NCBI GenBank assembly: GCA_016463095.1
Contig: JAEMSA010000002.1
Span: 1,502-65,501 of the forward strand
Direction: 5' to 3'
Length of the DNA stretch: 64,000 bases
DNA from: Candidatus Nanopelagicales bacterium
GTDB lineage: Bacteria > Actinomycetota > Actinomycetes > S36-B12 > UBA5976
In this document: positions 1-64,000 of the stretch, piece after piece
Position numbering within the stretch: position 1 is the first letter of the stretch
How the letters are laid out: the number at the start of each line of letters is the position of its first letter
Notes under the pieces: generated by a model
Told to the model about the DNA's origin: nothing
Seen by the model: only the letters and a program-made list of their open reading frames with translations
Database searches by the model: none
Made by a program: the position numbers and the translations under genes

Positions 1-110
1 TCTTTTTAATAACAGTTCATCAAAGGGAGTTGACAACACCGACACTATATAAGAGGCTATTTAAGACTAGTTGTAGGACAACTATTGACTAACAATTTAG
101 GGGTTCGACG

Positions 111-1142
111 ATGAGTGAAATTCGGGCTATTTCTTGGATTAACGATGGCCTTATCCTCATTGATCAAACCAAACTTCCTCACCAGGAAATTAATTTAAGT
201 ATTGAAACAGTTGACCAATTAGTCGAGGCAATAAAAAGTTTGGCGGTCCGTGGCGCACCTGCACTAGGAGCAGCGGGAGCTTGGGGAGTTGTAGTGGCTA
301 TGCGACAAGCCGCTAAAGAAAAATGGAGTAACGAAAAAAGAAATGAAGAATTTTTAAAAATTAGGAATGCTCGACCAACAGCAGTTAACTTGGCCTGGGG
401 AGTAGATAAAGTTTTACCATTTGTCACAAATGGGGTAGATGAAGTACTTGCCCAAGCAAACAGAATTGCAGCAGAAGATGAAGCTGGTAATAAACAAATG
501 GGTAAATTTGGTTCCAGTTGGATTGAAACAAAAGTAAAAAATAGACCAATACGTGCACTAACTCATTGCAATACCGGATCTTTAGCAACAACAACTTGGG
601 GAACAGCCTTAGGTGTTATTAGAGAAATGAACTCACGAGGAATTTTGAAACATGTTATTGCTGATGAAACAAGACCACTTCTGCAAGGTGGCAGATTAAC
701 TGCTTGGGAACTTTCTCACGACAATATTGAACATTTTGTTATTGCTGATGGCGCTGCCACAAGTATCATTGCTCGCGGTGAAATTGATGTTGCACTTATT
801 GGTGCAGACAGAGTTGCAGCTAATGGAGACACTGCAAATAAAATTGGTTCATTTGCAGTTGCCTTAGCCTGTAAGTACGCAGGAATACCTTTTGTAGTTG
901 TCGCCCCTGAATCAACAATTGATTTAAAAACTTTAACCGGAAAAGATATAGAAATTGAATATCGTGATGAAAATGAAATATTGAGTTTGAATGGGCAAAG
1001 AATATCTCCAGCAAAATCAAAAGGTCTAAATCCTGCTTTTGATGTGACTCCTGCCGAATTAATTTCAGCACTTGTTACCGAAAAAGGCGTTTATGAAATT
1101 TCAAATGGAGTAACTCCTGGTACAAAGTTAGCGAAAGTATAA
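111..1142 (+). CDS. mtnA: S-methyl-5-thioribose-1-phosphate isomerase (eIF-2B alpha/beta/delta-like family)
   Basis: 343-aa ORF. Blocks 'LILIDQTKLPH', 'VRGAPALGAAGAWG', 'HCNTGSLAT' and 'GADRVAANGDTANKIG' are typical of MtnA. Its stop overlaps the next start (TAATG at 1140-1144). Confidence 0.85.
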   Translation: MSEIRAISWINDGLILIDQTKLPHQEINLSIETVDQLVEAIKSLAVRGAPALGAAGAWGVVVAMRQAAKEKWSNEKRNEEFLKIRNARPTAVNLAWGVDKVLPFVTNGVDEVLAQANRIAAEDEAGNKQMGKFGSSWIETKVKNRPIRALTHCNTGSLATTTWGTALGVIREMNSRGILKHVIADETRPLLQGGRLTAWELSHDNIEHFVIADGAATSIIARGEIDVALIGADRVAANGDTANKIGSFAVALACKYAGIPFVVVAPESTIDLKTLTGKDIEIEYRDENEILSLNGQRISPAKSKGLNPAFDVTPAELISALVTEKGVYEISNGVTPGTKLAKV

Positions 1143-3133
1143 TGTCAAATATTCCAACTCCTTTAAAAGAATTAGTTGAGAGATCAAAATTCTTAGGCGC
1201 AAACCAAGATTATGTTGTTTATGGTGGAGGTAATACTTCTGCTAAAGGTGAAATCACTGATCATTTCAATAGAAATAAAAAAGTCTTATGGGTAAAAGGC
1301 TCAGGCGCAGACATGATGAATGCGGAAGCTGTTGATTATCCGGCTTTATACATGGATGAACTATTACAAATACTAAATTTTGAGAAATTAACTGATGAGG
1401 AAATGACTGATCTAGTTAGTAGAGCACTGGTGGACCCGGCAAGTAGACGACCATCAATTGAGACCTTGCTGCACGCATTCTTGCCTTTTAAGCACATAGA
1501 TCATGTTCACGCTGATGCTATTTGTGCATTAACCAATCACAAGAATGGTGAAAAAGCAGTTAAAGAGGCACTCGGAGAAAAATTTGCTTATGTTGATTGG
1601 ATCCGTCCAGGATTTGAATTAAGCAAACAAGCCTCATTTTTAAAAGATGCTGAAGGAATAATCTTGGCGCATCACGGACTGATTGTCTGGTCAGATAACA
1701 GCGATGAATGTAAACAAAAAAATCTTGATGTCATAAATAAAGTAGAGAAGTATTTAAGTTCACTTTCCAAAAGACCAGAATCAGTTTTCCAACACACAGA
1801 TTATAGCGATGAGGAATATAAGAATCTACTTTTACAAATACGAGGCAGACTTAACAAAAAAGGTAAGAAAATATTAAGTCTTGATAATAGATTGAAAGAA
1901 ATATCAAGTCGTAAAGACATAGCAGAAGTTCTAAGCGCAGGAGTTTCTAGCGCAGATCACATGTTGAGAATTAAACCTTGGTCTGCGGTACTGAGTGAAC
2001 CAAAAGATGGTGAGAAATCAATTAAGTCTATTGATAATTTTGCCAAGAAATATGAAAGCTATTTTGAATCAAATAAGAATTTATTGCCCGCTGGCTACTC
2101 AATTCATGATTCCGATCCAAGAGTTTTACTTATTCCAGACTTAGGCGCTGTGACCGTAGGCCAGTCATTGAATGAATGCAAAATGCATGCCGATATTTCG
2201 TTTCACACCCATAAAACTGCAGCTATGGCAAAAGATGCTTTTGGAAACGTTGAAGGACTTCCTGAATCAGAAATTTTTGGTTTCGATTACTGGCCAATGG
2301 AGCTTTACAAATTAGCGAGTAAACCAGCTGCAAAGAAATTTGCAGGAAACATTTTTATTGTTACCGGTGCAGCAAGTGGAATTGGATTAGGAATAGCACT
2401 CGAGTTAGCAAAACAAGGGGCAAGTCTTGTTCTGGCAGATTTAGATGAAAAAGCTTTAAGTAGCACTGTGGAGAAGATTAAAGAAGTTAAAGGTTTGAAA
2501 CCAGAAATTATTGCTGGTGATCAAGCTGATGAAAAAGTTGTTAATAAAACAGTTGATTTAGCAATCAAAACTTTTGGTGGAATAGATGGTGTTGTTTTGA
2601 GTGCAGGTATTGCGGTAACTGATCAGCTTAAAGATTTGACAGTTGAAAAATGGAACAAAGGTTTAGCAGTTAATTTAACTAGTGCATTTTTGATGACTAA
2701 AGCTGCTTTAAATGCTATGAAGATACAAAATTCGGGTGGATCACTTGTTTATATTGCAAGTAAAAATGCGTTTGCTCCAGGTGCAGGATTTGGTGGCTAC
2801 TCAGTAAGTAAAGCCGGAATGCTGCAATTAATGCGAATCGCAGCACTTGAAGGAGGAGTAAGCCAGATAAGGGCAAATGCCATAAATCCCGATGCTATTT
2901 TTGATAACAGCAAACTCTGGGAAGGAGGAATCAGGGAAGAGAGAGCAAAGGCTCATGGTGTTAAACCAGAAGAGTTAGAAGATTTTTATGCGCAAAGAAA
3001 TATTTTAAAGTCGCATGTAACTTCTAAAGATGTAGCCAATACCACTGCTTTTTTATTGTCTGATGAATCCGCCAGAACCACAGGTTCGGTCATCGCCGTC
3101 GACGGCGGCGTGGCTGCAGCATTTCCGCGCTAA
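1142..3133 (+). CDS. Bifunctional class II aldolase/adducin-domain protein fused to a short-chain dehydrogenase (RhaEW/YuxG-like aldolase/aldehyde dehydrogenase family)
   Basis: 663 aa. The N-terminal part has 'VVYGGGNTSAKG', 'WVKGSGADM' and the His cluster 'KHIDHVHAD' (class II aldolase metal site). The C-terminal SDR has 'VTGAASGIGLG' (TGxxxGxG) and 'YSVSKAG' (YxxxK). Confidence 0.8.
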   Translation: MSNIPTPLKELVERSKFLGANQDYVVYGGGNTSAKGEITDHFNRNKKVLWVKGSGADMMNAEAVDYPALYMDELLQILNFEKLTDEEMTDLVSRALVDPASRRPSIETLLHAFLPFKHIDHVHADAICALTNHKNGEKAVKEALGEKFAYVDWIRPGFELSKQASFLKDAEGIILAHHGLIVWSDNSDECKQKNLDVINKVEKYLSSLSKRPESVFQHTDYSDEEYKNLLLQIRGRLNKKGKKILSLDNRLKEISSRKDIAEVLSAGVSSADHMLRIKPWSAVLSEPKDGEKSIKSIDNFAKKYESYFESNKNLLPAGYSIHDSDPRVLLIPDLGAVTVGQSLNECKMHADISFHTHKTAAMAKDAFGNVEGLPESEIFGFDYWPMELYKLASKPAAKKFAGNIFIVTGAASGIGLGIALELAKQGASLVLADLDEKALSSTVEKIKEVKGLKPEIIAGDQADEKVVNKTVDLAIKTFGGIDGVVLSAGIAVTDQLKDLTVEKWNKGLAVNLTSAFLMTKAALNAMKIQNSGGSLVYIASKNAFAPGAGFGGYSVSKAGMLQLMRIAALEGGVSQIRANAINPDAIFDNSKLWEGGIREERAKAHGVKPEELEDFYAQRNILKSHVTSKDVANTTAFLLSDESARTTGSVIAVDGGVAAAFPR

Positions 3134-3142
3134 ACGGAAATG
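3120..3142 (+). promoter_or_regulatory. 8-bp stem hairpin spanning the stop codon of the aldolase/SDR gene (CATTTCCG-cgctaaa-CGGAAATG), no U-tract
   Basis: Perfect inverted repeat read directly from the sequence. A second 6-bp inverted repeat, AAGTGA(3152-3157)/TCACTT(3168-3173), follows. These could be an intra-operon attenuator, an mRNA-stability element or an operator. Confidence 0.25.
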
Positions 3143-3171
3143 AGTAATAGCAAGTGAGTTAAGTAATTCAC

Positions 3172-4284
3172 TTGGCAAAAGAAGGAGAAAGCATGATAAA
3201 GAACAAAGCATTAGCTGGAATCACAGTTGTTGCTGCGTTGCTTCTTGCTGCATGTTCACAAGGCAGTAGCGATACTGCTGCGACTGCAGATGAAGGAACA
3301 GTTGCAGAAGCGACCGGTCCCAAGCCAGCACCATTTGATGCTGGTCTAGTAAAAATAGCAATCGTACAAAACAGTGGCGCCGGTGACTATTTCCAACAAT
3401 GGACAAACGGAGCAAACAAGCAAGCAGAAGCAATTGGATTTGAAGTTCAAGTCTATGACGCCCAAGCTGACAATGCTAAGCAAGCTACTGACATGGAAAC
3501 AGCAATTGGTTCAGGCGTAGCTGGAATCATTGTTGACCACGGTCAAGCAGACACCATGTGTCCATTGATCAACAAAGCACTTGACGCAGGAATCCCTGTT
3601 GTTGTTTACGACGTTGCAACCGCTGAATGTGCACCAAAAGCTGTTACAACACAACAAAGCGATGCATCACTTGCACAAGTAGTCCTAGATCAAATGGCAG
3701 TAGATCTTGGTAAAGATGCCAAAGTTGGATACGTAAACGTATTAGGTATCGCACCTTTGGATCGTCGTCACGTTGTATGGGAAGCAATTGTTAAAGCTAA
3801 CAATTGGACCCAGTCCTTCTTCGTTGGTAAATTCACCAACTCAGTTGCAACTGATAACGCACAATTAGTTGACGCAGCACTTAAGAAGAGTCCAGACGTA
3901 GTGGGTATTTTTGCACCATACGATGAACTAACTAAGGGTACTGTTTCAGGAATTGAATCAAATAACCTTCAGGCTTCAATCAAGGCATACGGAATTGATA
4001 TTTCAAATGCTGATATTGAAATCATGACTAAAGATGGTTCACCATGGGTAGCAACAGCAGGTACTGATCCAAATGCGATCGGTGCAGCAGTTGTGCGAAA
4101 CATGGCACTTGAAATAGCAGGCCAATTGGGAGTTAAATCAGTTGATTTCCCAGGTGTTCTAATTACCGCACAGTTCCTAAAGGACAATGCAGTTAAGAAC
4201 ATGGTTGACTTGCGTGCCAAGTTGCCAGAATTGAACCTTGCATCTGTCAGCGGAGCTGACTGGATTCCTGCAGTTCAGTTCTAA
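3172..4284 (+). CDS. Sugar ABC transporter substrate-binding lipoprotein (periplasmic binding protein type I, ribose/CUT2-like)
   Basis: Signal peptide with lipobox 'LLLAAC'. The likely true start is ATG 3193, preceded by AAGGAG at 3182-3187. It lies directly upstream of the matching ATPase and permease. Confidence 0.75.
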   Translation: MAKEGESMIKNKALAGITVVAALLLAACSQGSSDTAATADEGTVAEATGPKPAPFDAGLVKIAIVQNSGAGDYFQQWTNGANKQAEAIGFEVQVYDAQADNAKQATDMETAIGSGVAGIIVDHGQADTMCPLINKALDAGIPVVVYDVATAECAPKAVTTQQSDASLAQVVLDQMAVDLGKDAKVGYVNVLGIAPLDRRHVVWEAIVKANNWTQSFFVGKFTNSVATDNAQLVDAALKKSPDVVGIFAPYDELTKGTVSGIESNNLQASIKAYGIDISNADIEIMTKDGSPWVATAGTDPNAIGAAVVRNMALEIAGQLGVKSVDFPGVLITAQFLKDNAVKNMVDLRAKLPELNLASVSGADWIPAVQF

Positions 4285-4309
4285 TTAATAAGTAGATGGA
4301 GGCGAGTTA

Positions 4310-5815
4310 ATGGTTTCAGCTGTTGAAGTTAGAAACATTTCAATGGCATTTGGTGCAAACCAAGTGTTAAGTGGAGTGGATTTAACAATCGACAAAGGAC
4401 AAACCACAGCATTGTTAGGAGCTAACGGTGCAGGTAAGTCCACATTAATTAAAATTTTGTCCGGTGTTTATTCATCTTTTACCGGAGAAATATTGATTGA
4501 TGGAAAAGTTGTTACCATTGACTCGCCAACTACTGCGAAATCAGCAGGTATTGAGACTGTTCATCAAAGAATTGATGAGGGAGTAATTCCCGGTTTAACA
4601 GTCGCTGAAAATTTATTGTTTGAAAAAATTGTCTCAGGAGAAATTCCAAGAGCGGTTTCTTTAAAAACAATTGTTAATGAAGCAGAAAAAATAGCTGAAG
4701 CTTTAGACCTAAATTGGAATAGATCCAAGCTACGAAATGATGTTTATGAATTAGGCATTGCTGAACAACAAATGCTGATCTTAGCCAGGACTCTTTCTAG
4801 GTCCCCCAAACTTTTAATTTTAGATGAACCAACTTCTGCTCTCTCTGTTGCTGAAAGTCAAAACTTATTTAGATTTATCAAGAATCTCGAAGCACAAGGA
4901 ATTGCTATTTTATATGTTTCTCACAAATTAAGTGAATTAGAACAAATTGCTAAGAAACTTGTTGTTATGCGAGATGGAAAGATTAGAAATGAACAAAGCG
5001 CACCGTTTTCATGGGATCTGGCTTTGAAAGAAATGTTAGGGCAACAAGAACTTGGCGAAAGAGATAATTTTAAACAGGTTCAAGGTACCAGTGTGACATT
5101 GAAATTAAATAATGTTCAATTGTTTAAGGAAAGTGCACCGTTGAATTTAGAAATAAAGAAAAAAGAAGTCACTGGAATTATTGGTCTGCTTGGTGCAGGT
5201 AAAACTGAACTTGCAAAAGTTATTTATGGGGCAGATGAATTAATTTCAGGCTCAATGGATCTTGAGGGACAATCATATAAACCAGCACATCCCGCAGATG
5301 CGGTTATAAAAGATATCTATTTAGTCCCAGAAGATCGTGCAGCAGATTCAATGATTCCAAATTGGAGTATTTCGCACACTGCAACTTTACCTTTTATGGG
5401 AGATTTTTCAGCTCGCGGAATAATTAAAAAACTTGCAGAAGGTATACGCGGTAAAGAACTTGTCCAAGATTTAAAAGTTGTGACAACTTCGCATGAAGCA
5501 TTTGTTGATTCCCTTTCTGGCGGAAATCAACAAAAAGTTATTGTGGGAAGATGGCTGCAATCAAAACCTAAATTAATGATTTTGGATGAACCATTTAGAG
5601 GTGTTGATATTGGAGCCAGAAGAGATATTTCTAAACGAGTGAGAGATTTAGCTGCCACAGATGTTGCAGTATTGGTGCTGGCTTCAGATGTAGATGAAAT
5701 TTTAGATGTTGCAGATCGAATTATTGTGCTAGTGGAAGGAAAAGTTGTAATGGATGTAAAAGCTGGGGAAACATCGAAAGACAAAATAGTAAACAAAATG
5801 TCGGAGGTGGCATAA
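4310..5815 (+). CDS. Sugar ABC transporter ATP-binding protein with tandem ABC cassettes (CUT2 type)
   Basis: 501 aa. Cassette 1 has Walker A 'GANGAGKST' and Walker B 'LLILDEPTS'. Cassette 2 has 'GLLGAGKTE', signature 'LSGGNQQK' and 'LMILDEPFRGVD'. Confidence 0.9.
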   Translation: MVSAVEVRNISMAFGANQVLSGVDLTIDKGQTTALLGANGAGKSTLIKILSGVYSSFTGEILIDGKVVTIDSPTTAKSAGIETVHQRIDEGVIPGLTVAENLLFEKIVSGEIPRAVSLKTIVNEAEKIAEALDLNWNRSKLRNDVYELGIAEQQMLILARTLSRSPKLLILDEPTSALSVAESQNLFRFIKNLEAQGIAILYVSHKLSELEQIAKKLVVMRDGKIRNEQSAPFSWDLALKEMLGQQELGERDNFKQVQGTSVTLKLNNVQLFKESAPLNLEIKKKEVTGIIGLLGAGKTELAKVIYGADELISGSMDLEGQSYKPAHPADAVIKDIYLVPEDRAADSMIPNWSISHTATLPFMGDFSARGIIKKLAEGIRGKELVQDLKVVTTSHEAFVDSLSGGNQQKVIVGRWLQSKPKLMILDEPFRGVDIGARRDISKRVRDLAATDVAVLVLASDVDEILDVADRIIVLVEGKVVMDVKAGETSKDKIVNKMSEVA

Positions 5816-6844
5816 ATGAATATCGGAAAATTAAATGCAACAAATGGATTTGACTTGAGAGATTTCATTGTCAAATACGGCTTTATTTTGGTGACAGTTA
5901 TTCTTTTTGTTTGGTTTGCTTCAACAGAGCCTACTTTTAGAATGCAAAACACTTTGTTTTCAATGCTTAAATTCACATCTGTTGTTGCAATTACCGGACT
6001 TGGTGTGACTTTAACAATGGTGGTGGGAGGTCTTGATCTTTCTGTTGGTGCAATTGCAGGATTATCAGTAACTCTTTCTGCAATGACAATGGTTATTTAT
6101 GCGCAAACAGGAGCCGTTGCCCTAGTAGTAGTACTACTGGGTGGTGCCTTAGTTGGACTATTTAATGCCTTTTTAATTGTGGTTTTAAAGATTCCAGATT
6201 TACTTGCAACCCTGGCAACGATGTTTACGATCATGGGATTAAAACTTGTTCCAGTTGATGGTCAATCAGTTTCTTCAGGTTTAATTTTAAGAGATGGAAG
6301 TGTGGCCCCAGGAAAATTCACTCCAGGATTCTTACTTATTGATCGTGCCTACCTTGGTCCCGTACCACTACCTGTGGCTATCTTTTTCTTTTTAGCATTT
6401 GTAGTTTGGATTTTCTTAACCAAAACTAGATGGGGCAGAGTTATGTATGCAATTGGCTCAAACCCAGAAGCTGCAAGATTAGCTGGCGTTCGTGTTCAAA
6501 GATACCGAGCTCTTGCTTATGCACTCTCAGGTGTTTTTGCCTCAATTGGTGGCTTGATTCTTTCGTCAAGAATTGGGCAAGGAGATATCAGTGCCGGAAA
6601 CTCTCTGTTGCTAGATGCTGTGGCTGTTTCCTTGGTTGGAACTTCAGTTTTGGGTATGGCAAGACCAAACGCATGGGGTACAACTCTTGGCGCAGTTTTA
6701 ATCGGCATAGTAATCACTGGATTAACAATTAAAGGTTTTCCATATTATGCCCAAGATGTGGTTAAGGGACTTGTCTTATTAACCGCTTTGATATTCTCGT
6801 TTACACTTTCTAGACGAAAGTCTAGATTTGTGCCGGCGGTTTAA
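5816..6844 (+). CDS. Sugar ABC transporter permease (RbsC/AraH-like)
   Basis: 342 aa and highly hydrophobic, with a multi-TM profile. Its ATG immediately follows the ATPase stop (TAAATG). Confidence 0.8.
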   Translation: MNIGKLNATNGFDLRDFIVKYGFILVTVILFVWFASTEPTFRMQNTLFSMLKFTSVVAITGLGVTLTMVVGGLDLSVGAIAGLSVTLSAMTMVIYAQTGAVALVVVLLGGALVGLFNAFLIVVLKIPDLLATLATMFTIMGLKLVPVDGQSVSSGLILRDGSVAPGKFTPGFLLIDRAYLGPVPLPVAIFFFLAFVVWIFLTKTRWGRVMYAIGSNPEAARLAGVRVQRYRALAYALSGVFASIGGLILSSRIGQGDISAGNSLLLDAVAVSLVGTSVLGMARPNAWGTTLGAVLIGIVITGLTIKGFPYYAQDVVKGLVLLTALIFSFTLSRRKSRFVPAV

Positions 6845-6855
6845 AGGAAAGAAAA

Positions 6856-8082
6856 ATGACTGATCAATACGAGTTTTTAACAAAAGATAATATTTCAAAA
6901 TATTTATCAAGCAAAAAAGTATTTGCCAACTTAATTGATGCCAACAGCCTTGTTGAATTCAAAGAAGTTGGTGACGGAAACCTCAATTTAGTTTTCATTA
7001 TGAAGGACTCTGCAGGCAAAGGAATAGTTTTAAAACAAGCTTTGCCATATGTGCGCTTAGTGGGACCTGATTGGCCTATGACTCCAACCAGAGCCAGAAT
7101 CGAAGCCGAAACCACAATTATTCATGCCAAATATGCTCAAGATCTTGTTCCAGAAATTTATGATTATGATCCAGAACGTTTCATTATTGCGATGGAAGAT
7201 TTATCTGATCATGTTGTTTGGCGCGGAGCATTAAATTTAGGTTTAAGATTTGATGGTGTAGCCGGGCCCTTAGGCAAATATGTTGCCAATACAGCTTTTG
7301 GTACTTCCGTTTTTAGTTTGGGACAAGAACAACACAAATTAGAAATAGCCAGGGCAATAAATCCAGGTCTTTGTTTAATCACAGAAGACTTAGTTTTTAC
7401 TGAACCTTATTTTGAAAACGGTAGAAACTCAGTGCTACCAAGCAATGAAAAAGATGCTCAAGAACTTGCTAACGATAAAGACATGGTCCACGAAATTGGT
7501 TTATTAAAATACAAGTTCATGACAGCTGGTGAATCACTTATTCACGGAGATCTTCATACCGGATCTGCCATGATCAAATGTGAAGATAAAAAAGTAGCTG
7601 AAAGTGTGAAAGCAATAGATTCTGAGTTCTCATTTTATGGACCGATTGGTTTTGATCTTGGCGCACTTGTTGCTAACTACACAATTGCTGCTGCTAGAGC
7701 TTGTGCACTAGGAAATGTTGAACAAATGCATTGGGCCTTAAGCCTTGGGGAACAGACTTGGGTTGCATTCGAAAAAGAATTCAGGAAACTATGGCCAACC
7801 CGAGTTGATAAAAGAGTTTTCACAGATCAACTTTTAGAAGACTTAATTAAAACTTGGAGAGAAGATACCTTAGGTTATGCAGGGGCAAAGATGGCTCGAA
7901 GAATAGTTGGACTGGCAAAAACCTCAGATATCGAAACCCTTGAACCAAATGTACGCGAAGGTGCAGCACGAGCAGTTTTATTAATTGCTAGAAAAACTAC
8001 GAAAGAAAGAGCACAAGATAAGTCTTGGGCAACACTTGCTAAAGAAGCAGCAGAAATTATCCAAAAAACAGTAACTAAATAA
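6856..8082 (+). CDS. mtnK: S-methyl-5-thioribose kinase
   Basis: 408 aa. 'EVGDGNLNLVF' is the nucleotide-binding loop typical of MtnK. 'LIHGDLHTGS' is the APH-type catalytic loop. Confidence 0.85.
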   Translation: MTDQYEFLTKDNISKYLSSKKVFANLIDANSLVEFKEVGDGNLNLVFIMKDSAGKGIVLKQALPYVRLVGPDWPMTPTRARIEAETTIIHAKYAQDLVPEIYDYDPERFIIAMEDLSDHVVWRGALNLGLRFDGVAGPLGKYVANTAFGTSVFSLGQEQHKLEIARAINPGLCLITEDLVFTEPYFENGRNSVLPSNEKDAQELANDKDMVHEIGLLKYKFMTAGESLIHGDLHTGSAMIKCEDKKVAESVKAIDSEFSFYGPIGFDLGALVANYTIAAARACALGNVEQMHWALSLGEQTWVAFEKEFRKLWPTRVDKRVFTDQLLEDLIKTWREDTLGYAGAKMARRIVGLAKTSDIETLEPNVREGAARAVLLIARKTTKERAQDKSWATLAKEAAEIIQKTVTK

Positions 8083-8090
8083 GGAAAAAT

Positions 8091-8450
8091 TTGAAAACAC
8101 CTAGAGAAATTGCCGAGTCATACTGGAAAGCAGAATGCGCCAGGGACACAAAAGCTGTGTTAGAGCACTATCACTCCGATGCAACTTTTTGCCCACCTGG
8201 AGAAAAATTAGTTGGACATGATCAAATTAGAACTTTTTATGATGCCTCAGGGGAAGCATTTCCTGGTTTAAAAGTTGATATTTTGCATGAAGTAAGAAAT
8301 GGTGATGAAAGTTGTATTGAATGGTATGCAACTCTAACCGATAAAGCAGGAAATGTTTTTAATATTCCTGGAGTAAACGTAATTAAAATAAGAGACGGAA
8401 AATTTGAATCTGTACACGCATACTTTGATCCAACAGTGCTAAAAGGCTAA
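8091..8450 (+). CDS. NTF2-fold / SnoaL-like protein of unknown function
   Basis: 119 aa with a TTG start. The pattern 'YWKAECARD..AVLEHYHSDATF' and the small alpha+beta size are typical of SnoaL/ketosteroid-isomerase-like proteins. It is the last gene of the mtnK operon. Confidence 0.5.
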   Translation: MKTPREIAESYWKAECARDTKAVLEHYHSDATFCPPGEKLVGHDQIRTFYDASGEAFPGLKVDILHEVRNGDESCIEWYATLTDKAGNVFNIPGVNVIKIRDGKFESVHAYFDPTVLKG

Positions 8451-9550
8451 TTTTCTAAACTGTCCACAAAAGTTCTTAAGCCTTTAGCGTTTTCTAAAAG
8501 ATTACCTCGGTGCAGTGCCCCACCTATTAGTAAGAATGTGTCCATCCCAAAAAAGTTTGCAATTTCTGGAATTCTGTCAATCGTCATGCCCCCACCAGGA
8601 GAAGGAAAAATTGTCTTAATATTTCCTAATTTAGAACGACAGGCATTAGCAATATTTGTGCATTCATCTTTTGAGAAACTAAATCTGCCACCAAAGTTAG
8701 GGAAAACACTTATATCTGCACCACTTAAACGCATCAAGGTTGCCAGAATTATTTCATGGTTTAAACCATGATTGCTATTCATTACATGGGATCCTAAATT
8801 TGAAGGATGACTCATGATGGGCAGTGAAACCTCTTGGCTATCTGCAATCATTCTCATGGTGTCGAATCCAGCTACTCCGGGCAGAACCATTAGCGCACCA
8901 CTACCTAATTTTCGAGCAGTAATAGCAGCTTCTAACATTTGTTCTGCTGGTCGATTAATGCTTGGTGCATAAACAGATTTTCTATTAAATTTTTGGTTTG
9001 CTTCTACAACTGCACTTGAAATTACTTTCACCCGCTCATTCCATTTAGCCCACGGCTGATTAGCCAAACTATGATCATCTTTTATTAAATCAATTCCTGC
9101 CTCAACCATAACTGTGGCAATACTTGCTAACTCAGTTGAATTTAATCCCATTGGTTTTAGCGCTGTAGCTAAAATGGGACGTTTTTTTGCTCCCAATAAT
9201 TCTCTAACTCCACTTATGCCAAAACGTGGTCCTTTTAAAGTGTTTAAAAAGTCATCAGGGAATTCAACTTTTGTCACTTTCACATCAGGAAACATTGAAA
9301 CATTTCCCCACACCACATTTAACATCTGACCTATTTCATAGCCTGTGGTGTCAGTATTGAAATCTATTACAACTTCTGTCTGGGAATTTCCAATTTCTTT
9401 GGATGAAACCACTTGACCAACAACTTCTTTTTGAATCCATTCGGGAGCCAGATCAAAGGGAAATTCAATAGTCTGCTCAACCCTGATTGCTTCAGTTACT
9501 TCTTTACTGGTTTTTGTATTAAGACGATAAGTAATCTGAATTGAAGACAT
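8447..9550 (-). CDS. RuBisCO-like protein (form IV RuBisCO large-subunit homologue, not a carboxylase)
   Basis: 367 aa. By-eye alignment to the RuBisCO large chain gives 'WGNVSMF' (N123 region), 'RPILATALKPMGLNS' (K175 loop), 'GIDLIKDDHSLANQPW' (K201/D203 motif, with His at the E204 position), 'PSPGGGM' and 'LLIGGALH'. There is no small-subunit or prk gene nearby. Confidence 0.8.
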   Translation of the reverse strand: MSSIQITYRLNTKTSKEVTEAIRVEQTIEFPFDLAPEWIQKEVVGQVVSSKEIGNSQTEVVIDFNTDTTGYEIGQMLNVVWGNVSMFPDVKVTKVEFPDDFLNTLKGPRFGISGVRELLGAKKRPILATALKPMGLNSTELASIATVMVEAGIDLIKDDHSLANQPWAKWNERVKVISSAVVEANQKFNRKSVYAPSINRPAEQMLEAAITARKLGSGALMVLPGVAGFDTMRMIADSQEVSLPIMSHPSNLGSHVMNSNHGLNHEIILATLMRLSGADISVFPNFGGRFSFSKDECTNIANACRSKLGNIKTIFPSPGGGMTIDRIPEIANFFGMDTFLLIGGALHRGNLLENAKGLRTFVDSLEN

Positions 9551-9555
9551 ACTTA

Positions 9556-10569
9556 CTACAAAGCCTCAGCTTTTGCAGTGCTATGCACATCAATCACTCT
9601 GGTTTGAGAAAGTTCTTCTTCAGATATTTTTAAGTTTTTATCCATTAGTTTTTCGGTGGCTTCAATTAAGTTACGAGCACTCATTCCATATTTATGCAAC
9701 AGATATTTTTGAGATGCTCCATGAGCGTAAGTATCTTTCAAACCAATTTTGATCAGTTTTTTACCAATCCCGTGTTCAGCAATTAAATCTGCAACAGCAC
9801 TTCCTAAACCACCAATCACACTGTGGTTTTCCATGGTGATAACTCCGTATTTACTTGATTTAAGACTTTCAATTACCCGAGGATCGGTGAAAGGTTTCAA
9901 AGTTGAAATGTGTAAATGTTGCACACTTACGCCATGTTCTTGAAGTGCAGGGATTGCTCTTAAAGCTTCTTCAGTTGATATTCCAGAACTTAAAACTGTG
10001 ACATCTGTTCCTGTGCTCAAAATACGAGCAGTGTTAAATTCCATGACCTCATTTTTTGGAAAAATCCTCGAGATTTCACCTCGCAGCATTCTGATATAGA
10101 CCGGACCATCTACTTCATGGGCCACATCTAGAACTGATTCGACTTCTGTGGCATCCCCAGTTTCTAGAATTGTCATGTTTGGGATTCCTCGCAAAACATT
10201 GACATCATCAATTGCTTGATGGGTAACTCCTCCAGGAGTTGTGATGCCGGGCAAAAAACCGACCATTCTCACCCGCAGATTTGGGTAGGCCACCGACATT
10301 TCAAGTTGATCAAGTGGTCTGCGATAAATAAATACTGCAAATGTGTGAATCCAAGGCTCAAAACCTTCACGGGCTAAACCGCCTGCAAAACCTAACATGT
10401 TTTGTTCACCTAAGCCGAAAGAAAAGAATCTTTCTGGGAAAGTGTCTCTAAATTTTCCAACTTCACAAGAACTGGTTAAGTCTGCTGATAAAACTACAAC
10501 TTCGGGTTTGAATTTACTCCAGCGCACAAAATTTTCAACGTGAGGTCTTTTAACAATTTCGTAAGCCAT
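9556..10569 (-). CDS. Transketolase, C-terminal (pyrimidine-binding + C-terminal domain) subunit
   Basis: 337 aa. 'FSFGLGEQNMLGFAGGLAREGFEPWIHTFAVF' is typical of the TK Pyr domain. It lies 1 nt after the N-terminal subunit gene. Confidence 0.85.
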   Translation of the reverse strand: MAYEIVKRPHVENFVRWSKFKPEVVVLSADLTSSCEVGKFRDTFPERFFSFGLGEQNMLGFAGGLAREGFEPWIHTFAVFIYRRPLDQLEMSVAYPNLRVRMVGFLPGITTPGGVTHQAIDDVNVLRGIPNMTILETGDATEVESVLDVAHEVDGPVYIRMLRGEISRIFPKNEVMEFNTARILSTGTDVTVLSSGISTEEALRAIPALQEHGVSVQHLHISTLKPFTDPRVIESLKSSKYGVITMENHSVIGGLGSAVADLIAEHGIGKKLIKIGLKDTYAHGASQKYLLHKYGMSARNLIEATEKLMDKNLKISEEELSQTRVIDVHSTAKAEAL

Positions 10570-10570
10570 T

Positions 10571-11491
10571 CTATTTCCAAGCTTTCAAAAAATTATTGTA
10601 TTTAATTTTTTCAAAAGGATTAGCAAATCTGACGTAATGCAGAGCATCAGGTCTATCTTTCAAAATTTCAATTCCTTTAGCTGGATCTGTGTAACCTAGA
10701 ATTACTTTTGGTTTATCTTGGAATGTTGAACCTGCAGCTAATATTTGGTTTATGTCGTTGCCGTCAATTTTTTCAACGTCCCAACCAAAGCTTTTTATTC
10801 TTTCAGTTAGAGGCTCAATTGACATAACTTTTTCCATGGGACCATCTACTTGGTTTCTGTTAACATCTACGATTACTCGAACATTACTTAAATTATGAAA
10901 ACTTATTGCAGCTAAAGCTTCCCAAGTTTGTCCTTCTTGAAATTCTCCATCTGACATAAAAATCCAAGTCTTTCCTGATTCACCGCGCAACTTTCTAGCT
11001 AAAGCAACGCCCCCTGCTTGGGAAAGAGCCTGGGAAAGAGATCCAGTTGTGGTTTCAAATCCTGGTGAATGTTCAGCACCAATCATTTCCACAGTCGTAC
11101 CATCTTTATTAAATTTCTCTAAAGACTTTTCAGTTAATCTTCCGGTTTCAATTAGGGCCGCATAAATAACAAGTGCGTAATGGGCGGGGCTTATGAATAA
11201 ACGATCTAGTGCTGGACCTTTTTCGCCATGAAATTCTGCACCGGTTATATATTCAGTGAAATTTTTACTGGGCACATTGACAAAATCACGAGGTTCTAGT
11301 GGGGAAGCTAAGGGAGCAAGATTGACGAGTTTTGTGTATAGGCAAGAAAGAATTTCTGCAGCAGAACAGGCTTGGCTTAAATATCCGCCATTGTTTTTGA
11401 CGGTGTGCTCAAGTACTCGATGGCGAATGCCATGGGCCATAGAGGCTATTTGGTCAATATCTGTTTGTGTCGATGCTTTAGTTATGCTCAT
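10571..11491 (-). CDS. Transketolase, N-terminal (ThDP pyrophosphate-binding) subunit
   Basis: 306 aa. The ThDP motif is 'SDGEFQEGQTWEA...VDVNRNQVDG'. 'SPAHYALVIYAAL' is also present. Confidence 0.85.
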   Translation of the reverse strand: MSITKASTQTDIDQIASMAHGIRHRVLEHTVKNNGGYLSQACSAAEILSCLYTKLVNLAPLASPLEPRDFVNVPSKNFTEYITGAEFHGEKGPALDRLFISPAHYALVIYAALIETGRLTEKSLEKFNKDGTTVEMIGAEHSPGFETTTGSLSQALSQAGGVALARKLRGESGKTWIFMSDGEFQEGQTWEALAAISFHNLSNVRVIVDVNRNQVDGPMEKVMSIEPLTERIKSFGWDVEKIDGNDINQILAAGSTFQDKPKVILGYTDPAKGIEILKDRPDALHYVRFANPFEKIKYNNFLKAWK

Positions 11492-11542
11492 TTCGCTTCA
11501 GCATAGCAAAGAGAATAGTTGTCCTACAAGTTAAATTCTCAA

Positions 11543-11572
11543 CAAAAAAGCCCCCGTAAATTTCCCGGGGGC
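11543..11572 (-). terminator. Intrinsic terminator downstream of the whiB3-like gene
   Basis: On the - strand, GCCCCCG (11572-11566) pairs with CGGGGGC (11556-11550). A run of six U follows (A-run 11544-11549 on +), 35 nt after the stop. Confidence 0.7.
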
Positions 11573-11606
11573 ATTCTTGTTTGGAGGGTATTACAGATAA
11601 AAGTTT

Positions 11607-11906
11607 CTAGCCAGCGACTGGAAATGTTTCCTTGGCTGGGGCATAGATGGCTTCTCGATCATCTTCACTCATCGCACCCCACACACCGTAAGGTTCACGC
11701 ACAGCTAAGGCATGTTCAGCACATTGGCGAAGCACAGGGCAGGTGGCACAAATCGATTTAGCCAGCGAAATCCTATTTTCGCGGGAAGGTCCACGTTCAC
11801 CCTCAGGATGAAAGAAGATCTCAGGATCTTCTCCACGGCATGCTCCCTTTAACTGCCAGTCCCATAGATCAGAGTTGGGTCCAGGAAGACGGGTCACATC
11901 AGCCAT
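11607..11906 (-). CDS. whiB3: WhiB-family [4Fe-4S] transcription factor, WhiB3/WhiD-like
   Basis: 99 aa. 'LPGPNSDLWDWQLKGACRG', 'FFHPEGERG', 'CATCPVLRQC' and 'PYGVWGAMSE' match the WhiB3/WhiD N-terminal pattern, the four Cys and the G[VI]WGG turn. Confidence 0.85.
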   Translation of the reverse strand: MADVTRLPGPNSDLWDWQLKGACRGEDPEIFFHPEGERGPSRENRISLAKSICATCPVLRQCAEHALAVREPYGVWGAMSEDDREAIYAPAKETFPVAG

Positions 11907-11936
11907 GATTTTCCTTTTTTGAGGGGGTATGTCCTA

Positions 11937-11966
11937 AATATAGAATACTATTCATAACTTGGTCAA
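11937..11966 (-). promoter_or_regulatory. Candidate sigma-70-type promoter of the whiB3-like gene (-35 TTGACC, 18-nt spacer, -10 TATATT)
   Basis: Read on the - strand: TTGACC is the complement of 11961-11966 and TATATT is the complement of 11937-11942. An 11-bp palindrome GAATAcTATTC (11943-11953) sits inside the spacer. Confidence 0.4.
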
Positions 11967-12024
11967 TCGTTCAGACAGGTCCGCTCTTGTGAAGTCCGTC
12001 TCATAGCAATACGATGAGCCAAAG

Positions 12025-13044
12025 TTGTTCAACCACAACAGATTTGGCCAAATGAGCGTAGAAAGTGTTGCCCAAGAGTCGGTAGGCCTGACCGTGGCCG
12101 TTGTGGCCAGACGCGTGGGGGTTGCTCCAGCCACACTTCGCACCTGGGAAAGACGCTATGGAATTTATCCCACCGATAGATCAAGTGGGGGACATCGCCG
12201 CTACTCCATAACCGATGTTGCTCGGTTGGAATTAATGCGCAGGTTAGTTTTATCTGGAATGCCAGCAGGTCAAGCTGCCAAGATGGCCTTGCAATCAGAA
12301 ATTGGCAAACTTGAGGATTCATCATTTTTTGATTCCAACGTTTTAACTAAAACTGTTGATTCACTGTTAAGCAATATTTCTGTTGATTCAGAATTTAGTC
12401 ATCCCGGTGGTGGCGCTGTATTAGCAATGCAAGGATCTTCTGCGATTGCTCGCGGATTAGCTAAAGCTGCCTACTCACTTGATGCACCTGCTTGTACTCA
12501 ATTGATTCAAAACAGTTTGCATGCCAAGGGTGTTAGTTGGACTTGGGAGAAGTTGTTATCTCCAGTAATTTGTGCGCTTGGTAAGAAGTGGGAATCCTCC
12601 GGACAAGGAATTGAAGCCGAACATATTTTATCGGAATGTATCATTGGCCAATTGAAACAAATATCTGATCAATTAATTGCCCCAATAAATATAAGACCAG
12701 TGTTACTTGCTGCCGCAGCAGACGAGTTACACACTATTCCTCAATATGTGGTGGCAGCAGCGTTAGCTGAAAGAAAAATTGGTAGTAGATCACTTGGTGC
12801 AAGAGTTCCGCACGATTCTTTATTAAATGCCATAAAAAGATTAGCCCCCGCTGCTGTTTTAATCTGGGCACAAATTCCTGTGAAAACTATTCCTGTGGAA
12901 TATGAAATTTTAATTAACTCTCGACCAGCTCCACTACTGTTGATGGTTGGCCCTGGCTGGCCTGAAAATTTACCGCATGGTTTCACAAGAGCTGGAGATT
13001 TAAACTCCACCATTACAGCGATCAGTAATGCCTTGGGACAGTAA
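12025..13044 (+). CDS. MerR-family regulator with a CarH/LitR-type cobalamin-binding module (candidate B12-dependent light sensor)
   Basis: The N-terminal MerR HTH is 'LTVAVVARRVGVAPATLRTWERRYG...GGHRRYS'. The helical-bundle motif 'W189-ESSGQGIEA-E199-H200' is an exact Wx9EH. The Rossmann-like part 'VLLAAAADELHTIP...GARVPHDSLLNAIKRLAPAAVLIW' resembles the DxHxxG B12-binding domain. The start is either TTG 12025 or ATG 12052. Confidence 0.65.
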   Translation: MFNHNRFGQMSVESVAQESVGLTVAVVARRVGVAPATLRTWERRYGIYPTDRSSGGHRRYSITDVARLELMRRLVLSGMPAGQAAKMALQSEIGKLEDSSFFDSNVLTKTVDSLLSNISVDSEFSHPGGGAVLAMQGSSAIARGLAKAAYSLDAPACTQLIQNSLHAKGVSWTWEKLLSPVICALGKKWESSGQGIEAEHILSECIIGQLKQISDQLIAPINIRPVLLAAAADELHTIPQYVVAAALAERKIGSRSLGARVPHDSLLNAIKRLAPAAVLIWAQIPVKTIPVEYEILINSRPAPLLLMVGPGWPENLPHGFTRAGDLNSTITAISNALGQ

Positions 13045-13093
13045 CAAGTAATAAGAATTAGGGAAACTTTATTACTCTCACTAACGTCTTAAG

Positions 13094-13693
13094 TTGGTGA
13101 TGAAAACCCTAATTTGTGACACTAGCTTTAGAGCAACCAAATTATTAGAAAAAATTCTTGTTAAATTACCCCAAATATCTGAAATAGTCGTAGCCCACGA
13201 ATTAGTCGAAGTTAAAAAAGTATTGAAGGCAAATAAAATTCAGGTGGTCTTTTTAAGTTTAGATTTTGCTCAAGTGATTAATAAAAAAACCTTGCTCGAC
13301 TTATTTGGAAAAGTTCCAGTTATTTTGTTGCTGCAGCCTCGGGTGAAACCATTTTTTTCACCCGAAATCCTGCTCATTTCAGATGGAATTGTGCTCAATA
13401 ACGCCACAGATCTGGAGTTTCAGATCGTGTTGGCAGCCCTAAAAATAGATTTGGGACAAAAAATAGTTGAATCTAAATTAATCAAACCCAAAGGCAATTC
13501 CCCCTTTCTCACCAATCGAGAAATGCAGATTTTGCACTATCTATCTGTAGGCAAAAGCAATCTGAGGATTGCCCAAGAACTCAAAATTGCAGTACCCACG
13601 GTTAAAACCCATGTGCGCAAAATTTTGCTGAAGCTAAATGCCACAAATCGCACCCATGGGGTGGCCCAAGGTATTCGCTGGAGCCTTATTTAG
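13094..13693 (+). CDS. LuxR/NarL-type DNA-binding protein with an atypical receiver-like N-terminal domain (orphan response regulator)
   Basis: The C-terminal HTH is 'LTNREMQILHYLSVGKSNLRIAQELKIAVPTVKTHVRKILLKLNA'. The N-terminal part has 'LICDTS' in place of the usual acidic pair. No kinase gene is adjacent. The likely start is ATG 13100. Confidence 0.65.
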   Translation: MVMKTLICDTSFRATKLLEKILVKLPQISEIVVAHELVEVKKVLKANKIQVVFLSLDFAQVINKKTLLDLFGKVPVILLLQPRVKPFFSPEILLISDGIVLNNATDLEFQIVLAALKIDLGQKIVESKLIKPKGNSPFLTNREMQILHYLSVGKSNLRIAQELKIAVPTVKTHVRKILLKLNATNRTHGVAQGIRWSLI

Positions 13694-13765
13694 GGGCGAA
13701 TATTTTGAAGTTTCAGGGTTATGTAAGTCAGAGGAAATCCGGTACTCAAGATAGGCTCTCTCATT

Positions 13766-14884
13766 GTGACTGAAATTGAAATTGGTGGCACCAAGCGTGG
13801 TCGAATCGCATACTCATTCGACGACATTGCCCTAGTCCCCACCAGAAGAACCAGAAATCCTGAAGATGTTTCCACAAATTGGAAAATAGACGCCTACGAT
13901 TTTGCATTCCCCATTGTTGCTGCCCCCATGGATTCAGTTGTTTCCCCTGAAGTTGCGATTAGCTATGGCCAACTAGGCGGTTTAGCTGTTTTAGATTTAG
14001 AAGGCTTGTGGACTCGTTATGAAGATCCTCAAAGTGAATTTAAGAAAATAGCCAAATCGAATTCGAATTCAGCTATTGAACTTTTACAACAAATTTATGC
14101 AGCACCGATAAAACCAGAACTTATTAAAGAGCGCATTAAACAAATTAAGTCTGCTGGAGCTGTGGCTGCAGCATCGCTTTCACCGCGAGCTGTTGTGAAA
14201 CATTTCAAATCAGTGGTGGAAGCAGGCATTGACATATTTGTGATCCGGGGATCCACAGTAAGTGCTGAACATGTTTCAACAGGTGATGAACCATTAAATT
14301 TGAAAAAATTTATTTACGAACTTGATGTGCCGGTAATTGTTGGTGGATGTGCATCTCATCAAGCAGGTTTGCATTTAATGAGAACTGGGGCAGCAGGAGT
14401 ATTAGTTGGATTTGGTGGCGGTGCGGCACATACCAGTGCTGATGTTCTAGGTGTTCGTGTCCCAATGGCAACTGCTGTAGCTGATGTTGCAGCAGCTCGA
14501 AGAGAATATTTAGATGAATCTGAAGGAAGATATGTGCACGTAATTGCTGATGGTTCAGTTGGCAAGAGTGGTGACATTAGTAAAGCAATTGCCATGGGTG
14601 CAGATGCAGTGATGATTGGTTCAGCTCTAGCAAGATCAAGTAGCGCACCTGGTGGTGGAAAACATTGGGGATCAGAAGCAGTACACCAAGATTTACCTCG
14701 CGGACAAGTTGTGGAATTAGGGGTAAGCGGAACTTTAGAACAAATTTTGTTTGGACCTTCAACCAATGCTGCTGGCACACTTAATTTGGTGGGAGCTTTG
14801 AAAAAAGCTATGGCCACAACTGGTTATAGCGATTTGAAAGAATTACAGAGAATAGAAGTTGTTGTAAATTCTGTTAAAAATTAA
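13766..14884 (+). CDS. guaB3: GuaB3-type IMP dehydrogenase-related protein (no CBS insert)
   Basis: 372 aa with a GTG start. 'YSFDDIALVP', 'IVAAPMDSV' and 'VIADGSVGKSGDISKAIAMGADAVMIGS' fit the IMPDH/GMPR TIM barrel. Its position near whiB3 matches mycobacteria. Confidence 0.75.
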   Translation: MTEIEIGGTKRGRIAYSFDDIALVPTRRTRNPEDVSTNWKIDAYDFAFPIVAAPMDSVVSPEVAISYGQLGGLAVLDLEGLWTRYEDPQSEFKKIAKSNSNSAIELLQQIYAAPIKPELIKERIKQIKSAGAVAAASLSPRAVVKHFKSVVEAGIDIFVIRGSTVSAEHVSTGDEPLNLKKFIYELDVPVIVGGCASHQAGLHLMRTGAAGVLVGFGGGAAHTSADVLGVRVPMATAVADVAAARREYLDESEGRYVHVIADGSVGKSGDISKAIAMGADAVMIGSALARSSSAPGGGKHWGSEAVHQDLPRGQVVELGVSGTLEQILFGPSTNAAGTLNLVGALKKAMATTGYSDLKELQRIEVVVNSVKN

Positions 14885-15609
14885 TTAACTTTAAAAGTAA
14901 CACTTACTACTGCTCTAACACTTTTCTCAATAGTTGAGGTGTCATAGCTTCCATATTCAGATTCAACTGAATCAGGAGGATTTACTTGCACTGAACCACT
15001 AGATCCAGAAATTGGTTCTCCTACGGTTCCACCAATAGCGGCCACCATCGCAGTGGCACGGGCTTTGGCATCAGCTACAGCTTCTTCAATAACTTTAGGT
15101 CTCAAAATTGCCAAGTTTGAAATGAAATATTCAGGGCTGCCTGAGCTTGCAGAGATTCCTGTTTGTAGCACTTGACCAATGTTTTGCGTAGCAGTTTTAA
15201 TTTTTTGTACTTCTTTTGTTCTAATTCTTAAAGTGTTGTTTGCAACATAACCAATAATGTTTGAAGTTTGAGTTCCGTTGGCTACTTCAAATGCTGTTGA
15301 GGTTGAAACCCCGTAAGTGGTTATTTCACTGCCTAAGATTCCTTGAGAAATTAAATATTCTGTTAAAACTTTTGTGTCAGCATCAACTTTTGTTACCGCT
15401 GCAGAAATGGTGGGTAATTGAGTGTTGATGTAGATATTCCAAACGGCAGTATCAGCAGTTGTCTCCACTTGAGCAGAACCGGTGACAGTAATACCTTTTT
15501 TACCTTTTTCACTTAAACCACCAGAGATAAACCAGAGGCCGGCAAAGATTGCTAGTGAGACCAATATTGAACTGGCCATCACGGTAATTAGGGTATTGCG
15601 TGTTTTCAT
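14881..15609 (-). CDS. SIMPL (DUF541) domain membrane-anchored protein
   Basis: 242 aa with an N-terminal TM anchor. 'ITVTGSAQVETTADTAVWNIYI' is typical of the SIMPL / 26-kDa periplasmic immunogenic protein family. Confidence 0.6.
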   Translation of the reverse strand: MKTRNTLITVMASSILVSLAIFAGLWFISGGLSEKGKKGITVTGSAQVETTADTAVWNIYINTQLPTISAAVTKVDADTKVLTEYLISQGILGSEITTYGVSTSTAFEVANGTQTSNIIGYVANNTLRIRTKEVQKIKTATQNIGQVLQTGISASSGSPEYFISNLAILRPKVIEEAVADAKARATAMVAAIGGTVGEPISGSSGSVQVNPPDSVESEYGSYDTSTIEKSVRAVVSVTFKVN

Positions 15610-15746
15610 AACTCAGAATCTATCAGAGACAGATATTTTTCAAATATGGATATAACTCACAAATCCTTTGTGTAAGCGCACTTTCTAGGTTTAGCTACTT
15701 TAGTTGGAACAATGACAGTCACCAATATGGCAATTGCAATTTTTGT

Positions 15747-16493
15747 TTAAGCGTTAACCTCAAAAAACATTTCAGCGAATCTGCCTTCAGGCAGGTTCGC
15801 TGTTTTTGAAGCCATACTCATCCAACCGGTGACACGTTCCCTTAAATCTGTGACATGGGCGGTTTGAGATTTGTGACACTCCAATGCTTGAAATTTTAAT
15901 TCAATCTTTTCGGTCACGTCTAAATAATGTGATGGGGAATGGTGAGACATCACCCAAATTTTTGGCACACTCCAAGGTTCTAAACCTTCTTTAAGTAAGT
16001 GTGGGAATGCAAATTGGTTTCGTGCGTCTGGATAAACCGCTTGCACCGCAACTTCCCCCACAGCCATGTGATCTGGATGAGAAGCAGGCATTCGGGCCCA
16101 ATTTCTTTCGGGTGATTGGGTGATCAAAATATCGGGTTTAACCAAACGAATTACTCGCACAAATTCTTCTCTTAAGGAAATACTTGGCACAATTGAACCA
16201 TCATCTTTTCCTAAATAGTGAATGTTGTTAACACCTAGTATTTTTCCGGCTGCACTTTGTTCAACTCTTCTGATCTTTCTCATTTCTTCTCTACTTATTG
16301 ATTCATCTTCGCCACCTTGATGGCCATCTGTGGTGATGCAATAAGTAACTTCCACACCTAGTTTTGTCAGAGTTGCAACAGTTCCACCAGCGCCAAAATC
16401 AACATCGTCAGGATGTGCAGTGATCACTAAAACTTTGGAACCAGATTTAGGTAGTTCCAGTGGTGTTAGAACAGGTGAAGTCATAGGTAACAA
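15747..16493 (-). CDS. PIG-L/LmbE-family N-acetylglucosaminyl deacetylase
   Basis: 'VLVITAHPDDVDFGAGGT' is the metal-binding motif. 'HPDH' lies later in the sequence. Confidence 0.75.
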   Translation of the reverse strand: MLPMTSPVLTPLELPKSGSKVLVITAHPDDVDFGAGGTVATLTKLGVEVTYCITTDGHQGGEDESISREEMRKIRRVEQSAAGKILGVNNIHYLGKDDGSIVPSISLREEFVRVIRLVKPDILITQSPERNWARMPASHPDHMAVGEVAVQAVYPDARNQFAFPHLLKEGLEPWSVPKIWVMSHHSPSHYLDVTEKIELKFQALECHKSQTAHVTDLRERVTGWMSMASKTANLPEGRFAEMFFEVNA

Positions 16494-16507
16494 CTTAGAC
16501 TTAGGCA

Positions 16508-18727
16508 GTGTCTGTTAATCAATCGGCGTTAGATGATTTAAATCCTCAGCAACGAGCAGCGGTTACTCATGAAGTTTCACCACTGTTAATTGTGGCAGGA
16601 GCTGGCTCGGGTAAAACCAGAGTGCTGACTAGACGCATCGCTTATTTGATGAGTGATCGCGGAGTTGCCCCACACGAAATATTGGCTATTACTTTCACCA
16701 ACAAAGCAGCAGGGGAGATGAAAGAAAGAGTCACCGAATTAGTTGGTGCTCCAGCCAGGAATATGTGGGTTTCCACTTTTCACTCTGCCTGCGTCAGAAT
16801 CTTGCGAGGAGAAGCCACTCGGCTAGGTAGAACCACAAATTTTTCTATTTATGATTCCTCTGATTCACTGCGTTTAATCACAATGGTTGCAGCCAGTTTG
16901 GATATTAATTCAAAAGCGCTAAGTCCCAGATCAATTGCGAACCAAATTTCTACTTTGAAAAGTGAATTAATTGACCACGAAACATATATGAGTAAAGCTG
17001 AAACTGAGCAAGAAAAACTTGTTGCCCAAGTTTATGGTGATTATGATCGAAGGCTCACTCGTGCAAATGCTTTTGATTTTGATGATCTAATTGGTGCCAC
17101 CGTTGCTGTTTTACAACTATTTCCTGACGTAAAACAAAAGTATCGAACCAGATTTAAACACATATTGGTCGATGAGTATCAAGACACAAACCATGCCCAA
17201 TACATGTTAATCAAGGAATTAGTGGGAACTGCAAAAGAAGGATTAACACCTGGTGAGCTTTGTGTAGTGGGAGACGCCGATCAATCAATTTACGCATTTC
17301 GTGGTGCCACCATTAGAAACATTGAAGAATTTGAAAGAGATTACCCTGAGGCAAAAACAATTCTTTTAGAACAAAACTATCGTTCAACCCAAAATATTTT
17401 AACTGCTGCAAACGCGGTTATTTCCCAAAATTCTGAAAGAAGAGAAAAAAAACTTTGGACAGATGCAGGAAGTGGCGAACCTATTGTTGGTTATGTCGCA
17501 GACAATGAACACGACGAAGCATCATTTGTGGCCTTAGAGATTGAAAGACTTAGAGAAGAAAATGATTACAAATATGGTCAAATCGCTGTGTTCTATAGAA
17601 CCAACAATCAATCAAGAGCTTTGGAAGAAGTTTTTATAAGAATTGGGGTGCCCTACCGGGTTGTGGGTGGATTGAAATTCTATGAGAGAAAAGAAGTTAA
17701 AGACATTTTGGCTTACTTGCGGGCAATAATTAATCTTGATGATGAACTGTCTTTGCGAAGAATAATAAACGTTCCTAAAAGAGGAATTGGTGATAAAGCA
17801 GAAGATGTTATTGATAATTTTGCCCGAAAAAATAAATTAAGTTACGGTCAAGCAATTCAGCAAGCAGCAAGCATTACAGAGCTAAGCACCAAAGCTAGTT
17901 CGTCTTTAGTGGAATTTGCTGAGATGATGCAAAATTTTAGAGATATGTTTTTAGCGGACACTAAACCATCTGAAATTGTTCATGCGGTGTTAGAGAAAAC
18001 GGGTTATTTAGAAATTCTGTTCAACTCAGATGACGCGCAAGATCAAGGTCGTGTGGAGAATTTAACGGAACTTGAATCTGTGGCTAGAGAATTTGAAGCA
18101 AGTCATAGTGCCGGGGAAAATGGTTTAGCACAATTTCTTGAACATGTTTCATTAGTGGCTGATTCTGATGATGTGCCAGGAAATGAAGAAGGATTAATCA
18201 CTTTAATGACTTTGCACACCGCTAAAGGTTTGGAATTTCCCATCACATTTTTAACTGGCATGGAGGAAGGAATTTTTCCTCATGCCAGATCACAAACTAG
18301 TGAAAAAGAGTTAGCAGAAGAACGAAGACTGGCTTACGTGGGAATCACAAGGGCAAGAGAAAGACTTTATGTAACCAGATCGGTGACAAGATCTGTCTGG
18401 GGTGCACCTTCTTATAACCCCAGTTCTAGATTCTTAGATGAAATTCCAGCTTCACTTATTAGTTGGCAAAGACTTGAACCAATGAATCAACCAGTTTCAG
18501 CTGGTGGTTTTGGTGCAGCACCTGCGATGTCTAGGGCAAGTAAACCAAAAGAACCTAGGCAATATTTAATTCTTAATGTGGCTGACAAAGTTTTACATGA
18601 AAGATTTGGTTTGGGCACAGTGACAGAAACAGCCGGAAGTGGTGAAAACGCGGAGGCCACTATTGATTTTGGATCTCATGGCGTTAAACGTTTACTACTT
18701 AGATACGCACCGGTAGAAAAACTTTAA
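16508..18727 (+). CDS. pcrA: ATP-dependent DNA helicase PcrA/UvrD (SF1)
   Basis: 739 aa with a GTG start. Motifs include Walker A 'AGAGSGKT', 'VDEYQDTN', 'QNYRST' and 'TLHTAKGLEF'. Confidence 0.9.
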   Translation: MSVNQSALDDLNPQQRAAVTHEVSPLLIVAGAGSGKTRVLTRRIAYLMSDRGVAPHEILAITFTNKAAGEMKERVTELVGAPARNMWVSTFHSACVRILRGEATRLGRTTNFSIYDSSDSLRLITMVAASLDINSKALSPRSIANQISTLKSELIDHETYMSKAETEQEKLVAQVYGDYDRRLTRANAFDFDDLIGATVAVLQLFPDVKQKYRTRFKHILVDEYQDTNHAQYMLIKELVGTAKEGLTPGELCVVGDADQSIYAFRGATIRNIEEFERDYPEAKTILLEQNYRSTQNILTAANAVISQNSERREKKLWTDAGSGEPIVGYVADNEHDEASFVALEIERLREENDYKYGQIAVFYRTNNQSRALEEVFIRIGVPYRVVGGLKFYERKEVKDILAYLRAIINLDDELSLRRIINVPKRGIGDKAEDVIDNFARKNKLSYGQAIQQAASITELSTKASSSLVEFAEMMQNFRDMFLADTKPSEIVHAVLEKTGYLEILFNSDDAQDQGRVENLTELESVAREFEASHSAGENGLAQFLEHVSLVADSDDVPGNEEGLITLMTLHTAKGLEFPITFLTGMEEGIFPHARSQTSEKELAEERRLAYVGITRARERLYVTRSVTRSVWGAPSYNPSSRFLDEIPASLISWQRLEPMNQPVSAGGFGAAPAMSRASKPKEPRQYLILNVADKVLHERFGLGTVTETAGSGENAEATIDFGSHGVKRLLLRYAPVEKL

Positions 18728-19486
18728 TTAATCGTTGCCCCATAACCAAATACCAGGATTTTTGTATTGTCCGTTAACCAATGTTTCAAAATGTAGATGT
18801 GCACCAAAAGCGTTTCCGGTGGCACCAATGTTTCCAATTCTTTCTCCCACATCTACTTCTTGTCCCACTTCAACTCTGGTTCGAGATAAATGGGCATACC
18901 TTGTTACAACACCATCTAAATGTCTTATTTCAACTGTTCGACCATATGCACCGCGCCAACCGGTAAAAATTACTTTGCCCACTCTGGCAGCGTAAACAGG
19001 ATCACCATAATCACCGTTGAAATCTATTCCGGTGTGCCAACCTAATTCCCAAATTCTGCCTTTTCGGGCATAACCAACCGAAATACGAGCACGTGCAGGA
19101 TTAACTGTGTACTTAGCTCTTAGTGCTCTTCGTTCTGCAGCTTTCTTTTCTTTTTCAGCAGCAATGCGTGCAACTTCTTGCGCCGCAATGTTTGCAGCTT
19201 GGGCCTTAAACTTTTGAATTTTTTCTTCAGTACCAGGAGCTCCTAAATTTGCAGCTACTGGAACTTTCACAATTGGTAAATCAGCTGCTCCAACATCTTG
19301 ATTAGCCACCGTTAACTCTTGAGGAGCATCGGCAACAACAACGGGATCAGATGAGCCAGAAAAATTGGATGGCAAAGCCAACGCAATTGTTAAACCAATC
19401 GCCACGACCAGGATCGAGCCTGAAATCCAGCGATTATTCGGTGCTATAACTTTGATCATCTTGTTCCCAACCTTGCCCGATGTCAC
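18728..19486 (-). CDS. M23-family peptidoglycan metalloendopeptidase
   Basis: 'HTGIDF' and 'GAHLHFE' are the zinc motifs. There is an N-terminal TM/signal anchor. The more likely start is ATG at 19459 ('MIKVIAPNN'). Confidence 0.8.
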   Translation of the reverse strand: MTSGKVGNKMIKVIAPNNRWISGSILVVAIGLTIALALPSNFSGSSDPVVVADAPQELTVANQDVGAADLPIVKVPVAANLGAPGTEEKIQKFKAQAANIAAQEVARIAAEKEKKAAERRALRAKYTVNPARARISVGYARKGRIWELGWHTGIDFNGDYGDPVYAARVGKVIFTGWRGAYGRTVEIRHLDGVVTRYAHLSRTRVEVGQEVDVGERIGNIGATGNAFGAHLHFETLVNGQYKNPGIWLWGND

Positions 19487-19616
19487 ACCAGTAACACTCA
19501 GGTGGGTTAGTGATTTATGGCATTTGACTCAAAGTCAGAACAAAAAGTGTGGGTGAATAGGCTTAGGAAGAATTGTTGAATGTTGATTTGATTTCTATAA
19601 GGGGAAAGTCACAAAA

Positions 19617-20795
19617 GTGGATCTTTATGAATACCAAGCAAAAGAACTTTTTGCTACCCACGGGGTAACCACACAAGTAGGAAAAGTTGTGAGCACCCCA
19701 GCGGATGCTCAAAAAGCAGCAGCAGAATTTAATTGCGCAGTTGTGGTGAAAGCCCAAGTTAAAACTGGGGGACGTGGCAAAGCTGGTGGCGTTAAATTAG
19801 CCAATAATGCAGCTGAAGCTTTAGAAAAAGCCAAAAACATTTTAGGTCTTGATATAAAAGGCCACATAGTTAAAAAAATATTAATAACTCCGGCAGAAGA
19901 TATTAAAGAAGAATATTACGTATCATTTTTACTAGATAGAACAAATAGAACATTTCTTTCAATGGCAAGTGTTGCAGGCGGAATGGATATTGAAGAAGTT
20001 GCTGCCAGCACTCCTGAAAAATTAGCCATGATAAAAATTGATCCACTCACAGGTGTTGACAACAACAAAGCATTAGAAATATCTGTAGCTGCAGGTATTC
20101 CTACGGAAGTACAAAAAGATGTTGCGGTGTTGATTGAAAAAATGTGGAAACTTTTTGTTGCCACAGATGCAACATTGGTAGAAGTAAATCCACTTGTTAG
20201 AACTAACGATGATCGAATTGTGGCATTAGATGGCAAAGTCACATTAGATGAAAATGCAAATTTTAGACATGCTGAAAACGAAAACTTTGTCGACACCGAA
20301 AATGTTGACCCCCTAGAGACCGCAGCTAAAGCAAAAGATTTAAATTATGTGAAACTTGATGGCAGCGTAGGAATCATCGGCAATGGTGCCGGATTAGTAA
20401 TGAGCACCCTTGATGTGGTGGCATATGCCGGAGAAAAATTTGGTGGCATAAAACCAGCAAACTTCCTAGACATTGGTGGTGGTGCATCTGCCCAAGTTAT
20501 GGCTGATGGTTTAGGAATTATTTTGTCTGACCCTGCAGTTAAATCAGTTTTTGTTAACGTATTTGGTGGGATAACCGCTTGTGATGAAGTAGCAAATGGA
20601 ATTATCCAGGCAATTGAAATTTTAAAATCAGGATCAAATTATGTTCAAAGACCAATTGTGGTTCGATTAGATGGCAATAACGCCGAAGAAGGTATCAGAA
20701 TCTTAAAAGAAGCAAAACCTGAAAATGTTGAAATAGTTGACACCATGGATAACGCTGCAGCTCGAGCAGCTCAATTAGCGGCAGGTGTTAAATAA
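19617..20795 (+). CDS. sucC: Succinyl-CoA ligase (ADP-forming) beta subunit
   Basis: 392 aa. It has '[11 protein letters not shown]', an ATP-grasp N-terminus and '[12 protein letters not shown]'. Confidence 0.95.
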
Positions 20796-21673
20796 TGGCA
20801 ATTCTATTAAACGAAAATAGCAAAGTCATCGTGCAAGGCATGACTGGTTCAGAAGGAAAAAAGCACACCGAAAGAATGATTAAATCTGGTACCAAAATTG
20901 TTGGTGGGGTAACTCCAGGTAAAGGTGGACAAAGTTTAGAAGTTGCTGGACAAAACGTTCCAGTATTTAATTCAGTTCAAGAAGCAATGGCAGCAACTGG
21001 TGCAAATGTTTCTGTAGTTTTTGTGCCACCAAAATTTGCTAAAGCAGCAGTGGTGGAATCAGTAGATGCAGTTATGCCCTTAGTTGTTGTGATTACAGAA
21101 GGTATCCCAGTGCATGACACCGCACATTTCTTCACCTACGCACAAAAATCTGGTAGGACCAGAATTATTGGACCAAACTGCCCAGGAATTATTTCTCCAG
21201 GATTAAGTAACGCTGGAATCATTCCAGCAGACATAACCACAAAAGGTTCAATTGGATTAGTTTCCAAATCAGGAACACTTACCTATCAAATGATGTATGA
21301 ATTAAGAGATCTTGGTTTTACTACAGCAATAGGTATTGGTGGGGATCCAATTATTGGTACAACCCATATTGATGCTTTAAGAGAATTTGAAAATGATCCA
21401 GATACAAAAGCAATTGTGATGATTGGTGAAATTGGCGGAGACGCAGAAGAAAAAGCAGCTGAATTTATCAAAGCAAATATCAAGAAACCAGTAGTTGCCT
21501 ACGTGGCAGGCTTCACCGCTCCCGAAGGTAAAACCATGGGACATGCAGGGGCAATTGTCTCAGGTTCAAGTGGAACTGCTGAAGCAAAGAAAGTTGCATT
21601 AGAGAAAGCCGGAGTAAAAGTTGGTAAAACTCCAAGTGAAACAGCACTTTTGTTACGCGCCGCAATAAAATAA
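20795..21673 (+). CDS. sucD: Succinyl-CoA ligase alpha subunit
   Basis: 292 aa. It has '[11 protein letters not shown]', 'GPNCPGII' and the phosphohistidine loop 'MGHAGAI'. Its start overlaps the sucC stop. Confidence 0.95.
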
Positions 21674-21677
21674 ATTT

Positions 21678-22856
21678 GTGACCGATACTCCAGTTCAACG
21701 CCATAGCGTTGTTATCGCTGGACTTTTAGTAACACTGTGGACGTTTCTCATAACTTTTGGTTTATCAGTAATTCTTATTTTTACTACCTGGATTTTGGCA
21801 GGAGATAGCTCAACATCAATTTCAAATGCTTTCAAAGTTGTGGTGTGGGGTTATTTAGCAATGCAAGGTGTTCCCATTGTTATTAATTCCACAGTGCTTT
21901 CTTTGCCATTTTTGGGCTTCATTTTAATAACGCTACTTTCGTTATATAGATCTTCTAGGTGGGCAATTAGATCCGCGTTACACGACGAAATGAAACGACC
22001 AACCTTCATTTCTTTATTGGTCGTTTCAATTGCCTCAATTTCATATTGTGGAGTCATCGTACTTTTAAGACAATTTGTAGATCCACTAAACATCAATTGG
22101 TTTGAAGTAATGATCAAGCCAACCATCATGGTGGTTTCTATGTCAATTTATGCAGTGGGCACAGTGGGTGGAACTTGGTCATTAATATTTGATGATCTGG
22201 ATGAATTTATAAAACAAATTCTTAAGTCTATTTTACGATTTATTCTGTTTACTTTTTTTATCGGATTTGTGATTGTTGCTATTGCTATTGGGTTTAATTA
22301 TGAAAATATGTTGCTGGTTCAATCTTCCTTATTGGGTGGGGTAGTAGCCATTGTTGCGGTGGTAATTTCAGGTATTGGTTGGATCCCGAATTTTATTTTG
22401 TGGTCATGGGCTTGGTTGACTAAAGCTACGGTTTCACTAGGTGCTGGTTCAAGTATTTCCTTAACTGAGGCAAACATTTCACAATTACCAGCTTGGCCTT
22501 GGTTTGGGTTAATTCCAACTGAATTGCCTACTTGGACAAAATTCCTAATTATTATTCCAATTTTTATGGGAGTAATTATGGCACTATCTACTCGAAATGA
22601 AAAAATATCTTTTTGGCTAGTCAATGCTTTCTTTGTTGCTTTGGGAACTTCAACAATATTGAGCTTGTTAGGTTACTTAAGCTCTGGATCGTTAGGTAAT
22701 AATTTGTTACTAAATTTTGGAGTTAGCCCTAAAGAAATATTTCAACGAAATATGACCTGGTTTTTAATCGGAGAAATAATAATAATTGTTTTGGTACTTT
22801 CTTGGAGATATCGACGTAAAAAGAAAAAACAACTATCAAGCGAAAAAGAACTCTAG
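21678..22856 (+). CDS. Polytopic membrane protein, PerM-like (DUF6350-type)
   Basis: 392 aa with about 10 hydrophobic segments. Its position between sucD and purH matches Rv0955 (perM) in mycobacteria, recalled from memory. Confidence 0.45.
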   Translation: MTDTPVQRHSVVIAGLLVTLWTFLITFGLSVILIFTTWILAGDSSTSISNAFKVVVWGYLAMQGVPIVINSTVLSLPFLGFILITLLSLYRSSRWAIRSALHDEMKRPTFISLLVVSIASISYCGVIVLLRQFVDPLNINWFEVMIKPTIMVVSMSIYAVGTVGGTWSLIFDDLDEFIKQILKSILRFILFTFFIGFVIVAIAIGFNYENMLLVQSSLLGGVVAIVAVVISGIGWIPNFILWSWAWLTKATVSLGAGSSISLTEANISQLPAWPWFGLIPTELPTWTKFLIIIPIFMGVIMALSTRNEKISFWLVNAFFVALGTSTILSLLGYLSSGSLGNNLLLNFGVSPKEIFQRNMTWFLIGEIIIIVLVLSWRYRRKKKKQLSSEKEL

Positions 22857-22941
22857 GAAGTTTAATTTGTGAGTTTGCAGGCACATCAAGCGATAGACCA
22901 GCACTATTTTTAGAGCCATTTGACTAGGCTCAAAGCAAGAT

Positions 22942-24516
22942 TTGAGAAGGGGCTCTAGAAATAAAATGAGTGAAACAACAATTAAGAGAGCTCTAATTAG
23001 TGTTTCGAACAAAGATGGTTTAGCACAATTAGCACAAGCACTGAACGAATCTGGTGTGGAAATCGTTTCAACCGGAGCAACCGCCACTTTCATTGCTGAA
23101 TTAAATATTCCAGTAACAAAAGTTTCTGAAGTTACAAATTTTCCAGAAATACTTGATGGCAGAGTTAAAACTCTTCACCCACAAATTCATGCAGGAATCC
23201 TGGCAGATCCCAAGAAAACTGAGCATAAAAATTCCTTAACCCAATTAAATATAAAACCATTTGATTTAGTTGTGGTAAATCTTTATCCCTTTGCAGACAC
23301 AGTTTCATCTGGTGCAGATTTTGATGAATGTATGGAACAAATTGATATCGGAGGAGCAGCCTTAATTAGGGCAGCAGCCAAGAACTTTGAAAATGTTTCT
23401 GTATTAGTTTCACCAAGTGATTACTTAACTTTGATTGGTAATTTAAAAAATGGCATATCTAGAAACTTAAGAATTACCTGGGCTGCGCAAGCTTTTGCAC
23501 ACACCGCCACCTATGACACCTTGATTGCCAGATGGATTTCTAGAAAGTCCACACCAGAGCAAGACTCACCTGTTTGGGTTGGTGCATCATTTAACAGATC
23601 ACAAATACTTCGTTACGGAGAGAACCCGCATCAAAGTGCTGCGCTTTATCGAGGGGTTAGTTCTGAAAAAGGAATTGCACAGGCAAAACAATTAGCAGGC
23701 AAAGAAATGTCTTACAACAATTATGTTGACGCCGATAGTGCCAGAGCTGCAGTTTTTGATCACGTTGAACCATGTGTGGCAATTATCAAACACACAAATC
23801 CTTGTGGAATCGCTATTGGAAAAGACTTAAGCACTGCCTATCGAAAAGCATTAGCTGCCGACAAGGTTTCTGCTTATGGTGCAGTAGTTGCAACCAATAG
23901 AAAAGTGGACAAAGAAACTGCTCAGTTAGTGAATGAAGTTTTTACTGAAGTTATTGTTGCACCTGCTTTTGACGAAGAAGCTTTAAAAGTATTGCAAGAA
24001 AAACCAAACTTAAGAATTTTGCAACTTGCAGGACCTCACATGGGACATCGCGTGGAATGGCGCACAATTTCTGGTGGAGTTTTAATGCAAAGTGTTGATG
24101 ACGTCGAAGCAACAGGTGATGATCCTGCAGCATGGAAATTAGTAGCAGGTGCAAAGTTAAATGATGAAGTTTTAACTGACTTAGAATTTGCTTGGCGATG
24201 TGTGCGGGCACCAAAATCAAACGCAATTGTGTTAGCTAAAAATGGATCGACTGTTGGTTTGGGAATGGGCCAGGTTAACAGAGTCGATGCAGCCCAATTA
24301 GCTGTTAACAGAGCAGGTGTTGAGAACGCAAAAAATAGCGTTGCCGCATCCGACGCATATTTTCCATTTCCTGATGCATTACAAATTTTAATTAATGCAG
24401 GGGTAACCGCGGTAGTTCAACCAGGTGGATCTAAAAACGATGAGGAAATAATTTCTTTAGCCAAGAAAGCTGGAATCACCATGTATTTGACAGGGGTTAG
24501 ACATTTTTCTCATTGA
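22942..24516 (+). CDS. purH: Bifunctional AICAR formyltransferase / IMP cyclohydrolase
   Basis: 'ALISVSNKDG', 'GRVKTLHP' and 'QPGGSKND...YLTGVRHFSH'. The likely true start is ATG 22966. Confidence 0.95.
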   Translation: MRRGSRNKMSETTIKRALISVSNKDGLAQLAQALNESGVEIVSTGATATFIAELNIPVTKVSEVTNFPEILDGRVKTLHPQIHAGILADPKKTEHKNSLTQLNIKPFDLVVVNLYPFADTVSSGADFDECMEQIDIGGAALIRAAAKNFENVSVLVSPSDYLTLIGNLKNGISRNLRITWAAQAFAHTATYDTLIARWISRKSTPEQDSPVWVGASFNRSQILRYGENPHQSAALYRGVSSEKGIAQAKQLAGKEMSYNNYVDADSARAAVFDHVEPCVAIIKHTNPCGIAIGKDLSTAYRKALAADKVSAYGAVVATNRKVDKETAQLVNEVFTEVIVAPAFDEEALKVLQEKPNLRILQLAGPHMGHRVEWRTISGGVLMQSVDDVEATGDDPAAWKLVAGAKLNDEVLTDLEFAWRCVRAPKSNAIVLAKNGSTVGLGMGQVNRVDAAQLAVNRAGVENAKNSVAASDAYFPFPDALQILINAGVTAVVQPGGSKNDEEIISLAKKAGITMYLTGVRHFSH

Positions 24517-24544
24517 AAAAGCTAGCGTTCCTATTTCAATAACT

Positions 24545-25426
24545 TTGGCATTTATTGCAGGTATTGCGGCAACTTTACAAGCAAGTATTAGTGGTCAATT
24601 AGCCCATGAACTAAACGATGGAATTATGGCTGCGTTAATTTCTAACATCGGCGGTGCAATTTGTACAGGCCTATTTCTATTTAACCCTGAAGTTAGAAAA
24701 AAAGGTAAGCAACTTTTTAAAGCTGTGATTTCTGGAAAGTTTGCTAAATGGCAATTGCTGGGTGGGGTAGCTGGTGGGGTTTATATCTCAACAGCGTCAA
24801 GTACGGTCAGCATTATCGGTACAGGTTTATTTACAGTGGTATTGGTTGCATCACAAAATGTCAGTGGCATTGTGGTGGATAAATTTGGATTTAGTTCTGG
24901 AAGTAAAAAGAAAATTACTTTTAGAAGATTAATTGCAGTCCTGCTAGGAATTGCAGCAGTTCTGCTATCTGTATCTGACTTTAAAGGCGAAATACTTTGG
25001 ATCCCTATTGCAGCAGTGGTGGTGGCAGGTTTAGCGGTGACCGTTCAATTTGCATTAAATGGTCGAGTAACTAACGCATCAAATTCCCAAGTTTCAACTT
25101 TTATAAACTTTCCCATGTCGATGATTGCAGTATCTATTGCGCTTTTGGTCATGAATTTATTTGGTAAGAATTGGTCCACTTGGCCAAGTCAGTGGTGGTT
25201 ATATTCAGCAGGGTTATTAGGCGCTGTGGTTGTTTTCTTAGCAGCAGCAACAATTAGAACACTAGGTGTTTTACTTTTTGGGTTAGCAAGTGTTGCTGGA
25301 CAATTAATTACTTCAATCGCTTTAGATGTGATTTTGCCTAATGCGAACATAAATGTGGGATGGGCACTCATAAGTGGTGCAGGCCTCATGCTCTTGGCTG
25401 TCTATCTAGCAAGTGACTTAAGGTAA
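24545..25426 (+). CDS. DMT-superfamily membrane protein (duplicated YdcZ/DUF606-like)
   Basis: 293 aa with about 10 TM segments in two similar halves. TTG start. Confidence 0.45.
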   Translation: MAFIAGIAATLQASISGQLAHELNDGIMAALISNIGGAICTGLFLFNPEVRKKGKQLFKAVISGKFAKWQLLGGVAGGVYISTASSTVSIIGTGLFTVVLVASQNVSGIVVDKFGFSSGSKKKITFRRLIAVLLGIAAVLLSVSDFKGEILWIPIAAVVVAGLAVTVQFALNGRVTNASNSQVSTFINFPMSMIAVSIALLVMNLFGKNWSTWPSQWWLYSAGLLGAVVVFLAAATIRTLGVLLFGLASVAGQLITSIALDVILPNANINVGWALISGAGLMLLAVYLASDLR

Positions 25427-25436
25427 ACTTTTACTC

Positions 25437-25787
25437 ATGAGCGCAACCACTCCTCAACCAAATCCTGAGTTAAGAGCATTGCGTGCAGTTTCAATTAATG
25501 AAAACCCTAAGCAAATTGGTCGTTGGCAAAAATTAATTCGCAGACAATGGCCCACACTTATTCCATTAATTATCACCACTATTGGAATAGTGCTGGCAAC
25601 ACAAATAAACTTTCGAGTTGGAGCTTTGATTTTTTCTCTAGGTGTCTCAGTTGCCGCAGTTTTGCGTGCCTCACTGCCAAGATTCACACTTGGTTGGCTT
25701 TACGTCAGGACTAAGTGGATAGATGTTGTGGTGCTGGCTAGTTTTTCATTTTTGCTTTTAATTCTTTCTATAGTTGTGCCCTCTTAA
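25437..25787 (+). CDS. Small membrane protein (DUF3017-like)
   Basis: 116 aa with three hydrophobic segments. This is an actinobacterial small protein commonly found near mdh/folD. Confidence 0.4.
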   Translation: MSATTPQPNPELRALRAVSINENPKQIGRWQKLIRRQWPTLIPLIITTIGIVLATQINFRVGALIFSLGVSVAAVLRASLPRFTLGWLYVRTKWIDVVVLASFSFLLLILSIVVPS

Positions 25788-25853
25788 CCCCAAGTTTACG
25801 TATTTGACTAGAATTTGAGTAATAGGAAGTAAGAATTAACTCTCCAATTTAAT

Positions 25854-26831
25854 TTGAAAGGTTCTGAAAACATCGTGAGCAGATCAGGTAAAGTTGCTGT
25901 CATCGGAGCAGGTTTTTATGGTTCAACCACTGCTATGCGTTTAGCTGAATATGACATTTTCGAAACTGTTGTTTTAACAGATGTAGTTGAAGGAAAAGCT
26001 GAAGGCTTAGCTCTTGATATGAATCAATCAAGACCAATTCAAAATTTTGAAACAAAAATTGTTGGCCAAACCACAGGTTTAGATGGTTCAGGTTATGAAG
26101 CTATCAAAGGTTGTGGCATCGTGGTAATCACTGCTGGTTTACCAAGAAAACCAGGTATGAGTCGTATGGATTTAATTGAAACAAATGCCAAAATCGTTCG
26201 CCAAGTTTCAGAAAACATTGCCAAGCATGCACCTGATTCAGTAGTAATTGTTGTTTCAAATCCTCTTGATGAAATGACAGCCCTTGCTCAATTAGCAACA
26301 GGGTTTCCCAAAAATAGAGTTATGGGACAAGCTGGAATGCTTGATACCGCAAGATTTACAAACTTTGTTGCAGAAAAAACAGGTTCTGACGTCAGTGAAG
26401 TAAAAACATTAACACTGGGATCTCATGGTGAAACCATGGTTCCAGTACCAAGTCAATCAAGTGTCAAAGGTAAAGCTTTAAGTGAAGTTTTGTCGAAAGC
26501 AGATATTGATGCCTTAGTAGATCGAACCAGAAACGGTGGGGCAGAAGTCGTGGCACTACTTAAAACTGGTTCTGCTTATTACGCACCCTCTGCAGCTGCA
26601 GCTCAAATGGCAAAAGCAGTTGCTACTAACTCCGGTCAAGTAATGCCAGTTTGTGCCTGGGTTGATGGCGAATATGGAATTAGCGGAGTTTATTTAGGTG
26701 TAGAAGCAGAAATTGGATCAAAAGGAATTAACAAAGTTGTTGAAACCAAATTAACAGCAGAAGAAACCACAGCACTTAAGACTGCTGCTGAAGCAGTAAG
26801 AGCAAAACAAGCCGACGTAAAAGATCTGTAA
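25854..26831 (+). CDS. mdh: Malate dehydrogenase (LDH-like MDH family)
   Basis: 'KVAVIGAGFYG', 'ITAGLPRKPGMSR', 'LDTARF' and 'GSHGETMVP'. The start is uncertain (TTG 25854 or GTG 25875). Confidence 0.9.
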   Translation: MKGSENIVSRSGKVAVIGAGFYGSTTAMRLAEYDIFETVVLTDVVEGKAEGLALDMNQSRPIQNFETKIVGQTTGLDGSGYEAIKGCGIVVITAGLPRKPGMSRMDLIETNAKIVRQVSENIAKHAPDSVVIVVSNPLDEMTALAQLATGFPKNRVMGQAGMLDTARFTNFVAEKTGSDVSEVKTLTLGSHGETMVPVPSQSSVKGKALSEVLSKADIDALVDRTRNGGAEVVALLKTGSAYYAPSAAAAQMAKAVATNSGQVMPVCAWVDGEYGISGVYLGVEAEIGSKGINKVVETKLTAEETTALKTAAEAVRAKQADVKDL

Positions 26832-26843
26832 AAAAGGATAAAA

Positions 26844-28055
26844 TTGTCAAAAATTAAGGTAGCAAATCCTGTAGTTGAACTTGATGGCGATGAAATGACT
26901 CGCATCATTTGGCAATTCATCAAAGATGAATTAATTTTGCCCTACCTTGATGTCAACCTTGAATATTACGATTTAAGCATTGAAAACCGCGACAAAACAG
27001 ATGATCAAGTAACAATAGATTCTGCTAACGCTATTAAGAAACACGGCGTAGGAGTTAAGTGCGCAACAATCACTCCTGATGAAGCCAGAGTTAAAGAATT
27101 TGGTTTGAAAAAGATGTGGAAGTCCCCCAATGGAACTATCCGAAATATTTTAGGTGGAGTTATTTTCCGTGAACCAATCATTATTAGTAATATTCCGCGT
27201 TTAGTTCCTTCCTGGACTAAACCAATAATTATTGGTCGTCATGCTCATGGAGATCAATACAAAGCAACTGATTTTCTAGTTCCAGGTCCTGGAAAAGTGA
27301 CCATGACTTTCCAACCTGCAGACGGATCCAGCCCAATGGAATTCCAAGTTGCTGATTTCACCGATTCAGGTGTGGCAATGGGAATGTATAACTTTGATGA
27401 AAGCATTAAAGACTTTGCACGAGCATCATTAAATTATGGTTTAAATAGAAATTATCCAGTTTATTTATCAACTAAGAACACCATCTTGAAAGCTTACGAT
27501 GGCCGTTTCAAAGATATTTTTCAAGACATTTATGAGAAAGAATTCAAAACCCAATTTGATGCAAAAGGTTTAACTTACGAGCATAGATTAATTGATGACA
27601 TGGTTGCCTCAGCTTTGAAGTGGGAAGGCGGGTATGTGTGGGCTTGCAAGAATTATGACGGTGATGTGCAAAGTGACACCGTTGCCCAAGGATTTGGCTC
27701 TCTTGGATTGATGACCAGTGTGTTAATGACACCAGATGGCAAAATTGTTGAATCAGAGGCAGCTCATGGAACAGTTACTCGACATTATCGTCAACATCAA
27801 AAAGGTGAACCAACTTCAACAAATCCAATTGCTTCAATTTTTGCCTGGACTGGTGGATTAGTTCATCGAGGTAAATTAGATAACAATACTGAACTTATTG
27901 GGTTTGCTAGAAAACTTGAAGAGGCTTGCATTAAAACTGTTGAATCAGGTTTAATGACTAAAGATTTAGCCAGTTTGATCAGTAAAAATCAAGCCTGGGC
28001 AACAACCGAGGATTATTTGGCTGGAATTAAGCGCCAACTAGACTCAAGCCTTTAA
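26844..28055 (+). CDS. icd: NADP-dependent isocitrate dehydrogenase (homodimeric, eukaryote-like type)
   Basis: 403 aa. It has '[13 protein letters not shown]', 'GRHAHGDQY' and '[25 protein letters not shown]'. Confidence 0.95.
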
Positions 28056-28089
28056 CAGCTACGAACTGATTGAGTAGCATCTTTAATAT

Positions 28090-29370
28090 ATGAGTACTTG
28101 GGTCAGTGCCCTAATTGTTCTGCTTTTCATCCTGATCGGTGGATTCTTTGCTGCAGCAGAAATAGCACTTGTTTCGTTACGAGAATCACAAGTCAAAAGA
28201 ATTGCTGAATCTAAAGGAAGACGTGGCAAACTTTTAAAAGATTTACATGATCACCCCAACAGATTCTTAGCCTCTGTGCAAGTAGGTGTCACTGTGGCTG
28301 GTTTTATTGGAGCAGGATTTGGTGCCTCAAGTTTAACTCCGGTGTTATCACCAGTTTTAGATAAATTTTTTCCAGAATCTTTTGTATCTGTGATCGCATT
28401 TATTTTGATCACCTTATTTATTGCTTATTTCTCACTCGTTTTTGGGGAACTAGTACCAAAAAGATTAGCTTTACAAAATTCTGAAAGTTGGGCACTTTTT
28501 GCCGCTTATCCAATTGATTTTCTAGCAAGAATTACTAGACCTTTTATTTGGCTGTTGAGCCGTTCCACAAACATAATAGTCAGATTACTGGGCGGAGATC
28601 CAAGTGCAAGTCGCCAAGAATTAAGTGGCGAAGATTTAAGAGATTTAGTAGCAGGACACGAGGAGCTAAGTGATAACGAACGCGCATTAATTGATGACGT
28701 ATTCGAAGCAGATGATCGTGAAATACGAGAAGTAATGACTCCTAGAACCGAAGTTGAATTTCTTGACGCAGATTCAACTATTCCAGAAGCAGCTTTGGTT
28801 GTTGAAAAACTTCCTCATACTAAGTACCCAGTTATGAATAAAACTGCTGATGAAGTTCTGGGCTTTGTTCACGTTCGTCAATTACTTTCATTAGAGGCAC
28901 GAAAATCAAATAAACAATTAAGAGATATCGCAATTGCGGTGGAGTCAATTCCGGGTACTACCTCAGTATTAAGCGCTTTAGCGCAAATGAGAAATGGAAA
29001 TCAACATCTATTGATCGTTGCTGATGAATATGGTGGCACTGCAGGAATTGTGACTTTGGATGATTTAGTTGAAGAACTAATTGGTGATATTAGACATGAA
29101 GATGATGAACCAGAAAATGAAGTAAGTGATTTAGATTTCCACGGTGAGGTGGAAGTTGAGGGTTTGATGAATCTTGATGATTTTGCAGACTCAACACATA
29201 TTCATTTGCCTGAAGGACCATATGAAACAGTAGCTGGTTTTGTTATCTCTAAACTTGGGACCCTTCCAGCAGTAGGAAAATCAATCATTGCTGAACAATG
29301 CGTGTTTGAAATCTTAAGCATGGATGTGCGACGAATTTCACGTGTCAAAGTAAGTCGAATTGAACCTTAA
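28090..29370 (+). CDS. CNNM/HlyC-CorC family transporter (DUF21-CBS pair-CorC_HlyC)
   Basis: 426 aa. The N-terminal DUF21 TM region contains 'FFAAAEIALVS'. A CBS region and a C-terminal CorC domain follow. Confidence 0.8.
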   Translation: MSTWVSALIVLLFILIGGFFAAAEIALVSLRESQVKRIAESKGRRGKLLKDLHDHPNRFLASVQVGVTVAGFIGAGFGASSLTPVLSPVLDKFFPESFVSVIAFILITLFIAYFSLVFGELVPKRLALQNSESWALFAAYPIDFLARITRPFIWLLSRSTNIIVRLLGGDPSASRQELSGEDLRDLVAGHEELSDNERALIDDVFEADDREIREVMTPRTEVEFLDADSTIPEAALVVEKLPHTKYPVMNKTADEVLGFVHVRQLLSLEARKSNKQLRDIAIAVESIPGTTSVLSALAQMRNGNQHLLIVADEYGGTAGIVTLDDLVEELIGDIRHEDDEPENEVSDLDFHGEVEVEGLMNLDDFADSTHIHLPEGPYETVAGFVISKLGTLPAVGKSIIAEQCVFEILSMDVRRISRVKVSRIEP

Positions 29371-29385
29371 AAATTCCTTGCGTTA

Positions 29386-29823
29386 TTAGGTAGATTTAAG
29401 TGCGTCGGTAAAGACCTTTAACCCAACTAAAGCAATTTCATGATCTTGAATACTTGTTCCACCACTAACACCTATTGCCCCAACAACTTTATCTTGATCC
29501 CAACAAGGAACTCCGCCACCAAAAACTATATATCGCCCGTGATCACCTGAATTTAATCCAATTAAGTCACCACCAGGTTTCACTAAATCAGCTAATTCTT
29601 TAGTAGCAATTCTGTTTGAAACACTTGTGAATGCTTTATCTATGGCTAGGGTTTGCCCAGCAATTTCGGCATCATCCATGCGTGCAAATGAAATAAGATT
29701 TCCGCCCATATCAACAACGGCAACCGACATTAATACATTTATTGATTTAGCCTGATCAACACATTTTTCAGTAATTTGTTTTGCTAGCGAAAGATCAATT
29801 TCCATACGCGTTACTTTAGGCAA
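29386..29823 (-). CDS. GlcG/HbpS-like (DUF336) haem-binding family protein
   Basis: 145 aa. 'VAVVDMGGNLISFARMD' and 'GAIGVSGGTSIQD' are typical of GlcG-type proteins. Confidence 0.7.
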   Translation of the reverse strand: MPKVTRMEIDLSLAKQITEKCVDQAKSINVLMSVAVVDMGGNLISFARMDDAEIAGQTLAIDKAFTSVSNRIATKELADLVKPGGDLIGLNSGDHGRYIVFGGGVPCWDQDKVVGAIGVSGGTSIQDHEIALVGLKVFTDALKST

Positions 29824-29840
29824 CTCAAAAGCCCTTTCGC

Positions 29841-29882
29841 ATAAAACAGAAGGTGGGTGTAAGAAATATCCTTACACCCACC
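29841..29882 (-). terminator. Intrinsic terminator after the APC permease gene
   Basis: Perfect 12-bp stem GGTGGGTGTAAG (29852-29863) / CTTACACCCACC (29871-29882) with a 7-nt loop. On the - strand it is followed by UUCUGUUUUAU, and it starts 10 nt after the stop. Confidence 0.75.
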
Positions 29883-29892
29883 CCTAGTTGGT

Positions 29893-31461
29893 TTATCTTT
29901 CGTGTGATTCTTTAAATACTGTTCTGCCCACTTCAGCAAACACTGAAGGATGTTTGGATTTCAACCAAAGGGCATAACCAATACCTAGTAAGAATGTCAC
30001 GATGACGTACCAAGGTAACAACTTAACTGTCAAACTTCCGGATGCAAGTCCTGCAGCGAAAGTTAGGTTAGTTACTAGTAAGTAAAGTGCGTACAACATT
30101 CCTGCTGCACCAAGTAGTGGAGCAATAAGTGTAGTTACCACGTTTCCGGTATGAACTTTCTTAATCCAGAAATATGAAACAACAGCGAATGAACACACTG
30201 TTTGCACGATCAAAATCATCGCAGTACCTACTAATGAAGGAACTCCATAAATATTTACATAAGGAATTAAGGCAGGTGTGGCTACGCCTTCAATGTAAAC
30301 ATTTGTAAAGAACGCAAAGCTAACAACCATCAATACGTTCAGTGCAGTAACAACTGTTGATGCTGCAACTGGAGATTGGTGATCTGGGTGAGTAGTGCCT
30401 ATGCTGTTACGAATCTTTCCACTAGGAAGTTCTCTTCCTAACGCATAGAGGTATCTGGATGCAGCGTTATGAAATGCCATAGCGCAAGCAAATGAACCAA
30501 CTACAAGTAGCAATCTGTAGACCGGAACAGTACCTGAACCTAAATTAGATTTAACTAAGTTAAGCCATAAGTCCACTGGCGCTGCACCTGCAGAAACTTC
30601 AACTGCAGCTTTAGCACCTGTTCCAGCAACAACCATCCAGGAAAGGAATGTATAGAAAAGTCCTAATCCAACAACGGCAATCAGAGTTGCTTTAGGAATG
30701 ATTGTTTTTGGATCGCGAGACTCTTCGCCGTAAACAGCGGTTGTTTCGTATCCAACCCAAGACCAAAATGCGAAGAACAACCCAACTGCTGCAGTTCCTT
30801 GCGCAACACCTGTTCCGAATGCACCAGCTTCAAGGTTTGCAAACCCCGGAAGAATTGGGACAATTTCGTTGAACATTAAGCCATCAGGGCCGCCGCCTTT
30901 AAACAAAACGGACAAACCTAGTGCACCAAGTATTAAGACTTCACAAACTAAGGTCACACTCAGCACAACTGCAGTTAAGCGGATGTCAAAATAAGTCAGC
31001 ACCCAAATTAATAGCATTCCTAGAATTGCAATAATTAGCCAATTAATAGAAATTCCGAATAAGGAATTAATTGTGTCTGATGCAAAATAAGAAAAGCCAC
31101 CAATAATGGCGCCTTCAAAAATTACATAAGCAACTGTTGCGAGTAGACCCATTGCCATACCGGTTACTTGACCTAAACCATGGCTAATGAATCCATAGAA
31201 AGTTCCAGCAGTTGTAATATATCTGGCCATTGCCACGAAACCAATTGTGAAAATAGTTAACACAATTGTGGCAAAAAGATAACCAGCCGATGCGCCAATT
31301 CCGTTACCATAACCAATTGCAATTGGAACGTTGAAGCTCATTGCAGTGATTGGTGCAGCATTTGCGATCGCCATGAAAAGAACTGCATAAAGACCAATTG
31401 CTCCAGTCTTTAAACCGCCCGAACTTGTTTTGTTCGACATTTCACTCCCTTTGTTTTGCAA
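29893..31461 (-). CDS. APC-superfamily amino acid/polyamine permease
   Basis: About 12 TM segments, with an APC-type N-terminus 'GAIGLYAVLFMAIANAAPITAM'. The likely true start is ATG at 31440, preceded by GGGAG. Confidence 0.8.
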   Translation of the reverse strand: MQNKGSEMSNKTSSGGLKTGAIGLYAVLFMAIANAAPITAMSFNVPIAIGYGNGIGASAGYLFATIVLTIFTIGFVAMARYITTAGTFYGFISHGLGQVTGMAMGLLATVAYVIFEGAIIGGFSYFASDTINSLFGISINWLIIAILGMLLIWVLTYFDIRLTAVVLSVTLVCEVLILGALGLSVLFKGGGPDGLMFNEIVPILPGFANLEAGAFGTGVAQGTAAVGLFFAFWSWVGYETTAVYGEESRDPKTIIPKATLIAVVGLGLFYTFLSWMVVAGTGAKAAVEVSAGAAPVDLWLNLVKSNLGSGTVPVYRLLLVVGSFACAMAFHNAASRYLYALGRELPSGKIRNSIGTTHPDHQSPVAASTVVTALNVLMVVSFAFFTNVYIEGVATPALIPYVNIYGVPSLVGTAMILIVQTVCSFAVVSYFWIKKVHTGNVVTTLIAPLLGAAGMLYALYLLVTNLTFAAGLASGSLTVKLLPWYVIVTFLLGIGYALWLKSKHPSVFAEVGRTVFKESHER

Positions 31462-31595
31462 GTGTCAGACCCAAAATTGGAATTCGGGCTGACGTTTTCA
31501 AGAATAATCCCACAAGATTGAAGAAAACAGAAGACATGAAACCAATTATCTCGCCCCACGCATATCAACAGTCCCTATAGTGGACAATAGATAAT

Positions 31596-32585
31596 ATGGG
31601 GAAACCAAGTGTTCTATCAGGAATTCAACCAACGGCCGACTCCTTTCACATAGGTAATTATTTTGGCGCTTTGCGCCAGTGGGTTCAAATGCAAGAAACT
31701 CACGATTGCTTTTATGCAGTGGTGGACTTACACGCCATAACTTCTGAATTTGATCCAAAAATTTTAAAGAAAAGAACACTGTCATCATTTGCACAACTAT
31801 TAGCTGTTGGAATTGATTCCTTGAAAAGCACAATATTTGTGCAAAGCCAAGTGCCACAGCATGCTCAACTAGCTTGGGTTTTAAGTTGTTTCACTGGTTT
31901 TGGTGAAGCAGGCAGAATGACACAATTTAAAGACAAAACACAAAAGGGTGGACAAGAAAGATCATCTGTTGGTTTATTTACCTATCCAATTTTACAAGCT
32001 GCTGACATTTTGCTTTACCAGGCACAAAGTGTTCCAGTTGGCGAAGATCAAAGACAACATTTGGAATTAACTAGAGACTTAGCTATTCGATTTAATAATC
32101 AATTTGGTAAAACCTTTGTGGTTCCAGAAGCTTTCATTGTTAAAGAATCTGCCAAAATTCTTGATTTGCAAGACCCAACTGCCAAGATGAGTAAATCTTC
32201 TCCACAAGGATGCGTTTTTATCTTGGATGAACCAGATGTGGTGATGAAAAAATTTAAAACCGCTCTAACAGACAGCGGTAAAGAAATTATATATGATCCA
32301 GCCAATAAACCAGGTGTTTCAAATTTATTGAGCATTATTAAAGCTGTAACAAATGAAGACATGGCAACTATTGAGTCTCAATTTACAAATAAAGGTTATG
32401 GAGACTTAAAGATTTATACAGGGGAATTAGTAGTGGAAAAGATTATTAAACCGTTTAGGGAAAAGACTATGACTTTATTGGCTGATGAAAATCAGTTAAA
32501 TTCTTTAATGAATGCTGGTGCTGAAAAGGCAGAGAAAGTTGCGGCCGCAACATTGAAAAGTGTTTATGAAAAAGTGGGTTTTTAA
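31596..32585 (+). CDS. trpS: Tryptophan--tRNA ligase
   Basis: 329 aa. It has 'SGIQPT...HIGNY' (HIGH), 'GEDQRQHLELTRD' and 'KMSKS'. Confidence 0.95.
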   Translation: MGKPSVLSGIQPTADSFHIGNYFGALRQWVQMQETHDCFYAVVDLHAITSEFDPKILKKRTLSSFAQLLAVGIDSLKSTIFVQSQVPQHAQLAWVLSCFTGFGEAGRMTQFKDKTQKGGQERSSVGLFTYPILQAADILLYQAQSVPVGEDQRQHLELTRDLAIRFNNQFGKTFVVPEAFIVKESAKILDLQDPTAKMSKSSPQGCVFILDEPDVVMKKFKTALTDSGKEIIYDPANKPGVSNLLSIIKAVTNEDMATIESQFTNKGYGDLKIYTGELVVEKIIKPFREKTMTLLADENQLNSLMNAGAEKAEKVAAATLKSVYEKVGF

Positions 32586-32592
32586 ACTTTAG

Positions 32593-33342
32593 TTATTTGC
32601 GGCGGGTAATTGTCTTACCCAACCAAACTAATGGATCATATTTAGTATCAACCACACGTTCTTTCATTGGAATGATCGCATTGTCAGTAATCTTGATGTG
32701 TTCAGGACAAACTTGGGTACAACATTTAGTGATGTTACACATTCCCAAACCATGAGATTCTTGAGCTTCACGTTTTCTATCTAATTCATCTAATGGATGC
32801 ATATCTAATTCTGCGAGGCGAATGAAGAATCTTGGACCAGCAAAGCTTTCTTTGTTTTCTTCGTGATCACGAACAACGTGACAAACGTCTTGGCAGAGGA
32901 AACATTCAATACATTTTCTGAATTCTTGGCTTCTCTCCACATCAACTTGCTTCATGCGGTATTCACCTAGCCTTAAGTTCTCAGGGCCCTTAAATGCTGG
33001 AACTTGGCGAGCTTTTATGTAGTTAAAGGAAACATCTGTGACTAGATCTTTGATAACTGGAAATGCTCTTAGGGGAGTAACAGTAACTTCATCTTCTTCA
33101 TTGAAAGTATTCATTCGCGTCATACACATCAAACTTGGTTTACCATTAATTTCAGCACTGCACGATCCACATTTTCCGGCTTTGCAGTTCCATCGCACAG
33201 CTAAATCTGGACTATCAGTTGCTTGTAAACGATGAATTACATCAAGTAGAACTTCGCCTTCACTTACCTCTACGTTGTAGTTAACTAATTCTCCTCTTTC
33301 CTTATTGCCGCGCCAAACTCGTAATTTCGCTAGATAACCCAT
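32593..33342 (-). CDS. sdhB: Succinate dehydrogenase/fumarate reductase iron-sulfur subunit
   Basis: Cys clusters 'CKAGKCGSCS', 'CIECFLCQDVC' and 'CTQVCP'. Confidence 0.9.
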   Translation of the reverse strand: MGYLAKLRVWRGNKERGELVNYNVEVSEGEVLLDVIHRLQATDSPDLAVRWNCKAGKCGSCSAEINGKPSLMCMTRMNTFNEEDEVTVTPLRAFPVIKDLVTDVSFNYIKARQVPAFKGPENLRLGEYRMKQVDVERSQEFRKCIECFLCQDVCHVVRDHEENKESFAGPRFFIRLAELDMHPLDELDRKREAQESHGLGMCNITKCCTQVCPEHIKITDNAIIPMKERVVDTKYDPLVWLGKTITRRK

Positions 33343-33345
33343 TAG

Positions 33346-35235
33346 TTATGCTCCCATTCCAAGTTGTACTAATTCTTCTGGTAACAAATATTTACTTAAT
33401 TCTTCCTCTTCAAACAATCCAGCTAATTCCTTGGGCATTGGCGGAATTGATTCAATTTTGGTGTCAACACTGCTGCCGTTCCAGGAAGTAATAACGTGTT
33501 TTGGTCTCCAATTTTTGTCCATGGTCGGGAAATCGTTTCTGGTGTGACCACCGCGAGATTCCTCTCTTACTAATGCACTCTTGGCTATTGATTCACTTAC
33601 CAACAACATGTTTTCCAGATCAAGTGATAAATGCCAACCAGGATTAAATTGTCTTTCACCTTGCACTGTTACATTTTTAGCACGCTTCTTTAAATCTTCA
33701 AGTTTTGTAATGGCTTCACGCATTTCATTACCATCACGAATAATTCCTACTAAATCATTCATTACTTGTTGTAGATCTTGGTGTACCGCAAATGGATTTT
33801 CGTTACTGGTGCCATTAAATGGAGCAAGGGCTGAATTTAAAGCTTTTTCTAGATGTGTTTCATTAACTTTTGGTTTAGTGGACAGTGATTTAACGTAAGT
33901 ACTAGCACCAACTCCTGCTCTGCGACCAAAAACTAATAGATCTGAAAGTGAATTTCCACCTAAACGATTTGAACCGTGCATGCCTCCAGCTACTTCACCA
34001 GCTGCAAATAATCCGGTCACTCCAATTGCTGCACCAGTATCAGGATCTACTTGAACTCCACCCATTACGTAGTGGCAAGTTGGCCCGACTTCCATTGATT
34101 GTTTTGTGATATCAACATCAGCTAATTCTTTGAATTGGTGCCACATTGAAGGCAATCTTTTCTTGATAACTTCTGGTTTCAAACGTGTTGAGACATCTAA
34201 GAAAACTCCTCCATGAGGAGATCCTCTACCTGCTTTTACTTCAGAGTTAATAGCACGAGCAACTTCATCTCGAGGTAATAATTCTGGTGGTCTTCTATTT
34301 GAATCAGGGTTCTCATACCAACCATCTGCTTCAGCTTCAGTTTCAGCATATTTATCTTTGAATATGGCAGGAATGTAATTGAACATAAATCTTTTGCCTT
34401 CAGAATTCTGTAAAACTCCACCATCACCACGAACTGATTCGGTTACCAAAATTCCTTTAACACTTGGTGGCCAAACCATGCCGGTGGGATGAAATTGCAC
34501 AAATTCCATGTGCATCAAATTTCCGCCAGCTTTCAGAGCCAAAGCGTGACCATCTCCGGTTCCTTCCCATGAATTGGAAGTAACTTTGAAAGATTTACCA
34601 ATTCCACCAGTTGCTAACACAACTGCTGGGGCTTGAAACATTACAAATTTTCCATTTTCACGCCAGTAGCCCAATACTCCGGAAACCTTGTCGTCAGTTT
34701 TAAGGATTTCGGTGACAGTTAATTCAGCAAAAACTTTAATTCTTGACTCGTAGTCACCAGACTCTTTGAAGTCTTCTTGTTGCAAAGAAACAATCTTTTG
34801 TTGCAAAGTTCTAATTAGTTCCAAACCTGTGCGATCACCAACGTGAGCTAGGCGAGGATATTCGTGTCCACCAAAGTTTCTTTGACTGATTTTTCCATCT
34901 GGGGTTCGATCAAATAGAGCACCATAAGTTTCTAATTCCCAAACTCGATCAGGGGCTTCTTTAGCATGAAGTTCAGCCATTCTCCAATGATTTTGAAACT
35001 TTCCACCGCGCATGGTGTCACGAAAATGTACCTGCCAGTTGTCATTTGAGTTAACATTTCCCATTGAGGCAGCAATGCCGCCTTCTGCCATAACGGTGTG
35101 AGCTTTACCAAAAAGTGATTTACAAATAATTGCAGTTCTTAAGCCACTGGCACGAGATTCAATAGCAGCACGCAAACCTGCGCCACCTGCTCCAATGATC
35201 ACAACATCAAAGTCGTGACGTTCAATTTCGGTCAT
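33346..35235 (-). CDS. sdhA: Succinate dehydrogenase/fumarate reductase flavoprotein subunit
   Basis: 629 aa. It has the FAD fold 'VVIIGAGGAGLRAA', 'HPTG' and 'RGGHTR'. Confidence 0.9.
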   Translation of the reverse strand: MTEIERHDFDVVIIGAGGAGLRAAIESRASGLRTAIICKSLFGKAHTVMAEGGIAASMGNVNSNDNWQVHFRDTMRGGKFQNHWRMAELHAKEAPDRVWELETYGALFDRTPDGKISQRNFGGHEYPRLAHVGDRTGLELIRTLQQKIVSLQQEDFKESGDYESRIKVFAELTVTEILKTDDKVSGVLGYWRENGKFVMFQAPAVVLATGGIGKSFKVTSNSWEGTGDGHALALKAGGNLMHMEFVQFHPTGMVWPPSVKGILVTESVRGDGGVLQNSEGKRFMFNYIPAIFKDKYAETEAEADGWYENPDSNRRPPELLPRDEVARAINSEVKAGRGSPHGGVFLDVSTRLKPEVIKKRLPSMWHQFKELADVDITKQSMEVGPTCHYVMGGVQVDPDTGAAIGVTGLFAAGEVAGGMHGSNRLGGNSLSDLLVFGRRAGVGASTYVKSLSTKPKVNETHLEKALNSALAPFNGTSNENPFAVHQDLQQVMNDLVGIIRDGNEMREAITKLEDLKKRAKNVTVQGERQFNPGWHLSLDLENMLLVSESIAKSALVREESRGGHTRNDFPTMDKNWRPKHVITSWNGSSVDTKIESIPPMPKELAGLFEEEELSKYLLPEELVQLGMGA

Positions 35236-35244
35236 GATTCCCCT

Positions 35245-36051
35245 TTAGAAGAAATATAAATTAGTGATTGAACCACTTGCTACAAGTCGTACATAAAAAT
35301 CACACATGGCAACACCAATTAGTGAAATCCAAGCATATTTTGGATGGTGTGCGTTTAGTTTGGAAACTATGGTCCAAGTCTTGTATCTAATTGGATGTTT
35401 ACTGAAATGCTTTAATCTTCCGCCCAGAATATGGCGACAGGAATGACAAGAAAGTGAATATAACCAAAGAAAAGTTGCGTTTGCTAACAAAACAAGTGTG
35501 CCAACGCTCATATGTCCCCATTGACCTTCAGCATTCTTGAAAGAAATTAATGCGTCATAGGTGAGTAAAACATTGAATACTAAGCCAGCAATAAAAAAGT
35601 ATCGGTGAGAATTTTGCAAAATCAAAGGAGACTTTGTTTCTCCTGAGTAAGATTTATGAGGTTCTGCTACAGCACAAGCAGGAGGCGATAACCAAAATGC
35701 GCGGTAATAAGTTTTTCGGTAATAGTAACAAGTCATGCGAAAACCTAGTGGAAAAATCAATATAAGTAGTGCTGGAGAAAAAATCCACCAGCTACCAAAC
35801 GGTTGACCTAAGTGAGAAGCCCCTTCAACACAACTGGTGGCAAGACATGGTGAATAGAAAGGTGAAATTAATGGTTCGGCAAAATAGTACTTATTTTCAA
35901 AAGCTCTGATCGTAGAATAAATAATGAAGGAAACTAAAACAAAAACTGAAATTGCGGGTTCAACCCACCACTTGTCAACTCTTAAGTGTCTTAAACCAAT
36001 TTTGGCACGGGTGGCCGAGCCAACTCCACGTTCCATTGAACTAATCGCCAT
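35245..36051 (-). CDS. sdhC: Succinate dehydrogenase/fumarate reductase membrane (cytochrome b-type) subunit
   Basis: 268 aa with five hydrophobic segments and conserved His residues. It is the first gene of the sdhCAB-type operon, an arrangement like Rv0249c-Rv0247c. Confidence 0.7.
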   Translation of the reverse strand: MAISSMERGVGSATRAKIGLRHLRVDKWWVEPAISVFVLVSFIIYSTIRAFENKYYFAEPLISPFYSPCLATSCVEGASHLGQPFGSWWIFSPALLILIFPLGFRMTCYYYRKTYYRAFWLSPPACAVAEPHKSYSGETKSPLILQNSHRYFFIAGLVFNVLLTYDALISFKNAEGQWGHMSVGTLVLLANATFLWLYSLSCHSCRHILGGRLKHFSKHPIRYKTWTIVSKLNAHHPKYAWISLIGVAMCDFYVRLVASGSITNLYFF

Positions 36052-36109
36052 ACCTCGAGTTTAGTGGCGACCCCGGCAAGGCTGCATAGCCAAAAGATGG
36101 TCATTTCGA

Positions 36110-36125
36110 TGTGAAATGTCACACA
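36110..36125. promoter_or_regulatory. CRP/GlxR-like site TGTGA-aatgtc-ACACA upstream of the sdh operon
   Basis: 9 of 10 half-site matches to TGTGA-N6-TCACA. It also reads as TGTGA-N4-TCACA (36110-36123). It lies about 60-75 bp upstream of the sdhC start. Confidence 0.3.
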
Positions 36126-36133
36126 AGAAATAC

Positions 36134-37918
36134 TTAAGAAGCATCCCTAAGTTCTAGCAATACCGCACCGTTTGCAACAGATGCACCAACTTCAACAGAA
36201 AGTTCGCTTACCACCCCAGCTTTATGGGCAGAAATAGGTTGTTCCATTTTCATCGCTTCAATAACAAATAAGAGTTCGCCTTCACTTACCGTTTGACCAT
36301 TCTTAACCGCGATTTTTACCACGGTTCCTTGCATTGGACTTTGCACCGCATCAGAGTCAAGGGAACCAAGGGTTGTTCTTTGATGTCTTGCCACAGGTGG
36401 TTTCTTTTGTTTAACCCCACCAGAAGTTAAACCATTTGGCATAGTGATTTCAATTCTTTTTCCATTTATTTCAAGCACCAATGAGGATCTTTCGTCATTT
36501 GAAATTGGAGTGGATGAATCTTTATATTGAGGAATCTCATTTTTAAATTCACTTTCAATCCAACTTGTGTAAATACTAAATTTTTGTAATTCATCGATTG
36601 GGGCAAATGCTGGATCATTTAACACAGCTCGATGAAAGGGAAGTGCGGTAGCAATTCCTTCTGCTTCAAATTCACTAAGTGCCCTTTTAGCTCTTTCGAT
36701 CGCTTCTTTTCTAGTAGCACCGGTAACAATTAATTTGGCAAGTAGAGAATCAAAGTTTCCACCGATTACATCTCCTTGTTTGAAACCTGCGTCAACTCTG
36801 ACTCCAGTTCCACTGGGTTCTTTCCAAACTTTCAACTGACCTGGAGCAGGTAGAAAGTTTCTTCCAGGATCTTCACCGTTAATACGAAATTCAATACTAT
36901 GACCATTAATTATTGGATCGTGATAGCCAAGTTTTTCACCCCTAGCAATTCTTATTTGCTCGCGAACTAAATCAATGCCAGTTACTTCTTCACTTACTGG
37001 GTGCTCAACTTGCAAACGAGTGTTTACTTCCAAGAATGAAATAGTTCCGTCTTGCCCAATTAGAAACTCACAAGTTCCAGCACCTACGTAGTTTGCTTCT
37101 TTTAAAATTGCTTTGGATGAATCATAAAGTTGTCTTCTCTGTTCATCAGTTAAAAACGGAGCGGGTGCTTCCTCAACAAGTTTTTGATGTCTTCTTTGCA
37201 AGGAACAATCTCGGGTGGAAACCACAACAACATTTCCGTGTTGGTCGGCTAAACATTGAGTTTCCACATGGCGAGGGCGATCTAGGTATCTTTCAACAAA
37301 GCATTCACCTCGACCAAATGCTGCGGTTGCTTCTCTAACAGCTGATTCATAAAGTTCTACAATTTCTTCTTGGTTACGAGCAACTTTTAATCCTCGACCA
37401 CCACCACCAAATGCGGCTTTAATTGCAATAGGTAAACCATGTTGGTTAGCAAAATCGACTACTTCACTGGCATTTTTTACAGGATCTTTAGTTCCTGGAA
37501 CTAGCGGTGCCCCAACTTTTGCGGCGATATGTCGTGCTTGAACTTTGTCACCTAAAGATTTAATGGCAGCAGGTGGTGGACCAATCCAAATTAATCCAGC
37601 ATCAATGACACTTTGGGCAAAGTCAGCGTTTTCAGAAAGAAAACCATAACCGGGGTGAATTGCATCAGCTCCTGAACGTTGAGCAATTTCTAAAATCTTA
37701 GGAATAGATAAATAAGTTTCAGAAGCAATAGTTCCATTTAGTGAATAAGCTTCATCAGCATGCAATACGTGCAGCGCATCTCTGTCTGGTTCGGCATAAA
37801 TTGCCACACTTGAAATTCCAGAATCTTTACAAGCCCTAGCAATTCGAACAGCAATTTCACCACGATTAGCAATAAGTATTTTTGTGATGGAAAGATTTTG
37901 TGAGCCAGATTTAGCCAT
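36134..37918 (-). CDS. accA: Acetyl/propionyl-CoA carboxylase alpha subunit (biotin carboxylase + BCCP)
   Basis: 594 aa. It has '[13 protein letters not shown]', an ATP-grasp core and the biotinyl-lysine motif 'EAMKME'. Confidence 0.9.
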
Positions 37919-37929
37919 GATTTGTTACT

Positions 37930-38547
37930 TTATGCCATTTCCCACAGTGAAGTCCATGAGAGTCCAAGTTCACGAACAATTTCACGTAACGCTGGAAGAG
38001 ATAAGCCAACAACATTGCTGTGATCTCCATGTACCTGTTTGACAAATGCTGCACCCAGAGAATCGATTGTGAAAGCTCCAGCAACATATAACGGTTCAGT
38101 TGTTGCAACATAATCAAGAATTTCTTGGTCATCAACATTTGCGAATTCAACTTTAGTTGAAATAACTCGAGTAATTGTTTGTTTATTATCTAATCTGATT
38201 ACAGTGTGACCAGTATGTAAAATTCCAGTTTTACCGCGCATTTGTTGCCAGCGAGCAATTGCGTTTTCTGCATTGAGTGGTTTACCAAGACTTTGAGAAT
38301 TAAATTCAAGCATCGAATCCGCAGCAATAAGAATTCCGTTATTGAGAGAAACGTTGTTATTTAGAACATAATTTGCTTTGGCAATTGAAAGCTCTTTGAC
38401 AATTACTTCTGTTGCTGAGTTTTTATATTGTGCTTCAATTTCTTTTTCATTAATTTCAGAGGCAATAACAATTGGTTTAATATTTTGGCTTCTAAGAAGC
38501 ATCAATCTGGCAGGAGAGGCGGAAGCCAGGATTACAGGAAAACTCAT
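37930..38547 (-). CDS. maf: Maf-like nucleoside triphosphate pyrophosphatase
   Basis: 205 aa. It has 'ILASASPARL' and 'GAFTIDSLGAAF'. Confidence 0.85.
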   Translation of the reverse strand: MSFPVILASASPARLMLLRSQNIKPIVIASEINEKEIEAQYKNSATEVIVKELSIAKANYVLNNNVSLNNGILIAADSMLEFNSQSLGKPLNAENAIARWQQMRGKTGILHTGHTVIRLDNKQTITRVISTKVEFANVDDQEILDYVATTEPLYVAGAFTIDSLGAAFVKQVHGDHSNVVGLSLPALREIVRELGLSWTSLWEMA

Positions 38548-38759
38548 GCTCCCGGTAGGTAGGAATATTGCCAGCCACTGTTTAGTTGTGGAGTATTTCT
38601 GAATCTAAATTGTGGACTATTCCAGTTACTTATTCTTTTCTTTTGCTTGCCTAACTCTTCAGAAGAATTCTTCGCAACCTGCAAAGCTACGTGGATTGCA
38701 GCAATCTCATCAGCTGTGGGATTTCCTCTAATAATTTCAAATTCAAGTGGTTTGGTCAT
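38544..38759 (-). CDS. accE: Acyl-CoA carboxylase epsilon subunit
   Basis: 71 aa. It has '[18 protein letters not shown]'. Its ends overlap both the carboxyltransferase gene and maf. Confidence 0.65.
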
Positions 38760-40345
38760 AATGGAATATTTCCATGTTTCTTCGGTGGCATACTTTCACG
38801 TTTTGTTATTAATTGGCGAAGCCCTCTAATGATTCTGATTCTTGTTTCACTAGGTGCAATTACTGCATCTATCCAGCCACGCTCAGCAGCAACGTAAGGA
38901 TTATCAAACGCTTCCTCATATTCACTTATTTTGTCTGCTCTTTCAGCGACAGGATCTTTTGCTCCAGAAATTTCTTTTCTAAACAAAATGTTTACCGCAC
39001 CTTGAGCACCCATTACAGCGACTTGAGCTGTTGGCCAAGCCAGATTTAAATCAGCACCTAAGTGCTTTGAACCCATCACAATGTATGCACCGCCATAAGC
39101 TTTTCTGGTGATTACAGTTATTAATGGAACAGTTGCTTCGGCGTAAGCATAAATTAATTTTGCACCGCGACGAATGATGCCGCCATATTCTTGATCAACT
39201 CCAGGTAAGAAACCTGGTACATCAACAAAAGTAATGATTGGAATATTAAAAGCATCACAGGTTCTCACAAACCGAGCAGCTTTTTCGGAAGCTTCAATAT
39301 CTAACGTTCCAGCAAATTGCATTGGTTGGTTTGCCACAATTCCTACACTTTGTCCTTCAATGCGGCCAAAGCCAACCATTATGTTTGGTGCCCAACCGCC
39401 ATGTATTTCAAAAAATTCGTCATCATCCAAGATGTGTTTTATTAGCACATGCATGTCATAGGGCTGATTTGGTGAATCAGGAACTAATGAATCCATTTCC
39501 AAATCATGTTGGTTAATTTGTAAATCAACTTTAGATTCAAAATGCTGGGAAGGTTCAGCATTATTTGATGGTAAGAAACTTAAAAGTGTTCTAACATAAT
39601 CCAAAGCATCTTCTTCATCACTTGCCATGTAATGAGCAACACCTGATTTTGTGGCATGTGCTCTTGCTCCACCTAAATCTTCAAAAGAAACTTCTTCGCC
39701 AGTCACAGTTTTAATTACATCTGGACCTGTAATAAACATGTGTGAAGTTTTATCAACCATGATCACAAAATCTGTTAAAGCTGGTGAATAAACAGCACCA
39801 CCTGCGCAAGGTCCCATGATTATGGAAATTTGGGGAATAACTCCGGAAGCTCTGGTATTTCTTAAAAATATTTCGCCATACATTGCTAATGAGGCAACAC
39901 CTTCTTGGATTCTTGCTCCACCTGAATCATTAATACCAATAATTGGGGCACCAGATTTAATTGCTAAATCCATTAACTTAACAATTTTTCCACCCATAGC
40001 TTCACCTAAAGATCCACCCATTGCTGTGAAGTCTTGGGAGTAAACATAAACAGGTCGACCATCAATAGTTCCAAAACCAGTGATAACACCATCTCCTGCT
40101 GGACGGTTTTTTTCCATACCAAAATTATTTTTTTGATGTCTAACTAATTCGTCAATTTCTTGAAATGATTCAGGGTCTAGTAGGGCGGTTAATCTTTCAC
40201 GCGCGCTTTGTTTACCTTTGGCATGCTGTTTATCTAAGGCAGTATTTGCTTGATCGACATGAATTTCTTTTTTAATTTCAGCTAGATGAGCTAATTTTGA
40301 CGCGGTAGTACGAGGAGTTGCACCATCACTTGACTTTTTACCCAC
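38756..40345 (-). CDS. accD: Acyl-CoA carboxylase carboxyltransferase (beta) subunit, AccD5/PccB-like
   Basis: 529 aa with a GTG start. It has 'GGARIQEG', '[16 protein letters not shown]' and 'AYGGAYIVM'. Confidence 0.9.
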
Positions 40346-41200
40346 ATGGTCCTCTCTAGGAAAAAAAGGCTCTTGTCGTACGGTAACAGTGTGACCGGAT
40401 TTTTGAAGAATCGAGCGCCTCTAGATGCTCAATTATTGGAGAGCGAACTGCGTCTTCGTCAGTGTTTATGGCAAAACGTGATTGTAAAAGATGAAGTAAC
40501 TTCAACCAATGACATTGCAAAAGATTTAGTAAACAGTGGTGTTGAAGAAGGCACATTTGTGATTGCAAATTTTCAATCTCAAGGCCGAGGTAGGCAAAAT
40601 AGAAATTGGGTAGCACCTAAGAATTCATCGATCTTTATCTCAATTATTTTGAAACCAAGAAGTGTAAACAATATTGGTTGGGTGCCATTACTTATTGGAC
40701 TTTGTTTGTATAAAACTATTGAGTCTGAGTCTAGAAAAAATATCAAAATCAAATGGCCTAACGATTTAGTTTTGATTGAAAATAGGAAAGAATTCAAGTT
40801 CGCTGGAATTTTGTTAGAAAAGCACAACGATCATGTGGTGGCAGGAATTGGTATTAACTTTGATCAAGACAAGAACGAGTTACCTATTGAATTAGCAACG
40901 TCACTTAAGGAAATATTTGAGAATAATATTTCCAAAGAATCAGTGATAGCAGCTTTTGTGGCCGAATTAAGTGCTCGATGGCAGGAGGAAAATAATGCAC
41001 AGACTTCCCCCACTGCTTCATTTATGCGAGATTACAAAGCAAATTGTGTGACGATTAATAAAGAAATCATTGCCCAGATTCCTGGGGGAGAGGTTGTTAA
41101 AGCTTTAGCAATCGATATTTCAGCTACGGGAGAGTTGATCGTTAAGACAGATTCTGGAAATAGATTTCTAAGTTCTGCCGACATTCACCTCATTAGTTAA
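40346..41200 (+). CDS. birA: Biotin--[acetyl-CoA-carboxylase] ligase
   Basis: It has '[12 protein letters not shown]' (GRGRxGRxW) and 'KWPNDL'. The true start is probably downstream (GTG 40391 or TTG 40403), because 'PLDAQLL' aligns near the N-terminus of mycobacterial BirA. Confidence 0.85.
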
Positions 41201-41210
41201 GATTTTAAAT

Positions 41211-42188
41211 ATGACCAGTCAAACCCATTTTCCAACAGTTGGAATCATTGGTGCCGGACAAATGGCGCGCATGTTGATAGAAGCTGCCTCTAGATTAAAT
41301 ATTGATATCAAATTATTTAGTAAAGATTTGGCAGAAAGTGCAGCACTAATTGCCAACGACGTTGTCATTGGAAGTGTCGAAAATTATGCTGAATTAACTT
41401 CATTTGCCGCAGGAACAAAAGTTGTTACTTTTGATGCGAACGAATACGAATTTGAAAATTTAAGAAAGCTTGAAATTCAGGGTCAAATTTTTCACCCAAC
41501 TCTTTCAACAATTGAAACTTTACAAAGTACAGATCTAGTAAAAAAACTATTACTAGATTCCCAACTGCCTTTTAAAGATGCAGATGTTAACTTTGACCGA
41601 GAGCTCTCTATTCAGGTTGCCAGATCACCCCACGGCCAAACAGTAGTTTATTCAGTTGTTCAAACAAAGAAAACCGATGAAATATTAACCGAAGTGATTG
41701 CGCCTGCGCCCAATTTATCTGACGCTAAAGCTAGTGAATTGCAATTAATTGCACTGAAAATTTCTGAGATATTTAATATTGTTGGTGTGTTTACAGTGGA
41801 ATTTCTTGATCTAGGAAATGATAAATTCCTAATTAGTGAAATCAAATTAGGACCAACTAATTCAGGTCACTGGACAATCGATGGTGCCACAACATCACAA
41901 TTTGAAAACCATTTAAGGGCAATTCTTGATTTACCTTTAGGAAGCCCAACTTTAGTTGCACCGATCACTGTGATGGTAAATGTCTTAGGTGGGCAATATT
42001 TAGATATGTATAAACCCTTCTTGCATTGCATGGCACACGATCCAAAACTACGTATACATCTTTATGGCAAAGAAGTTAAAGCAGGAAGAAAAGTGGGACA
42101 TGTCAATATTAGTGGTCATAATTTAGAAGATTTACTTGATCGAGCACATCATGCGGCAGATTATTTAACTGGAAGAATTACCGAGTAA
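41211..42188 (+). CDS. PurK-like protein (N5-CAIR synthase family) with an apparently deleted ATP-grasp B subdomain
   Basis: 325 aa. 'VGIIGAGQMARML', 'NSGHWT', 'SQFENHLRAILDLPLG' and 'YGKEVKAGRKVGHVN' are PurK signatures. I find no 'K..GGYDG[KR]G' segment. Confidence 0.65.
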   Translation: MTSQTHFPTVGIIGAGQMARMLIEAASRLNIDIKLFSKDLAESAALIANDVVIGSVENYAELTSFAAGTKVVTFDANEYEFENLRKLEIQGQIFHPTLSTIETLQSTDLVKKLLLDSQLPFKDADVNFDRELSIQVARSPHGQTVVYSVVQTKKTDEILTEVIAPAPNLSDAKASELQLIALKISEIFNIVGVFTVEFLDLGNDKFLISEIKLGPTNSGHWTIDGATTSQFENHLRAILDLPLGSPTLVAPITVMVNVLGGQYLDMYKPFLHCMAHDPKLRIHLYGKEVKAGRKVGHVNISGHNLEDLLDRAHHAADYLTGRITE

Positions 42189-43238
42189 TTATTCTTTTAC
42201 CTCAAACGATGGAATCTTTGATCCATCTTGTAATGCTTTAATAACTTCTTGGGCATTGTCAGTTAATTTTCGAGTTGAACCAAGATCACCGATGTTACCC
42301 CCAGATTTATTTGGCATCGTGGCTGAATCAATGCCACCACTTCGTAAAGCAATTACTAGTGGAACTAAATCAAATGGTCCCACACCTTTACTAACTGTGA
42401 CAGCGTTTGCTAGTGCAGAAACTGTGCGAGGAGCTCTTAATGGATTAAGTAAGGTAAATGGGGAAAGTGATTTTTTCATAATTTGGGTAACAACTTCTTG
42501 TTGTCTTTCCGTTCTGCCAATGTCTCCTTTTGGATCGGCATAACGCATACGAGAATAAGCAAGGGCAGTTAAACCGTTAACATTTTGACATCCTTCTTTT
42601 ATTTCTAAACCCGACTTCTTATCAGAGAAATCTTGAGAAGGACAAACTTTTATGCCACCAAAACTGTTGACAACATTTACCAATCCAGCAAAACCAATTT
42701 CAGCGTAATTATCCATTTGCACACCAACTAGTTTCTCCACAGTATTAAGAGAAAGACTTGGTCCACCAAATGCGTAAGCTGCGTTAATTTTATTTTTCTT
42801 CGCCCCAGTGTCGCCACGAGCAGGAATTGTCACAACTAAATCTCTAGGAATACTTGTAATTTGAAGTGGGGTACCAATTTTTGGCACGCTCATAATAATT
42901 ATGGTGTCACTACGTTGTCCTTCAAATTTACCCAAAGGCGCACCCTTTAACACCGGATTATCAATATCGTCTCGTGAATCACTGCCAATAAGTAGCCAAG
43001 TTTTTCCTGGGGATTTAGGAATATCTGATTCGACTCTTTCAATAGTTAATTTGTTTAATTGAAACAAAGCAATTATTAATAGGAAAGCAAACCAATAAGT
43101 AATGGCACCGGCTAAAACCCAGGCAATTTGTCGTTTATTTAAATTCTTTGATTTTCCAGATTTTGCACGATCAGGTTTCGATTGACCTGACTGTGAGTCT
43201 CGAAACCATTCGTTTGGCAAACCTTTTTTCTTATCCAC
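42189..43238 (-). CDS. LCP (LytR-CpsA-Psr) family glycopolymer-peptidoglycan ligase
   Basis: 349 aa. An N-terminal TM anchor is followed by 'LLIGSDSRD...RSDTIII' and 'YSRMRY...DIGRTERQQ'. Confidence 0.85.
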   Translation of the reverse strand: MDKKKGLPNEWFRDSQSGQSKPDRAKSGKSKNLNKRQIAWVLAGAITYWFAFLLIIALFQLNKLTIERVESDIPKSPGKTWLLIGSDSRDDIDNPVLKGAPLGKFEGQRSDTIIIMSVPKIGTPLQITSIPRDLVVTIPARGDTGAKKNKINAAYAFGGPSLSLNTVEKLVGVQMDNYAEIGFAGLVNVVNSFGGIKVCPSQDFSDKKSGLEIKEGCQNVNGLTALAYSRMRYADPKGDIGRTERQQEVVTQIMKKSLSPFTLLNPLRAPRTVSALANAVTVSKGVGPFDLVPLVIALRSGGIDSATMPNKSGGNIGDLGSTRKLTDNAQEVIKALQDGSKIPSFEVKE

Positions 43239-43311
43239 ATGGTTAATCGTACGATTTATTGCAGGATTTTTCTCATTATTCGACTAGCGTTGCTATCAAA
43301 GAGTTAAAAAA

Positions 43312-44304
43312 GTGGGGGAATTAATGTCAGAACCAGCAGTTTCTGTGATCATCCCTGTTCTAAATGAAGAACGATTCTTAACTCAATCGGTACAAGCTAT
43401 TTTGAACCAAAACTATTCAGGTCAGTTAGAAATAATCTTGGCCCTTGGTCCATCAAAAGATCAAACCAATAAAATCGCGCAAGAGTTAGAAAAAGATCCC
43501 AGAGTCAAATTAGTTGAAAACCCATCGGGCAGAACTGCCAGCGCGTTAAATAGCGCAATAAAAAAATCTAATTTTGAAATCATTGTCAGACTCGATGGCC
43601 ATGCCATCGTCGATAGTAATTACATAAAAAATGCGGTATCAACTTTATTGGAAACCGATGCCGACAATGTGGGTGGCTTAATGCAGGCACAGGGCACAAA
43701 TAATTTTGAAAAAAGTGTGGCTGCAGCTATGACTTCTAAGTTTGGTGTTGGTAATGCCCCGTTTCATGTGGGAGGAAAAGCAGGTGAGGCAGACACAGTT
43801 TATTTAGGAACGTTTAAGAAGTCAGCCTTAATAAGAGTTGGATATTTTGATGAATCATTTATTAGAGCTCAAGACTGGGAAATGAATTATCGGATAAGGA
43901 AAACTGGGGGAAAGATTTGGTTTAATCCAGATCTAGTTGTTACCTACCGACCAAGAAAAAATCTTTTTGAGTTAGCAAAACAATATTTTCAATACGGGCA
44001 ATGGAGAAAACAAGTAACTAAAACTTATCCTGAAACAGTTTCGCTAAGGTATTTAGCTCCACCAATTACAGTAGGCGGTTTAATAATTGGTTTAGCAATG
44101 ATTTTATTTTCAAACATTTTGGATACATCGTGGTTACAAATAGGCTGGATTGCACCAGCACTTTATTTTTCGGTAATTCTGCTGGCACTGTTTTCTATTG
44201 GATCCAAAATTAGTCTGCTCAGTCGACTACTTTTGCTGGTGGTTTTGCCAACTATGCATTTGTCATGGGGCGTTGGTTTCTTGAAGGGAAGCAAACGCCT
44301 GTAA
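43312..44304 (+). CDS. Family 2 glycosyltransferase with C-terminal TM segments
   Basis: It has 'VSVIIPVLNEE', 'RLDGH' and 'AQDWE'. The likely start is ATG 43324. Confidence 0.8.
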   Translation: MGELMSEPAVSVIIPVLNEERFLTQSVQAILNQNYSGQLEIILALGPSKDQTNKIAQELEKDPRVKLVENPSGRTASALNSAIKKSNFEIIVRLDGHAIVDSNYIKNAVSTLLETDADNVGGLMQAQGTNNFEKSVAAAMTSKFGVGNAPFHVGGKAGEADTVYLGTFKKSALIRVGYFDESFIRAQDWEMNYRIRKTGGKIWFNPDLVVTYRPRKNLFELAKQYFQYGQWRKQVTKTYPETVSLRYLAPPITVGGLIIGLAMILFSNILDTSWLQIGWIAPALYFSVILLALFSIGSKISLLSRLLLLVVLPTMHLSWGVGFLKGSKRL

Positions 44305-44355
44305 CCTAGGGTGCAACGCGATTGCTTCTGATGAGCGTGGAGGAGAACGAACCCT

Positions 44356-45114
44356 TTGGGTAAGTTTGGTGCCTTTCGTATTTTGGTTTATCGAGACTTA
44401 CAAATTAGATATGCCGGAACCTGGCTTGGTTATTTATGGACACTTTTAGATCCCTTAGCAATGTCCGTTATTTATTGGTTTGTCTTTTCCTACATTGTGG
44501 GATCAAATTCAATTGGTGAACAACCCTACATTTTGTTTTTGTTAACAGGAATTCTTTCTTGGACATGGTTCAACGGTGCAGTCACAGATTCGGCTCGATC
44601 CCTTGTCGTGGAAAGCAAAATGGTTCGTTCCATCGCTATTCCAAGATTCTTATGGGTCATTAAAAGCATTGGTGCTAAAGGAGTTGAATTTGTCTTTGCT
44701 TTACCTATTTTGGTTTTAATTTCGATAATTGCTAAAGCTGAAGTTTCAATGCAGTTATTATTTATTCCCTTGGCTTTTGTGGTGCAATTCTTATTACTTA
44801 CTGGTATCGGTTTGATTCTGGCACCACTAACAGTTTTGGCTAGAGACACCACAAATCTTTTACGTATTTTATTAAGAATGACATTTTATTTAACACCAAT
44901 TATTTATGGAATATCAGATATTCCTGCCCAGTTTCACACTATTGCATATTTAAATCCCATGACTGGAATCATTTCCATGTACCGAGCAGGTTTTTGGAAT
45001 GATTCAAATTTAATTACCCCAATTGTTTTCTCGATTATTATTTCCTTAATAATTTTCATATCCGGTATCGTGTTCTTCAAAAAAGTTGAACGATCAGTAT
45101 TGAAGGAAGTATAA
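44356..45114 (+). CDS. ABC-2 type polysaccharide/teichoic-acid exporter permease (TagG/Wzm-like)
   Basis: 252 aa. It has 'RDLQIRYAGTWLGYLWTLLDPL' and six TM segments. TTG start. Confidence 0.8.
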   Translation: MGKFGAFRILVYRDLQIRYAGTWLGYLWTLLDPLAMSVIYWFVFSYIVGSNSIGEQPYILFLLTGILSWTWFNGAVTDSARSLVVESKMVRSIAIPRFLWVIKSIGAKGVEFVFALPILVLISIIAKAEVSMQLLFIPLAFVVQFLLLTGIGLILAPLTVLARDTTNLLRILLRMTFYLTPIIYGISDIPAQFHTIAYLNPMTGIISMYRAGFWNDSNLITPIVFSIIISLIIFISGIVFFKKVERSVLKEV

Positions 45115-45858
45115 ATGAGTATAGTTATTGAGGTAAAAGATATCGGGGTAAGTTTCAGGCGTAATAGAAAAAGAAATTTCTCAATTCGTGAAATGTTATT
45201 GCAGCAAAAAAATACTTCACCTAAGGGTGAGTTCTGGGCTTTAAGAAATATTAATTTTGAAGTAAAAGCTGGTGAAGCTGTCGGGCTAATGGGTGCCAAC
45301 GGTGAAGGTAAAAGCACACTGCTTCGATTAATAGCTGGTGTTTTGTTACCTGATGAAGGAAGTGTCAAAGTCAATGGGGGAGTTGCTCCGCTTATTGAAT
45401 TAACTGGTGGATTAAAAAGTGATCTAACAGCCCGAGACAATATTTCCTTAGTTGCAGGATTGCACGGTTTAAGTAGGAGTGAAGTTAGAAACAGATTCGA
45501 CAGCATTGTGGAATTTGCTGAAGTGGGAGATTTCTTAGACACCCCTGTAAGACATTTTTCGAGTGGTATGCAAATTAGATTAGGTTTCTCAATTGTTACA
45601 TCCATTGATGAACCCATAATTTTAGTTGACGAAGCTTTGGCTGTGGGTGATGCGGCATTTAGAGAAAAGTGTTACATCAGAATGCAAGATCTACTAAATC
45701 AAGGTAAAACACTTTTCTTAGTTTCACATAAAGAAAAAGATTTAACAGAGTTTTGCACTAGAGGTTTATATTTGAAAAATGGTTCCCTAGCTTTTGATGG
45801 AGCATTGTCTGAAGCATTAAGTGCATACAAAAAAGATGTTGGAGGTTTTCATGACTAA
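45115..45858 (+). CDS. ABC-2 exporter ATP-binding protein (TagH/Wzt-like)
   Basis: It has Walker A 'GANGEGKST', signature 'FSSGMQIRL' and Walker B 'ILVDEALAVGD'. Confidence 0.9.
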   Translation: MSIVIEVKDIGVSFRRNRKRNFSIREMLLQQKNTSPKGEFWALRNINFEVKAGEAVGLMGANGEGKSTLLRLIAGVLLPDEGSVKVNGGVAPLIELTGGLKSDLTARDNISLVAGLHGLSRSEVRNRFDSIVEFAEVGDFLDTPVRHFSSGMQIRLGFSIVTSIDEPIILVDEALAVGDAAFREKCYIRMQDLLNQGKTLFLVSHKEKDLTEFCTRGLYLKNGSLAFDGALSEALSAYKKDVGGFHD

Positions 45859-46609
45859 CTACTCCATTGCACAAATTAAGTCGCTGGGACAACCACCAGA
45901 AGTGTTGAATCGAAGAGTTGCCGAACATTGGTCTGGGCCGCTATATATGAGAAAGATTTCTCCTTATTTATCTAAAATTTTATTAAAATTTGGTTTGAGT
46001 CCAACAGCCGTAACTTGGTTAATGGTTTTTTCTGGATGGATTGCAGCGTTGAGCGTTATTAAGACTGGTCTGCTGGGGGCGGTGCTGGCAGTTATTTTTG
46101 CCCAACTGCAAATGCTTTTTGATTGCTGCGATGGGGAAATGGCTCGGGTAACCCAAAAATATAATCCAGCAGGAATCTTCATTGATCGCTTTGGCCACTA
46201 CTCAACAGAAGCCCTGTTAGCAATCGCCTTTGGAATCAGAGTTTATTTGGAAAATGGGGAACGAGTAAGTGCCATAATTTTTGGTCTAGTTTTTTCCCTT
46301 TTGATTACTTTCAACAAAGTGTTTAATGACATGGTGCATGTGGCAAGAAGTTTTTCTAACCTAGATAAACTTTCTGAAGACAAAAATGTAGCAACTCCTC
46401 GCAATGGACTTATCGCAAAAATTCGTTCCTTATTCAGATTCTTCCCCATTCATAAGATTTATCATTCTGTAGAATTGAGTATTATTATTTTGCTTTCCGT
46501 AATATTTAATGTTTCTAACACAGTCTTAATTTTCTTAACTTGCGCAGCCTTTGTGACAGTGGTTGGTCACTTAGTGGCAATACTTACCTCTTCGCGTTTA
46601 CGCGCTTAA
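45821..46609 (+). CDS. CDP-alcohol phosphatidyltransferase family membrane protein
   Basis: The motif is 'DCCDGEMARVTQKYNPAGIFIDRFGH' (D-x2-DG-x2-AR-x8-G-x3-D-x3-H). The likely start is ATG 45851, preceded by GGAGG at 45841-45845. Confidence 0.8.
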   Translation: MHTKKMLEVFMTNYSIAQIKSLGQPPEVLNRRVAEHWSGPLYMRKISPYLSKILLKFGLSPTAVTWLMVFSGWIAALSVIKTGLLGAVLAVIFAQLQMLFDCCDGEMARVTQKYNPAGIFIDRFGHYSTEALLAIAFGIRVYLENGERVSAIIFGLVFSLLITFNKVFNDMVHVARSFSNLDKLSEDKNVATPRNGLIAKIRSLFRFFPIHKIYHSVELSIIILLSVIFNVSNTVLIFLTCAAFVTVVGHLVAILTSSRLRA

Positions 46610-46612
46610 ATT

Positions 46613-47491
46613 ATGAATGAATTAAAACCAACTTTTGGTTGTGTTGTCTTAACTCAAGGAAATCGTCCTATTCAATTAAAAGCTGCACTTTCGTCTTTAT
46701 TAGGACAAGTTGATGTTGAGGTGGATGTGGTTGTAGTTGGTAACGGTTGGCTCCCAACAGACTTACCAGCTGGAGTAAAAAGTGTTCACAGCAAAGAAAA
46801 TTTAGGTATTCCAGCCGGAAGAAATTTAGGCGTTAGCAATGTCAAAGGAGATTTACTTTTCTTTCTAGATGATGACGTGGTTTTAGAAGATAATGACACA
46901 TTGTCTCGTATTTATAAAAAATTTATTGGTATGCCAAAAGTTGCCTTGATGCAACCGCAACCCAAAGATCCAAATGGTTTAGCAACTCCTCGAAGATGGA
47001 TTCCTAGATTAAATACTAAAAATCCTGATCGACCTTCACATATTTTTGCTTTATGGGAAGGTGCCACAACTGTGCGACGAGATGTTTTCGAAAAAGTTGG
47101 ATCCTGGCCAAATGAATTCTTTTACGGACACGAAGGTGTTGATTTAGTTTGGAGAATTTGGGACGCAGGATTTAAATGCTGGTATGCAGGAGATGTGGTG
47201 GTGTCTCATCCTGCTGTTGAACCAGAAACTAGACATAAAATTTATTATCAATATCAAGCCCGAAATCGAGTCTTATTAGCAAGAAGAAATCTGCCCGGAC
47301 TCATTTCTTATTGGTATTTGCTCAACTGGAAAGTTATTTCACTGTTTCGCTTACGCAGCAATTCTGAGGGTAAAAAGGAATTTAAAAAAGGCTGGCAAGA
47401 GGGAAAAAGAGCGGATTTAAGTCCGCAAAAGAAATTGTCTTGGTTTACTGTTTTAAAAATGACTTTGTTTCTGCGCCCACCAATTATTTAA
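46613..47491 (+). CDS. Family 2 glycosyltransferase
   Basis: It has 'GCVVLTQGNRP', 'ENLGIPAGRN' and 'FFLDDDVVL'. Confidence 0.75.
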   Translation: MNELKPTFGCVVLTQGNRPIQLKAALSSLLGQVDVEVDVVVVGNGWLPTDLPAGVKSVHSKENLGIPAGRNLGVSNVKGDLLFFLDDDVVLEDNDTLSRIYKKFIGMPKVALMQPQPKDPNGLATPRRWIPRLNTKNPDRPSHIFALWEGATTVRRDVFEKVGSWPNEFFYGHEGVDLVWRIWDAGFKCWYAGDVVVSHPAVEPETRHKIYYQYQARNRVLLARRNLPGLISYWYLLNWKVISLFRLRSNSEGKKEFKKGWQEGKRADLSPQKKLSWFTVLKMTLFLRPPII

Positions 47492-49011
47492 GGCAGCGGA
47501 CAGAACAAACCACTTTCAGGTGCAGCAATAGCTGCAGGTGATGGGGTGGGAGTCGGAGATTTGGTTGGGGTAGCAACCACAACAGGAGCAGTGGGCAGCA
47601 CCCAAGTAGCCGGAGCGTTATTTCCTAAAATCACAACAACATCAGATCCAGTTAATTCAGGATCTTCAGCAACATTAGTTATCCCTAAAAGTTGTGCAAT
47701 AACTTCAGCTTTTAAAGCGTTACCGCTGGTGTGCACAATAACTGTTTCAGCAGTGTCTTTATTGGGTGCGTTGCCAACCTCGGCAATATTTACGCCCTTA
47801 TTTTTTAAATAATCACCCGTTAACGCTGCAAAACCAGAACGTCTAGTGCCATTCAAAACAACCGTAGCAACGTCACTGGGCTTAACCACAATGTTTTCTG
47901 TTTCTTCAGTTGGAGTTGTATCAGAATTTGGTACACCATCAATTGGTGGCCAGCCTGTGTCATTAATTATTGAGCTCCACAAAGCTGCGGCAGCTGTTGT
48001 CCATTGGACGCGGTTTCCATCTGCTGTTCCTTCGAAAGGAACAGTTACAAATGAAATATTCTTTGATCCCATGCTAGATAAACTGGTGGAAAGAGTTACT
48101 AGTGAATCTAGATCTGAAAGACCCGGATCCATTCTTAGTGAAGAAGTTGCCGCATTTAAAACTTTATATAGGGCAGGAAGATCTGTTATTAAATTCATTT
48201 TTGTAACTTGATCAATTGTTAAAGAAAGTAATTCCTGTTGTCTTTCAATTCTTTTAAGATCACTACCATCGGCAAGTGAATATCGAGCGCGCATTAAACC
48301 AAGGGCATTTATGCCATCAACAGTTTGGATTCCAGCAGGTAGTTGAATTCCTGCACCGTTTTCAACAGGTTCATCAACTGCTTCAGTTAAACAAACTTTA
48401 ATTCCACCTAAAGCATCAACAACATTTGAAAAACCAACAAAGTCAACAATCACTGCATGATTAATTGTTATCCCAGTTAAAGTTTCAATTGTTTTAACTG
48501 TGCAACCTGGTCCAGCTGAAGAGAAAGCAGAATTAAATAAATCTGTTTTTTCCTCCGTGGTGGTGCCATCATCTTTAGTACACACTGGAATGTTCACCAC
48601 AGAATCTCGGGGAATACTCACCACAATTGCACTCTTTCGATCATTTGAAAGATGAACTAAAATAGTGGTATCACTTCTACCGTTTCCACCGAAATCTGTT
48701 TCGCTTCCAAACCCACCACCTTGATCGGTTCTGGTGTCTGTACCCATTAACAAAATATTTAAAGGTCCGGTTACGCCCACAGGTTTTGGTGAGGCAATGA
48801 CTTCAAGTGCTTTAATATTTCCGGCTAAGTTTCGAGCAGCAAATCCCAAAATGCCTGCGACTGTGGCAACTATCAATATGAGGCCAGAGGAAATAGCCAC
48901 CAATACCCTCAAGCGGTTGGTGGGCTTTTTCTTTAGCTGATTATTTGCCATATCTCCATTTAGACAATATCGAGGAATCCCTGCATTATTATGTGTATTC
49001 CTCATGAACAC
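47488..49011 (-). CDS. LCP family protein with LytR_C-like C-terminal domain and Pro/Thr-rich tail
   Basis: It has 'LLMGTDTRTD...RSDTTILV' and 'RARY...DLKRIERQQ'. The C-terminal region has 'VVLNGTRRSGFA' and the 'PTKSPTPTPSP' tail. The likely start is ATG 48951. Confidence 0.85.
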   Translation of the reverse strand: MFMRNTHNNAGIPRYCLNGDMANNQLKKKPTNRLRVLVAISSGLILIVATVAGILGFAARNLAGNIKALEVIASPKPVGVTGPLNILLMGTDTRTDQGGGFGSETDFGGNGRSDTTILVHLSNDRKSAIVVSIPRDSVVNIPVCTKDDGTTTEEKTDLFNSAFSSAGPGCTVKTIETLTGITINHAVIVDFVGFSNVVDALGGIKVCLTEAVDEPVENGAGIQLPAGIQTVDGINALGLMRARYSLADGSDLKRIERQQELLSLTIDQVTKMNLITDLPALYKVLNAATSSLRMDPGLSDLDSLVTLSTSLSSMGSKNISFVTVPFEGTADGNRVQWTTAAAALWSSIINDTGWPPIDGVPNSDTTPTEETENIVVKPSDVATVVLNGTRRSGFAALTGDYLKNKGVNIAEVGNAPNKDTAETVIVHTSGNALKAEVIAQLLGITNVAEDPELTGSDVVVILGNNAPATWVLPTAPVVVATPTKSPTPTPSPAAIAAPESGLFCPLP

Positions 49012-49072
49012 TACCTATTTCTAGGTGAGTCAAGACTGTTGGACTTAGAGGTTTGCCCATATCGTTTGAGGT

Positions 49073-50098
49073 ATGACAAAAACATTGAAAATCATTGCTT
49101 TAGCCTCAGTCGCAACCTTTTTACTTTCTGCATGTGGTGGCTCAACTGCCTCAGATGCTGCAGCACCAGACGCAAGTGAAACAGCCAAAGTTGGTTTTAG
49201 TCCCCTTTCGGGATTACCCGGTGGCAGTGGTGGACCAATTGCTGTTGTAAAAATTGACAACGTCAGCCCAGCCAGACCTCAATGGGGAATTTCTGCGGCC
49301 GATTTGGTATTTGTGGAAGAAGTAGAAGCAGGCTTAACCAGAATTGCTGCCGTATATAATTCCACCTTGCCAAATAAAGTTGGGCCAGTTAGATCAGCTC
49401 GTATTTCAGATCTAGAAATTATGGAACAATTTGGTACTCCTGCATTTGCCTTTAGTGGTGCGCAATCAAAATTCTTGCCCCTAATTGATCAAGCAAATGT
49501 GATTAATGCCAGCCATGGTTTGAATGGCAAGTTTTATACCCGCGAAACAGATAAAAACATTCCCCACAATTTAACTGTTGATTTGGCAAGTGTGGTTGCT
49601 TCACTTACAGGTGTAAGTGGCGCCAAAGATATGGGCTGGACTTTTTCTCCTGCGGCTCCAGCTGGAGGTAGCGACACAAAATCCTTCTCCGCTAAATGGC
49701 CTGCTTCCAGAGTTGGTGCGGAATGGGATGGCACAAACAATGCTTGGGTTATTGCACTTGATGGCGAACCTGCTTCTGATGCGGTAACTAATCAACCCTT
49801 GTTTGCTAAAAACATTATTGTTCAATATGTGAATCAGTTAGAAGATTCAGGTTTCCAAGATAAAAATGGAAACAAGACACCATTAATTCAAACAGTTGGT
49901 TCAGGAACCGCTGTGGTGATGAGAGATGGCCAAAGATATGAAGCCACCTGGTCAAGACCTATGGCAGCAAACCCAACTACTTACACAGTGGGAGCGGCAA
50001 GCTATGTGTTTGCACCGGGACAAACATGGGTGCTCTTTGTGCCTAAAACTTACCCAGTTGTTTTTGATCCTGAAACCTCACCAACACCTGGTTCATAA
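49073..50098 (+). CDS. DUF3048-like secreted lipoprotein
   Basis: It has lipobox 'LLSAC', 'VVKIDNVSPARPQWGISAADLVFVEEVEAGLTR' and 'VRSARISD'. Confidence 0.6.
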   Translation: MTKTLKIIALASVATFLLSACGGSTASDAAAPDASETAKVGFSPLSGLPGGSGGPIAVVKIDNVSPARPQWGISAADLVFVEEVEAGLTRIAAVYNSTLPNKVGPVRSARISDLEIMEQFGTPAFAFSGAQSKFLPLIDQANVINASHGLNGKFYTRETDKNIPHNLTVDLASVVASLTGVSGAKDMGWTFSPAAPAGGSDTKSFSAKWPASRVGAEWDGTNNAWVIALDGEPASDAVTNQPLFAKNIIVQYVNQLEDSGFQDKNGNKTPLIQTVGSGTAVVMRDGQRYEATWSRPMAANPTTYTVGAASYVFAPGQTWVLFVPKTYPVVFDPETSPTPGS

Positions 50099-50103
50099 CT
50101 AGT

Positions 50104-50123
50104 TTTATTTGTTAACAAATAAA
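50104..50123. promoter_or_regulatory. Perfect 20-bp palindrome TTTATTTGTTAACAAATAAA between the DUF3048 gene and the nucleotidyltransferase gene
   Basis: Read directly from the sequence. It lies 6 nt after the stop at 50098 and 19 nt before GTG 50142. It could be a dimeric-regulator operator or an AU-rich hairpin. Confidence 0.3.
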
Positions 50124-50141
50124 TATCAGTGGTGAGGGTTT

Positions 50142-51242
50142 GTGACTGAAGCAATAATGTTAGTTGGGGGCTTTGGCACCCGATTAAAACCGTTAACCAT
50201 CCACACACCTAAACCCATGTTGGAAGTTGCGGGCTTTCCGGTAACTGCCCACCAAATCTCTAAAGCAAAAGCAGCAGGTATTGACCACATTGTGTTGGGC
50301 ACAGCTTTCAAAGCTGAAGTTTTTCACCAAGGTTTAGGTGATGGCTCAAAATTGGGAGTGAAAATAAGTTACGCCTATGAACCAGAACAACTGGGCACAG
50401 GTGGTGGGATCAGAAATGCTGCAGCATTATTAACCTGTGGTCCAGAAGATCCAGTAATTATTTTTAACGGTGATGTATTAACTGGTGTGGATATAAACAA
50501 AGTTTTAAATGAATGGAAACAAAAAAATGCCGATGTGGCACTCTATTTAACTAAAGTTGATAACCCTTCAGCTTATGGATCTGTGCCCACCGATAGTCAA
50601 GGCAATGTCTTAGCGTTTTTAGAAAAACCGGAAAGAAAAGAAGATATCATCACCGATCAAATCAATGCTGGAATGTACATTTTCAAAAGAAAAATTATTG
50701 ACACAATTGCCACTGGACGAGTCGTTTCAGTTGAAAGAGAAGTTTTTCCTAATTTACTTAAAGCTGGTTTAAAAGTAATTGGGGTAGTAGATCAAGGCTA
50801 CTGGTTAGATCTTGGAACACCAAAAGCTTTTATTAAAGGATCAAGTGATTTAGTTAGCGGAAAAATTAAAACAGGTTTACTGCAATCTTTTGGGGATAAA
50901 TTAATTTTAAGTGGTGCCCAAGTTGATGAATCAGCCAAAGTAATAAACGGATCTGTGATTGGAATAAATTCAATAATTGAAAAAAATTGTGAAATAAATA
51001 ATTCTGTGATTGCTCGTGATGTTTTAGTAGCCGAAAAATGCGTTATTGAAGCAAGCATCATTGCGCAAGGTGCCAAAATTGGTGCAGGATGTGTGATCAA
51101 AAATTCTGTGGTGGCAGATTTTGTGGAATTAGCGGCAGGTTCAGTGCTAACTAATGATGCAAGAATTTGGCCGGATCAAAAAGTGGCAAAAATTGAACTC
51201 AATAATCAAACCCTGCCCGAAAATCCTGACTGGGGAATTTAG
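50142..51242 (+). CDS. Mannose-1-phosphate guanylyltransferase-type NDP-sugar pyrophosphorylase with C-terminal left-handed beta-helix
   Basis: It has 'MLVGGFGTRLKPLT' and 'EKPE', with a hexapeptide-repeat C-terminus. Its position upstream of whiB2 matches Rv3264c. Confidence 0.8.
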   Translation: MTEAIMLVGGFGTRLKPLTIHTPKPMLEVAGFPVTAHQISKAKAAGIDHIVLGTAFKAEVFHQGLGDGSKLGVKISYAYEPEQLGTGGGIRNAAALLTCGPEDPVIIFNGDVLTGVDINKVLNEWKQKNADVALYLTKVDNPSAYGSVPTDSQGNVLAFLEKPERKEDIITDQINAGMYIFKRKIIDTIATGRVVSVEREVFPNLLKAGLKVIGVVDQGYWLDLGTPKAFIKGSSDLVSGKIKTGLLQSFGDKLILSGAQVDESAKVINGSVIGINSIIEKNCEINNSVIARDVLVAEKCVIEASIIAQGAKIGAGCVIKNSVVADFVELAAGSVLTNDARIWPDQKVAKIELNNQTLPENPDWGI

Positions 51243-51416
51243 CGAGATTTTAAGAAAATGTTGAAAAACGCAATTTATATCGGACTTTTAAGACTAAACG
51301 GAAATAAATCTGAAAAAACATGGCCTAAACACTTGACCTACCCCTAGTTACAAGCGTGTAATTCGTTCAGGTAGTTTTTTACCTAGCGGCCGAAACAGAC
51401 ATTCGGTCGAATACTT

Positions 51417-51698
51417 ATGGGGGTTTTGAAATTGTCCGACTTCACGGGCTTAAGTCTTGTTCCAAGCGATAGTGAGCCAGCTGGCTGGCAAGAAAAGGCA
51501 CTTTGTGCTCAAACAGATCCTGAAGCCTTTTTCCCTGAAAAAGGTGGTTCTACCCGAGAAGCCAAGAGAGTTTGTACTTCCTGTGAGGTTAGAGCTGAAT
51601 GTCTTGAATACGCATTAGAAAACGATGAACGTTTCGGTATTTGGGGTGGATTGTCTGAGCGCGAACGTCGCCGGATGAGACGCTCTCAAGTTATTTAA
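51417..51698 (+). CDS. whiB2: WhiB-family transcription factor, WhiB2/WhiB-like
   Basis: 'WQEKALCAQTDPEAFFPEKGGSTREAKRVCTSCEVRAECLEYALENDERFGIWGGLSERERRR' is close to the canonical WhiB2 core. Confidence 0.9.
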   Translation: MGVLKLSDFTGLSLVPSDSEPAGWQEKALCAQTDPEAFFPEKGGSTREAKRVCTSCEVRAECLEYALENDERFGIWGGLSERERRRMRRSQVI

Positions 51699-51804
51699 TT
51701 CTGCTCATTTAATTAACACCTGTCTCAAAGGTGAACTTGCGTATATATAAGTATCAGGCGCGCCTACGCGTCACTTTTGTAACAAATTCACTAGCGTATA
51801 AAAC

Positions 51805-52161
51805 ATGGCATATTTAAGAAAATGCACCAGGTTGTCGTGTGGCAAATTAGCCGTGGCAACCCTTACCTATGTTTACGCCGACTCCACAGCTGTGGTTGGG
51901 CCTTTGGCCACCATCGCCGAACCTCATTGTTATGACTTATGTGAAATACATGCTCGCAAACTAACTGCACCTCGTGGTTGGGAAATTGTGAGATTAGAAA
52001 GTGAAGCTGAAGATTTTAGTCCCTCCCAAGATGATTTATTGGCTTTAGCAAATGCGGTACGTGAGGCAGCTAAACCCCAACCTGATGTTTGGTCTGAACC
52101 GGCTTTTGCCAACAACTATGCCAATCGAAGTCATTTGCGCATAGTTCGTGAAGAAAACTAA
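51805..52161 (+). CDS. DUF3499-family protein
   Basis: 118 aa. 'CTRLSCGKLAVATLTYVYADSTAVVGPLA...EPHCYDLCEIHA' is characteristic. The synteny matches Rv3258c. Confidence 0.7.
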   Translation: MAYLRKCTRLSCGKLAVATLTYVYADSTAVVGPLATIAEPHCYDLCEIHARKLTAPRGWEIVRLESEAEDFSPSQDDLLALANAVREAAKPQPDVWSEPAFANNYANRSHLRIVREEN

Positions 52162-52196
52162 CTAACTTCCCATCTGCTACTAGTCTTTGAAGTCTT

Positions 52197-53597
52197 ATGA
52201 AATCTGAAATCACCCTGGAGCGTTTACAAAACCTGATTAAGGCCTATGACATCAGAGGCATTGCCCCGGAAGATCTTGATGAAAATATTTCATATTTAAT
52301 CGGTCAAGCTTTTGTGATTGCTTTAAAGCTGAGAAAATCAGATGGTGGTTGTGGTCAAGTAGTGATCGCCCACGACATGAGACCAAGTGGTCCTGCCTTA
52401 GTAAAAAGTTTTGCCAGAGGAGTTTTAGAGCAAGGTGTTGATGTTTTGTACATGGGACTTGCTTCAACAGATGGTTTGTATTTTGCAACAGGTTTTCTCA
52501 ACATTGCTGGTGCCATGTTTACTGCCAGTCATAATCCAGCCGAATATAACGGAATCAAATTAGCAAAAGCTGGTGCTGCACCGGTGGGACAAGATTCTGG
52601 TTTAAGAGAGATAACACATTTAGTGCTTAACCCAATACCAAAATTTGAGGGAACTCAAGGTTCAGAAAGCACTCGAGATCTAAATGTTGAATATGTTAAA
52701 CACTTACATTCACTGGTTGATTTAAAATCTGCACGAAAATTAAAGATTGTTATTGATGCCGGAAATGGCATGGGTGGTTTTAGTGTGCCCAAAGTATTTG
52801 AAAATTCAAATTTTGAAATTGTGCCAATGTTTTTTGAACTTGATGGAACTTTTCCCAATCATGAAGCAAATCCAATTGATCCAGCAAACTTGGTTGATTT
52901 GCAAAAAAGAGTGTTGGCGGAAAAAGCGGATATCGGAATCGCTTTTGATGGCGATGCTGATCGAGCATTTTTTGTTGACGAAAAAGGGAAAATTATCACC
53001 CCAAGTGCTATTACCGCTCTGATTGCAAAACGAGAATTAAAACGTGAACCTGGAGCAACAATAATTCATAATTTAATTACTTCGCGAAGCGTGGCAGAAG
53101 TAGTTAAGGAACATGGTGGCAAGGCCATAAAAACTCGGGTAGGTCATTCTTTTATTAAGCAAGTAATGAAAGACACCAATGCCATATTTGGGGGAGAACA
53201 TTCAGGCCATTTCTATTTCAGAGATTTTTGGTTTGCTGATAGTGGAATGTTGGCCGCGCTACATGTATTAGCCGCCTTAGGTGAAACAACATCATCAATC
53301 ACATTTTCATCACTAATTAGTGAATTTGATAGATACATTGCCAGTGGTGAAATTAATACTCGAGTAAAAGATGTTGGTACAACTAGCAAAAAAGTTCAAG
53401 ATCACTTTGCCGCGTCTAAGGATGTCCAAATTGATGATTTGGATGGACTGACTTTCTCAAGTTCGACCTGGTGGGTAAATGTTCGACCAAGTAACACAGA
53501 ACCCTTACTTCGCTTAAACGCCGAAGCTAAAGACCGTGCAACAATGGAAAAGGTACGTGACGAAGTACTAGCAATTATTCGAGAGGATGCACAATGA
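52197..53597 (+). CDS. manB: Phosphomannomutase/phosphoglucomutase
   Basis: It has the phosphoserine loop 'TASHNPAEYNGIK', the metal loop 'FDGDADR' and 'GGEHSGH'. Confidence 0.9.
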   Translation: MKSEITLERLQNLIKAYDIRGIAPEDLDENISYLIGQAFVIALKLRKSDGGCGQVVIAHDMRPSGPALVKSFARGVLEQGVDVLYMGLASTDGLYFATGFLNIAGAMFTASHNPAEYNGIKLAKAGAAPVGQDSGLREITHLVLNPIPKFEGTQGSESTRDLNVEYVKHLHSLVDLKSARKLKIVIDAGNGMGGFSVPKVFENSNFEIVPMFFELDGTFPNHEANPIDPANLVDLQKRVLAEKADIGIAFDGDADRAFFVDEKGKIITPSAITALIAKRELKREPGATIIHNLITSRSVAEVVKEHGGKAIKTRVGHSFIKQVMKDTNAIFGGEHSGHFYFRDFWFADSGMLAALHVLAALGETTSSITFSSLISEFDRYIASGEINTRVKDVGTTSKKVQDHFAASKDVQIDDLDGLTFSSSTWWVNVRPSNTEPLLRLNAEAKDRATMEKVRDEVLAIIREDAQ

Positions 53598-53788
53598 GTT
53601 CAGTTATCAAACCAGAATTATTAGAAATCTTGGCTTGTCCATGTGACAAACATGCAGATGTTTCAGTTTCAAGTGATGACACAAAAATTGTTTGCTCAAG
53701 TTGTGCCACAACTTTTCCCATCAAAGATGGAATTCCTGTGATGTTGCTAGACGAAGCAACTCCTGGCCCACGTGGCATCGGCGGCTAA
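53594..53788 (+). CDS. Trm112/YcaR-family small zinc-ribbon protein
   Basis: 64 aa. It has 'LLEILACPCDK...CSSCATTFPIKDGIPVMLLDEA'. Confidence 0.75.
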   Translation: MSSVIKPELLEILACPCDKHADVSVSSDDTKIVCSSCATTFPIKDGIPVMLLDEATPGPRGIGG

Positions 53789-53797
53789 TTTTTTTAA

Positions 53798-54871
53798 ATG
53801 AGTAATAACACGATCATTGTTGTTAAAGGTGCCTTAAAGGAATATGCCTGGGGCAAAATTAACGGATTACAAAACTGGGTTGAAAAAACTGATAAACCCC
53901 AAGCTGAGCTTTGGTTTGGTGATCATCCATCTGGCAGATCCATTGAAAAAAAATCCAATCAGGAACTAAAAACTAACTCAACTTTTCCATTGCTAATAAA
54001 ATTGCTTTGTGCCAATGAACCACTCTCAATACAGGTTCACCCTGATCTGGTTACAGCAGAAACTGGAATGGCAGATTTTGAAGATGGCGAAAAACTATTA
54101 TCAGACTCAAACGGCAAAGACGAATTACTTTTTGCCTTAGAAGAATTTCATGCATTTGCTGGAGTTGAAACCAAAGCTAAACGTGATGTGGTTTTCAAAT
54201 TACTTTTAGAAAAATCCAAAATAAGTGAATTACAGCAAATCTTGGAAACAAATACTTTCTTTGATGCAGCAGATATTATTTTTGAACTTGAAAAATCATC
54301 AATTAAAGTCTTGAATGAAATAGTTGTGGAAAGTGTTAAACAGGCTCAATATTCACCAAAAGCTGTGTCTGCTTTTGAAAAAATAGTTGCAAAATACGCG
54401 CAAGATCCAGGTGTCTTGGTTTGTCTTTTGATGGAATTTCACATTTTAGAAAAAGGCAATGCAATTCACGTCTCCCCAGGAACACCTCATTGTTATGTGC
54501 AAGGTTTAGCAGTTGAGGTTATGACAACTTCTGACAATGTTCTAAGAATGGGTTTAACCAATAAACACATAAATATTGATGCTGCTCTAAGTATTGTTGA
54601 AGAAAAACAGGTTCAAATAATGTCACTTGACACCACCGATGGGGTGCACATTTATAAACCAGAGTCAGATTTTGAATTAATAGCGATAGACAATGCCACC
54701 TATCAATCCCGTGAGACCAATTTTGCTGGAGTGCTAAACCTGGAAGGTGAGACAAAGATTGTTGATGGGGCAAACGAAATTCTGCTAGCTAAGGGTGAAG
54801 TGGCACTTATTAGCAATATAGATGTAAAAGTTGAGGTTAAAGGTCATGCCGTAGTTGCGAGAAGTTTTTAG
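53798..54871 (+). CDS. manA: Mannose-6-phosphate isomerase, class I
   Basis: It has 'YAWGK', 'ELWFGDHPSG', 'LSIQVHPD' and 'EVMTTSDNVLRMGLT'. Confidence 0.85.
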   Translation: MSNNTIIVVKGALKEYAWGKINGLQNWVEKTDKPQAELWFGDHPSGRSIEKKSNQELKTNSTFPLLIKLLCANEPLSIQVHPDLVTAETGMADFEDGEKLLSDSNGKDELLFALEEFHAFAGVETKAKRDVVFKLLLEKSKISELQQILETNTFFDAADIIFELEKSSIKVLNEIVVESVKQAQYSPKAVSAFEKIVAKYAQDPGVLVCLLMEFHILEKGNAIHVSPGTPHCYVQGLAVEVMTTSDNVLRMGLTNKHINIDAALSIVEEKQVQIMSLDTTDGVHIYKPESDFELIAIDNATYQSRETNFAGVLNLEGETKIVDGANEILLAKGEVALISNIDVKVEVKGHAVVARSF

Positions 54872-54926
54872 TCTGGCACAATTGTTTTTAGTTTGATTCA
54901 TACTAAATCCCAGGGGTAAATAAAAA

Positions 54927-56396
54927 GTGAATGACTTTTCAATGACAGTTGATCGTTTCGGAGATTTGGACTACAAAGTTGCAGATCTTTCTCTAGCTGA
55001 TTTTGGTCGTAAAGAAATCCAATTAGCTGAACACGAAATGCCAGGTTTAATGGCAATGAGAAAAGAGTTTGGTACAACCAAGCCACTTAAAGGTGCACGC
55101 ATCACTGGTTCATTACACATGACAATTCAAACCGCAGTTTTGATTGAAACACTTGTTGAATTAGGAGCAGAAGTTCGCTGGGCTTCTTGCAATATTTTCT
55201 CAACCCAAGATCAAGCAGCAGCAGCTGTTGTAGTTGGACCAAATGGAACAAAAGAAAAACCAAACGGTGTTCCAGTGTTTGCCTGGAAAGGTGAATCACT
55301 AGAAGAATATTGGTGGTGCACCGAACAAATTTTGAAATGGACAGATGGCGCAGGTCCCAACATGATTCTTGATGATGGTGGCGACGCAACTTTATTGGTT
55401 CATAAAGGTGTGGAATTTGAAAAAACTGGAGATCAACCAGAACCAGAAAAAGCAGACAACGAAGAATTTGCTGTTATTTTAAAATTGATTCAAAAAACTT
55501 TGAAAGAAAACTCAAGGCTCTGGACTGATGTTGCCAACAACATCAAGGGTGTAACAGAAGAAACCACAACTGGTGTGCATCGTCTGTATGAAATGTTTAG
55601 ATCAAATCAATTGCTGTTTCCTGCTATCAACGTAAATGATGCAGTTACAAAGAGTAAGTTTGATAATAAATATGGAACTCGTCATTCATTAATTGATGGA
55701 ATCAACCGAGCTACTGATGTTTTGATCGGTGGAAAAGTTGCTGTTGTTTGTGGATACGGTGATGTTGGTAAAGGAACAGCCGAATCATTACGCGGACAAG
55801 GTGCTCGAGTAATTATTACTGAGATTGATCCAATTTGTGCGTTGCAAGCAGCCATGGATGGATACGAAGTTAACACTTTAGAAAACACACTCACTTACGC
55901 AGACATCATCATCACTGCTACTGGTTGTAAAAACGTCATCACTGTTGATCAAATGTCGAGAATGAAAGACAAAGCAATCGTAGGAAATATTGGTCACTTT
56001 GATAACGAAATTGATATGGCTGGCTTAGCAAATAACAAGAGTGCTAAACGAGTTAACATCAAACCACAAGTTGATGAGTGGGTATTTAATGATAAAAACT
56101 CCATCATTATTTTGAGTGAAGGAAGATTACTTAATCTCGGTAACGCTACTGGACATCCATCATTTGTGATGAGTAACTCTTTTACTAACCAAGTGTTAGC
56201 ACAAATTGAACTCTTTACTAAAACTGAGCAATACCCTGTTGGTGTTTATACACTTCGTAAAGAATTAGATGAAAAGGTTGCACGATTGCACTTAGGTGCT
56301 TTGGGTGCAAAATTAACAGAATTAACTACAGAACAAGCTGATTATCTAGGATTAGATAAGAGCGGGCCTTATAAGTCCGATCAATATCGTTACTGA
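54927..56396 (+). CDS. ahcY: Adenosylhomocysteinase
   Basis: It has '[16 protein letters not shown]', '[13 protein letters not shown]' and the NAD site '[10 protein letters not shown]'. The start is either GTG 54927 or ATG 54942. Confidence 0.95.
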
Positions 56397-56401
56397 TTTA
56401 C

Positions 56402-57334
56402 TTACTTAGCTAAATCAGTAACAATGTTTTCTTTTCTAAATTTCAAATCTGTATAAAGTAATGTGGTAAATGCTGCAATAAAAGGCAACATGAACGCATA
56501 ACCAATTATTGAACCCATAGAAGACATAAAGATTGCTGAAGTCGTTGGATCTTCAGTTGCACCAACAGCTCCAAGAATTGTGAACGGTGTTGAAACCACA
56601 ATTGATAGTGCTTGGCTGGTTATTAGTCCCATTAAGCCAATTCCCAGAACTCTAAAAAAATTACCCTTTACTAAGAAGAATGATCTTTTAAGAGCAATTT
56701 TTAATTTAGTTTCTTCTAACACAAGTGCAGGAATGCTAACTTGCAAACCAATCCAAAGATAAATTGCTGCTCCTAAACCTATTCCTAATCCCACAAAAAC
56801 TAGAAGTGAACTAATTCCACTAAGCGCAACTCCAATAAGTAAACCTATAACAATGGAAATTGTGGGCAATAAAAATGAAACCACTGAAAGTCCCACAATT
56901 CTACCTAATTGTGGTCGAGTTTTTTCCCACGATTCTGTAACACTAATTTTCACACCACTTATTCCATTACTCACAATATGGATAAACATGCCTGCTGAAA
57001 TCGCTTGCACAAAGAAAAGTGCCAAAGAAGTTATTAGTCCAACTTTTAAAGTAGGGGCAAGTGCATTAACTAACTCTTCAATTTGTTCTTGAGTTATCAC
57101 TGATGCTGGATTAGGAATTTCGGGAAGTATTAAACTTTCACCACTTTTCACAACAAGGGCCGAAGTCAATATGTTGCTGATTCCGATGAAGAATCCTGAG
57201 AATAAGCCAATTCCCAATAAAGTTTTTGGCATTCTTCTTAGACAGTTAAAAGAGCCACTTAGTATTTCGCTAAGGGTCAAATTGCGTTGGGGAATCAAAC
57301 TTGCACCGGGACCTTGAGTCATCACTACCTCCAC
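56402..57334 (-). CDS. Polytopic membrane protein of unknown function
   Basis: 310 aa with about 6-7 hydrophobic segments. I recognise no catalytic motif. Confidence 0.4.
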   Translation of the reverse strand: MEVVMTQGPGASLIPQRNLTLSEILSGSFNCLRRMPKTLLGIGLFSGFFIGISNILTSALVVKSGESLILPEIPNPASVITQEQIEELVNALAPTLKVGLITSLALFFVQAISAGMFIHIVSNGISGVKISVTESWEKTRPQLGRIVGLSVVSFLLPTISIVIGLLIGVALSGISSLLVFVGLGIGLGAAIYLWIGLQVSIPALVLEETKLKIALKRSFFLVKGNFFRVLGIGLMGLITSQALSIVVSTPFTILGAVGATEDPTTSAIFMSSMGSIIGYAFMLPFIAAFTTLLYTDLKFRKENIVTDLAK

Positions 57335-57371
57335 TTCGATTTTGTCATAGATGAGGTGACAACATTGCAGT

Positions 57372-58040
57372 ATGGCTCGCGTATTAGTAGTCGATGATGA
57401 TCAAGCACTTTCTGAAATGTTAGGCATCGTTTTAAGGGCTGAAGGCTTTGACGCATTATTTTGTGATGATGGTTCTAAAGCTCAAGGGATTTTCAACGAG
57501 GCAAAACCCGACTTAGTGTTACTTGATCTCATGTTACCTGGGATAGATGGCATTGAAGTTTGTAGGAAAATTCGAGCTGAATCCGGTGTGCCAATTGTTA
57601 TGTTGACTGCCCGGGGGGACACATTAGATATTGTCAAAGGTTTGGAATCTGGTGCTGATGATTACATTGTTAAACCTTTCAAACCAAAAGAATTAGTTGC
57701 AAGAATTAAGGCAAGGCTAAGAAAAGAAGATGCTAAGTCCGAATCATTAATAATCGGTGATCTATCAATAGACGTAATTGGACACAGTGTAAAAAGAGAT
57801 GGAAAAGATATATCTTTAACTCCTTTAGAGTTTGATTTACTTTTGGCTTTAGCAAGAAAACCTTGGCAGGTTTATACGCGTGAACAGTTACTTACCGATG
57901 TTTGGCATTATCGTAATCCTGCGGATACAAGATTAGTAAATGTTCATATTCAAAGATTAAGATCTAAAGTTGAACATGATCCTGAAAATCCTGAAATTGT
58001 CATGACCGTTAGAGGTGTTGGGTATAAGGCTGGTCCGTGA
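57372..58040 (+). CDS. mtrA: OmpR-family response regulator MtrA
   Basis: It has 'RVLVVDDD', 'DLVLLDLMLPG', 'KPF' and a winged-helix C-terminus. It is followed by mtrB-lpqB. Confidence 0.9.
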   Translation: MARVLVVDDDQALSEMLGIVLRAEGFDALFCDDGSKAQGIFNEAKPDLVLLDLMLPGIDGIEVCRKIRAESGVPIVMLTARGDTLDIVKGLESGADDYIVKPFKPKELVARIKARLRKEDAKSESLIIGDLSIDVIGHSVKRDGKDISLTPLEFDLLLALARKPWQVYTREQLLTDVWHYRNPADTRLVNVHIQRLRSKVEHDPENPEIVMTVRGVGYKAGP

Positions 58041-59653
58041 AGTATTTTTACCAATTTAAACAAGCTTGGAATAAATCTTTAAGTTTAAGAATCATCGCCA
58101 CAACATTTATGGTATCTACTATTTTAGTAACAATAATCGGAATTGTTTTAGTCAATAGAGTTTCATCAGGAATTCTTACCTCCAAAGAATCATCCTCAAT
58201 TACTGAAGCATCATCTGCAATTAATGAAGCGCAGCGAGTGGTTGTAGCAACAGATACTGGAGCTGGTGCTCCAACATTGTCTGTGGTGGTTGACACAGCT
58301 GTTACTGCATTAGCGGTGAGGGCTGGCCAATCTGGTTTATATGATGTTTTGTTTTTAGCATCCCCTGAAATTTCTAAACAAGGATTACCAGAACGTGGTA
58401 CAAATCTTGTCGCAGAAAACAGTGTTAATGATGAATTGAAAAGCAGAGTTGCATTGACGGATAAATTACTTTGGTCCTACACCAAAATTATTTATCTGGA
58501 CGGAAGAAGTGTGCCCGGACTTGTAGTAGGTGCACCAATAAAAATAAATAACGTTGGTACCTATTCACTCTTTTTACTTTTTCCGTTAGATAAAGAAGAA
58601 GAGACAATTGGAATTATTCGTTCTTCAGTTTTAGCTACAGGAATATTTTTAATATTTGGATTATTAATTTTGGTTTGGTACTTAACAAGATCTGTACTGG
58701 CCCCGGTTAGAAAAACTGCTAATGCGGCCGAAAGATTGCGAATGGGACTATTAAATGAGCGAGTGCCTGTCAGCGGGGAAGACGATTTAGCAAAATTAGC
58801 GGGCTCATTTAACTCAATGGCTGCTTCTATTCAACAACAAATCGGTCAGTTAGAAAAAATGTCTCGTATGCAAAAAAGATTCGTATCAGATGTTTCCCAT
58901 GAGCTTCGTACACCTTTAACGACAGTAAGAATGGCCGCGGATGTGCTCTACGAATCACGTGACCAATACACCGGGGAAACAGCAAGAGCTGCAGAACTCT
59001 TAAGTACCCAAATTGAAAGATTTGAAATCTTGCTTTCCCAATTATTGGAAATTAGTAGATTTGATGCAGGAGCTGCAGATTTAAGCTTAACCAATGTAAA
59101 TATTAAAAATGTTATAGAAAAGACAGCTGAATCATTATCTAATTTGCTAGCTAGACAAGAAACTCCTGTTGTGATCACAGGTCATGCTCCTGATATTGAA
59201 ATGGATCAAAGAAGAATTGAAAGAGTTTTGAGAAATCTAATTTCTAATGCTTCTGAATACGGGGCAGGTAAACCCATTGAAGTTGAAATTGGTAGTGACG
59301 ATGAAGCCATAGCCATTGTTGTTAGAGATAAAGGTCCGGGTTTAAAACCGGGGGAATCATCTTTGGTGTTCAACAGATTTTGGCGTGCAGATCCTGCCAG
59401 AGCTAGAACTACTGGTGGAACAGGTTTAGGTTTAGCAATTGCTTTGGAAGATGCAAGATTGCATTCGGGATGGCTTGATGCTTGGGGTGCACCCGGTAAA
59501 GGCACAATGTTTCGTTTAACTTTGCCCAGAGTTGCGCAAACTGCAATAACAAAATCACCTTTACCACTGGGCACTGGTGAAGATGAAAAACTTGAGTTTG
59601 ATATGTCGGCGCTGCAGGAACTGTTTAATGTTGATACCAAGAGCGAAAACTAA
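58037..59653 (+). CDS. mtrB: Sensor histidine kinase MtrB
   Basis: It has two TM segments, a HAMP domain, the H-box 'SHELRTPL', the N-box 'RNLISNASEY' and the G-boxes 'DKGPGL' and 'GGTGLGL'. Its start overlaps mtrA (GTGA). Confidence 0.9.
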   Translation: MKYFYQFKQAWNKSLSLRIIATTFMVSTILVTIIGIVLVNRVSSGILTSKESSSITEASSAINEAQRVVVATDTGAGAPTLSVVVDTAVTALAVRAGQSGLYDVLFLASPEISKQGLPERGTNLVAENSVNDELKSRVALTDKLLWSYTKIIYLDGRSVPGLVVGAPIKINNVGTYSLFLLFPLDKEEETIGIIRSSVLATGIFLIFGLLILVWYLTRSVLAPVRKTANAAERLRMGLLNERVPVSGEDDLAKLAGSFNSMAASIQQQIGQLEKMSRMQKRFVSDVSHELRTPLTTVRMAADVLYESRDQYTGETARAAELLSTQIERFEILLSQLLEISRFDAGAADLSLTNVNIKNVIEKTAESLSNLLARQETPVVITGHAPDIEMDQRRIERVLRNLISNASEYGAGKPIEVEIGSDDEAIAIVVRDKGPGLKPGESSLVFNRFWRADPARARTTGGTGLGLAIALEDARLHSGWLDAWGAPGKGTMFRLTLPRVAQTAITKSPLPLGTGEDEKLEFDMSALQELFNVDTKSEN

Positions 59654-61320
59654 TGAAAAAATATTTATTATTAATAATTCCTATAATTTTAACTGCTTGT
59701 GGCAGTGTGCCAATTGAAAGTTCAATTCGCGAAGGTGCAATTTTAGGATCAGTCCCCGAAGGTTCAATTGTTCGAGTTATTGCAAGTAATCCTCAAACAG
59801 GGATGACACCAGAGGAAATTGTCTCAGGTTTTCTTAACGCCTCAGCCTCAAGTGATAGTAATTTTAAAATTGCCAGAGAGTATTTGATACCTGAATTAAG
59901 AAATGTTTGGGAGCCGACTGAAGAAATTAAAGTTTACGAAGGACAAGGTAGAATAAATTCTTTACAAGAAAACACTGTTGTTTTTTCAGCTCCACTAAAT
60001 TCTGTGATTGATGAAAATTCAAGAATTGTTTTAAGTGAACCTGATGCACAATTAGTTCAAGAATTTAATCTCAAACAGATTGATAATGAATGGCGAATAG
60101 ATTTAAAAAATAAAGGTATTTTAATTTCTAGAGCAGACTTGAACAGAAGTTTTACTACATTTCCCTTATGGTTTCCGGATGCTTCACTTCAAACACTTGT
60201 TCCAGACAATGTGGTTTTGCCTCGAGCCACAACTGGTAACCCCACCAGACTTGTGCAGCTGTTGCTAGCTGGACCAGATGATTATTTGGCTGGAGCTGTG
60301 GTTTCGGCGTTTCCTGTGGGCACTGCTTTGGCGCTTAATTCAGTGCCAGTAAGTAACGGTTTGGCAACTGTTTCTTTAAACGAGACTGTACTAACCGCTG
60401 ATCCTTATTTACGAGAAGTACTGTCAAGTCAAATAGTTAAAACATTGGCGAAGATTCCAGAAATAAAAACAGTGCGTATCAATGTTGGTAGCCAGTCTTT
60501 AGTTGTTCCAAATACACCAATTAGACAAAGCACAACTGATTGGGAAAAATTTAGCCCTGACTTTAATCGAGAAGCAGGGGCTTTGGCGATTGAAAACGGA
60601 AAAATCGTAAATATTGATTCTGAGTCAGTATCCGCTGTTTCAGATGATTATTTTAATTCAGGTACCTGGTTTGCAGCTACTGCAAATAGAAAACAAAATA
60701 TTTTAGCTGCAGTAAATATTAATAGAACTAAAATGGTTGTACAAAACAGTTCAGTTGAGATCCCTCGTCGAATAACGGTGGAAGGTAGTTTATTAAGAAT
60801 TCCGCGAACCGACATTTTTGATTCTGTTTGGATAACTGGAGTCAATCAAGTATCAGTGGTTCAAAATAATCGATCTCTAAATGTTTCAATTGTGGGGGTA
60901 ACTAAACAAAACGTCATTGAGGTTATCCCTTCACCAGACGGGGTAAGAGTTTTACTAATCGTTAAAACTACTTACGGAACTGAACTTAGACTGGGCACCA
61001 TTGTGAGGGAGGATTTAAGTATCAAGATAAATAACTTACGAAAAATAACTCGAGATGGTTTCGCAGTCAGTCAGGCTACCTGGCAAGATGAAACAAATGT
61101 TTTGTATTTAGATAATTCTGTGGAACCTGCGACATTATTCACGGTAGATTCATTTACCGGAATGACAAAATCCCTATATTCCCAAAGTGGAACAACTAAT
61201 ATTGCTAGTGCGGTGAAGAAACCTTTGTTGTTATCTTTGAGCGATGGATCGTTGTTGGAAAGAGTCAGTGGTGATTGGGTCAACAGAGGCAATTTGACCA
61301 ATGCTTCCTACCCAGGTTAA
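59653..61320 (+). CDS. lpqB: Lipoprotein LpqB (MtrAB-associated)
   Basis: 555 aa. It has lipobox 'ILTAC'. 'VRVIASNPQTGMTPEEIVSGFL' is typical of the LpqB N-terminus. Confidence 0.8.
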   Translation: MKKYLLLIIPIILTACGSVPIESSIREGAILGSVPEGSIVRVIASNPQTGMTPEEIVSGFLNASASSDSNFKIAREYLIPELRNVWEPTEEIKVYEGQGRINSLQENTVVFSAPLNSVIDENSRIVLSEPDAQLVQEFNLKQIDNEWRIDLKNKGILISRADLNRSFTTFPLWFPDASLQTLVPDNVVLPRATTGNPTRLVQLLLAGPDDYLAGAVVSAFPVGTALALNSVPVSNGLATVSLNETVLTADPYLREVLSSQIVKTLAKIPEIKTVRINVGSQSLVVPNTPIRQSTTDWEKFSPDFNREAGALAIENGKIVNIDSESVSAVSDDYFNSGTWFAATANRKQNILAAVNINRTKMVVQNSSVEIPRRITVEGSLLRIPRTDIFDSVWITGVNQVSVVQNNRSLNVSIVGVTKQNVIEVIPSPDGVRVLLIVKTTYGTELRLGTIVREDLSIKINNLRKITRDGFAVSQATWQDETNVLYLDNSVEPATLFTVDSFTGMTKSLYSQSGTTNIASAVKKPLLLSLSDGSLLERVSGDWVNRGNLTNASYPG

Positions 61321-61358
61321 ATAATCACAGGTAATACTTTTCCACATTAAATTTTGTT

Positions 61359-62033
61359 TTGAGTGTCTGTATTTCTTGTTTGCCTCAGACTCGTTATATG
61401 CGTACCAATAAATTTATAAGAGATTTTGCAAATCTGATCAGTCAAAACTACTGCTACTTTTGCGGTCAAATCGAGGAAATCATCTGCCACAAATGTATTA
61501 AGGAATTGATTCAAGAAGCAAAGATTCAATATTTAGCAGAAGTTCCAGTTCTGTCAATGACATTGAATAATCCCACAATGTCAAAATTAATCAGTTCCTA
61601 TAAAGATCGTGGAGAAGCAAATCTTATAGTTCCGTTTTCAAAAATTATTTCACTTGGGCTGAAATATTTTTCTAAACATCAACACATCACCATAGTAAAT
61701 GTGCCAAGCACAGCTCAAGCATTACAAAAAAGAGGTTTAGATCCAATAACTCTTTTAGCGATTTCTACCTGCAAAATTGCGGGCAAAAGGTTTACCCATG
61801 ATCCTTTACTACTCCAAAACAATAAACACCGTAACGACCAAGCGGGGTTAAATGTTGCCCAAAGAAATATAAATATGAAAGATGCCTTCAAAGCTAATTA
61901 TTCGCTGACTAAACCGGTAATAATTATTGACGATTTAATAACTACCGGCTCATCACTTCGAGCCAGTCTTGCTGCCTTAAGGCAGCAAAAAATCAATGTT
62001 AAAGCTTGTGTGGTCATGGTTTCGCACCACTGA
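61359..62033 (+). CDS. comF: ComF-family phosphoribosyltransferase-fold protein
   Basis: It has an N-terminal Cys pairs region ('CISC...CYFC..C.KC') and the PRTase motif 'VIIIDDLITTGSS'. Confidence 0.75.
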   Translation: MSVCISCLPQTRYMRTNKFIRDFANLISQNYCYFCGQIEEIICHKCIKELIQEAKIQYLAEVPVLSMTLNNPTMSKLISSYKDRGEANLIVPFSKIISLGLKYFSKHQHITIVNVPSTAQALQKRGLDPITLLAISTCKIAGKRFTHDPLLLQNNKHRNDQAGLNVAQRNINMKDAFKANYSLTKPVIIIDDLITTGSSLRASLAALRQQKINVKACVVMVSHH

Positions 62034-62106
62034 ACCTTTACAAATTCTTGAATAGGTTTATGGTGGAGGTAGGAAACTGTACGATAAAACCAAATCGAGG
62101 TGGGCT

Positions 62107-62469
62107 GTGGAAATAGTAATTCACGGCAGACATGCTGATATCAAAGTCGACTTTAAAGATCACGTAATTAAACAAAGTACCAGACTTGAAAAATTTGGGG
62201 TAAAAATTGCCTTATTAGATGTAGAGGTAACTCATCGCGAAAACAAAAGACAAAAAAAAGTAGAATTTCAAATTGATTTAACAGCCAAAGGTGCTGGAAC
62301 TAATCTTCGCTCCCAAGCTGAGGGCTCTGATATGAATTCATGTCTGGACCACGCAGTGAAAAGATTAGAAGAACAACTCCGGCGAACTGCTGATCGGCGC
62401 AGATTCCATCGCCACCGCGAAGATTCTGTTTTATCTGCTGCAGATGTGAGCAAATTAAAGGAAATCTAG
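62107..62469 (+). CDS. hpf: Ribosome hibernation promoting factor, short form (S30AE/YfiA family)
   Basis: 120 aa with a GTG start. It has 'IHGRHADI...FKDHVIKQSTRLEKF' and 'VEVT...EFQIDL'. The tail is basic and there is no long-HPF C-terminal domain. Confidence 0.75.
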   Translation: MEIVIHGRHADIKVDFKDHVIKQSTRLEKFGVKIALLDVEVTHRENKRQKKVEFQIDLTAKGAGTNLRSQAEGSDMNSCLDHAVKRLEEQLRRTADRRRFHRHREDSVLSAADVSKLKEI

Positions 62470-62551
62470 GTCTTTAGATTTGGCGAAATTAGCAATTGCG
62501 TAACATAGGTACTGGTTTAGTTCAGACACTACAAATTAGAGGAAATTAATC

Positions 62552-64000
62552 GTGGTATTGGTTCTTGACAAGATTTTGCGTGCCGGCGAAGGCCGAATTT
62601 TGCGCAAACTTGAAAGCCTAGCCAAACAAGTAAATGCTCTAGAACCTGAATTGCAGAAGTTAAGTGACGAACAACTTAAATCGTTAACAAACACCTATAA
62701 AGTACGTGTACAAAATGGTGAATCACTAGATGATTTACTACCGGAAGCTTTTGCCACAGTTAGAGAAGCGTCAGTAAGAACTTTGGGTCAAAGACATTAT
62801 GACGTGCAATTAATGGGTGGGGCTGCACTTCACTTAGGAAATATTTCCGAAATGAGAACTGGTGAAGGAAAAACCCTAGTTTCAACTTTGCCGGCATATT
62901 TGAATGCCTTAAGTGGTAAAGGTGTTCATGTTGTAACAGTTAATGATTACTTAGCTCATCGTGATGCTGAATGGATGGGAAGAATCCATAGATTTTTAGG
63001 TTTAACAGTTGGAACAATTAGTCCAAGTATGGATAGTGCTGCAAGGCGAGACGCATATCTGTGTGACATAACTTATGGAACAAACAATGAATTTGGTTTT
63101 GATTATTTAAGAGACAACATGGCTTGGTCGCCAAACGATCGCGTGCAACGTGGTTACAACTTTGCCATTGTGGATGAAGTCGATTCAATCTTGATTGATG
63201 AGGCAAGAACACCATTAATTATTAGTGGACCAGTAGATGGAACTAATGCTCATTACAAGGATTTCGCCAGAATAGTTAGTGCAATGCAACCTGGAAAAGA
63301 TTACGAAGTAGACATTCGTAAAAGAACTGTTGGCGTGCTAGAAGAAGGTATTGCCTCGGTTGAAAAGTCTCTCAAGATCGACAACCTGTATGAATCAGTA
63401 AATACCCCCTTAATTGGTTTCTTAAACAATGCTTTGAAGGCAAAAGAACTATTTAAGCGCGACAAAGACTATGTGGTGATGAATGGTGAAGTTCTAATTG
63501 TTGATGAACACACTGGTCGAATGTTGCAAGGACGTAGATATAACGAAGGAATGCATCAGGCTATCGAAGCTAAAGAAAATGTTGAGATCAAACAAGAAAA
63601 TCAAACTCTTGCCACAATCACCTTGCAGAATTATTTCAGAATGTATTCAAAGCTTTCAGGTATGACTGGAACTGCGATGACCGAAGCAGCAGAATTTGAT
63701 AAAATTTACAAACTTGGTGTTGTACAAATTCCGACAAATAAGTCGATGATAAGAAAAGATCAATCAGATCTTATTTATAGAACCGAAGAGGCAAAATTTA
63801 CAGCCGTGGTAGAAGACTTGTTTCAGCGACATGACAATGGTCAACCAATATTAGTTGGAACCACAAGTGTGGAACGTTCTGAATATTTAAGTGGATTATT
63901 AAAAAAACGTGGCATTCCACATGAAGTATTAAACGCTAAGAATCATGAAAGAGAAGCTTCAATTATTGCCCAAGCTGGTCGTAAAGGTTCAGTAACTGTT
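62552..64000 (+). CDS. secA: Preprotein translocase ATPase SecA (5' part; runs off the window)
   Basis: It has a GTG start at 62552 after AGAGGA. Translation gives '[17 protein letters not shown]...'. Further motifs are '[13 protein letters not shown]', Walker A 'MRTGEGKTL' and '[20 protein letters not shown]'. The frame stays open to 64000, and the ORF is not in the supplied ORF track because no stop lies in the window. Confidence 0.95.

Follow-up and report, generated by a model that had tools for sequence, protein, structure and literature searches.

A RuBisCO-like protein encoded with a divergent split transketolase in a probable, seemingly unreported form of SAM by-product salvage

In the MTA-isoprenoid shunt of R. 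rubrum and R. palustris, MtnP, MtnA and the DeepYkr-type RuBisCO-like protein (RLP) RLP1 work with a cupin methylsulfurylase, and in R. palustris this RLP route coexists with the DHAP shunt, made up of MtnK or MtnP, MtnA and Ald2/DrdA. Here we describe a locus within a 64,000-nucleotide stretch of DNA (the window) from a freshwater actinobacterium, Candidatus Nanopelagicales bacterium (GCA_016463095.1 JAEMSA010000002.1:1502-65501). The locus is well supported as a real variant of the salvage of SAM by-products, one that seems not to have been described before. As in the DHAP shunt, mtnK and mtnA accompany a gene with a class II aldolase domain; in place of a free Ald2, however, this locus has a RhaD-like aldolase joined to an SDR dehydrogenase, beside a module of RLP and transketolase (TK) that the described shunt lacks. 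As in the MTA-isoprenoid shunt, entry is via the MtnA product and the RLP comes from the sister group of RLP1, with equal active-site states. The differences lie in an ABC importer and MtnK in place of MtnP, a two-subunit ThDP enzyme in place of the cupin, expected products that would be triose phosphate and a C2 unit rather than DXP, and a proposed chemistry that would need no external thiol. The Bacillus RLP MtnW/YkrW is likewise encoded near mtnK and mtnA, but belongs to another clade and has specific active-site residues that the window RLP lacks. An earlier note, made from the window's sequence, had suggested that this gene combination is new, and a full-text literature search indeed returned no description of it or of an RLP-TK route. 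The 'Nanopelagicales' label is imprecise, because amino acid identity is 86-98% to the closest genome bin (L004, labelled acTH1) and about 50-59% to Nanopelagicales relatives.

Layout and recurrence of the locus

The locus consists of ten genes in two convergent operons (Table 1); within each, ORF coordinates put the gaps between genes at -1 to 38 nt. The operons' stops overlap (TAA at 8448-8450 on the + strand, stop at 8447-8449 on the - strand), and no terminator was found between them. ORF and family checks thus reproduce the gene content, coordinates, spacing and overlapping stops given in the earlier note, including the dedicated two-subunit ThDP TK packed against the RLP. Its claim that MtnX, MtnD and a cupin are missing also held in the window: tblastn found no methylsulfurylase-type cupin in the 64 kb, and an ORF scan found no MtnB/C/D/X-like genes among ORFs of at least 140 aa at 16-64 kb.

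Table 1. Genes of the two convergent operons, in window coordinates.
Feature	Coordinates	Strand	Family evidence
mtnA, S-methyl-5-thioribose-1-phosphate isomerase	111..1142	+	TIGR00512 equivalog, 402.5 bits (cutoff 279); PF01008
Class II aldolase (N-terminal, RhaD-like) + SDR dehydrogenase (C-terminal) fusion	1142..3133	+	PF00596 + PF13561/PF00106
Lipoprotein substrate-binding protein (SBP), CUT2-type sugar ABC importer	3172..4284	+	PF13407 Peripla_BP_4, 108.8 bits
ABC importer ATPase, two nucleotide-binding domains	4310..5815	+	PF00005 x2
ABC importer permease	5816..6844	+	PF02653 BPD_transp_2, 137 bits; RbsC-like
mtnK, S-methyl-5-thioribose kinase	6856..8082	+	TIGR01767 equivalog, 384.6 bits (cutoff 275)
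SnoaL_2/NTF2-like accessory protein	8091..8450	+	PF12680, 61 bits
RuBisCO-like protein (RLP)	8447..9550	-	RuBisCO_large; best PDB match 3qfw
TK-C, pyrimidine-binding + C-terminal domains, divergent split ThDP enzyme	9556..10569	-	PF02779 + PF02780 (Transket_pyr + Transketolase_C)
TK-N, diphosphate-binding domain of the same ThDP enzyme as TK-C	10571..11491	-	PF00456 (Transketolase_N)

Two sets of 80 loci were collected, one RLP-first and one TK-first, with gene order determinable in 65 and 49 of them, respectively. TKN-TKC lies directly upstream of RLP in 41/65 of the former and RLP follows TK in 40/49 of the latter, a recurrence across several phyla that goes far beyond what chance would give. 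The remaining TK-first loci (9/49) lack an RLP, at least three of them adjoining a BisC-like reductase and a Zn-ADH, and the pairing is therefore not obligatory; 20/65 RLPs have neither TK nor cupin nearby (Planktophila type). Neighbourhood analysis also bore out the anticipated association with mtnK/mtnA: among TK loci with usable flanks, 24 of 32 have TK-RLP together with these genes; in the TK-first set, 13 of 18 loci include mtnK or mtnA; and fully flanked loci have mtnA next to the RLP in 17 of 20 cases. The cluster extends to Actinomycetota, Chloroflexota, Alicyclobacillus and Rhizobiales plasmids, including that of cultured O. anthropi ATCC 49188, with mtnK-mtnA-TKN-TKC-RLP forming one packed operon on pOANT04 and on Pararhizobium p3. 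In centric diatoms (Discostella; a Conticribra weissflogii transcript), RLP, TKN and TKC are fused as a single polypeptide.

By family assignment, the CUT2 importer is predicted to take up a sugar that MtnK would phosphorylate at C1 and MtnA would isomerise to 5-(methylthio or deoxy)ribulose-1-P. The SBP translation carries a lipobox (LLLAAC) and resembles SBPs for ribose, rhamnose and xylose only weakly; the ATPase is AraG/XylG/RbsA-like at 343-373 bits, under the cutoffs. The best PDB matches of MtnK are a chain of 2pyw, deposited as 'uncharacterized protein', and the B. subtilis MTR kinase 2olc. The SnoaL_2 protein, with a weak PDB match to limonene epoxide hydrolase, is encoded in just 12/80 RLP-first loci and in no TK-first locus.

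The RLP and its partner enzyme

The closest PDB match of the RLP (3qfw; E 5e-65, 37% identity) is R. palustris RLP1, a proven 5-methylthioribulose-1-P 1,3-isomerase (PMC5893883). In our tree, the window RLP family (monophyly support 73%) and alphaproteobacterial DeepYkr form one clade with 100% bootstrap, with YkrW/MtnW and OiaX outside. Active-site states likewise match DeepYkr (N123, E204→H, K334→R, L335→F), although the RLP differs from RLP1 at K177 (Met versus Gln). The family is therefore the sister group of the DeepYkr 5-methylthioribulose-1-P 1,3-isomerases, and this part of the earlier proposal was borne out. OiaX was rejected as an identity for the RLP, which scores 96 bits where the OiaX cutoff is 700 and stands far from OiaX in the tree.

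Genuine DeepYkr RLPs are followed, in three genera, by an overlapping gene for a Cupin_2 methylsulfurylase. Within the window RLP family, homologues of this cupin (45-50% identity) occur only at four loci (L006, L009, L010 and L013), which lack TK, yet cluster with the window's subclade at 95% bootstrap, their active site being identical; next to these cupin-type RLPs also lies a MetY-type OAH sulfhydrylase (596 bits, cutoff 495). A DeepYkr-type cupin was found in 0/80 TK-first loci, three TK loci having a DUF985 cupin of another family. This distribution argues that the coupled partner in the window RLP family is the split TK in place of the cupin, as had been supposed.

The TK shares with canonical and split enzymes (E. 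coli TktA; Carboxydothermus 6yak/6yaj) its fold, subunit split, ThDP/Mg2+ ligands, activating Glu and Arg/Ser/Arg phosphate site. The best PDB matches are 6yak for TK-N (122 bits) and 6yaj, a split TK, for TK-C (213 bits), and D155, N185 and H66 are retained in TK-N, as are E411, R358, S385, H473 and R520 in TK-C. In contrast to these relatives, 39 TK-N/TK-C pairs carry H26→Y (39/39) and H100→M (38/39) in TK-N and invariant H461→F and D469→G in TK-C; the substitutions are common to Alicyclobacillus, Rhizobiales and diatom copies. TK-N further has an insertion of ~35 aa and TK-C a conserved C-terminal extension of ~25 aa, and the enzyme scores under every TK and DXS equivalog cutoff. Judged by these residues, the TK is a distinct subfamily in which the ThDP/Mg2+ machinery is kept, as is the phosphate clamp of R358, S385 and R520, and the residues that read the donor C1-hydroxyl, contacted by H100 in canonical TK, are lost. 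It is possible that the functions assigned to H100 and H261 are restored by an 'LHY' motif and by an invariant His four residues past the Met that replaces H100 ('MIGAEHSPG'), in a region where the alignment is ambiguous. A simple xylulose-5-P-type donor does not predict the loss of D469 and H461.

Proposed route and competing readings

We propose that the locus supports self-contained import and breakdown of 5-substituted riboses released from SAM by-products, namely 5-methylthioribose (MTR), derived from MTA, and probably 5-deoxyribose, derived from 5'-deoxyadenosine, as well. At a first exit, resembling the DHAP shunt, the aldolase-SDR fusion would cleave the intermediate to DHAP and (methylthio)acetaldehyde or acetaldehyde, and would next oxidise or reduce the aldehyde. 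The fusion, presumed to be this DHAP-shunt-like exit, is a conserved neighbour in 57 loci, with the Zn His triad of its aldolase domain retained in 50/51 sequences and the SDR motifs TGxxxGxG and YxxSK in 48/51. Its two-domain architecture equals that of RhaEW (YuxG), the bifunctional rhamnulose-1-P aldolase/lactaldehyde dehydrogenase, from which it differs in scoring under the cutoff of TIGR02632 (518 bits, cutoff 567.75; NF006190, 574 bits, cutoff 1014), in the absence of rhamnose genes nearby and in having mtnA as a consistent neighbour. At a second exit, the RLP would convert the intermediate to 1-methylthio-D-xylulose-5-P (or 1-deoxy-xylulose-5-P); instead of a cupin methylsulfurylase, the split ThDP enzyme would then attack C2 and cleave C2-C3, giving free glyceraldehyde-3-P and a ThDP-bound C2 fragment. 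Because the enamine bears a good beta-leaving group, this fragment would most likely eliminate methanethiol to give acetyl-ThDP, leaving as acetate or acetyl-phosphate. Phosphoketolase and sulfoacetaldehyde acetyltransferase are mechanistic analogues, sharing with the proposed chemistry the loss of a beta-leaving group from a ThDP enamine to form acetyl-ThDP; here, by contrast, a domain search detected no XFP domains at the locus and the proposed leaving group is methanethiol. The aldolase exit seems partly redundant with the RLP-TK exit. The testable parts of the earlier interpretation are supported by RLP clade, co-occurrence, the cupin swap, TK residue loss, the diatom fusions and the literature search, and we moderately favour the full two-exit reading, in which RLP isomerisation precedes TK-type cleavage and methanethiol elimination.

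It is somewhat unlikely that the physiological substrate is instead 5-deoxyribose or another non-sulfur 5-substituted pentose, with the RLP forming 1-deoxy-xylulose-5-P, TK-like cleavage giving glyceraldehyde-3-P and acetaldehyde or an acetyl unit, and the locus serving carbon use or detoxification rather than sulfur acquisition. Regulators at these loci are of sugar type (GntR/UTRA, SorC) and no SAM riboswitch was found when looked for, a picture no less in keeping with carbon catabolism than with sulfur salvage; the Met at the H100 position suits a methyl as well as a methylthio group, and a neighbouring hydrolase resembles 5'-deoxyadenosine deaminase. Furthermore, DHAP-shunt MtnK/MtnA-type enzymes act on both MTR and 5-deoxyribose, the latter a growth carbon source for E. 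coli (PMC10986504). Against this, family RLPs adjoin MetY or, in the Alicyclobacillus TK cluster, a Cys/Met PLP enzyme; other TK loci include a methylthioinosine phosphorylase (233 bits, cutoff 223), as well as the deaminase-like hydrolase; the TK subfamily's second context includes an S/N-oxide reductase; Nanopelagicales lack assimilatory sulfate reduction, making the hosts auxotrophic for reduced sulfur; and it is on the methylthio substrate that the nearest RLPs have been proven active. The two substrates are, moreover, not mutually exclusive.

Unlikely, too, is a pathway unchanged up to the RLP product in which the TK is a true transferase, passing the methylthio- or deoxy-C2 unit to an aldose acceptor to form a new 1-substituted ketose phosphate, or a simple lyase releasing 2-(methylthio)acetaldehyde or acetaldehyde for processing by the SDR domain. 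Dedicated split TKs are known as transferases on unusual sugars in the apulose-4-P and sulfoquinovose pathways, the full catalytic core and phosphate clamp are retained, and the fusion co-occurs with TK in many loci, making a shared aldehyde product possible. However, the aldolase exit would be duplicated if the same aldehyde and triose phosphate were freed. The residue that reads the acceptor C2-OH, D469, has also been lost; on chemical grounds, a thioether in the beta position to the ThDP enamine is expected to eliminate readily; and the fusion is missing in Alicyclobacillus and at several further TK loci.

We regard it as improbable that the sugar phosphate handled by RLP and TK is an unrelated one (for example ribulose-1-P, converted to xylulose-5-P, or a keto or branched pentose like those of the apiose and hamamelose routes), with 'MtnK/MtnA' as paralogues of another specificity, or that the TK is an extra pentose-phosphate-pathway (PPP) enzyme. 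RLPs do have several unrelated proven functions, including that of an O. anthropi RLP in hamamelose catabolism as cited in PMC8914248; a Planktophila 'distinct transketolase' was read as a PPP enzyme (PMC12817590), and no ligand can be assigned to the SBP. Nevertheless, MtnK and MtnA exceed their equivalog cutoffs, OiaX is as remote as noted above, hamamelose genes are absent from the pOANT04 context, the cupin-type members nest inside the RLP family with identical active sites, MTA-level enzymes are neighbours, and a PPP TK would retain H26, H100, H461 and D469.

Finally, the sequence already contradicts an MtnW-type 2,3-diketo-5-methylthiopentyl-1-P enolase in classical methionine salvage with the aldolase-like domain as MtnB dehydratase: the MtnW model NF007095 is the RLP's top NCBIfam match and MtnB shares a Pfam family with class II aldolases, but the 209 bits of the NF007095 match fall far under the cutoff of 409, the RLP lies outside the YkrW clade (95% bootstrap) with Asn for the MtnW Lys at the N123 position and His, Arg and Phe for its Glu, Ser and Val, no MtnX or MtnD was seen among the ORFs scanned in the window (at least 140 aa, 16-64 kb), and the aldolase domain is of the RhaD-ADH fusion family.

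In the favoured two-exit reading, the net result would be the entry of all five carbons into central metabolism, with reduced sulfur set free for methionine synthesis.

The locus and the placement of its RuBisCO-like protein

The ORF map that the earlier note had drawn from the sequence was reproduced base for base by the ORFs of the window, and family scans place the genes of its two convergent operons. On the plus strand, the entry enzymes of the DHAP shunt, MtnA (TIGR00512, 402 bits against a cutoff of 279) and MtnK (TIGR01767, 385 bits against 275), both score above their equivalog cutoffs; they are accompanied by a class II aldolase-SDR fusion, a SnoaL_2 gene of a kind restricted to few lineages, and a CUT2 monosaccharide ABC importer recognisable from its Peripla_BP_4 lipoprotein binding protein, fused double ABC ATPase and BPD_transp_2 permease. 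The minus strand encodes a 367-aa RuBisCO large-chain homologue (the RuBisCO-like protein, RLP) and a split transketolase (TK), with a PP-domain subunit (TK-N) and a Pyr plus C-domain subunit (TK-C). Intergenic distances in the cluster run from -1 to 38 nt, and no terminator was found between the overlapping convergent stop codons. The note's statement that the locus lacks MtnX, MtnD and a cupin also stood: tblastn found no methylsulfurylase-type cupin in the window, and no MtnB, MtnC, MtnD or MtnX turned up among the ORFs of at least 140 aa scanned between 16 and 64 kb. The remainder of the window is housekeeping (PcrA, SucCD, PurH, Mdh, Icd, SdhAB, acyl-CoA carboxylase, cell-wall genes, ManABC, SAH hydrolase, MtrAB-LpqB). 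No riboswitch, the SAM riboswitch included, came up when the window and seven further loci, drawn from four phyla, were scanned against Rfam at gathering thresholds, and the regulators of cluster loci are of sugar type (GntR/UTRA or SorC).

Coordinates and identifiers of features in the window, in relative loci and among fusion proteins
Feature	Record	Position	Strand	Details
Overlapping convergent stop codons	Window	8447-8450
WhiB-like ORF	Window	11607-11906	-	By-eye reading of translation; 115 nt upstream of TK-N, same strand; kept only in closest relatives (8 loci)
Regulator-like ORF, 339 aa	Window	12025-13044	+	By eye
Regulator-like ORF, 199 aa	Window	13094-13693	+	By eye
S-adenosyl-L-homocysteine hydrolase gene	Window	54927-56396	+	PF05221, 499 bits; SAM-cycle gene 43 kb from cluster
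Nucleoside-level module	L038	538-7869		Also in L039, L048, L058, L059
TK context without RLP, mtnK, mtnA	L109	1550-6992
TK context without RLP, mtnK, mtnA	L130	4458-9942
TK context without RLP, mtnK, mtnA	L136	5609-10989
Two cupin-domain genes	pOANT04 locus	14996-17639		Among FAD oxidoreductases
Planktophila-type loci	L012, L017, L019, L025, L027, L029, L032, L057, L069 and 11 more
RLP-TK fusion	P0393, KAL3762590.1			Discostella pseudostelligera; 1066 aa, full-length
RLP-TK fusion	P0410			Conticribra weissflogii MMETSP transcript; 1130 aa, full-length
Further RLP-TK fusion entries	P0243, P0245, P0247

The RLP is of form IV: it matches PF00016, and its family carries K177→M, E204→H, R295→P, H327→V/I and K334→R while retaining K175, K201, D203 and H294. 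Among solved structures 3qfw (E 5e-65) is its closest match, with 4nas and the MtnW enolases behind; 3qfw is 100% identical to a 368-aa R. palustris protein, the short DeepYkr RLP1, to which the window RLP is 37% identical. The phylogeny called for by the earlier note, a neighbour-joining tree of 95 sequences (365 columns, 100 bootstraps, rooted on form I RuBisCO), places the window RLP beside DeepYkr, the group with proven 5-methylthioribulose-1-P 1,3-isomerases, and outside YkrW/MtnW and OiaX. The window family and alphaproteobacterial DeepYkr (R. palustris RLP1 and relatives) form one clade with 100% bootstrap, in which the window family, its monophyly supported at 73%, is the sister group of DeepYkr and is not nested inside it. 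When 76 family sequences were compared with 13 DeepYkr and 4 YkrW sequences, the window family had the DeepYkr-type states Asn at N123, His at E204, Arg at K334, Phe at L335 and Ala/Gly at S379, and the sole difference from DeepYkr in a catalytic column was at K177 (Met versus Gln).

Other assignments of the RLP were ruled out. Against an MtnW/YkrW enolase stand Asn at N123 in 76/76 family sequences versus Lys in 4/4 YkrW sequences, a lysine with a catalytic role in MtnW, the position of the YkrW/MtnW clade (2oek, 2zvi, 3fk4, 4nas) outside the joint clade (95%), and a score of 209 bits for the window RLP with the MtnW model NF007095, whose cutoff is 409. The apiose-pathway decarboxylase OiaX is dismissed by model NF042437 (96 bits, cutoff 700) and by its tree position further out (90% bootstrap). 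Nor is the cluster RLP of Ochrobactrum anthropi likely to be the published hamamelose RLP of that species, whose gene is described as lying among hamamelose genes (cited in PMC8914248), unlike that of plasmid pOANT04. The group is large: the species-representative genomes contain at least 585 stretches that match it, and metagenomic proteins add thousands more.

A transketolase subfamily with altered substrate-reading residues

The nearest solved relative of the window TK, the Carboxydothermus split transketolase (6yak/6yaj), retains all canonical residues. Aligned with E. coli TktA (E. coli numbering), 39 fused TK-N/TK-C pairs of the window subfamily keep the ThDP/Mg2+ motif and the cofactor-activating Glu (D155, G156, N185, E411, H66 and H473 conserved in 38-39 of 39), along with E160, F434, F437, Y440 and the phosphate clamp R358, S385 and R520. 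The substrate-reading residues, however, are invariantly replaced: H26→Y, H100→M (Leu in one), H461→F and D469→G. The subfamily further has an insertion of ~35 aa and a conserved C-terminal extension of ~25 aa, and its signature is common to Alicyclobacillus, Rhizobiales and diatom copies. In canonical transketolase H100 touches the donor C1 hydroxyl and D469 reads the acceptor C2-OH, and engineered loss of H100-type histidines allows a transketolase to accept a methyl-bearing donor. On the alignment, Met at the H100 position fits a donor whose C1 bears CH2-S-CH3 or CH3. The functions of H100 and H261 may, however, be taken over by an invariant His four residues C-terminal to this Met ('MIGAEHSPG') and by an 'LHY' motif; the alignment is ambiguous in this region, and H261 found no confident place in it.

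With four substrate-reading residues replaced, and with scores of 187 and 157 bits for the EC 2.2.1.1 equivalog against a cutoff of 488, an ordinary transketolase of the pentose phosphate pathway is ruled out. So is a single-chain DXS, with TIGR00204 scores of 146 bits for TK-C and 23 bits for TK-N against a cutoff of 466, and with the enzyme split in two subunits. Pfam returns Transketolase_N, Transket_pyr and Transketolase_C only for the window TK, and none of the XFP N-terminal, core or C-terminal domains, which has no bearing on a phosphoketolase-like mode of working. An exhaustive search of 1.84 billion representatives gave 104 clusters at E <= 1e-30, in which the signature motifs are mostly confined to roughly the top 70 matches, with canonical transketolases beyond. 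In a 2025 study of Nanopelagicales isolates, abundant strains of Planktophila were described as having a 'distinct type of transketolase', read as boosting the pentose phosphate pathway (PMC12817590); if that enzyme belongs to the present subfamily, this interpretation would need revisiting.

Cupin and transketolase as partners of the RLP

In Rhodopseudomonas, Rhodomicrobium and Magnetospirillum, a Cupin_2 gene comes directly after each true DeepYkr RLP gene and overlaps it. Neither the window nor any TK-bearing locus yielded a homologue of this adjacent Cupin_2 1-methylthio-xylulose-5-P methylsulfurylase. Among the 80 genome loci collected by RLP query, tblastn recovered methylsulfurylase cupin homologues (45-50% identity, E 1e-37 to 1e-42) in L006, L009, L010 and L013 only, all four belonging to the 24 loci without TK; among the 80 loci collected by TK query, there were none. 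L006 and L009 have, between cupin and RLP, a gene for a MetY-type O-acetylhomoserine sulfhydrylase (596 bits, cutoff 495), which is where methanethiol would be expected to be captured. The cupin-linked RLPs have the same active-site states and join the subclade of the window RLP, apart from the other TK clades (95% bootstrap). Within one RLP family, then, the partner position is occupied by cupin or by TK, never by both in this sample; no other comparative evidence speaks as strongly for the RLP product as the substrate of the TK. The earlier note's suggestion that a TK stands in for the cupin as the RLP-linked gene is borne out by this distribution.

Independent evidence of functional coupling comes from Rosetta-stone fusions, single-frame ORFs among the representative sequences that join RLP, TK-N and TK-C. 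In centric diatoms the layout is RLP, linker, TK-N, linker, TK-C in one polypeptide, and both full-length proteins retain the RLP motifs ALKPMG, KDDH and GGRF as well as the TK signature GGYLSQ, ELIGAEH and GFLPGLTTPGGVTHQ. There is also a single-chain prokaryotic TK-N-TK-C fusion of 661 aa (P0242, P0406), whose sequence cluster includes a TK-C protein from a Nitrospirota MAG, and in P0241 and P0422 (498 aa) TK-N is preceded by an N-terminal domain of ~200 aa.

Gene order points the same way. In 41 of 65 determinable genome loci collected by RLP query the TK genes immediately precede the RLP, and the RLP comes straight after the TK in 40 of 49 determinable metagenome loci collected by TK query. 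As the earlier note had asked of relatives, RLP and split TK are mostly found with mtnA or mtnK: among 20 RLP-query loci with >=8 kb on both sides, mtnA is present in 17, TK in 15, the aldolase-SDR fusion in 14 and mtnK in nine, and among 20 fully flanked TK-query loci, RLP is present in 18, mtnK in 13 and the ABC importer in 12. All ten genes are co-linear on one strand in six of the RLP-query loci. Hosts include freshwater and marine Actinomycetota, one Chloroflexota MAG, Alicyclobacillus, in which a SorC regulator, a Cys/Met PLP enzyme and an amino-acid permease precede mtnK-mtnA-TKN-TKC-RLP, and Rhizobiales plasmids. On Pararhizobium qamdonense p3 (L087) and O. anthropi ATCC 49188 pOANT04 (L088; cluster locus tags OANT_RS24825-24865, of which OANT_RS24845-24865 are mtnK to RLP) those five genes form one packed operon, divergent from the ABC importer and adjoining the aldolase-SDR gene, all generically annotated in the databases. 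The complete cluster on plasmids of cultured Rhizobiales implies horizontal transfer. The two cupin-domain genes further along pOANT04 gave no match in the methylsulfurylase search. Implausible organism titles occur on some freshwater MAG records ('Bifidobacterium breve' for L002, L042 and L045; 'Rubrivirga' for L011 and L050), whose gene content and synteny are those of Nanopelagicales-type Actinomycetota.

Recurrent neighbours include a methylthioinosine/MTA phosphorylase (233 bits, cutoff 223), a hydrolase similar to MTA/5'-dAdo deaminase, accompanied by a BMP-type ABC binding protein and permeases, an RbsD/FucU mutarotase, and GntR/UTRA or SorC regulators. In some TK-RLP loci an added nucleoside-level module combines the BMP-type binding protein and permeases, the deaminase-like protein (a TRZ/ATZ amidohydrolase) and methylthioinosine phosphorylase with a cytidine deaminase, a free SDR and a DUF985 (Cupin_5) protein; in one of them, L048, mtnA and the aldolase-SDR gene are split into several ORFs (frameshifts or pseudogenes). 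Twenty loci of Planktophila type (mtnA-AldSDR-(mtnK)-RLP) lack both TK and Cupin_2 within 10 kb; the genes that follow this arrangement, for a FUSC-like membrane protein and a Zn-ADH/quinone-oxidoreductase, are probably there by synteny only. The RLP is absent from nine TK-query loci. In three of these, L109, L130 and L136, the TK subfamily has a second context, without RLP, mtnK or mtnA, where its neighbours are a cytoplasmic molybdopterin S/N-oxide reductase of the BisC family (TIGR00509, 809 bits against a cutoff of 1017), a Zn-dependent dehydrogenase of Tdh/polyol type and a CUT2 sugar permease. This second context may point to oxidised (sulfoxide) thio-sugars or to another route to the TK substrate.

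A proposed route and its meaning

Sequence comparison establishes that the predicted uptake machinery, MtnK, MtnA and an RLP with DeepYkr-type catalytic residues are all encoded, and that the ThDP enzyme is, by its conserved residues, catalytically equipped with a remodelled substrate pocket. We propose that the RLP would yield 1-methylthio-xylulose-5-P (or DXP from 5-deoxyribose), that the TK would attack C2 with release of glyceraldehyde-3-P, and that the resulting enamine would lose methanethiol to give acetyl-ThDP. Because the thioether of the enamine is beta to the carbanion, this elimination would be chemically favoured, and phosphoketolase and sulfoacetaldehyde acetyltransferase offer parallels for it. 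The outcome would be central metabolites and reduced sulfur; no external thiol would be required, and DXP would not accumulate. Such a route could account for the importer and kinase often seen in TK-type loci and absent from the four cupin-type loci, small as these numbers are. Tentatively, and as a reading we consider possible but short of probable, the TK-like protein would be a ThDP-dependent C-C/C-S lyase of a new kind, turning 1-methylthio-D-xylulose-5-P directly into glyceraldehyde-3-P and methanethiol together with an acetyl unit in the form of acetate or acetyl-phosphate; the same pair of enzymes would be at work on Rhizobiales plasmids and, fused in one chain, in centric diatoms.

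The aldolase-SDR fusion does not fit this proposal neatly, as a presumed aldolase exit would coexist in the cluster with the RLP-TK exit. Its class II aldolase domain is RhaD-like with an intact Zn His triad and is fused to an SDR with SDR motifs, a candidate for the DHAP-shunt cleavage of 5-(methylthio or deoxy)ribulose-1-P; the FucA/RhaD catalytic Glu found no confident alignment there. A RhaEW rhamnulose-1-P aldolase/dehydrogenase was ruled out (TIGR02632, 518 bits, cutoff 567.75; no rhaA, rhaB or rhaM nearby). Other observations that sit poorly with the proposal are the 20 Planktophila-type loci with neither TK nor cupin close by, the nine TK-query loci lacking an RLP, the negative scans for a SAM riboswitch, the sugar-type regulators and the narrow distribution of the SnoaL-like protein.

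The earlier note knew of no described pathway with this gene combination, and the openly accessible full-text literature likewise yielded nothing that connects an RLP and a dedicated transketolase with 5-methylthioribose (MTR) or 5-deoxyribose; what appears new is the downstream enzyme, within MTA/5'-deoxyadenosine salvage via a DeepYkr-type RLP. MTA and 5'-deoxyadenosine are products of every cell, for which, to our knowledge, few disposal routes are known. If the proposal is right, there is a further one, in which a RuBisCO-like isomerase feeds a remodelled transketolase and not a cupin methylsulfurylase; the transketolase superfamily would gain a new activity, a large RLP group a function and the diatom RLP-TK fusion protein an explanation. 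An experimental host is at hand in Ochrobactrum/Brucella anthropi ATCC 49188, which is in culture, is genetically tractable and carries the whole operon on a plasmid. Assimilatory sulfate reduction is absent from Nanopelagicales, carriers of relatives of the cluster (PMC12817590, PMC5301498). Were the lyase reading true, the anabolic MTA-isoprenoid shunt would become a complete catabolic route and imported methylthioribose a source of carbon and reduced sulfur for freshwater Actinobacteria unable to assimilate sulfate, which would suggest how these very abundant bacteria gain both from a common exometabolite.

Follow-up and report, generated by a model that had tools for sequence, protein, structure and literature searches.

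[quoted passage not shown] Experiments in vivo and in vitro identified R. palustris RLP1 as a 5-(methylthio)ribulose-1-P 1,3-isomerase, and MgCl2 was the sole metal added for the RLP step in the published assays (PMC5893883). Both R. palustris RLP genes are followed by a cupin gene, the same arrangement as described for RPA2169/RPA2170 (PMC5893883). The characterised RLP 1,3-isomerases represent one alphaproteobacterial, cupin-linked branch. A second group, MtnW/YkrW, comprises the 2,3-diketo-5-methylthiopentyl-1-phosphate (DK-MTP-1-P) enolases of B. subtilis and G. kaustophilus (2OEK, 2ZVI, 4NAS), found in a methionine-salvage context with MtnK and MtnA, and the lysine at MtnW position 123 is its catalytic base. 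The DHAP shunt, which takes up the by-products MTA and 5'-deoxyadenosine, consists of MtnK or MtnP, MtnA and the class II aldolase Ald2/DrdA.

Here we describe an RLP of the DeepYkr type encoded in a 64,000-nucleotide stretch of DNA from a Candidatus Nanopelagicales bacterium, which we call the window (Table 1). The reading frame is real: it opens with an ATG and encodes 367 amino acids, within the length class of the R. rubrum and R. palustris enzymes (~365-378 aa), whose fold it shares. Pfam RuBisCO_large matches the protein with 89 bits, and its best sequence match in the PDB is 3QFW (E 4.6e-65, HMMER). An AF2 model (pLDDT 94, pTM 0.92) likewise has 3QFW as its top Foldseek match (TM 0.90/0.94). 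By Pfam, AF2 and Foldseek alike, the protein folds like a RuBisCO large subunit and belongs to the short RLP type (~370 aa).

Table 1. Features of the RLP locus, in positions of the window.
Feature	Position	Strand	Basis
MtnA, S-methyl-5-thioribose-1-phosphate isomerase	111..1142	plus	TIGR00512, 402.5 bits (cut-off 279)
Class II aldolase fused to short-chain dehydrogenase (SDR); candidate DHAP-shunt branch on the same ketose-1-phosphate	1142..3133	plus	Pfam Aldolase_II and adh_short
Ribose-type sugar ABC importer: binding protein 3172-4284, ATPase 4310-5815, permease 5816-6844	3172..6844	plus	Pfam, NCBIfam; generic type
MtnK, S-methyl-5-thioribose kinase	6856..8082	plus	TIGR01767, 384.6 bits (cut-off 275)
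SnoaL-like small protein, last gene of the plus-strand operon	8091..8450	plus	Pfam SnoaL_2
RLP, 367 aa, DeepYkr type, predicted 5-methylthio-D-ribulose-1-phosphate 1,3-isomerase	8447..9550	minus	Pfam, PDB sequence match, AF2/Foldseek
ISVFPNFGGRF: V282 at the H327 position, R289 at the K334 position	8681..8713	minus	Alignment
K157-D158-D159-H160 codons (spinach K201-D202-D203-E204), His at the second metal-ligand position	9071..9082	minus	Gap-free alignment to spinach RbcL, MtnW, 3QFW
LKPMG: K132 (K175) kept, M134 at the K177 position, loop shorter by one residue	9146..9160	minus	Alignment
C-terminal (Pyr and C) subunit of split transketolase-like ThDP enzyme (TKC)	9556..10569	minus	Pfam Transket_pyr and Transketolase_C; alignment to 6YAJ and E. 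coli TktA
N-terminal (PP) subunit of split transketolase-like enzyme (TKN)	10571..11491	minus	Pfam and alignment

We aligned the RLP with spinach RbcL, G. kaustophilus MtnW, 4NAS and 3QFW (MAFFT L-INS-i), using spinach numbering that was validated by the 100% identity of the reference RbcL to PDB 8RUC/1IR1. Spinach N123 corresponds to N83 (WGNVS), K175 to K132, K201 to K157, D203 to D159, H294 to H248 and G403/G404 to G343/G344, all of them kept. The K177 position falls on a gap beside M134 (LKP-MGL), E204 is H160, R295 is P249 (SHPS) and S379 is G319 (PSPGGGM). These assignments agree with those made by eye in a first-pass annotation of the same DNA (N83, K132, K157, D159, H160, H248, P249 and G343/G344), including the change of K177 to Met in a loop one residue shorter. 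Its IKDDH motif is likewise real, but the coordinates given for it, nt 9071-9082, span KDDH only, with I156 encoded at 9083-9085. Together, six of ten catalytic RuBisCO residues are replaced (E204, K177, R295, H327, K334 and S379), the protein is ~100 residues shorter, it scores below all RuBisCO NCBIfam cut-offs, and neither Prk nor AMP-pathway genes occur at the locus. A form II/III-like RuBisCO that truly fixes CO2 might have been read from the RuBisCO_large fold and the retained N123, K175, K201, D203 and H294; the sequence refutes it, and we give it next to no probability.

The histidine at the second metal-ligand position had been regarded as unusual, and an offset of this residue in a proper alignment had been named as something that would refute the idea. 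We rejected such an offset. K157-Q165 aligns with spinach K201-Q209 without gaps in MAFFT, and the same stretch is gap-free in HMMER alignments to MtnW and 3QFW and in a 240-sequence MAFFT alignment; HMMER separately sets H160 opposite the Glu of MtnW KDDE. Therefore, the His is not offset and no Asp or Glu stands in its place. Among species-representative genomes, 577 or more matching places encode relatives of the RLP. Across 238 full-length homologues N83, K132, K157, D159, H248, P249 and R289 are invariant, while 237 have His at position 160 and the remaining one has Gln; the pattern is not due to chance. KDDH occurs in 119 of the 120 best matches of the window RLP (117 of the 118 full-length ones) and in all 120 best relatives of 3QFW, itself an R. 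palustris RLP. Because His is found at this position throughout the family, H160 is, as judged from these sequences, a family-wide signature of DeepYkr-type RLPs and no peculiarity of the window protein; it may serve as a metal ligand or as an acid/base.

These counts overturn the first-pass view that a Lys-Asp-His site would be unusual among RLPs: 3QFW and the R. palustris RLP1 type carry it as well. That annotation had also named what would refute it, namely KDDH being standard in an already characterised RLP clade, and this is what we found, since the R. palustris RLP1 type is such a clade. The active-site pattern is ordinary for its family, and calling it a new metal site would be a mistake. 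The suggestion of different chemistry holds in one sense, in that the characterised clade isomerises its substrate and neither enolises nor carboxylates it. The suggestion of a different metal has no support, MgCl2 being the only metal added in the published assays.

At all RuBisCO landmarks, including KDDH and Arg at 334, the window RLP has the same residues as the R. palustris RLP1 type and 3QFW. It carries every element of the DeepYkr signature, which we read from 3QFW and from sequences of the R. palustris RLP1 type: N123, K175, K201, D203, His 204, H294, Pro 295 and Arg 334. R. palustris RLP1-type proteins stood in for the R. rubrum RLP, which was absent from the 120 best relatives of 3QFW. 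Like the R. rubrum and R. palustris genes, the window gene is linked to MtnA and an enzyme that forms MTR-1-P. By contrast, identity to the characterised R. palustris type is only 36-38%. The K177 position is Met in the window RLP and in its whole set of homologues (118/118), whereas it is Gln in the R. palustris set (119/120), and the window RLP retains a RuBisCO-like 6-residue loop after H248 that is absent from the alphaproteobacterial proteins. In an NJ tree built without R. rubrum, IV-GOS and IV-AMC references, it falls in a separate, much larger multi-phylum clade that is sister to the alphaproteobacterial group, and it lies nearer to that group than to MtnW.

The window RLP scores below every NCBIfam cut-off for MtnW, the RuBisCO forms and OiaX, and these scores together with the catalytic residues led us to reject all three assignments. 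MtnW deserves separate mention: MtnW models are the top NCBIfam matches by score, MtnK and MtnA lie nearby as in methionine salvage, and the RLP fold, K175, K201, D203, H294 and Pro 295 are common to both proteins. We nevertheless regard an MtnW/YkrW-type enolase of classical methionine salvage as very improbable. The scores fall far short of the cut-offs (208.9 versus 409 for NF007095 and 145.3 versus 513.6 for TIGR03332), identity is 29%, and where MtnW has Lys 123, Glu 204 and Ser 334 the window RLP has Asn, His and Arg, so that both the catalytic Lys (Asn83) and the Glu ligand (His160) are replaced. Moreover, Pfam hits in the locus and the scanned parts of the window included no stand-alone MtnB-type class II aldolase-family gene, no MtnX-type HAD phosphatase and no MtnD-type cupin, and a homologue of the R. 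palustris cupin is absent from all window ORFs.

The two genes upstream of the RLP encode a split transketolase-like enzyme. TKN, TKC and the RLP share a strand and are separated by 1 and 5 nt, TKC ending 5 nt upstream of the RLP start. Among solved structures, its nearest relative is 6YAK/6YAJ, a split transketolase from Carboxydothermus hydrogenoformans. Measured in E. coli transketolase numbering, validated against PDB 2R5N, the enzyme keeps the ThDP and Mg2+ ligands and the activating Glu of transketolase (equivalents of H66, D155, N185 and E411), as well as H473 and the Arg/Ser clamp that binds the distal phosphate (R358, S385 and R520). Unlike transketolase, it has Y37 in place of H26 and M136 in place of H100 in TKN, and F105/L106 in place of H461 and G113 in place of D469 in TKC; TKN also carries a family-specific insertion of ~30 residues. 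These departures are conserved in the RLP-linked family, with H26 replaced by Tyr in 48 of 48 homologues, H100 by Met in 44 of 48, and H461 by Phe and D469 by Gly in 57 of 57 each. The enzyme scores 186.8 and 156.8 bits against NCBIfam transketolase cut-offs of 488, and also falls below the DXS cut-offs. By residues and scores, therefore, this is not a canonical transketolase. In transketolase, H26 and H100 contact the C1 and C3 hydroxyls of the donor. Their loss fits a donor that would lack a C1 hydroxyl, and the retained distal-phosphate ligands fit a putative ketose-5-phosphate donor.

We compared the locus with the 80 closest of the at least 577 related places, 58 of which had enough upstream DNA to be informative. 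The three-gene TKN-TKC-RLP module is present in 50 of these 58, often directly after MtnK-MtnA, and its carriers belong to the Actinomycetota, Chloroflexota, Planctomycetota, Spirochaetota, Bacillota and Proteobacteria. Candidate carriers of the TK-like genes include Georgenia sp. H159, Alicyclobacillus sp. ALC3, Pseudovibrio sp. SPO723 and Alkalispirochaeta alkalica. In three loci (L004, L009 and L063) nested within the TK-linked clade, a homologue of the R. palustris cupin adjoins the RLP instead of the TK genes, and two of these three RLPs are 55-57% identical to the window protein. The window lacks that cupin in every ORF; the RLP's partner there is the split ThDP enzyme, not the cupin methylsulfurylase of the Rlp1 loci. 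The TK-like enzyme and the cupin thus appear, from this gene content, to be alternative partners of the RLP, the split ThDP enzyme having apparently replaced the cupin in the window. Three kinds of fusion support a common pathway: RLP-TKN-TKC polypeptides of 1115-1185 aa in Thalassiosira, Cyclotella and Skeletonema, RLP-Cupin_2 proteins, and MtnA-Transketolase_N proteins. In a literature search of partial coverage, which leaves an earlier description possible, we found no paper joining transketolase to DeepYkr RLPs, to MTXu-5-P or to the diatom RLP fusions. Across many bacteria and also diatoms, the RLP is almost constantly paired with a modified transketolase-like enzyme, and this association looks new.

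On the opposite strand, the plus-strand operon contains the kinase, isomerase and class II aldolase of the DHAP shunt. It differs from the shunt in that the aldolase is fused to an SDR, an ABC importer lies alongside, and the RLP and ThDP enzyme add a branch. The fusion protein scores below the NCBIfam equivalog cut-offs and occurs together with MtnA in 31-36 of the 80 closest related loci. The SnoaL-like gene, present in 6 of the 80, converges on the RLP gene, and their stops overlap by 4 nt. MtnK and MtnA, the enzymes that make MTRu-1-P, both exceed their NCBIfam cut-offs in the window, and this context fits a 1,3-isomerase role for the RLP. Rfam gave nothing at gathering thresholds across the whole window, for instance no SAM riboswitch, and two hits in 1-13000 (E<=1) were at chance level. 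A Pfam scan at 16.5-31.5 and 31.6-54.9 kb, covering ORFs of 180 aa or longer, returned housekeeping genes, with no methanethiol-assimilating, MTA-cleaving or other sulfur or methionine genes. Sulfur salvage is therefore not directly indicated by these parts of the window, and the substrate could instead be 5-deoxyribose or some other sugar. In the related loci, the recurrent neighbours are sugar-catabolic (a SorC-type regulator, RbsD/FucU, a DeoC/LacD aldolase and an FGGY kinase), and no recurrent sulfur gene was seen among them. In one of the related loci, the gene directly upstream of the RLP encodes a Cys/Met PLP enzyme.

The best overall explanation, which we hold to be probable, is a DeepYkr-type RLP acting as a 1,3-isomerase, followed by cleavage of its product by the TK-like enzyme. 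Judged by residues and family, the RLP most likely catalyses the same reaction as the R. rubrum and R. palustris enzymes and would convert MTRu-1-P to MTXu-5-P / MTRu-5-P; we infer the substrate and the order of steps from context. The ABC importer would take in a 5-substituted ribose, 5-methylthioribose and possibly 5-deoxyribose too, which MtnK would phosphorylate and MtnA would isomerise to the ketose-1-phosphate. From there, one branch would run through the aldolase/SDR fusion in the manner of the DHAP shunt, and the other through the RLP and the co-transcribed split ThDP enzyme, in place of the cupin MTXu-5-P methylsulfurylase. The TK-like enzyme is predicted to add ThDP to C2 of the RLP product and to cleave C2-C3, giving glyceraldehyde-3-phosphate and a ThDP-bound C2 fragment. 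For this fragment we favour a beta-elimination of methanethiol that would leave an acetyl unit; the likeness of this step to phosphoketolase is one of analogy, not a claim of homology. Such a route to triose phosphate and a C2 unit would seem to duplicate, in part, what the aldolase branch of the same locus does.

That redundancy also weighs against a different physiological substrate, 5-deoxy-D-ribulose-1-phosphate, derived from 5-deoxyribose or 5'-deoxyadenosine. The same family would then use the same proton-shift chemistry to make 1-deoxy-D-xylulose-5-phosphate directly, the TK-like enzyme would cleave or transfer from DXP, and the locus would scavenge 5-deoxypentose carbon. The published 5-deoxyribose salvage pathway uses an MtnK/MtnA-type kinase and isomerase with an aldolase at the end, as here (PMC6079011). 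The sugar-catabolic neighbours without a recurrent sulfur gene are in keeping with this substrate, the changes of H100 to Met and H26 to Tyr are as compatible with a methyl at C1 as with a methylthiomethyl there, and TKC scores well, though below cut-off, against DXS models. Against it, cupin homologues replace the TK-like genes in the nested loci and RLP-cupin fusions exist. The cupin's only known job is methylthio removal (PMC5893883), which points to a sulfur-bearing RLP product. The Cys/Met PLP enzyme upstream of one RLP also counts against this substrate. We think this substrate unlikely to be the physiological one, although it and the main explanation are not mutually exclusive.

Less likely still is that the TK-linked clade has diverged to another, unknown reaction on another imported sugar phosphate, with the TK-like enzyme perhaps acting before the RLP and KDDH reflecting mere common ancestry with the 1,3-isomerases. 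The 36-38% identity, the clade-specific Met134 and loop differences, the generic ribose-type importer and the functional diversity of the RLP superfamily, which extends to the apiose-pathway RLP OiaX in NCBIfam, would all allow for such divergence. It sits poorly with catalytic landmarks that are all identical to those of the characterised clade, with MtnK and MtnA above equivalog cut-offs and adjacent or fused, and with cupin-linked members nested inside the TK-linked clade. In addition, the kept distal-phosphate ligands would suit a donor phosphorylated at C5, as the RLP would produce, and not the 1-phosphate that comes from MtnA.

The 1,3-isomerase followed by TK-like cleavage may have a further consequence, which we advance tentatively and as possible rather than probable. 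It would add to SAM by-product salvage a third and undescribed way out of the MtnK/MtnA trunk, in which the RLP makes 1-methylthio-xylulose-5-P and a transketolase-derived lyase converts it, by phosphoketolase-like chemistry, to glyceraldehyde-3-P, methanethiol and an acetyl unit. If true, this route would need neither a thiol co-substrate nor O2. It would occur widely among abundant freshwater Actinobacteria and many other bacterial phyla, and centric diatoms would have it as one fused polypeptide. In the nearest relatives of the window RLP, which come from many phyla including streamlined freshwater Actinobacteria of the Nanopelagicales type and diatoms, the partner of the RLP is a remodelled transketolase. 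With cultured carriers and simple coupled assays, the role of this partner can be tested directly. If the TK-like enzyme processes the RLP product, it would catalyse a new ThDP-dependent reaction in a new route for recycling methylthioribose or 5-deoxyribose, and a transketolase scaffold would have been re-purposed beside a RuBisCO scaffold. Such a route, if true, would bear on the scavenging of sulfur and carbon by plankton.

For residue equivalences we aligned the window RuBisCO-like protein (RLP) with spinach RbcL, G. kaustophilus MtnW, 4NAS, the R. palustris RLP structure 3QFW and nine homologues (MAFFT L-INS-i), with spinach numbering checked on a sequence 100% identical to the 8RUC/1IR1 chain. 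Spinach N123, K175, K201, D203, H294 and G403/G404 are retained as N83, K132, K157, D159, H248 and G343/G344. K177 falls on a one-residue deletion/M134, and E204, R295, H327, K334 and S379 are replaced by H160, P249, V282, R289 and G319, respectively, bearing out every residue call that the first-pass annotation had made by eye. Because K157-Q165 aligns with spinach K201-Q209 without gaps and HMMER, independently of MAFFT, places H160 opposite the Glu of the MtnW KDDE motif, the offset of the histidine against which that annotation had cautioned is ruled out. The protein scores far under every curated NCBIfam cut-off (MtnW, RuBisCO forms I-III and the apiose-pathway RLP OiaX). These scores exclude MtnW, together with the placement of H160, and a true RuBisCO, together with the catalytic residues replaced relative to spinach RbcL. 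A confident AF2 model (pLDDT 94, pTM 0.92) has 3QFW as its top structural match (TM 0.90/0.94).

3QFW, titled 'Rubisco-like protein from Rhodopseudomonas palustris', is also the best PDB sequence match (E 4.6e-65); its site reads DLIKDDHGLADQ, and it shares all remaining substitutions of the window RLP. The Lys-Asp-His site, first thought unusual among RLPs, proved common: KDDHG occurs in 120/120 best relatives of 3QFW, and KDDH in 119/120 of the window RLP, the last having KDDQ. Across 238 full-length homologues, N83, K132, K157, D159, H248, P249 and R289 are invariant, and KDDQ occurs once, as a natural His-to-Gln variant in an Actinomycetota MAG protein (P0019, 59% identical to the window RLP). 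A pattern scan found at least 577 places in species-representative genomes that encode a relative. In R. palustris BisB18, the gene for the 3QFW protein is followed by an overlapping Cupin_2 gene, as is that for an R. palustris protein 65% identical to it (P0163), the layout of RPA2169/RPA2170, the rlp1-cupin arrangement of the MTA-isoprenoid shunt (PMC5893883). RLP1, a 'DeepYkr' RLP, is a 5-(methylthio)ribulose-1-P 1,3-isomerase in vivo and in vitro (PMC5893883). Judged by sequence, KDDH is thus the hallmark of an already characterised RLP clade, and the pattern itself is ordinary. The different chemistry suspected from the histidine does hold for this clade, which performs a 1,3-proton shift via enediolates, unlike MtnW and RuBisCO. 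A different metal is not required by what is known, since MgCl2 was the sole metal added for the RLP step in published assays (PMC5893883). H160 could be a metal ligand or an acid/base for the second proton transfer, and the natural Gln variant is compatible with either role.

In the window, a plus-strand operon converges on the minus-strand RLP gene, which is preceded by two genes for a split transketolase-like (TK-like) ThDP enzyme (N-subunit, TKN; C-subunit, TKC). The gaps of 1 and 5 nt indicate that TKN-TKC-RLP is one transcription unit. The RLP and SnoaL-like stop codons overlap by 4 nt (8447-8450), leaving the two convergent operons without intergenic terminator space. The R. palustris cupin has no homologue among the window ORFs, and Rfam at gathering thresholds found no riboswitch or other family in the window. 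The other parts scanned with Pfam (ORFs of at least 180 aa, 16.5-31.5 and 31.6-54.9 kb) hold housekeeping genes only. The closest relatives come from metagenomes of fresh water and from MAGs of 'Ca. Nanopelagicales'/Planktophila. A wholly different substrate for the RLP, for which its 36-38% identity to characterised enzymes would leave room, is made less likely by catalytic residues identical to the characterised clade and by the linkage to MtnK and MtnA.

Features at the RLP locus of the window
Feature	Position	Strand	Remarks
RLP	8447-9550	minus	ATG start, 367 aa; Pfam RuBisCO_large match
TKC	9556-10569	minus	
TKN	10571-11491	minus	
GC-rich hairpin + T-run	11537-11575		terminator-like; after WhiB-like ORF
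WhiB-like small ORF	11607-11906	minus	just upstream of TK-like genes; Cys motif by eye; conserved in related loci L001-L003
MerR-family regulator	12025-13044	plus	divergent; weak B12-binding_2 match
MtnA		plus (operon)	TIGR00512, 402 bits vs cut-off 279
Class II aldolase fused to SDR		plus (operon)	domain matches
Ribose-type ABC importer		plus (operon)	domain/family matches
MtnK		plus (operon)	TIGR01767, 385 bits vs cut-off 275
Small SnoaL-like protein		plus (operon)	domain match

Among the best 80 related loci from GTDB genomes, 58 have enough upstream sequence, and 50 of these carry TKN-TKC-RLP on one strand (47 by script and 3 masked by over-long ORF calls), often directly after MtnK-MtnA. 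The carriers belong to Actinomycetota, Chloroflexota, Planctomycetota, Spirochaetota, Bacillota and Proteobacteria, and cultured ones include Georgenia sp. H159, Alicyclobacillus sp. ALC3, Alkalispirochaeta alkalica and Pseudovibrio sp. SPO723. In a neighbour-joining tree, the TK-linked RLPs form a large clade that is sister to the cupin-linked group of Alphaproteobacteria. Nested within the TK-linked clade, three loci (L004, L009 and L063; two of their RLPs 55-57% identical to the window protein) have the cupin homologue beside the RLP in place of TK genes, so that one RLP type seems to pair with either the TK-like enzyme or the cupin. Gene fusions, all with the same KDDH and TK-like signatures, point the same way. 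Centric diatoms encode RLP-TKN-TKC as a single polypeptide of 1115-1185 aa (P0391-P0405: Thalassiosira exigua, T. profunda, Cyclotella atomus, C. cryptica, Skeletonema, and an MMETSP transcript marked complete), and a JGI metagenome contig carries one such gene interrupted by short GT..AG introns (L083:2243-5812). RLPs with KDDH are fused to Cupin_2 in P0423, P0433, P0434, P0454, P0461, P0464, P0489 and P0491, and MtnA (IF-2B) is fused to the TK-like N-subunit (Transketolase_N) in P0468, P0483 and P0504.

In two actinobacterial relatives the cupin is fused to a CoA_binding_2 domain (L004:1068-1967, minus) or adjoins one (L009:1469-2331, minus), a hint that the methylsulfurylase there might use CoA, not glutathione, as its thiol co-substrate. 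At L014, a CoA-disulfide-reductase-like Pyr_redox_2 + rhodanese gene lies about 2 kb downstream of the RLP. L014, L007 and L010, all from Ca. Planktophila MAGs, may represent a third arrangement, without TK-like genes and with the RLP immediately behind MtnA and the aldolase/SDR fusion. In L010 and L014 the RLP is in turn followed by an ArAE/FUSC-type exporter-like gene; in L007 the following ORF runs off the contig and is grouped with it by cluster only.

We compared 48 N-subunits and 57 C-subunits, counts that take in the two from the window, with E. coli TktA (numbering checked against PDB 2R5N) and a functional split transketolase (6YAK/6YAJ). The ThDP/Mg2+ ligands (H66, G114, D155 and N185), the activating E411, the distal phosphate clamp (R358, S385 and R520) and H473 are kept. 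H26 is replaced by Tyr in 48/48 and H100 by Met in 44/48 N-subunits, which also have a conserved insertion of ~30 residues after the first helix; H461 is replaced by Phe and D469 by Gly in 57/57 C-subunits. By these residues, the TK-like enzyme is no normal transketolase. In transketolase structures, H26 and H100 contact the C3 and C1 hydroxyls of the donor, and D469 its C4 hydroxyl. [quoted passage not shown] A search of 1.84 billion proteins at E≤1e-30 matched the N-subunit to just 104 cluster representatives, which points to a small, distinct subfamily.

For substrate supply, RLP product and TK-like cleavage we infer the following. After import, a 5-substituted ribose (5-methylthioribose, possibly also 5-deoxyribose) would receive a 1-phosphate from MtnK and then be isomerised by MtnA, and the RLP would move the carbonyl from C2 to C4, yielding MTXu-5-P. 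The TK-like enzyme would then split C2-C3 into glyceraldehyde-3-P and a two-carbon fragment bound to ThDP. Most economically, this fragment would undergo β-elimination of methanethiolate to enol-acetyl-ThDP, formally what phosphoketolase does but with a better leaving group. The products would be methanethiol and either acetate or acetyl-phosphate, and no thiol co-substrate would be required, unlike in the cupin route. Alternatively, the enzyme may simply release 2-methylthioacetaldehyde. The aldolase/SDR fusion would provide a DHAP-shunt branch in parallel; R. palustris likewise operates both that shunt and the MTA-isoprenoid shunt (PMC5893883).

Conversion of 5-deoxyribose to DXP, which is not exclusive with the use of methylthioribose, stays a serious rival, because the recurrent neighbours of related loci are sugar-catabolic (SorC-type regulator, RbsD/FucU, DeoC/LacD aldolase, FGGY kinase) and sulfur genes are rare near the RLPs. 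Against it stands one Planctomycetaceae MAG locus with a Cys/Met-metabolism PLP-dependent enzyme (380 aa; L079:7113-8255, plus) immediately upstream of the RLP and in the same orientation; no other clear sulfur-amino-acid gene adjoins an RLP among the best 80 loci. Six loci from Acidimicrobiia-type and other MAGs (L042, L044, L046, L049, L051 and L053) have two MtnA paralogues each, one adjoining the aldolase/SDR fusion and ABC importer and one within MtnK-MtnA-TKN-TKC-RLP, with a DeoC/LacD-family aldolase, a SorC-type regulator and an RbsD/FucU mutarotase nearby; the paralogues suggest two substrates or two branches.

A full-text literature search of a limited collection turned up no paper that describes a transketolase as partner of such RLPs, which is no proof of novelty. 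The RLP with KDDH is of an already known kind; what appears to be new is the conserved, remodelled ThDP enzyme in place of the cupin. The system of the two is widespread and fused in diatoms.

Follow-up and report, generated by a model that had tools for sequence, protein, structure and literature searches.

Back to back with a whiB3-type gene of a Candidatus Nanopelagicales bacterium lies a regulator gene whose product is, as judged by sequence and predicted structure, a genuine homologue of the CarH/LitR proteins. Comparison across genomes indicates that the two genes form a deeply conserved divergent pair with a shared cis-element and not a local accident. Our best reading, advanced tentatively, is that the CarH-like protein represses both whiB3 and its own gene in a corrinoid-dependent manner and is released by light, so that light or B12 supply may control whiB3. 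The features of the locus are listed in Table 1, where positions refer to the window, that is, the whole 64,000-nucleotide (64-kb) stretch of DNA analysed.

Table 1. Features of the whiB3/CarH-like locus in the window.
Feature	Position	Strand	Details
whiB3/whiD-type Wbl gene, proposed target	11607..11906	-	99 aa; Pfam Whib E 1.7e-25
whiB3 promoter	11937..11966	-	-35 TTGACC (11966-11961), 18-nt spacer, -10 TATATT (11942-11937)
27-bp element, proposed operator	11941..11967	.	TAGAATACTATTCATAACTTGGTCAAT in the window; spans the whiB3 promoter from the -35 through the spacer to the -10 edge
Stretches singled out as mutation targets			TTGGTCAA and TTGTTCAA
Putative CarH-like gene promoter	11987..12015	+	TTGTGA, 17 nt, TACGAT; weak consensus match
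Second, direct copy of the element core	12019..12033	.	CCAAAGTTGTTCAAC; in the CarH-like gene leader, near +1 of the putative promoter
CarH/LitR-like regulator gene	12052..13044	+	330 aa from ATG; end includes the stop codon
MerR-type winged-helix DNA-binding domain	12091..12288	+	Pfam MerR_1; R-T-W-E-R-R-Y recognition helix, G-G-H-R-R-Y wing
Conserved G-G-G in the ~45-residue linker from the DNA-binding domain to the B12-like domain	12406..12414	+	pLDDT <50
Four-helix bundle, B12-binding_2-like	12442..12669	+	G-K-K-W (GxxW) and W-x9-E-H (12589-12624)
Rossmann-like module	12700..13032	+	E-L-H-T-I-P 12724-12741, G-A-R-V-P (GxxxP), W at TGG 12865-12867, V-G-P-G-W 12946-12960
LuxR/GerE regulator, BldM-like atypical response regulator	13100..13693	+	Degenerate receiver domain; GerE E 1.6e-16

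Sequence, profile and predicted fold point to a CarH/LitR-type regulator

The regulator gene had originally been read from a TTG at position 12025. We rejected this start, which is probably wrong by 9 codons, because it falls within a conserved non-coding DNA element (12019-12033) and because the lengths and starts of the homologues disagree with it: the ATG at 12052 (MSVESV...) is common to all close homologues, and P0001-P0010 are 330 aa long and begin with MS or MA. With this start, residue numbers are therefore those of the original prediction minus 9 (His236 becomes His227). No record identical to the window protein was returned by an exact-sequence look-up in public assemblies.

The MerR-type helix-turn-helix proposed for the N-terminus was recovered with Pfam MerR_1 (E 1.7e-14). 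The RxWERRY of its recognition helix, which is the DNA-recognition motif of CarH (PMC9304148), and the wing residues are invariant among family homologues. The motifs reported for the C-terminal half read as described, with TGG at 12589-12591 and GAA CAT at 12619-12624 encoding W189-x9-E199-H200, and GAG TTA CAC ACT ATT CCT at 12724-12741 encoding E234-L-H236-T-I-P239. Thermus thermophilus CarH (TtCarH; 5c8d) was aligned by phmmer over both domains (E 5e-17), with W189/E199/H200/H236 in the original numbering opposite TtCarH W131/E141/H142/H177. A profile of the family matched TtCarH with an E-value of 8e-25 and the AdoCbl photoreceptor CtMerR with 1e-14. The AlphaFold model has an overall pLDDT of 82.9 and ~90 in the C-terminal domain; helices 131-206 are predicted at ~90 and the beta/alpha pattern of the Rossmann-like module at 84-96. 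When the model was searched with Foldseek, the top 12 PDB fold matches were full-length TtCarH chains (E 1e-13 to 1e-11), and its predicted B12 domain matched that of TtCarH with a TM score of 0.77-0.80. Sequence, profile and predicted fold thus bear out the assignment to the CarH/LitR type.

The window protein shares its three-part architecture, consisting of a MerR winged helix (RxWERRY), a four-helix bundle (Wx9EH) and a Rossmann module (His ligand), with TtCarH (= TtLitR; PDB 5C8D/5C8E/5C8F) and other class I LitR/CarH proteins (Myxococcus CarH, Bacillus megaterium CarH, Streptomyces LitR). TtCarH is its best match by sequence, profile and fold; however, the protein is only 22-25% identical to CarH. 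The family has the ~45-residue GGG linker, whereas TtCarH has none; the GGG is ~87% conserved among 116 full-length homologues, and G119 and G121 are conserved at 90% or more in another family alignment. Leu/Arg replace the Arg176/Asp201 salt-bridge pair of TtCarH.

Curated models place the protein outside their limits. It matches both B12-binding profiles that the original prediction had proposed as a check, and both matches are sub-threshold: PF02607 (B12-binding_2) gave 21.2 bits against a gathering score of 23, and PF02310 (B12-binding) 18.1 bits against 32.1. The NCBIfam CarH equivalog NF052513 scored 77.8 against a cut-off of 400, so the curated class I LitR/CarH thresholds are not reached. 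On these scores, the missed Pfam B12 gathering scores and equivalog cut-off would count against a corrinoid-dependent protein. Many relatives at 45-50% identity carry precomputed Pfam matches to both PF02607 and PF02310.

Conserved and altered residues of the predicted cofactor site

Residue conservation was counted in 150 representatives at 50% identity and also assessed in the alignment of the 116 full-length homologues. In both sets the W, E, H and axial His residues are invariant or nearly so. Among the 150, Wx9EH retains its W in 132, its E in 147 and its H in 149, the axial His is present in 147, and GxxxP keeps G in 148 and P in 149. This pattern indicates that the cofactor-facing residues are under strong selection. 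Wx9EH is the adenosyl cap that makes CarH specific for the light-labile AdoCbl (PMC9304148).

Two features had been taken to question B12 binding, and neither is a sign of decay. The Pro at the Gly position of the axial-His motif lies within the published CarH motif, D/E-x-H-x2-G/P (PMC9304148); it occurs in 139/150 representatives, and CtMerR has Ala there. The 'IWAQ' segment is a family-wide signature and not a lesion. Its spacing is exactly that of the x41-S-x-T/V motif (P-x41) but its residues are W-A-Q, and the Ser position is aromatic in 146/150 relatives (W 120, Y 16, F 7, H 3), Ser being found in 1. The spacing to the following GG site is 24 (Q-x24-(V)G), as in the classical x22-27-GG motif. 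At that site the window has V-G and then P-G-W; in the family the first position is G in 99 and A in 40 of the 150, the second is G in 145, and P-G-W comes next. The Ser-to-aromatic change and the added P-G-W occur together in at least 121 clusters at 50% identity. CarH itself has neither the aromatic residue, nor the Gln in place of T/V, nor the P-G-W after GG. We rejected a decaying pseudo-receptor as the source of the G-to-P and S-to-W changes because they are invariant across 150 divergent relatives and the Pro is within the published motif.

The light-response signature of AdoCbl photoreceptors defined with SignatureFinder comprises GxxW, EH, GxxH and GxxxP (PMC11796333). Three of the four motifs are found in the window protein (G-K-K-W, E-H and G-A-R-V-P); GxxH reads D-E-L-H and thus lacks the Gly seen in CarH, a position at which 37 of the 150 relatives have G, 39 have D and 38 have E. 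The window family also has Glu in place of TtCarH His132, which forms the bis-His light state. The residue changes Ser to Trp, T/V to Gln, Gly to Asp in GxxH and His132 to Glu would all speak against the corrinoid-dependent reading.

Some of these deviations are known from CtMerR (Chloracidobacterium thermophilum, PDB 8JBS/8JBT), which has the MerR plus B12-domain architecture in common with the window protein and was found with SignatureFinder and confirmed by experiment as an AdoCbl photoreceptor (PMC11796333). Like the window family, CtMerR lacks the Gly at DxHxxG (Ala) and an equivalent of His132 (Arg). Since it binds AdoCbl and responds to light all the same, such deviations are tolerated. 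On the other hand, CtMerR keeps GxxH and S-A-T, neither of which the window family has, and its genomic partner is a different one.

The altered residues could instead mark a B12-independent regulator, in which the CarH-like C-terminal domain would serve for oligomerisation alone or would respond to a different ligand (a tetrapyrrole other than B12, a redox signal, a partner protein) and which could still regulate whiB3. Besides the sub-threshold Pfam domains and the missing Gly of GxxH, the invariant aromatic residue in place of Ser and the Trp added after the GG site would fit this explanation. From MetH and mutase structures we take these two positions, Trp272 and Trp303 counted from the ATG, to lie by the nucleotide-tail pocket, the Ser of SxT/V presumably being the residue that contacts the dimethylbenzimidazole tail in the MetH structure; the pocket may therefore be filled. 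There are precedents in class II-V LitR (PMC9758184) and in CarA, the B12-independent CarH paralogue of Myxococcus xanthus, where a CarH-like fold works as a repressor without B12 (PMC9304148). Yet CarA and class II LitR have lost what the window protein keeps. In CarA the Trp of Wx9EH and the residues around it are gone (PMC9304148), whereas the Trp is retained in the window protein and in most of its family. Class II LitR (Pseudomonas PplR/PmlR2) has the LitR/CarH type of DNA-binding domain and a light-linked regulon but does not sense B12 directly; its Rossmann module is missing altogether, which leaves only the four-helix bundle (PMC9758184), whereas the window protein has the full predicted module. 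Moreover, 150 divergent relatives retain Wx9EH, GxxxP and the axial His, with the x41 and x22-27 spacing exactly as in the classical motif, which is difficult to account for unless a cofactor occupies its canonical site, and the relatives that do reach both Pfam models argue in the same direction. We regard B12 independence as unlikely, though it deserves serious weight.

An improbable variant is that the protein binds a corrinoid and senses B12 supply or the corrinoid form, not light. It would then be a protein counterpart of the cobalamin riboswitch in B12 importers, with a tail pocket reshaped to select a non-standard lower ligand. The family-specific changes cluster by what we assume, as above, to be the nucleotide-tail pocket, with the adenosyl side canonical. 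An Rfam search of the window turned up neither a cobalamin riboswitch nor another RNA family, and a tRNA scan of it was also empty. Nanopelagicales are mostly unable to make B12 and a few salvage cobinamide (PMC12817590), which would suit a supply sensor; the prevailing lack of B12 synthesis is at the same time a point against the light-releasable repressor. Against a pure supply sensor stand the AdoCbl-specific adenosyl cap, the frequency of the family in soil Pseudonocardiales and a whiB3 target without obvious tie to B12 metabolism. An AdoCbl-dependent DNA binder is always light-sensitive too, so light and B12 signals are not easily separated.

A divergent pair with whiB3 across Actinomycetes

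The WhiB3/WhiD-like identity of the neighbouring gene was corroborated. Among solved structures its best relative is Mycobacterium tuberculosis WhiB3 (8cwr; E 8e-33), followed by WhiB1 (4e-17), WhiB (1e-10), WhiB4 (2.5e-8) and WhiB7 (3e-7), and the protein carries the four invariant Cys and, within E-P-Y-G-x-W-G, the G-V-W-G turn of class III Wbl proteins (WhiB3/WhiD).

The CarH-like gene belongs to a large actinobacterial subfamily that is apparently undescribed. The family spans Nanopelagicales, Pseudonocardiales, Frankiales and Jiangellales, plus some Mycobacteriales MAGs; its presence in soil members of the Pseudonocardiales, Frankiales and Jiangellales does away with the idea of a planktonic trait. 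Of 81 loci from the four orders, 79 pair the CarH-like gene with a divergent WhiB3-type gene. The pairing is also kept in all 6 further loci of the window's clade, though the outer neighbours change.

As described before, a LuxR-type regulator lies downstream (Table 1). It is homologous over its full length to a Response_reg+GerE gene of another locus (L001; E 7e-18), is found downstream in L002, L003 and L084 and is absent in L082. It may be co-transcribed with the CarH-like gene. The earlier observation that crt and sigma-factor genes are missing nearby extends to the whole 64 kb, where no crt, rhodopsin, photolyase, sigma-factor or B12 genes were found among ORFs of at least 120 aa. The usual partner of class I CarH/LitR, carotenoid genes or the ECF sigma factor gene litS, is thus replaced by whiB3. 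That no carotenoid, photolyase or sigma-factor genes lie nearby is a point against a CarH-type photoreceptor.

A candidate operator over the whiB3 promoter

The whiB3 promoter is the best sigma-70-type match in 11500-13800 (10/12 positions), and its hexamers and spacer sequence are conserved in 78 distinct loci. The 27-bp element overlapping it has high information content across orders of widely differing GC content. In the 64-kb window it is the sole strong match to the element PWM (16.3 bits). No further copies that would indicate a wider regulon were found in the window, the next match, at 12.0 bits, being in the range of shuffled controls.

Presence of the element follows presence of the CarH-like gene. 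We sampled 80 whiB3 loci independently and counted loci without the gene if at least 1.3 kb of upstream sequence was available. The element occurs in 5/5 whiB3 loci with a CarH-like gene (at least 17.6 bits) and in 0/53 without one (at most 7.7 bits), in statistics that ignore phylogeny. In one locus (L154) only a DNA-binding-domain relic of the CarH-like gene is left and the element is gone; another (L055) has no whiB3 but retains an element-like sequence upstream of the regulator gene.

A second copy of the element core lies on the regulator's side. Both hexamers of the putative CarH-like gene promoter are conserved in a 7-sequence alignment of the window's clade; we infer this promoter, because the site falls below the promoter-scan threshold. 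The second copy scores 17 bits against the element PWM, is nearly invariant in the same alignment and stands at +65 or +66 throughout the clade. Other clades have an inverted second copy at exactly +22. Overall, 24/82 loci have a copy on this side, against 0.6 expected, and the positions are quantised.

CarH operators consist of at least three tandem 11-bp direct repeats, nnnnTnnACAn, that overlap a promoter (PMC9304148). The window resembles this design, known from Thermus, in having a promoter-overlapping site in a divergent intergenic region. The element overlaps the -35 hexamer, and its consensus has TGAC twice, 11 bp apart. Unlike the CarH operator, it is not clearly built from three or four successive 11-bp TnnACA repeats. 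TnnACA-like pairs at 11 bp were found in 7/83 intergenic regions (shuffle mean 1.2, maximum 5). Because this enrichment is confined to 7/83 loci, we make no claim of a canonical CarH operator, and the scarcity of such repeats would count against the corrinoid-dependent repressor.

MerR-style activation acts on over-long spacers of 19-20 nt. The whiB3 promoter spacer is 17-18 nt across loci and hence not over-long, and no convincing MerR-type dyad symmetry was seen by eye in the consensus of the spacer. Given the spacer length, repression of whiB3 by the CarH-like protein appears more likely than activation.

It is quite unlikely, in our judgement, that the regulator has no link to whiB3 and that the arrangement is inherited synteny, with another factor on the element and the CarH-like protein acting on itself, on downstream genes or on distant targets. 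The groESL-whiB3-...-bldM-guaB2-guaB3 block is ancient in this view and syntenic as a whole in distant relatives, so a conserved neighbourhood says little by itself. In addition, the position of the element is tied to whiB3, at a median of 60 bp from the whiB3 start, whereas its distance to the regulator gene ranges from 49 to 363 bp, and the second copy is limited to the 24/82 loci. These points are countered by the 5/5 versus 0/53 co-occurrence, by the loss of the element from L154 along with most of the gene, by the element-like sequence kept before the regulator gene of L055, and by the window's clade, where the pair stays intact while its outer neighbours change. With a conserved divergent pair and a shared element, the most economical reading is the one originally proposed, an input into a WhiB-centred node, in which light or B12 may be the signal.

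Proposed mechanism

In the corrinoid-dependent, light-releasable repressor model, an adenosyl-corrinoid would sit between the four-helix bundle and the Rossmann module of the CarH-like protein, with Wx9EH capping the adenosyl group and His236 (His227 from the ATG) as the lower ligand. In the dark, the adenosyl-corrinoid would keep the protein as a DNA-binding oligomer. This oligomer, and no other factor, would occupy the 27-bp element that overlaps the -35 hexamer and the spacer in the divergent promoter of whiB3. A further binding site would be the second copy on the regulator's own side, which is predicted to lie at about +1 of the regulator's own promoter in the window and, inverted, over the -35 hexamer in other clades. 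Light, through photolysis of the Co-C bond, or a lack of B12 would release the protein. WhiB3, an Fe-S redox regulator, would then be turned on together with the CarH-like regulator, and the BldM-like gene downstream may follow.

Implications

To our knowledge, the control of Wbl regulators is largely unknown outside a few model species, and in the literature searched we found no report that links CarH, LitR or MerR-B12 proteins to whiB, whiD or whiB3. If the proposed mechanism is true, a conserved light and/or B12 switch before whiB3 would provide a concrete upstream signal for Wbl regulation. A broader version appears doubtful but possible. Across much of the class Actinomycetes, namely the four orders named above and some Mycobacteriales MAGs, whiB3/WhiD transcription would be gated directly by a B12-based photoreceptor, with light and external corrinoid as primary Wbl inputs; the aromatic-for-Ser change and G-P-G-W would hold the nucleotide tail in a new way that may select a non-DMB corrinoid.

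The family offers a natural experiment, in which the adenosyl-side signature is intact and the clusters counted above carry the Ser-to-aromatic change and P-G-W. The published signature, which needs GxxH, and the Pfam thresholds would miss many of its members. The family could thereby widen the sequence rules for mining green-light photoreceptors for optogenetics. The acI/Nanopelagicales are the most abundant freshwater bacterioplankton; streamlined and poor in regulators, they are auxotrophic for B12 and have rhodopsins. If the mechanism holds, they would gain a dedicated transcriptional photosensor besides their rhodopsins.

Homology of the regulator to CarH

Three independent lines of evidence, from Pfam, PDB sequences together with a family profile, and the predicted fold, identify the CarH-like protein as a relative of CarH. 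Pfam detects the MerR HTH (E 1.7e-14). Both Pfam B12 domains also match, below their gathering scores (21.2 bits versus 23 for B12-binding_2; 18.1 bits versus 32.1 for B12-binding). Among all PDB sequences, Thermus thermophilus CarH (TtCarH) is the top match (E 5e-17), with both domains aligned and W189, E199, H200, and H236 (numbered from TTG 12025) opposite W131, E141, H142, and H177. The motif positions first reported were exact. A profile built from 24 family members matches TtCarH at E 8e-25, as well as the AdoCbl photoreceptor CtMerR of Chloracidobacterium thermophilum (1e-14) and photocobilins (about 1e-6). The AlphaFold model (mean pLDDT 82.9; about 90 across the C-terminal domain) predicts a winged helix joined by a long linker to a four-helix bundle and a five-stranded alpha/beta module. 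In a Foldseek comparison with the PDB, full-length TtCarH chains rank first (E 1e-13), and the isolated B12 domain gives TM values of 0.77-0.80 against TtCarH. TtCarH lacks the linker.

The ORF had originally been started at TTG 12025. However, all close homologues have 330 aa and start with MS or MA at ATG 12052, and the stretch containing the TTG (12025-12027), which lies within a non-coding copy of the element described below, is conserved at the DNA level rather than the protein level. This places the true start at 12052, so that residues of the CarH-like protein are numbered 9 lower than from the TTG.

Features of the locus and its surroundings (window positions)
Feature	Position	Strand	Details
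Putative catabolic cluster	111-11491		IF-2B/MtnA-like isomerase, aldolase_II-SDR fusion, sugar ABC transporter (binding protein, ATPase, permease), APH-like kinase, RuBisCO-like protein (form IV type), split transketolase
whiB3-type gene	11607-11906	-	99 aa; 145 bp to CarH-like ORF
Conserved element	11941-11967		27 bp
Predicted whiB3 promoter	11966-11937	-	TTGACC, 18 nt, TATATT
Imperfect inverted repeat	12018-12048		GCCAAAGTTGTT / AACAGATTTGGC; 12 nt, 83% complementary, 7-nt gap; in CarH-like gene leader, ending just 5' of ATG
Second element copy	12019-12033		CCAAAGTTGTTCAAC; at about +1 of conserved putative promoter TTGTGA-17-TACGAT
CarH-like ORF	12052 (ATG) or 12025 (TTG) to 13044	+	330 or 339 aa
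Linker	12295-12441	+	Between DNA-binding and B12-like domains; roughly 45 residues in family
G-G-G-x-V in linker	12406-12414	+	Nearly invariant in family; pLDDT below 50
W of Wx9EH	12589-12591	+	
E-H of Wx9EH	12619-12624	+	
E-L-H-T-I-P	12724-12741	+	
Two adjacent AT-rich hairpins	13047-13100		CarH-like stop to LuxR start; MFE -13.9 kcal/mol, z -2.47 vs shuffles
LuxR-type ORF	13094-13693		199 aa
mtrA-mtrB-lpqB-type module	57372-61320		Response_reg/Trans_reg_C, HAMP-HisKA-HATPase, LpqB-like lipoprotein

A distinct signature in the B12-like domain

The C-terminal 206 residues were searched against 1.84 billion cluster representatives, yielding 1202 relatives, of which 630 reach E<=1e-10 and 121 reach E<=1e-30. 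Conservation was counted, in ATG numbering, in the best 150 of the 1202 (32-73% identity to the query). The GxxW Gly is retained in 134, the Trp, Glu, and His of Wx9EH in 132, 147, and 149, the axial His in 147, the Pro following it in 139, and the Gly and Pro of GxxxP in 148 and 149. The motif-Ser position is occupied by W (120), Y (16), F (7), or H (3); the GG site reads G (99) or A (40) and then G (145), followed by P (117), G (145), and W (145). The resulting signature, W-x9-E-H ... (E/D)-x-H-x2-P-x41-(W/Y/F)-(A/S)-Q-x24-(G/A)-G-P-G-W, keeps the classical spacing exactly. Its systematic departures are that an aromatic residue replaces Ser, that Gln replaces T/V, and that P-G-W is added.

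B12 binding had been doubted because of the G-to-P change and 'IWAQ', and neither is a sign of decay. The CarH laboratory's motif reads D/ExHx2G/P-x41-SxT/V-x22-27-GG (PMC9304148), so P for G is already permitted, and the aromatic residue at the Ser position extends across the family. Both features are invariant among 116 full-length homologues, and the signature is conserved across most of the 150 relatives. The protein carries three of the four motifs of the published photoreceptor signature (GxxW, EH, GxxH, GxxxP); D-E-L-H stands in place of GxxH, whose Gly supplies a main-chain carbonyl (PMC11796333).

CtMerR, which was crystallised with AdoCbl, has Ala at the position of the Pro that follows the axial His. 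It also has Arg in place of TtCarH His132, and the CarH-like protein likewise lacks an equivalent of this His, so no bis-His light state is expected, as in CtMerR. The Arg176/Asp201 dimer salt bridge of TtCarH is replaced by Leu and Arg, and the tetramer-interface Gly160 is not retained; mechanistic details likely differ from TtCarH. The Ser and GG positions, judging from MetH and mutase structures, presumably border the pocket taking the dimethylbenzimidazole tail. If this location is right, the adenosyl face would be canonical and the tail pocket remodelled. The family keeps both the Trp motif, lost in B12-independent CarA (PMC9304148), and the Rossmann module, lost in class II LitR (PMC9758184).

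Pairing with whiB3

The divergent gene is of the WhiB3 type as claimed, matching Mtb WhiB3 (8cwr) at E 8e-33 versus 4e-17 for WhiB1. With each GTDB species represented by one genome, a scan turned up CarH-like relatives in at least 432 genomes. The best 80 of these are Actinomycetota throughout, including Motilibacter, Saccharothrix, Lentzea, Pseudonocardia, Actinosynnema, Umezawaea, Actinophytocola, Goodfellowiella, Nanopelagicales, and Frankiales, Jiangellales, and Mycobacteriales MAGs. In 79/81 loci the next gene upstream, encoded on the other strand, is WhiB3-like; of the remaining two loci, one is a 1.7-kb contig that holds too little of the upstream region. Three Nanopelagicales-type loci (L002, CAMATO010000057.1; L027, CAMCSO010000065.1; L023) come from MAG records titled 'Bifidobacterium breve' or 'Rubrivirga sp.', which are probably mislabelled or mis-binned.

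In distant members the block reads groES-groEL-whiB3 <-> CarH-like-(TPR)-response regulator ... guaB-guaB3, the response regulator being BldM-like. In the window's clade the pair is intact while the outer genes vary (transketolase and RuBisCO-like protein, or cupin, or aldolase-SDR). The window's LuxR-type gene, previously termed an orphan, is a genuine GerE-type gene, but it is a full-length homologue (E 7e-18) of the Response_reg+GerE gene of the homologous locus L001, which occupies the corresponding place in distant relatives. The receiver domain of the window's gene has degenerated, and the surroundings of the phospho-acceptor Asp are deleted or altered. A GuaB3-type gene follows (TIGR01304, E 2.5e-163). 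The hairpins preceding the LuxR-type ORF lack a T-run and are thus not a typical terminator.

As originally stated for crt genes and sigma factors, no carotenoid, rhodopsin, photolyase, sigma-factor, or B12 genes were found among ORFs >=120 aa in the 64-kb window, the rest of which holds core metabolism and mtrA-mtrB-lpqB. A ribosome hibernation factor gene follows the latter, in ordinary actinobacterial core synteny. The cluster at the window's start resembles a pathway for the catabolism of a sugar or methylthio-sugar, centred on the RuBisCO-like protein, and parts of it also adjoin the whiB3 pair in loci L082, L084, and L086.

A conserved element at the whiB3 promoter

The 27-bp element emerged when 80 intergenic regions were anchored at the best word common to them. 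Its PWM consensus in the whiB3 direction is CTTGACCAACTTATGACGCGGTTTTAA, and it is conserved from 39% GC up to GC-rich genomes. By its sequence, the block is the predicted whiB3 promoter, the region's best sigma-70-type match; its spacer is also conserved, which is unusual. The median distance between the element and the whiB3 start is 60 bp, whereas its distance to the regulator start ranges over 49-363 bp. A second copy of its 15-bp core occurs in 24/82 loci versus 0.6 expected, at quantised positions. In about 20 loci this copy is inverted, sits at precisely +22, and provides the regulator gene with a -35 hexamer, TTGAACA; in the window's clade it is a direct copy at +65 or +66. The consensus contains TGAC twice, 11 bp apart. 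TGAACA-N5-TGAACA pairs do occur among the 83 intergenic regions examined, but the TtCarH-type operator, a run of 11-bp TnnACA repeats, is evident in only 7/83.

The inverted repeat in the leader could form a hairpin or part of an operator; its outer GCCAA...TTGGC arms are also found in L002 and L084. The Shine-Dalgarno-like GGGAGA of relatives is absent from the window's version of this leader.

Were the element common to whiB3 promoters in general, loci without the CarH-like gene would be expected to carry it too. We scored the 350 nt upstream of whiB3 in 80 metagenomic loci picked solely by similarity to Mtb WhiB3. The element scores 17.6-34.3 bits in the 5 loci with a full-length, divergent CarH-like gene upstream, and at most 7.7 bits (median -7.0) in the 53 that have 1.3 kb or more of upstream sequence but lack a MerR-like gene there. 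Two more loci score 15.8 and 18.7 bits on contigs that end too near whiB3 for a whole neighbour; one of them, L159, has the first 30 residues of a CarH-like protein at the contig edge. The element is absent from L154, where whiB3 (at 556) adjoins a 128-aa MerR-like DNA-binding-domain remnant. In L055, the sole genome locus without whiB3, the element-like GTAGATTGTGCAAG still lies 5' of the regulator gene. The association of element and CarH-like gene is strong, on counts that ignore shared ancestry.

The L154 ORF (75-461, minus strand), divergent from a WhiD-like gene, has a CarH-type recognition helix in degraded form (APSTLRGWERR), lacks a B12-like domain, and looks like a relic of a CarH-like gene. 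Another recurrent sequence, GGTTAACAnTTnnTGG...GTTA(C), is found about 310-320 nt upstream of whiB3 in loci without the CarH-like gene (L107, L112, L114, L117, L119, L124, L129, and L136) and may be the site of a different regulator in those lineages.

Proposed mechanism

Annotation pipelines label some members 'light-induced transcriptional regulator', so broad LitR/CarH family membership is not new. Our literature search found no paper joining whiB, whiD, or whiB3 with CarH, LitR, or B12-binding MerR, and neither a Wbl review nor a 100-genome developmental survey mentions a CarH-like neighbour. What is new is the distinct signature, the family size, the obligate whiB3 pairing, and the co-occurring element.

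The most economical model would be a CarH-like one. The family's RxWERRY recognition helix hardly varies, and it is matched by a nearly invariant element overlapping both the -35 hexamer and a spacer whose length is normal. Because MerR-type activators act on 19-20-nt spacers, repression appears more likely than activation. In the dark, the adenosyl-corrinoid form would occupy the whiB3 promoter as well as the promoter or leader of its own gene, and photolysis or corrinoid shortage would release it from DNA. Since Nanopelagicales mostly import B12 (PMC12817590), such a switch would report corrinoid supply as well as light.
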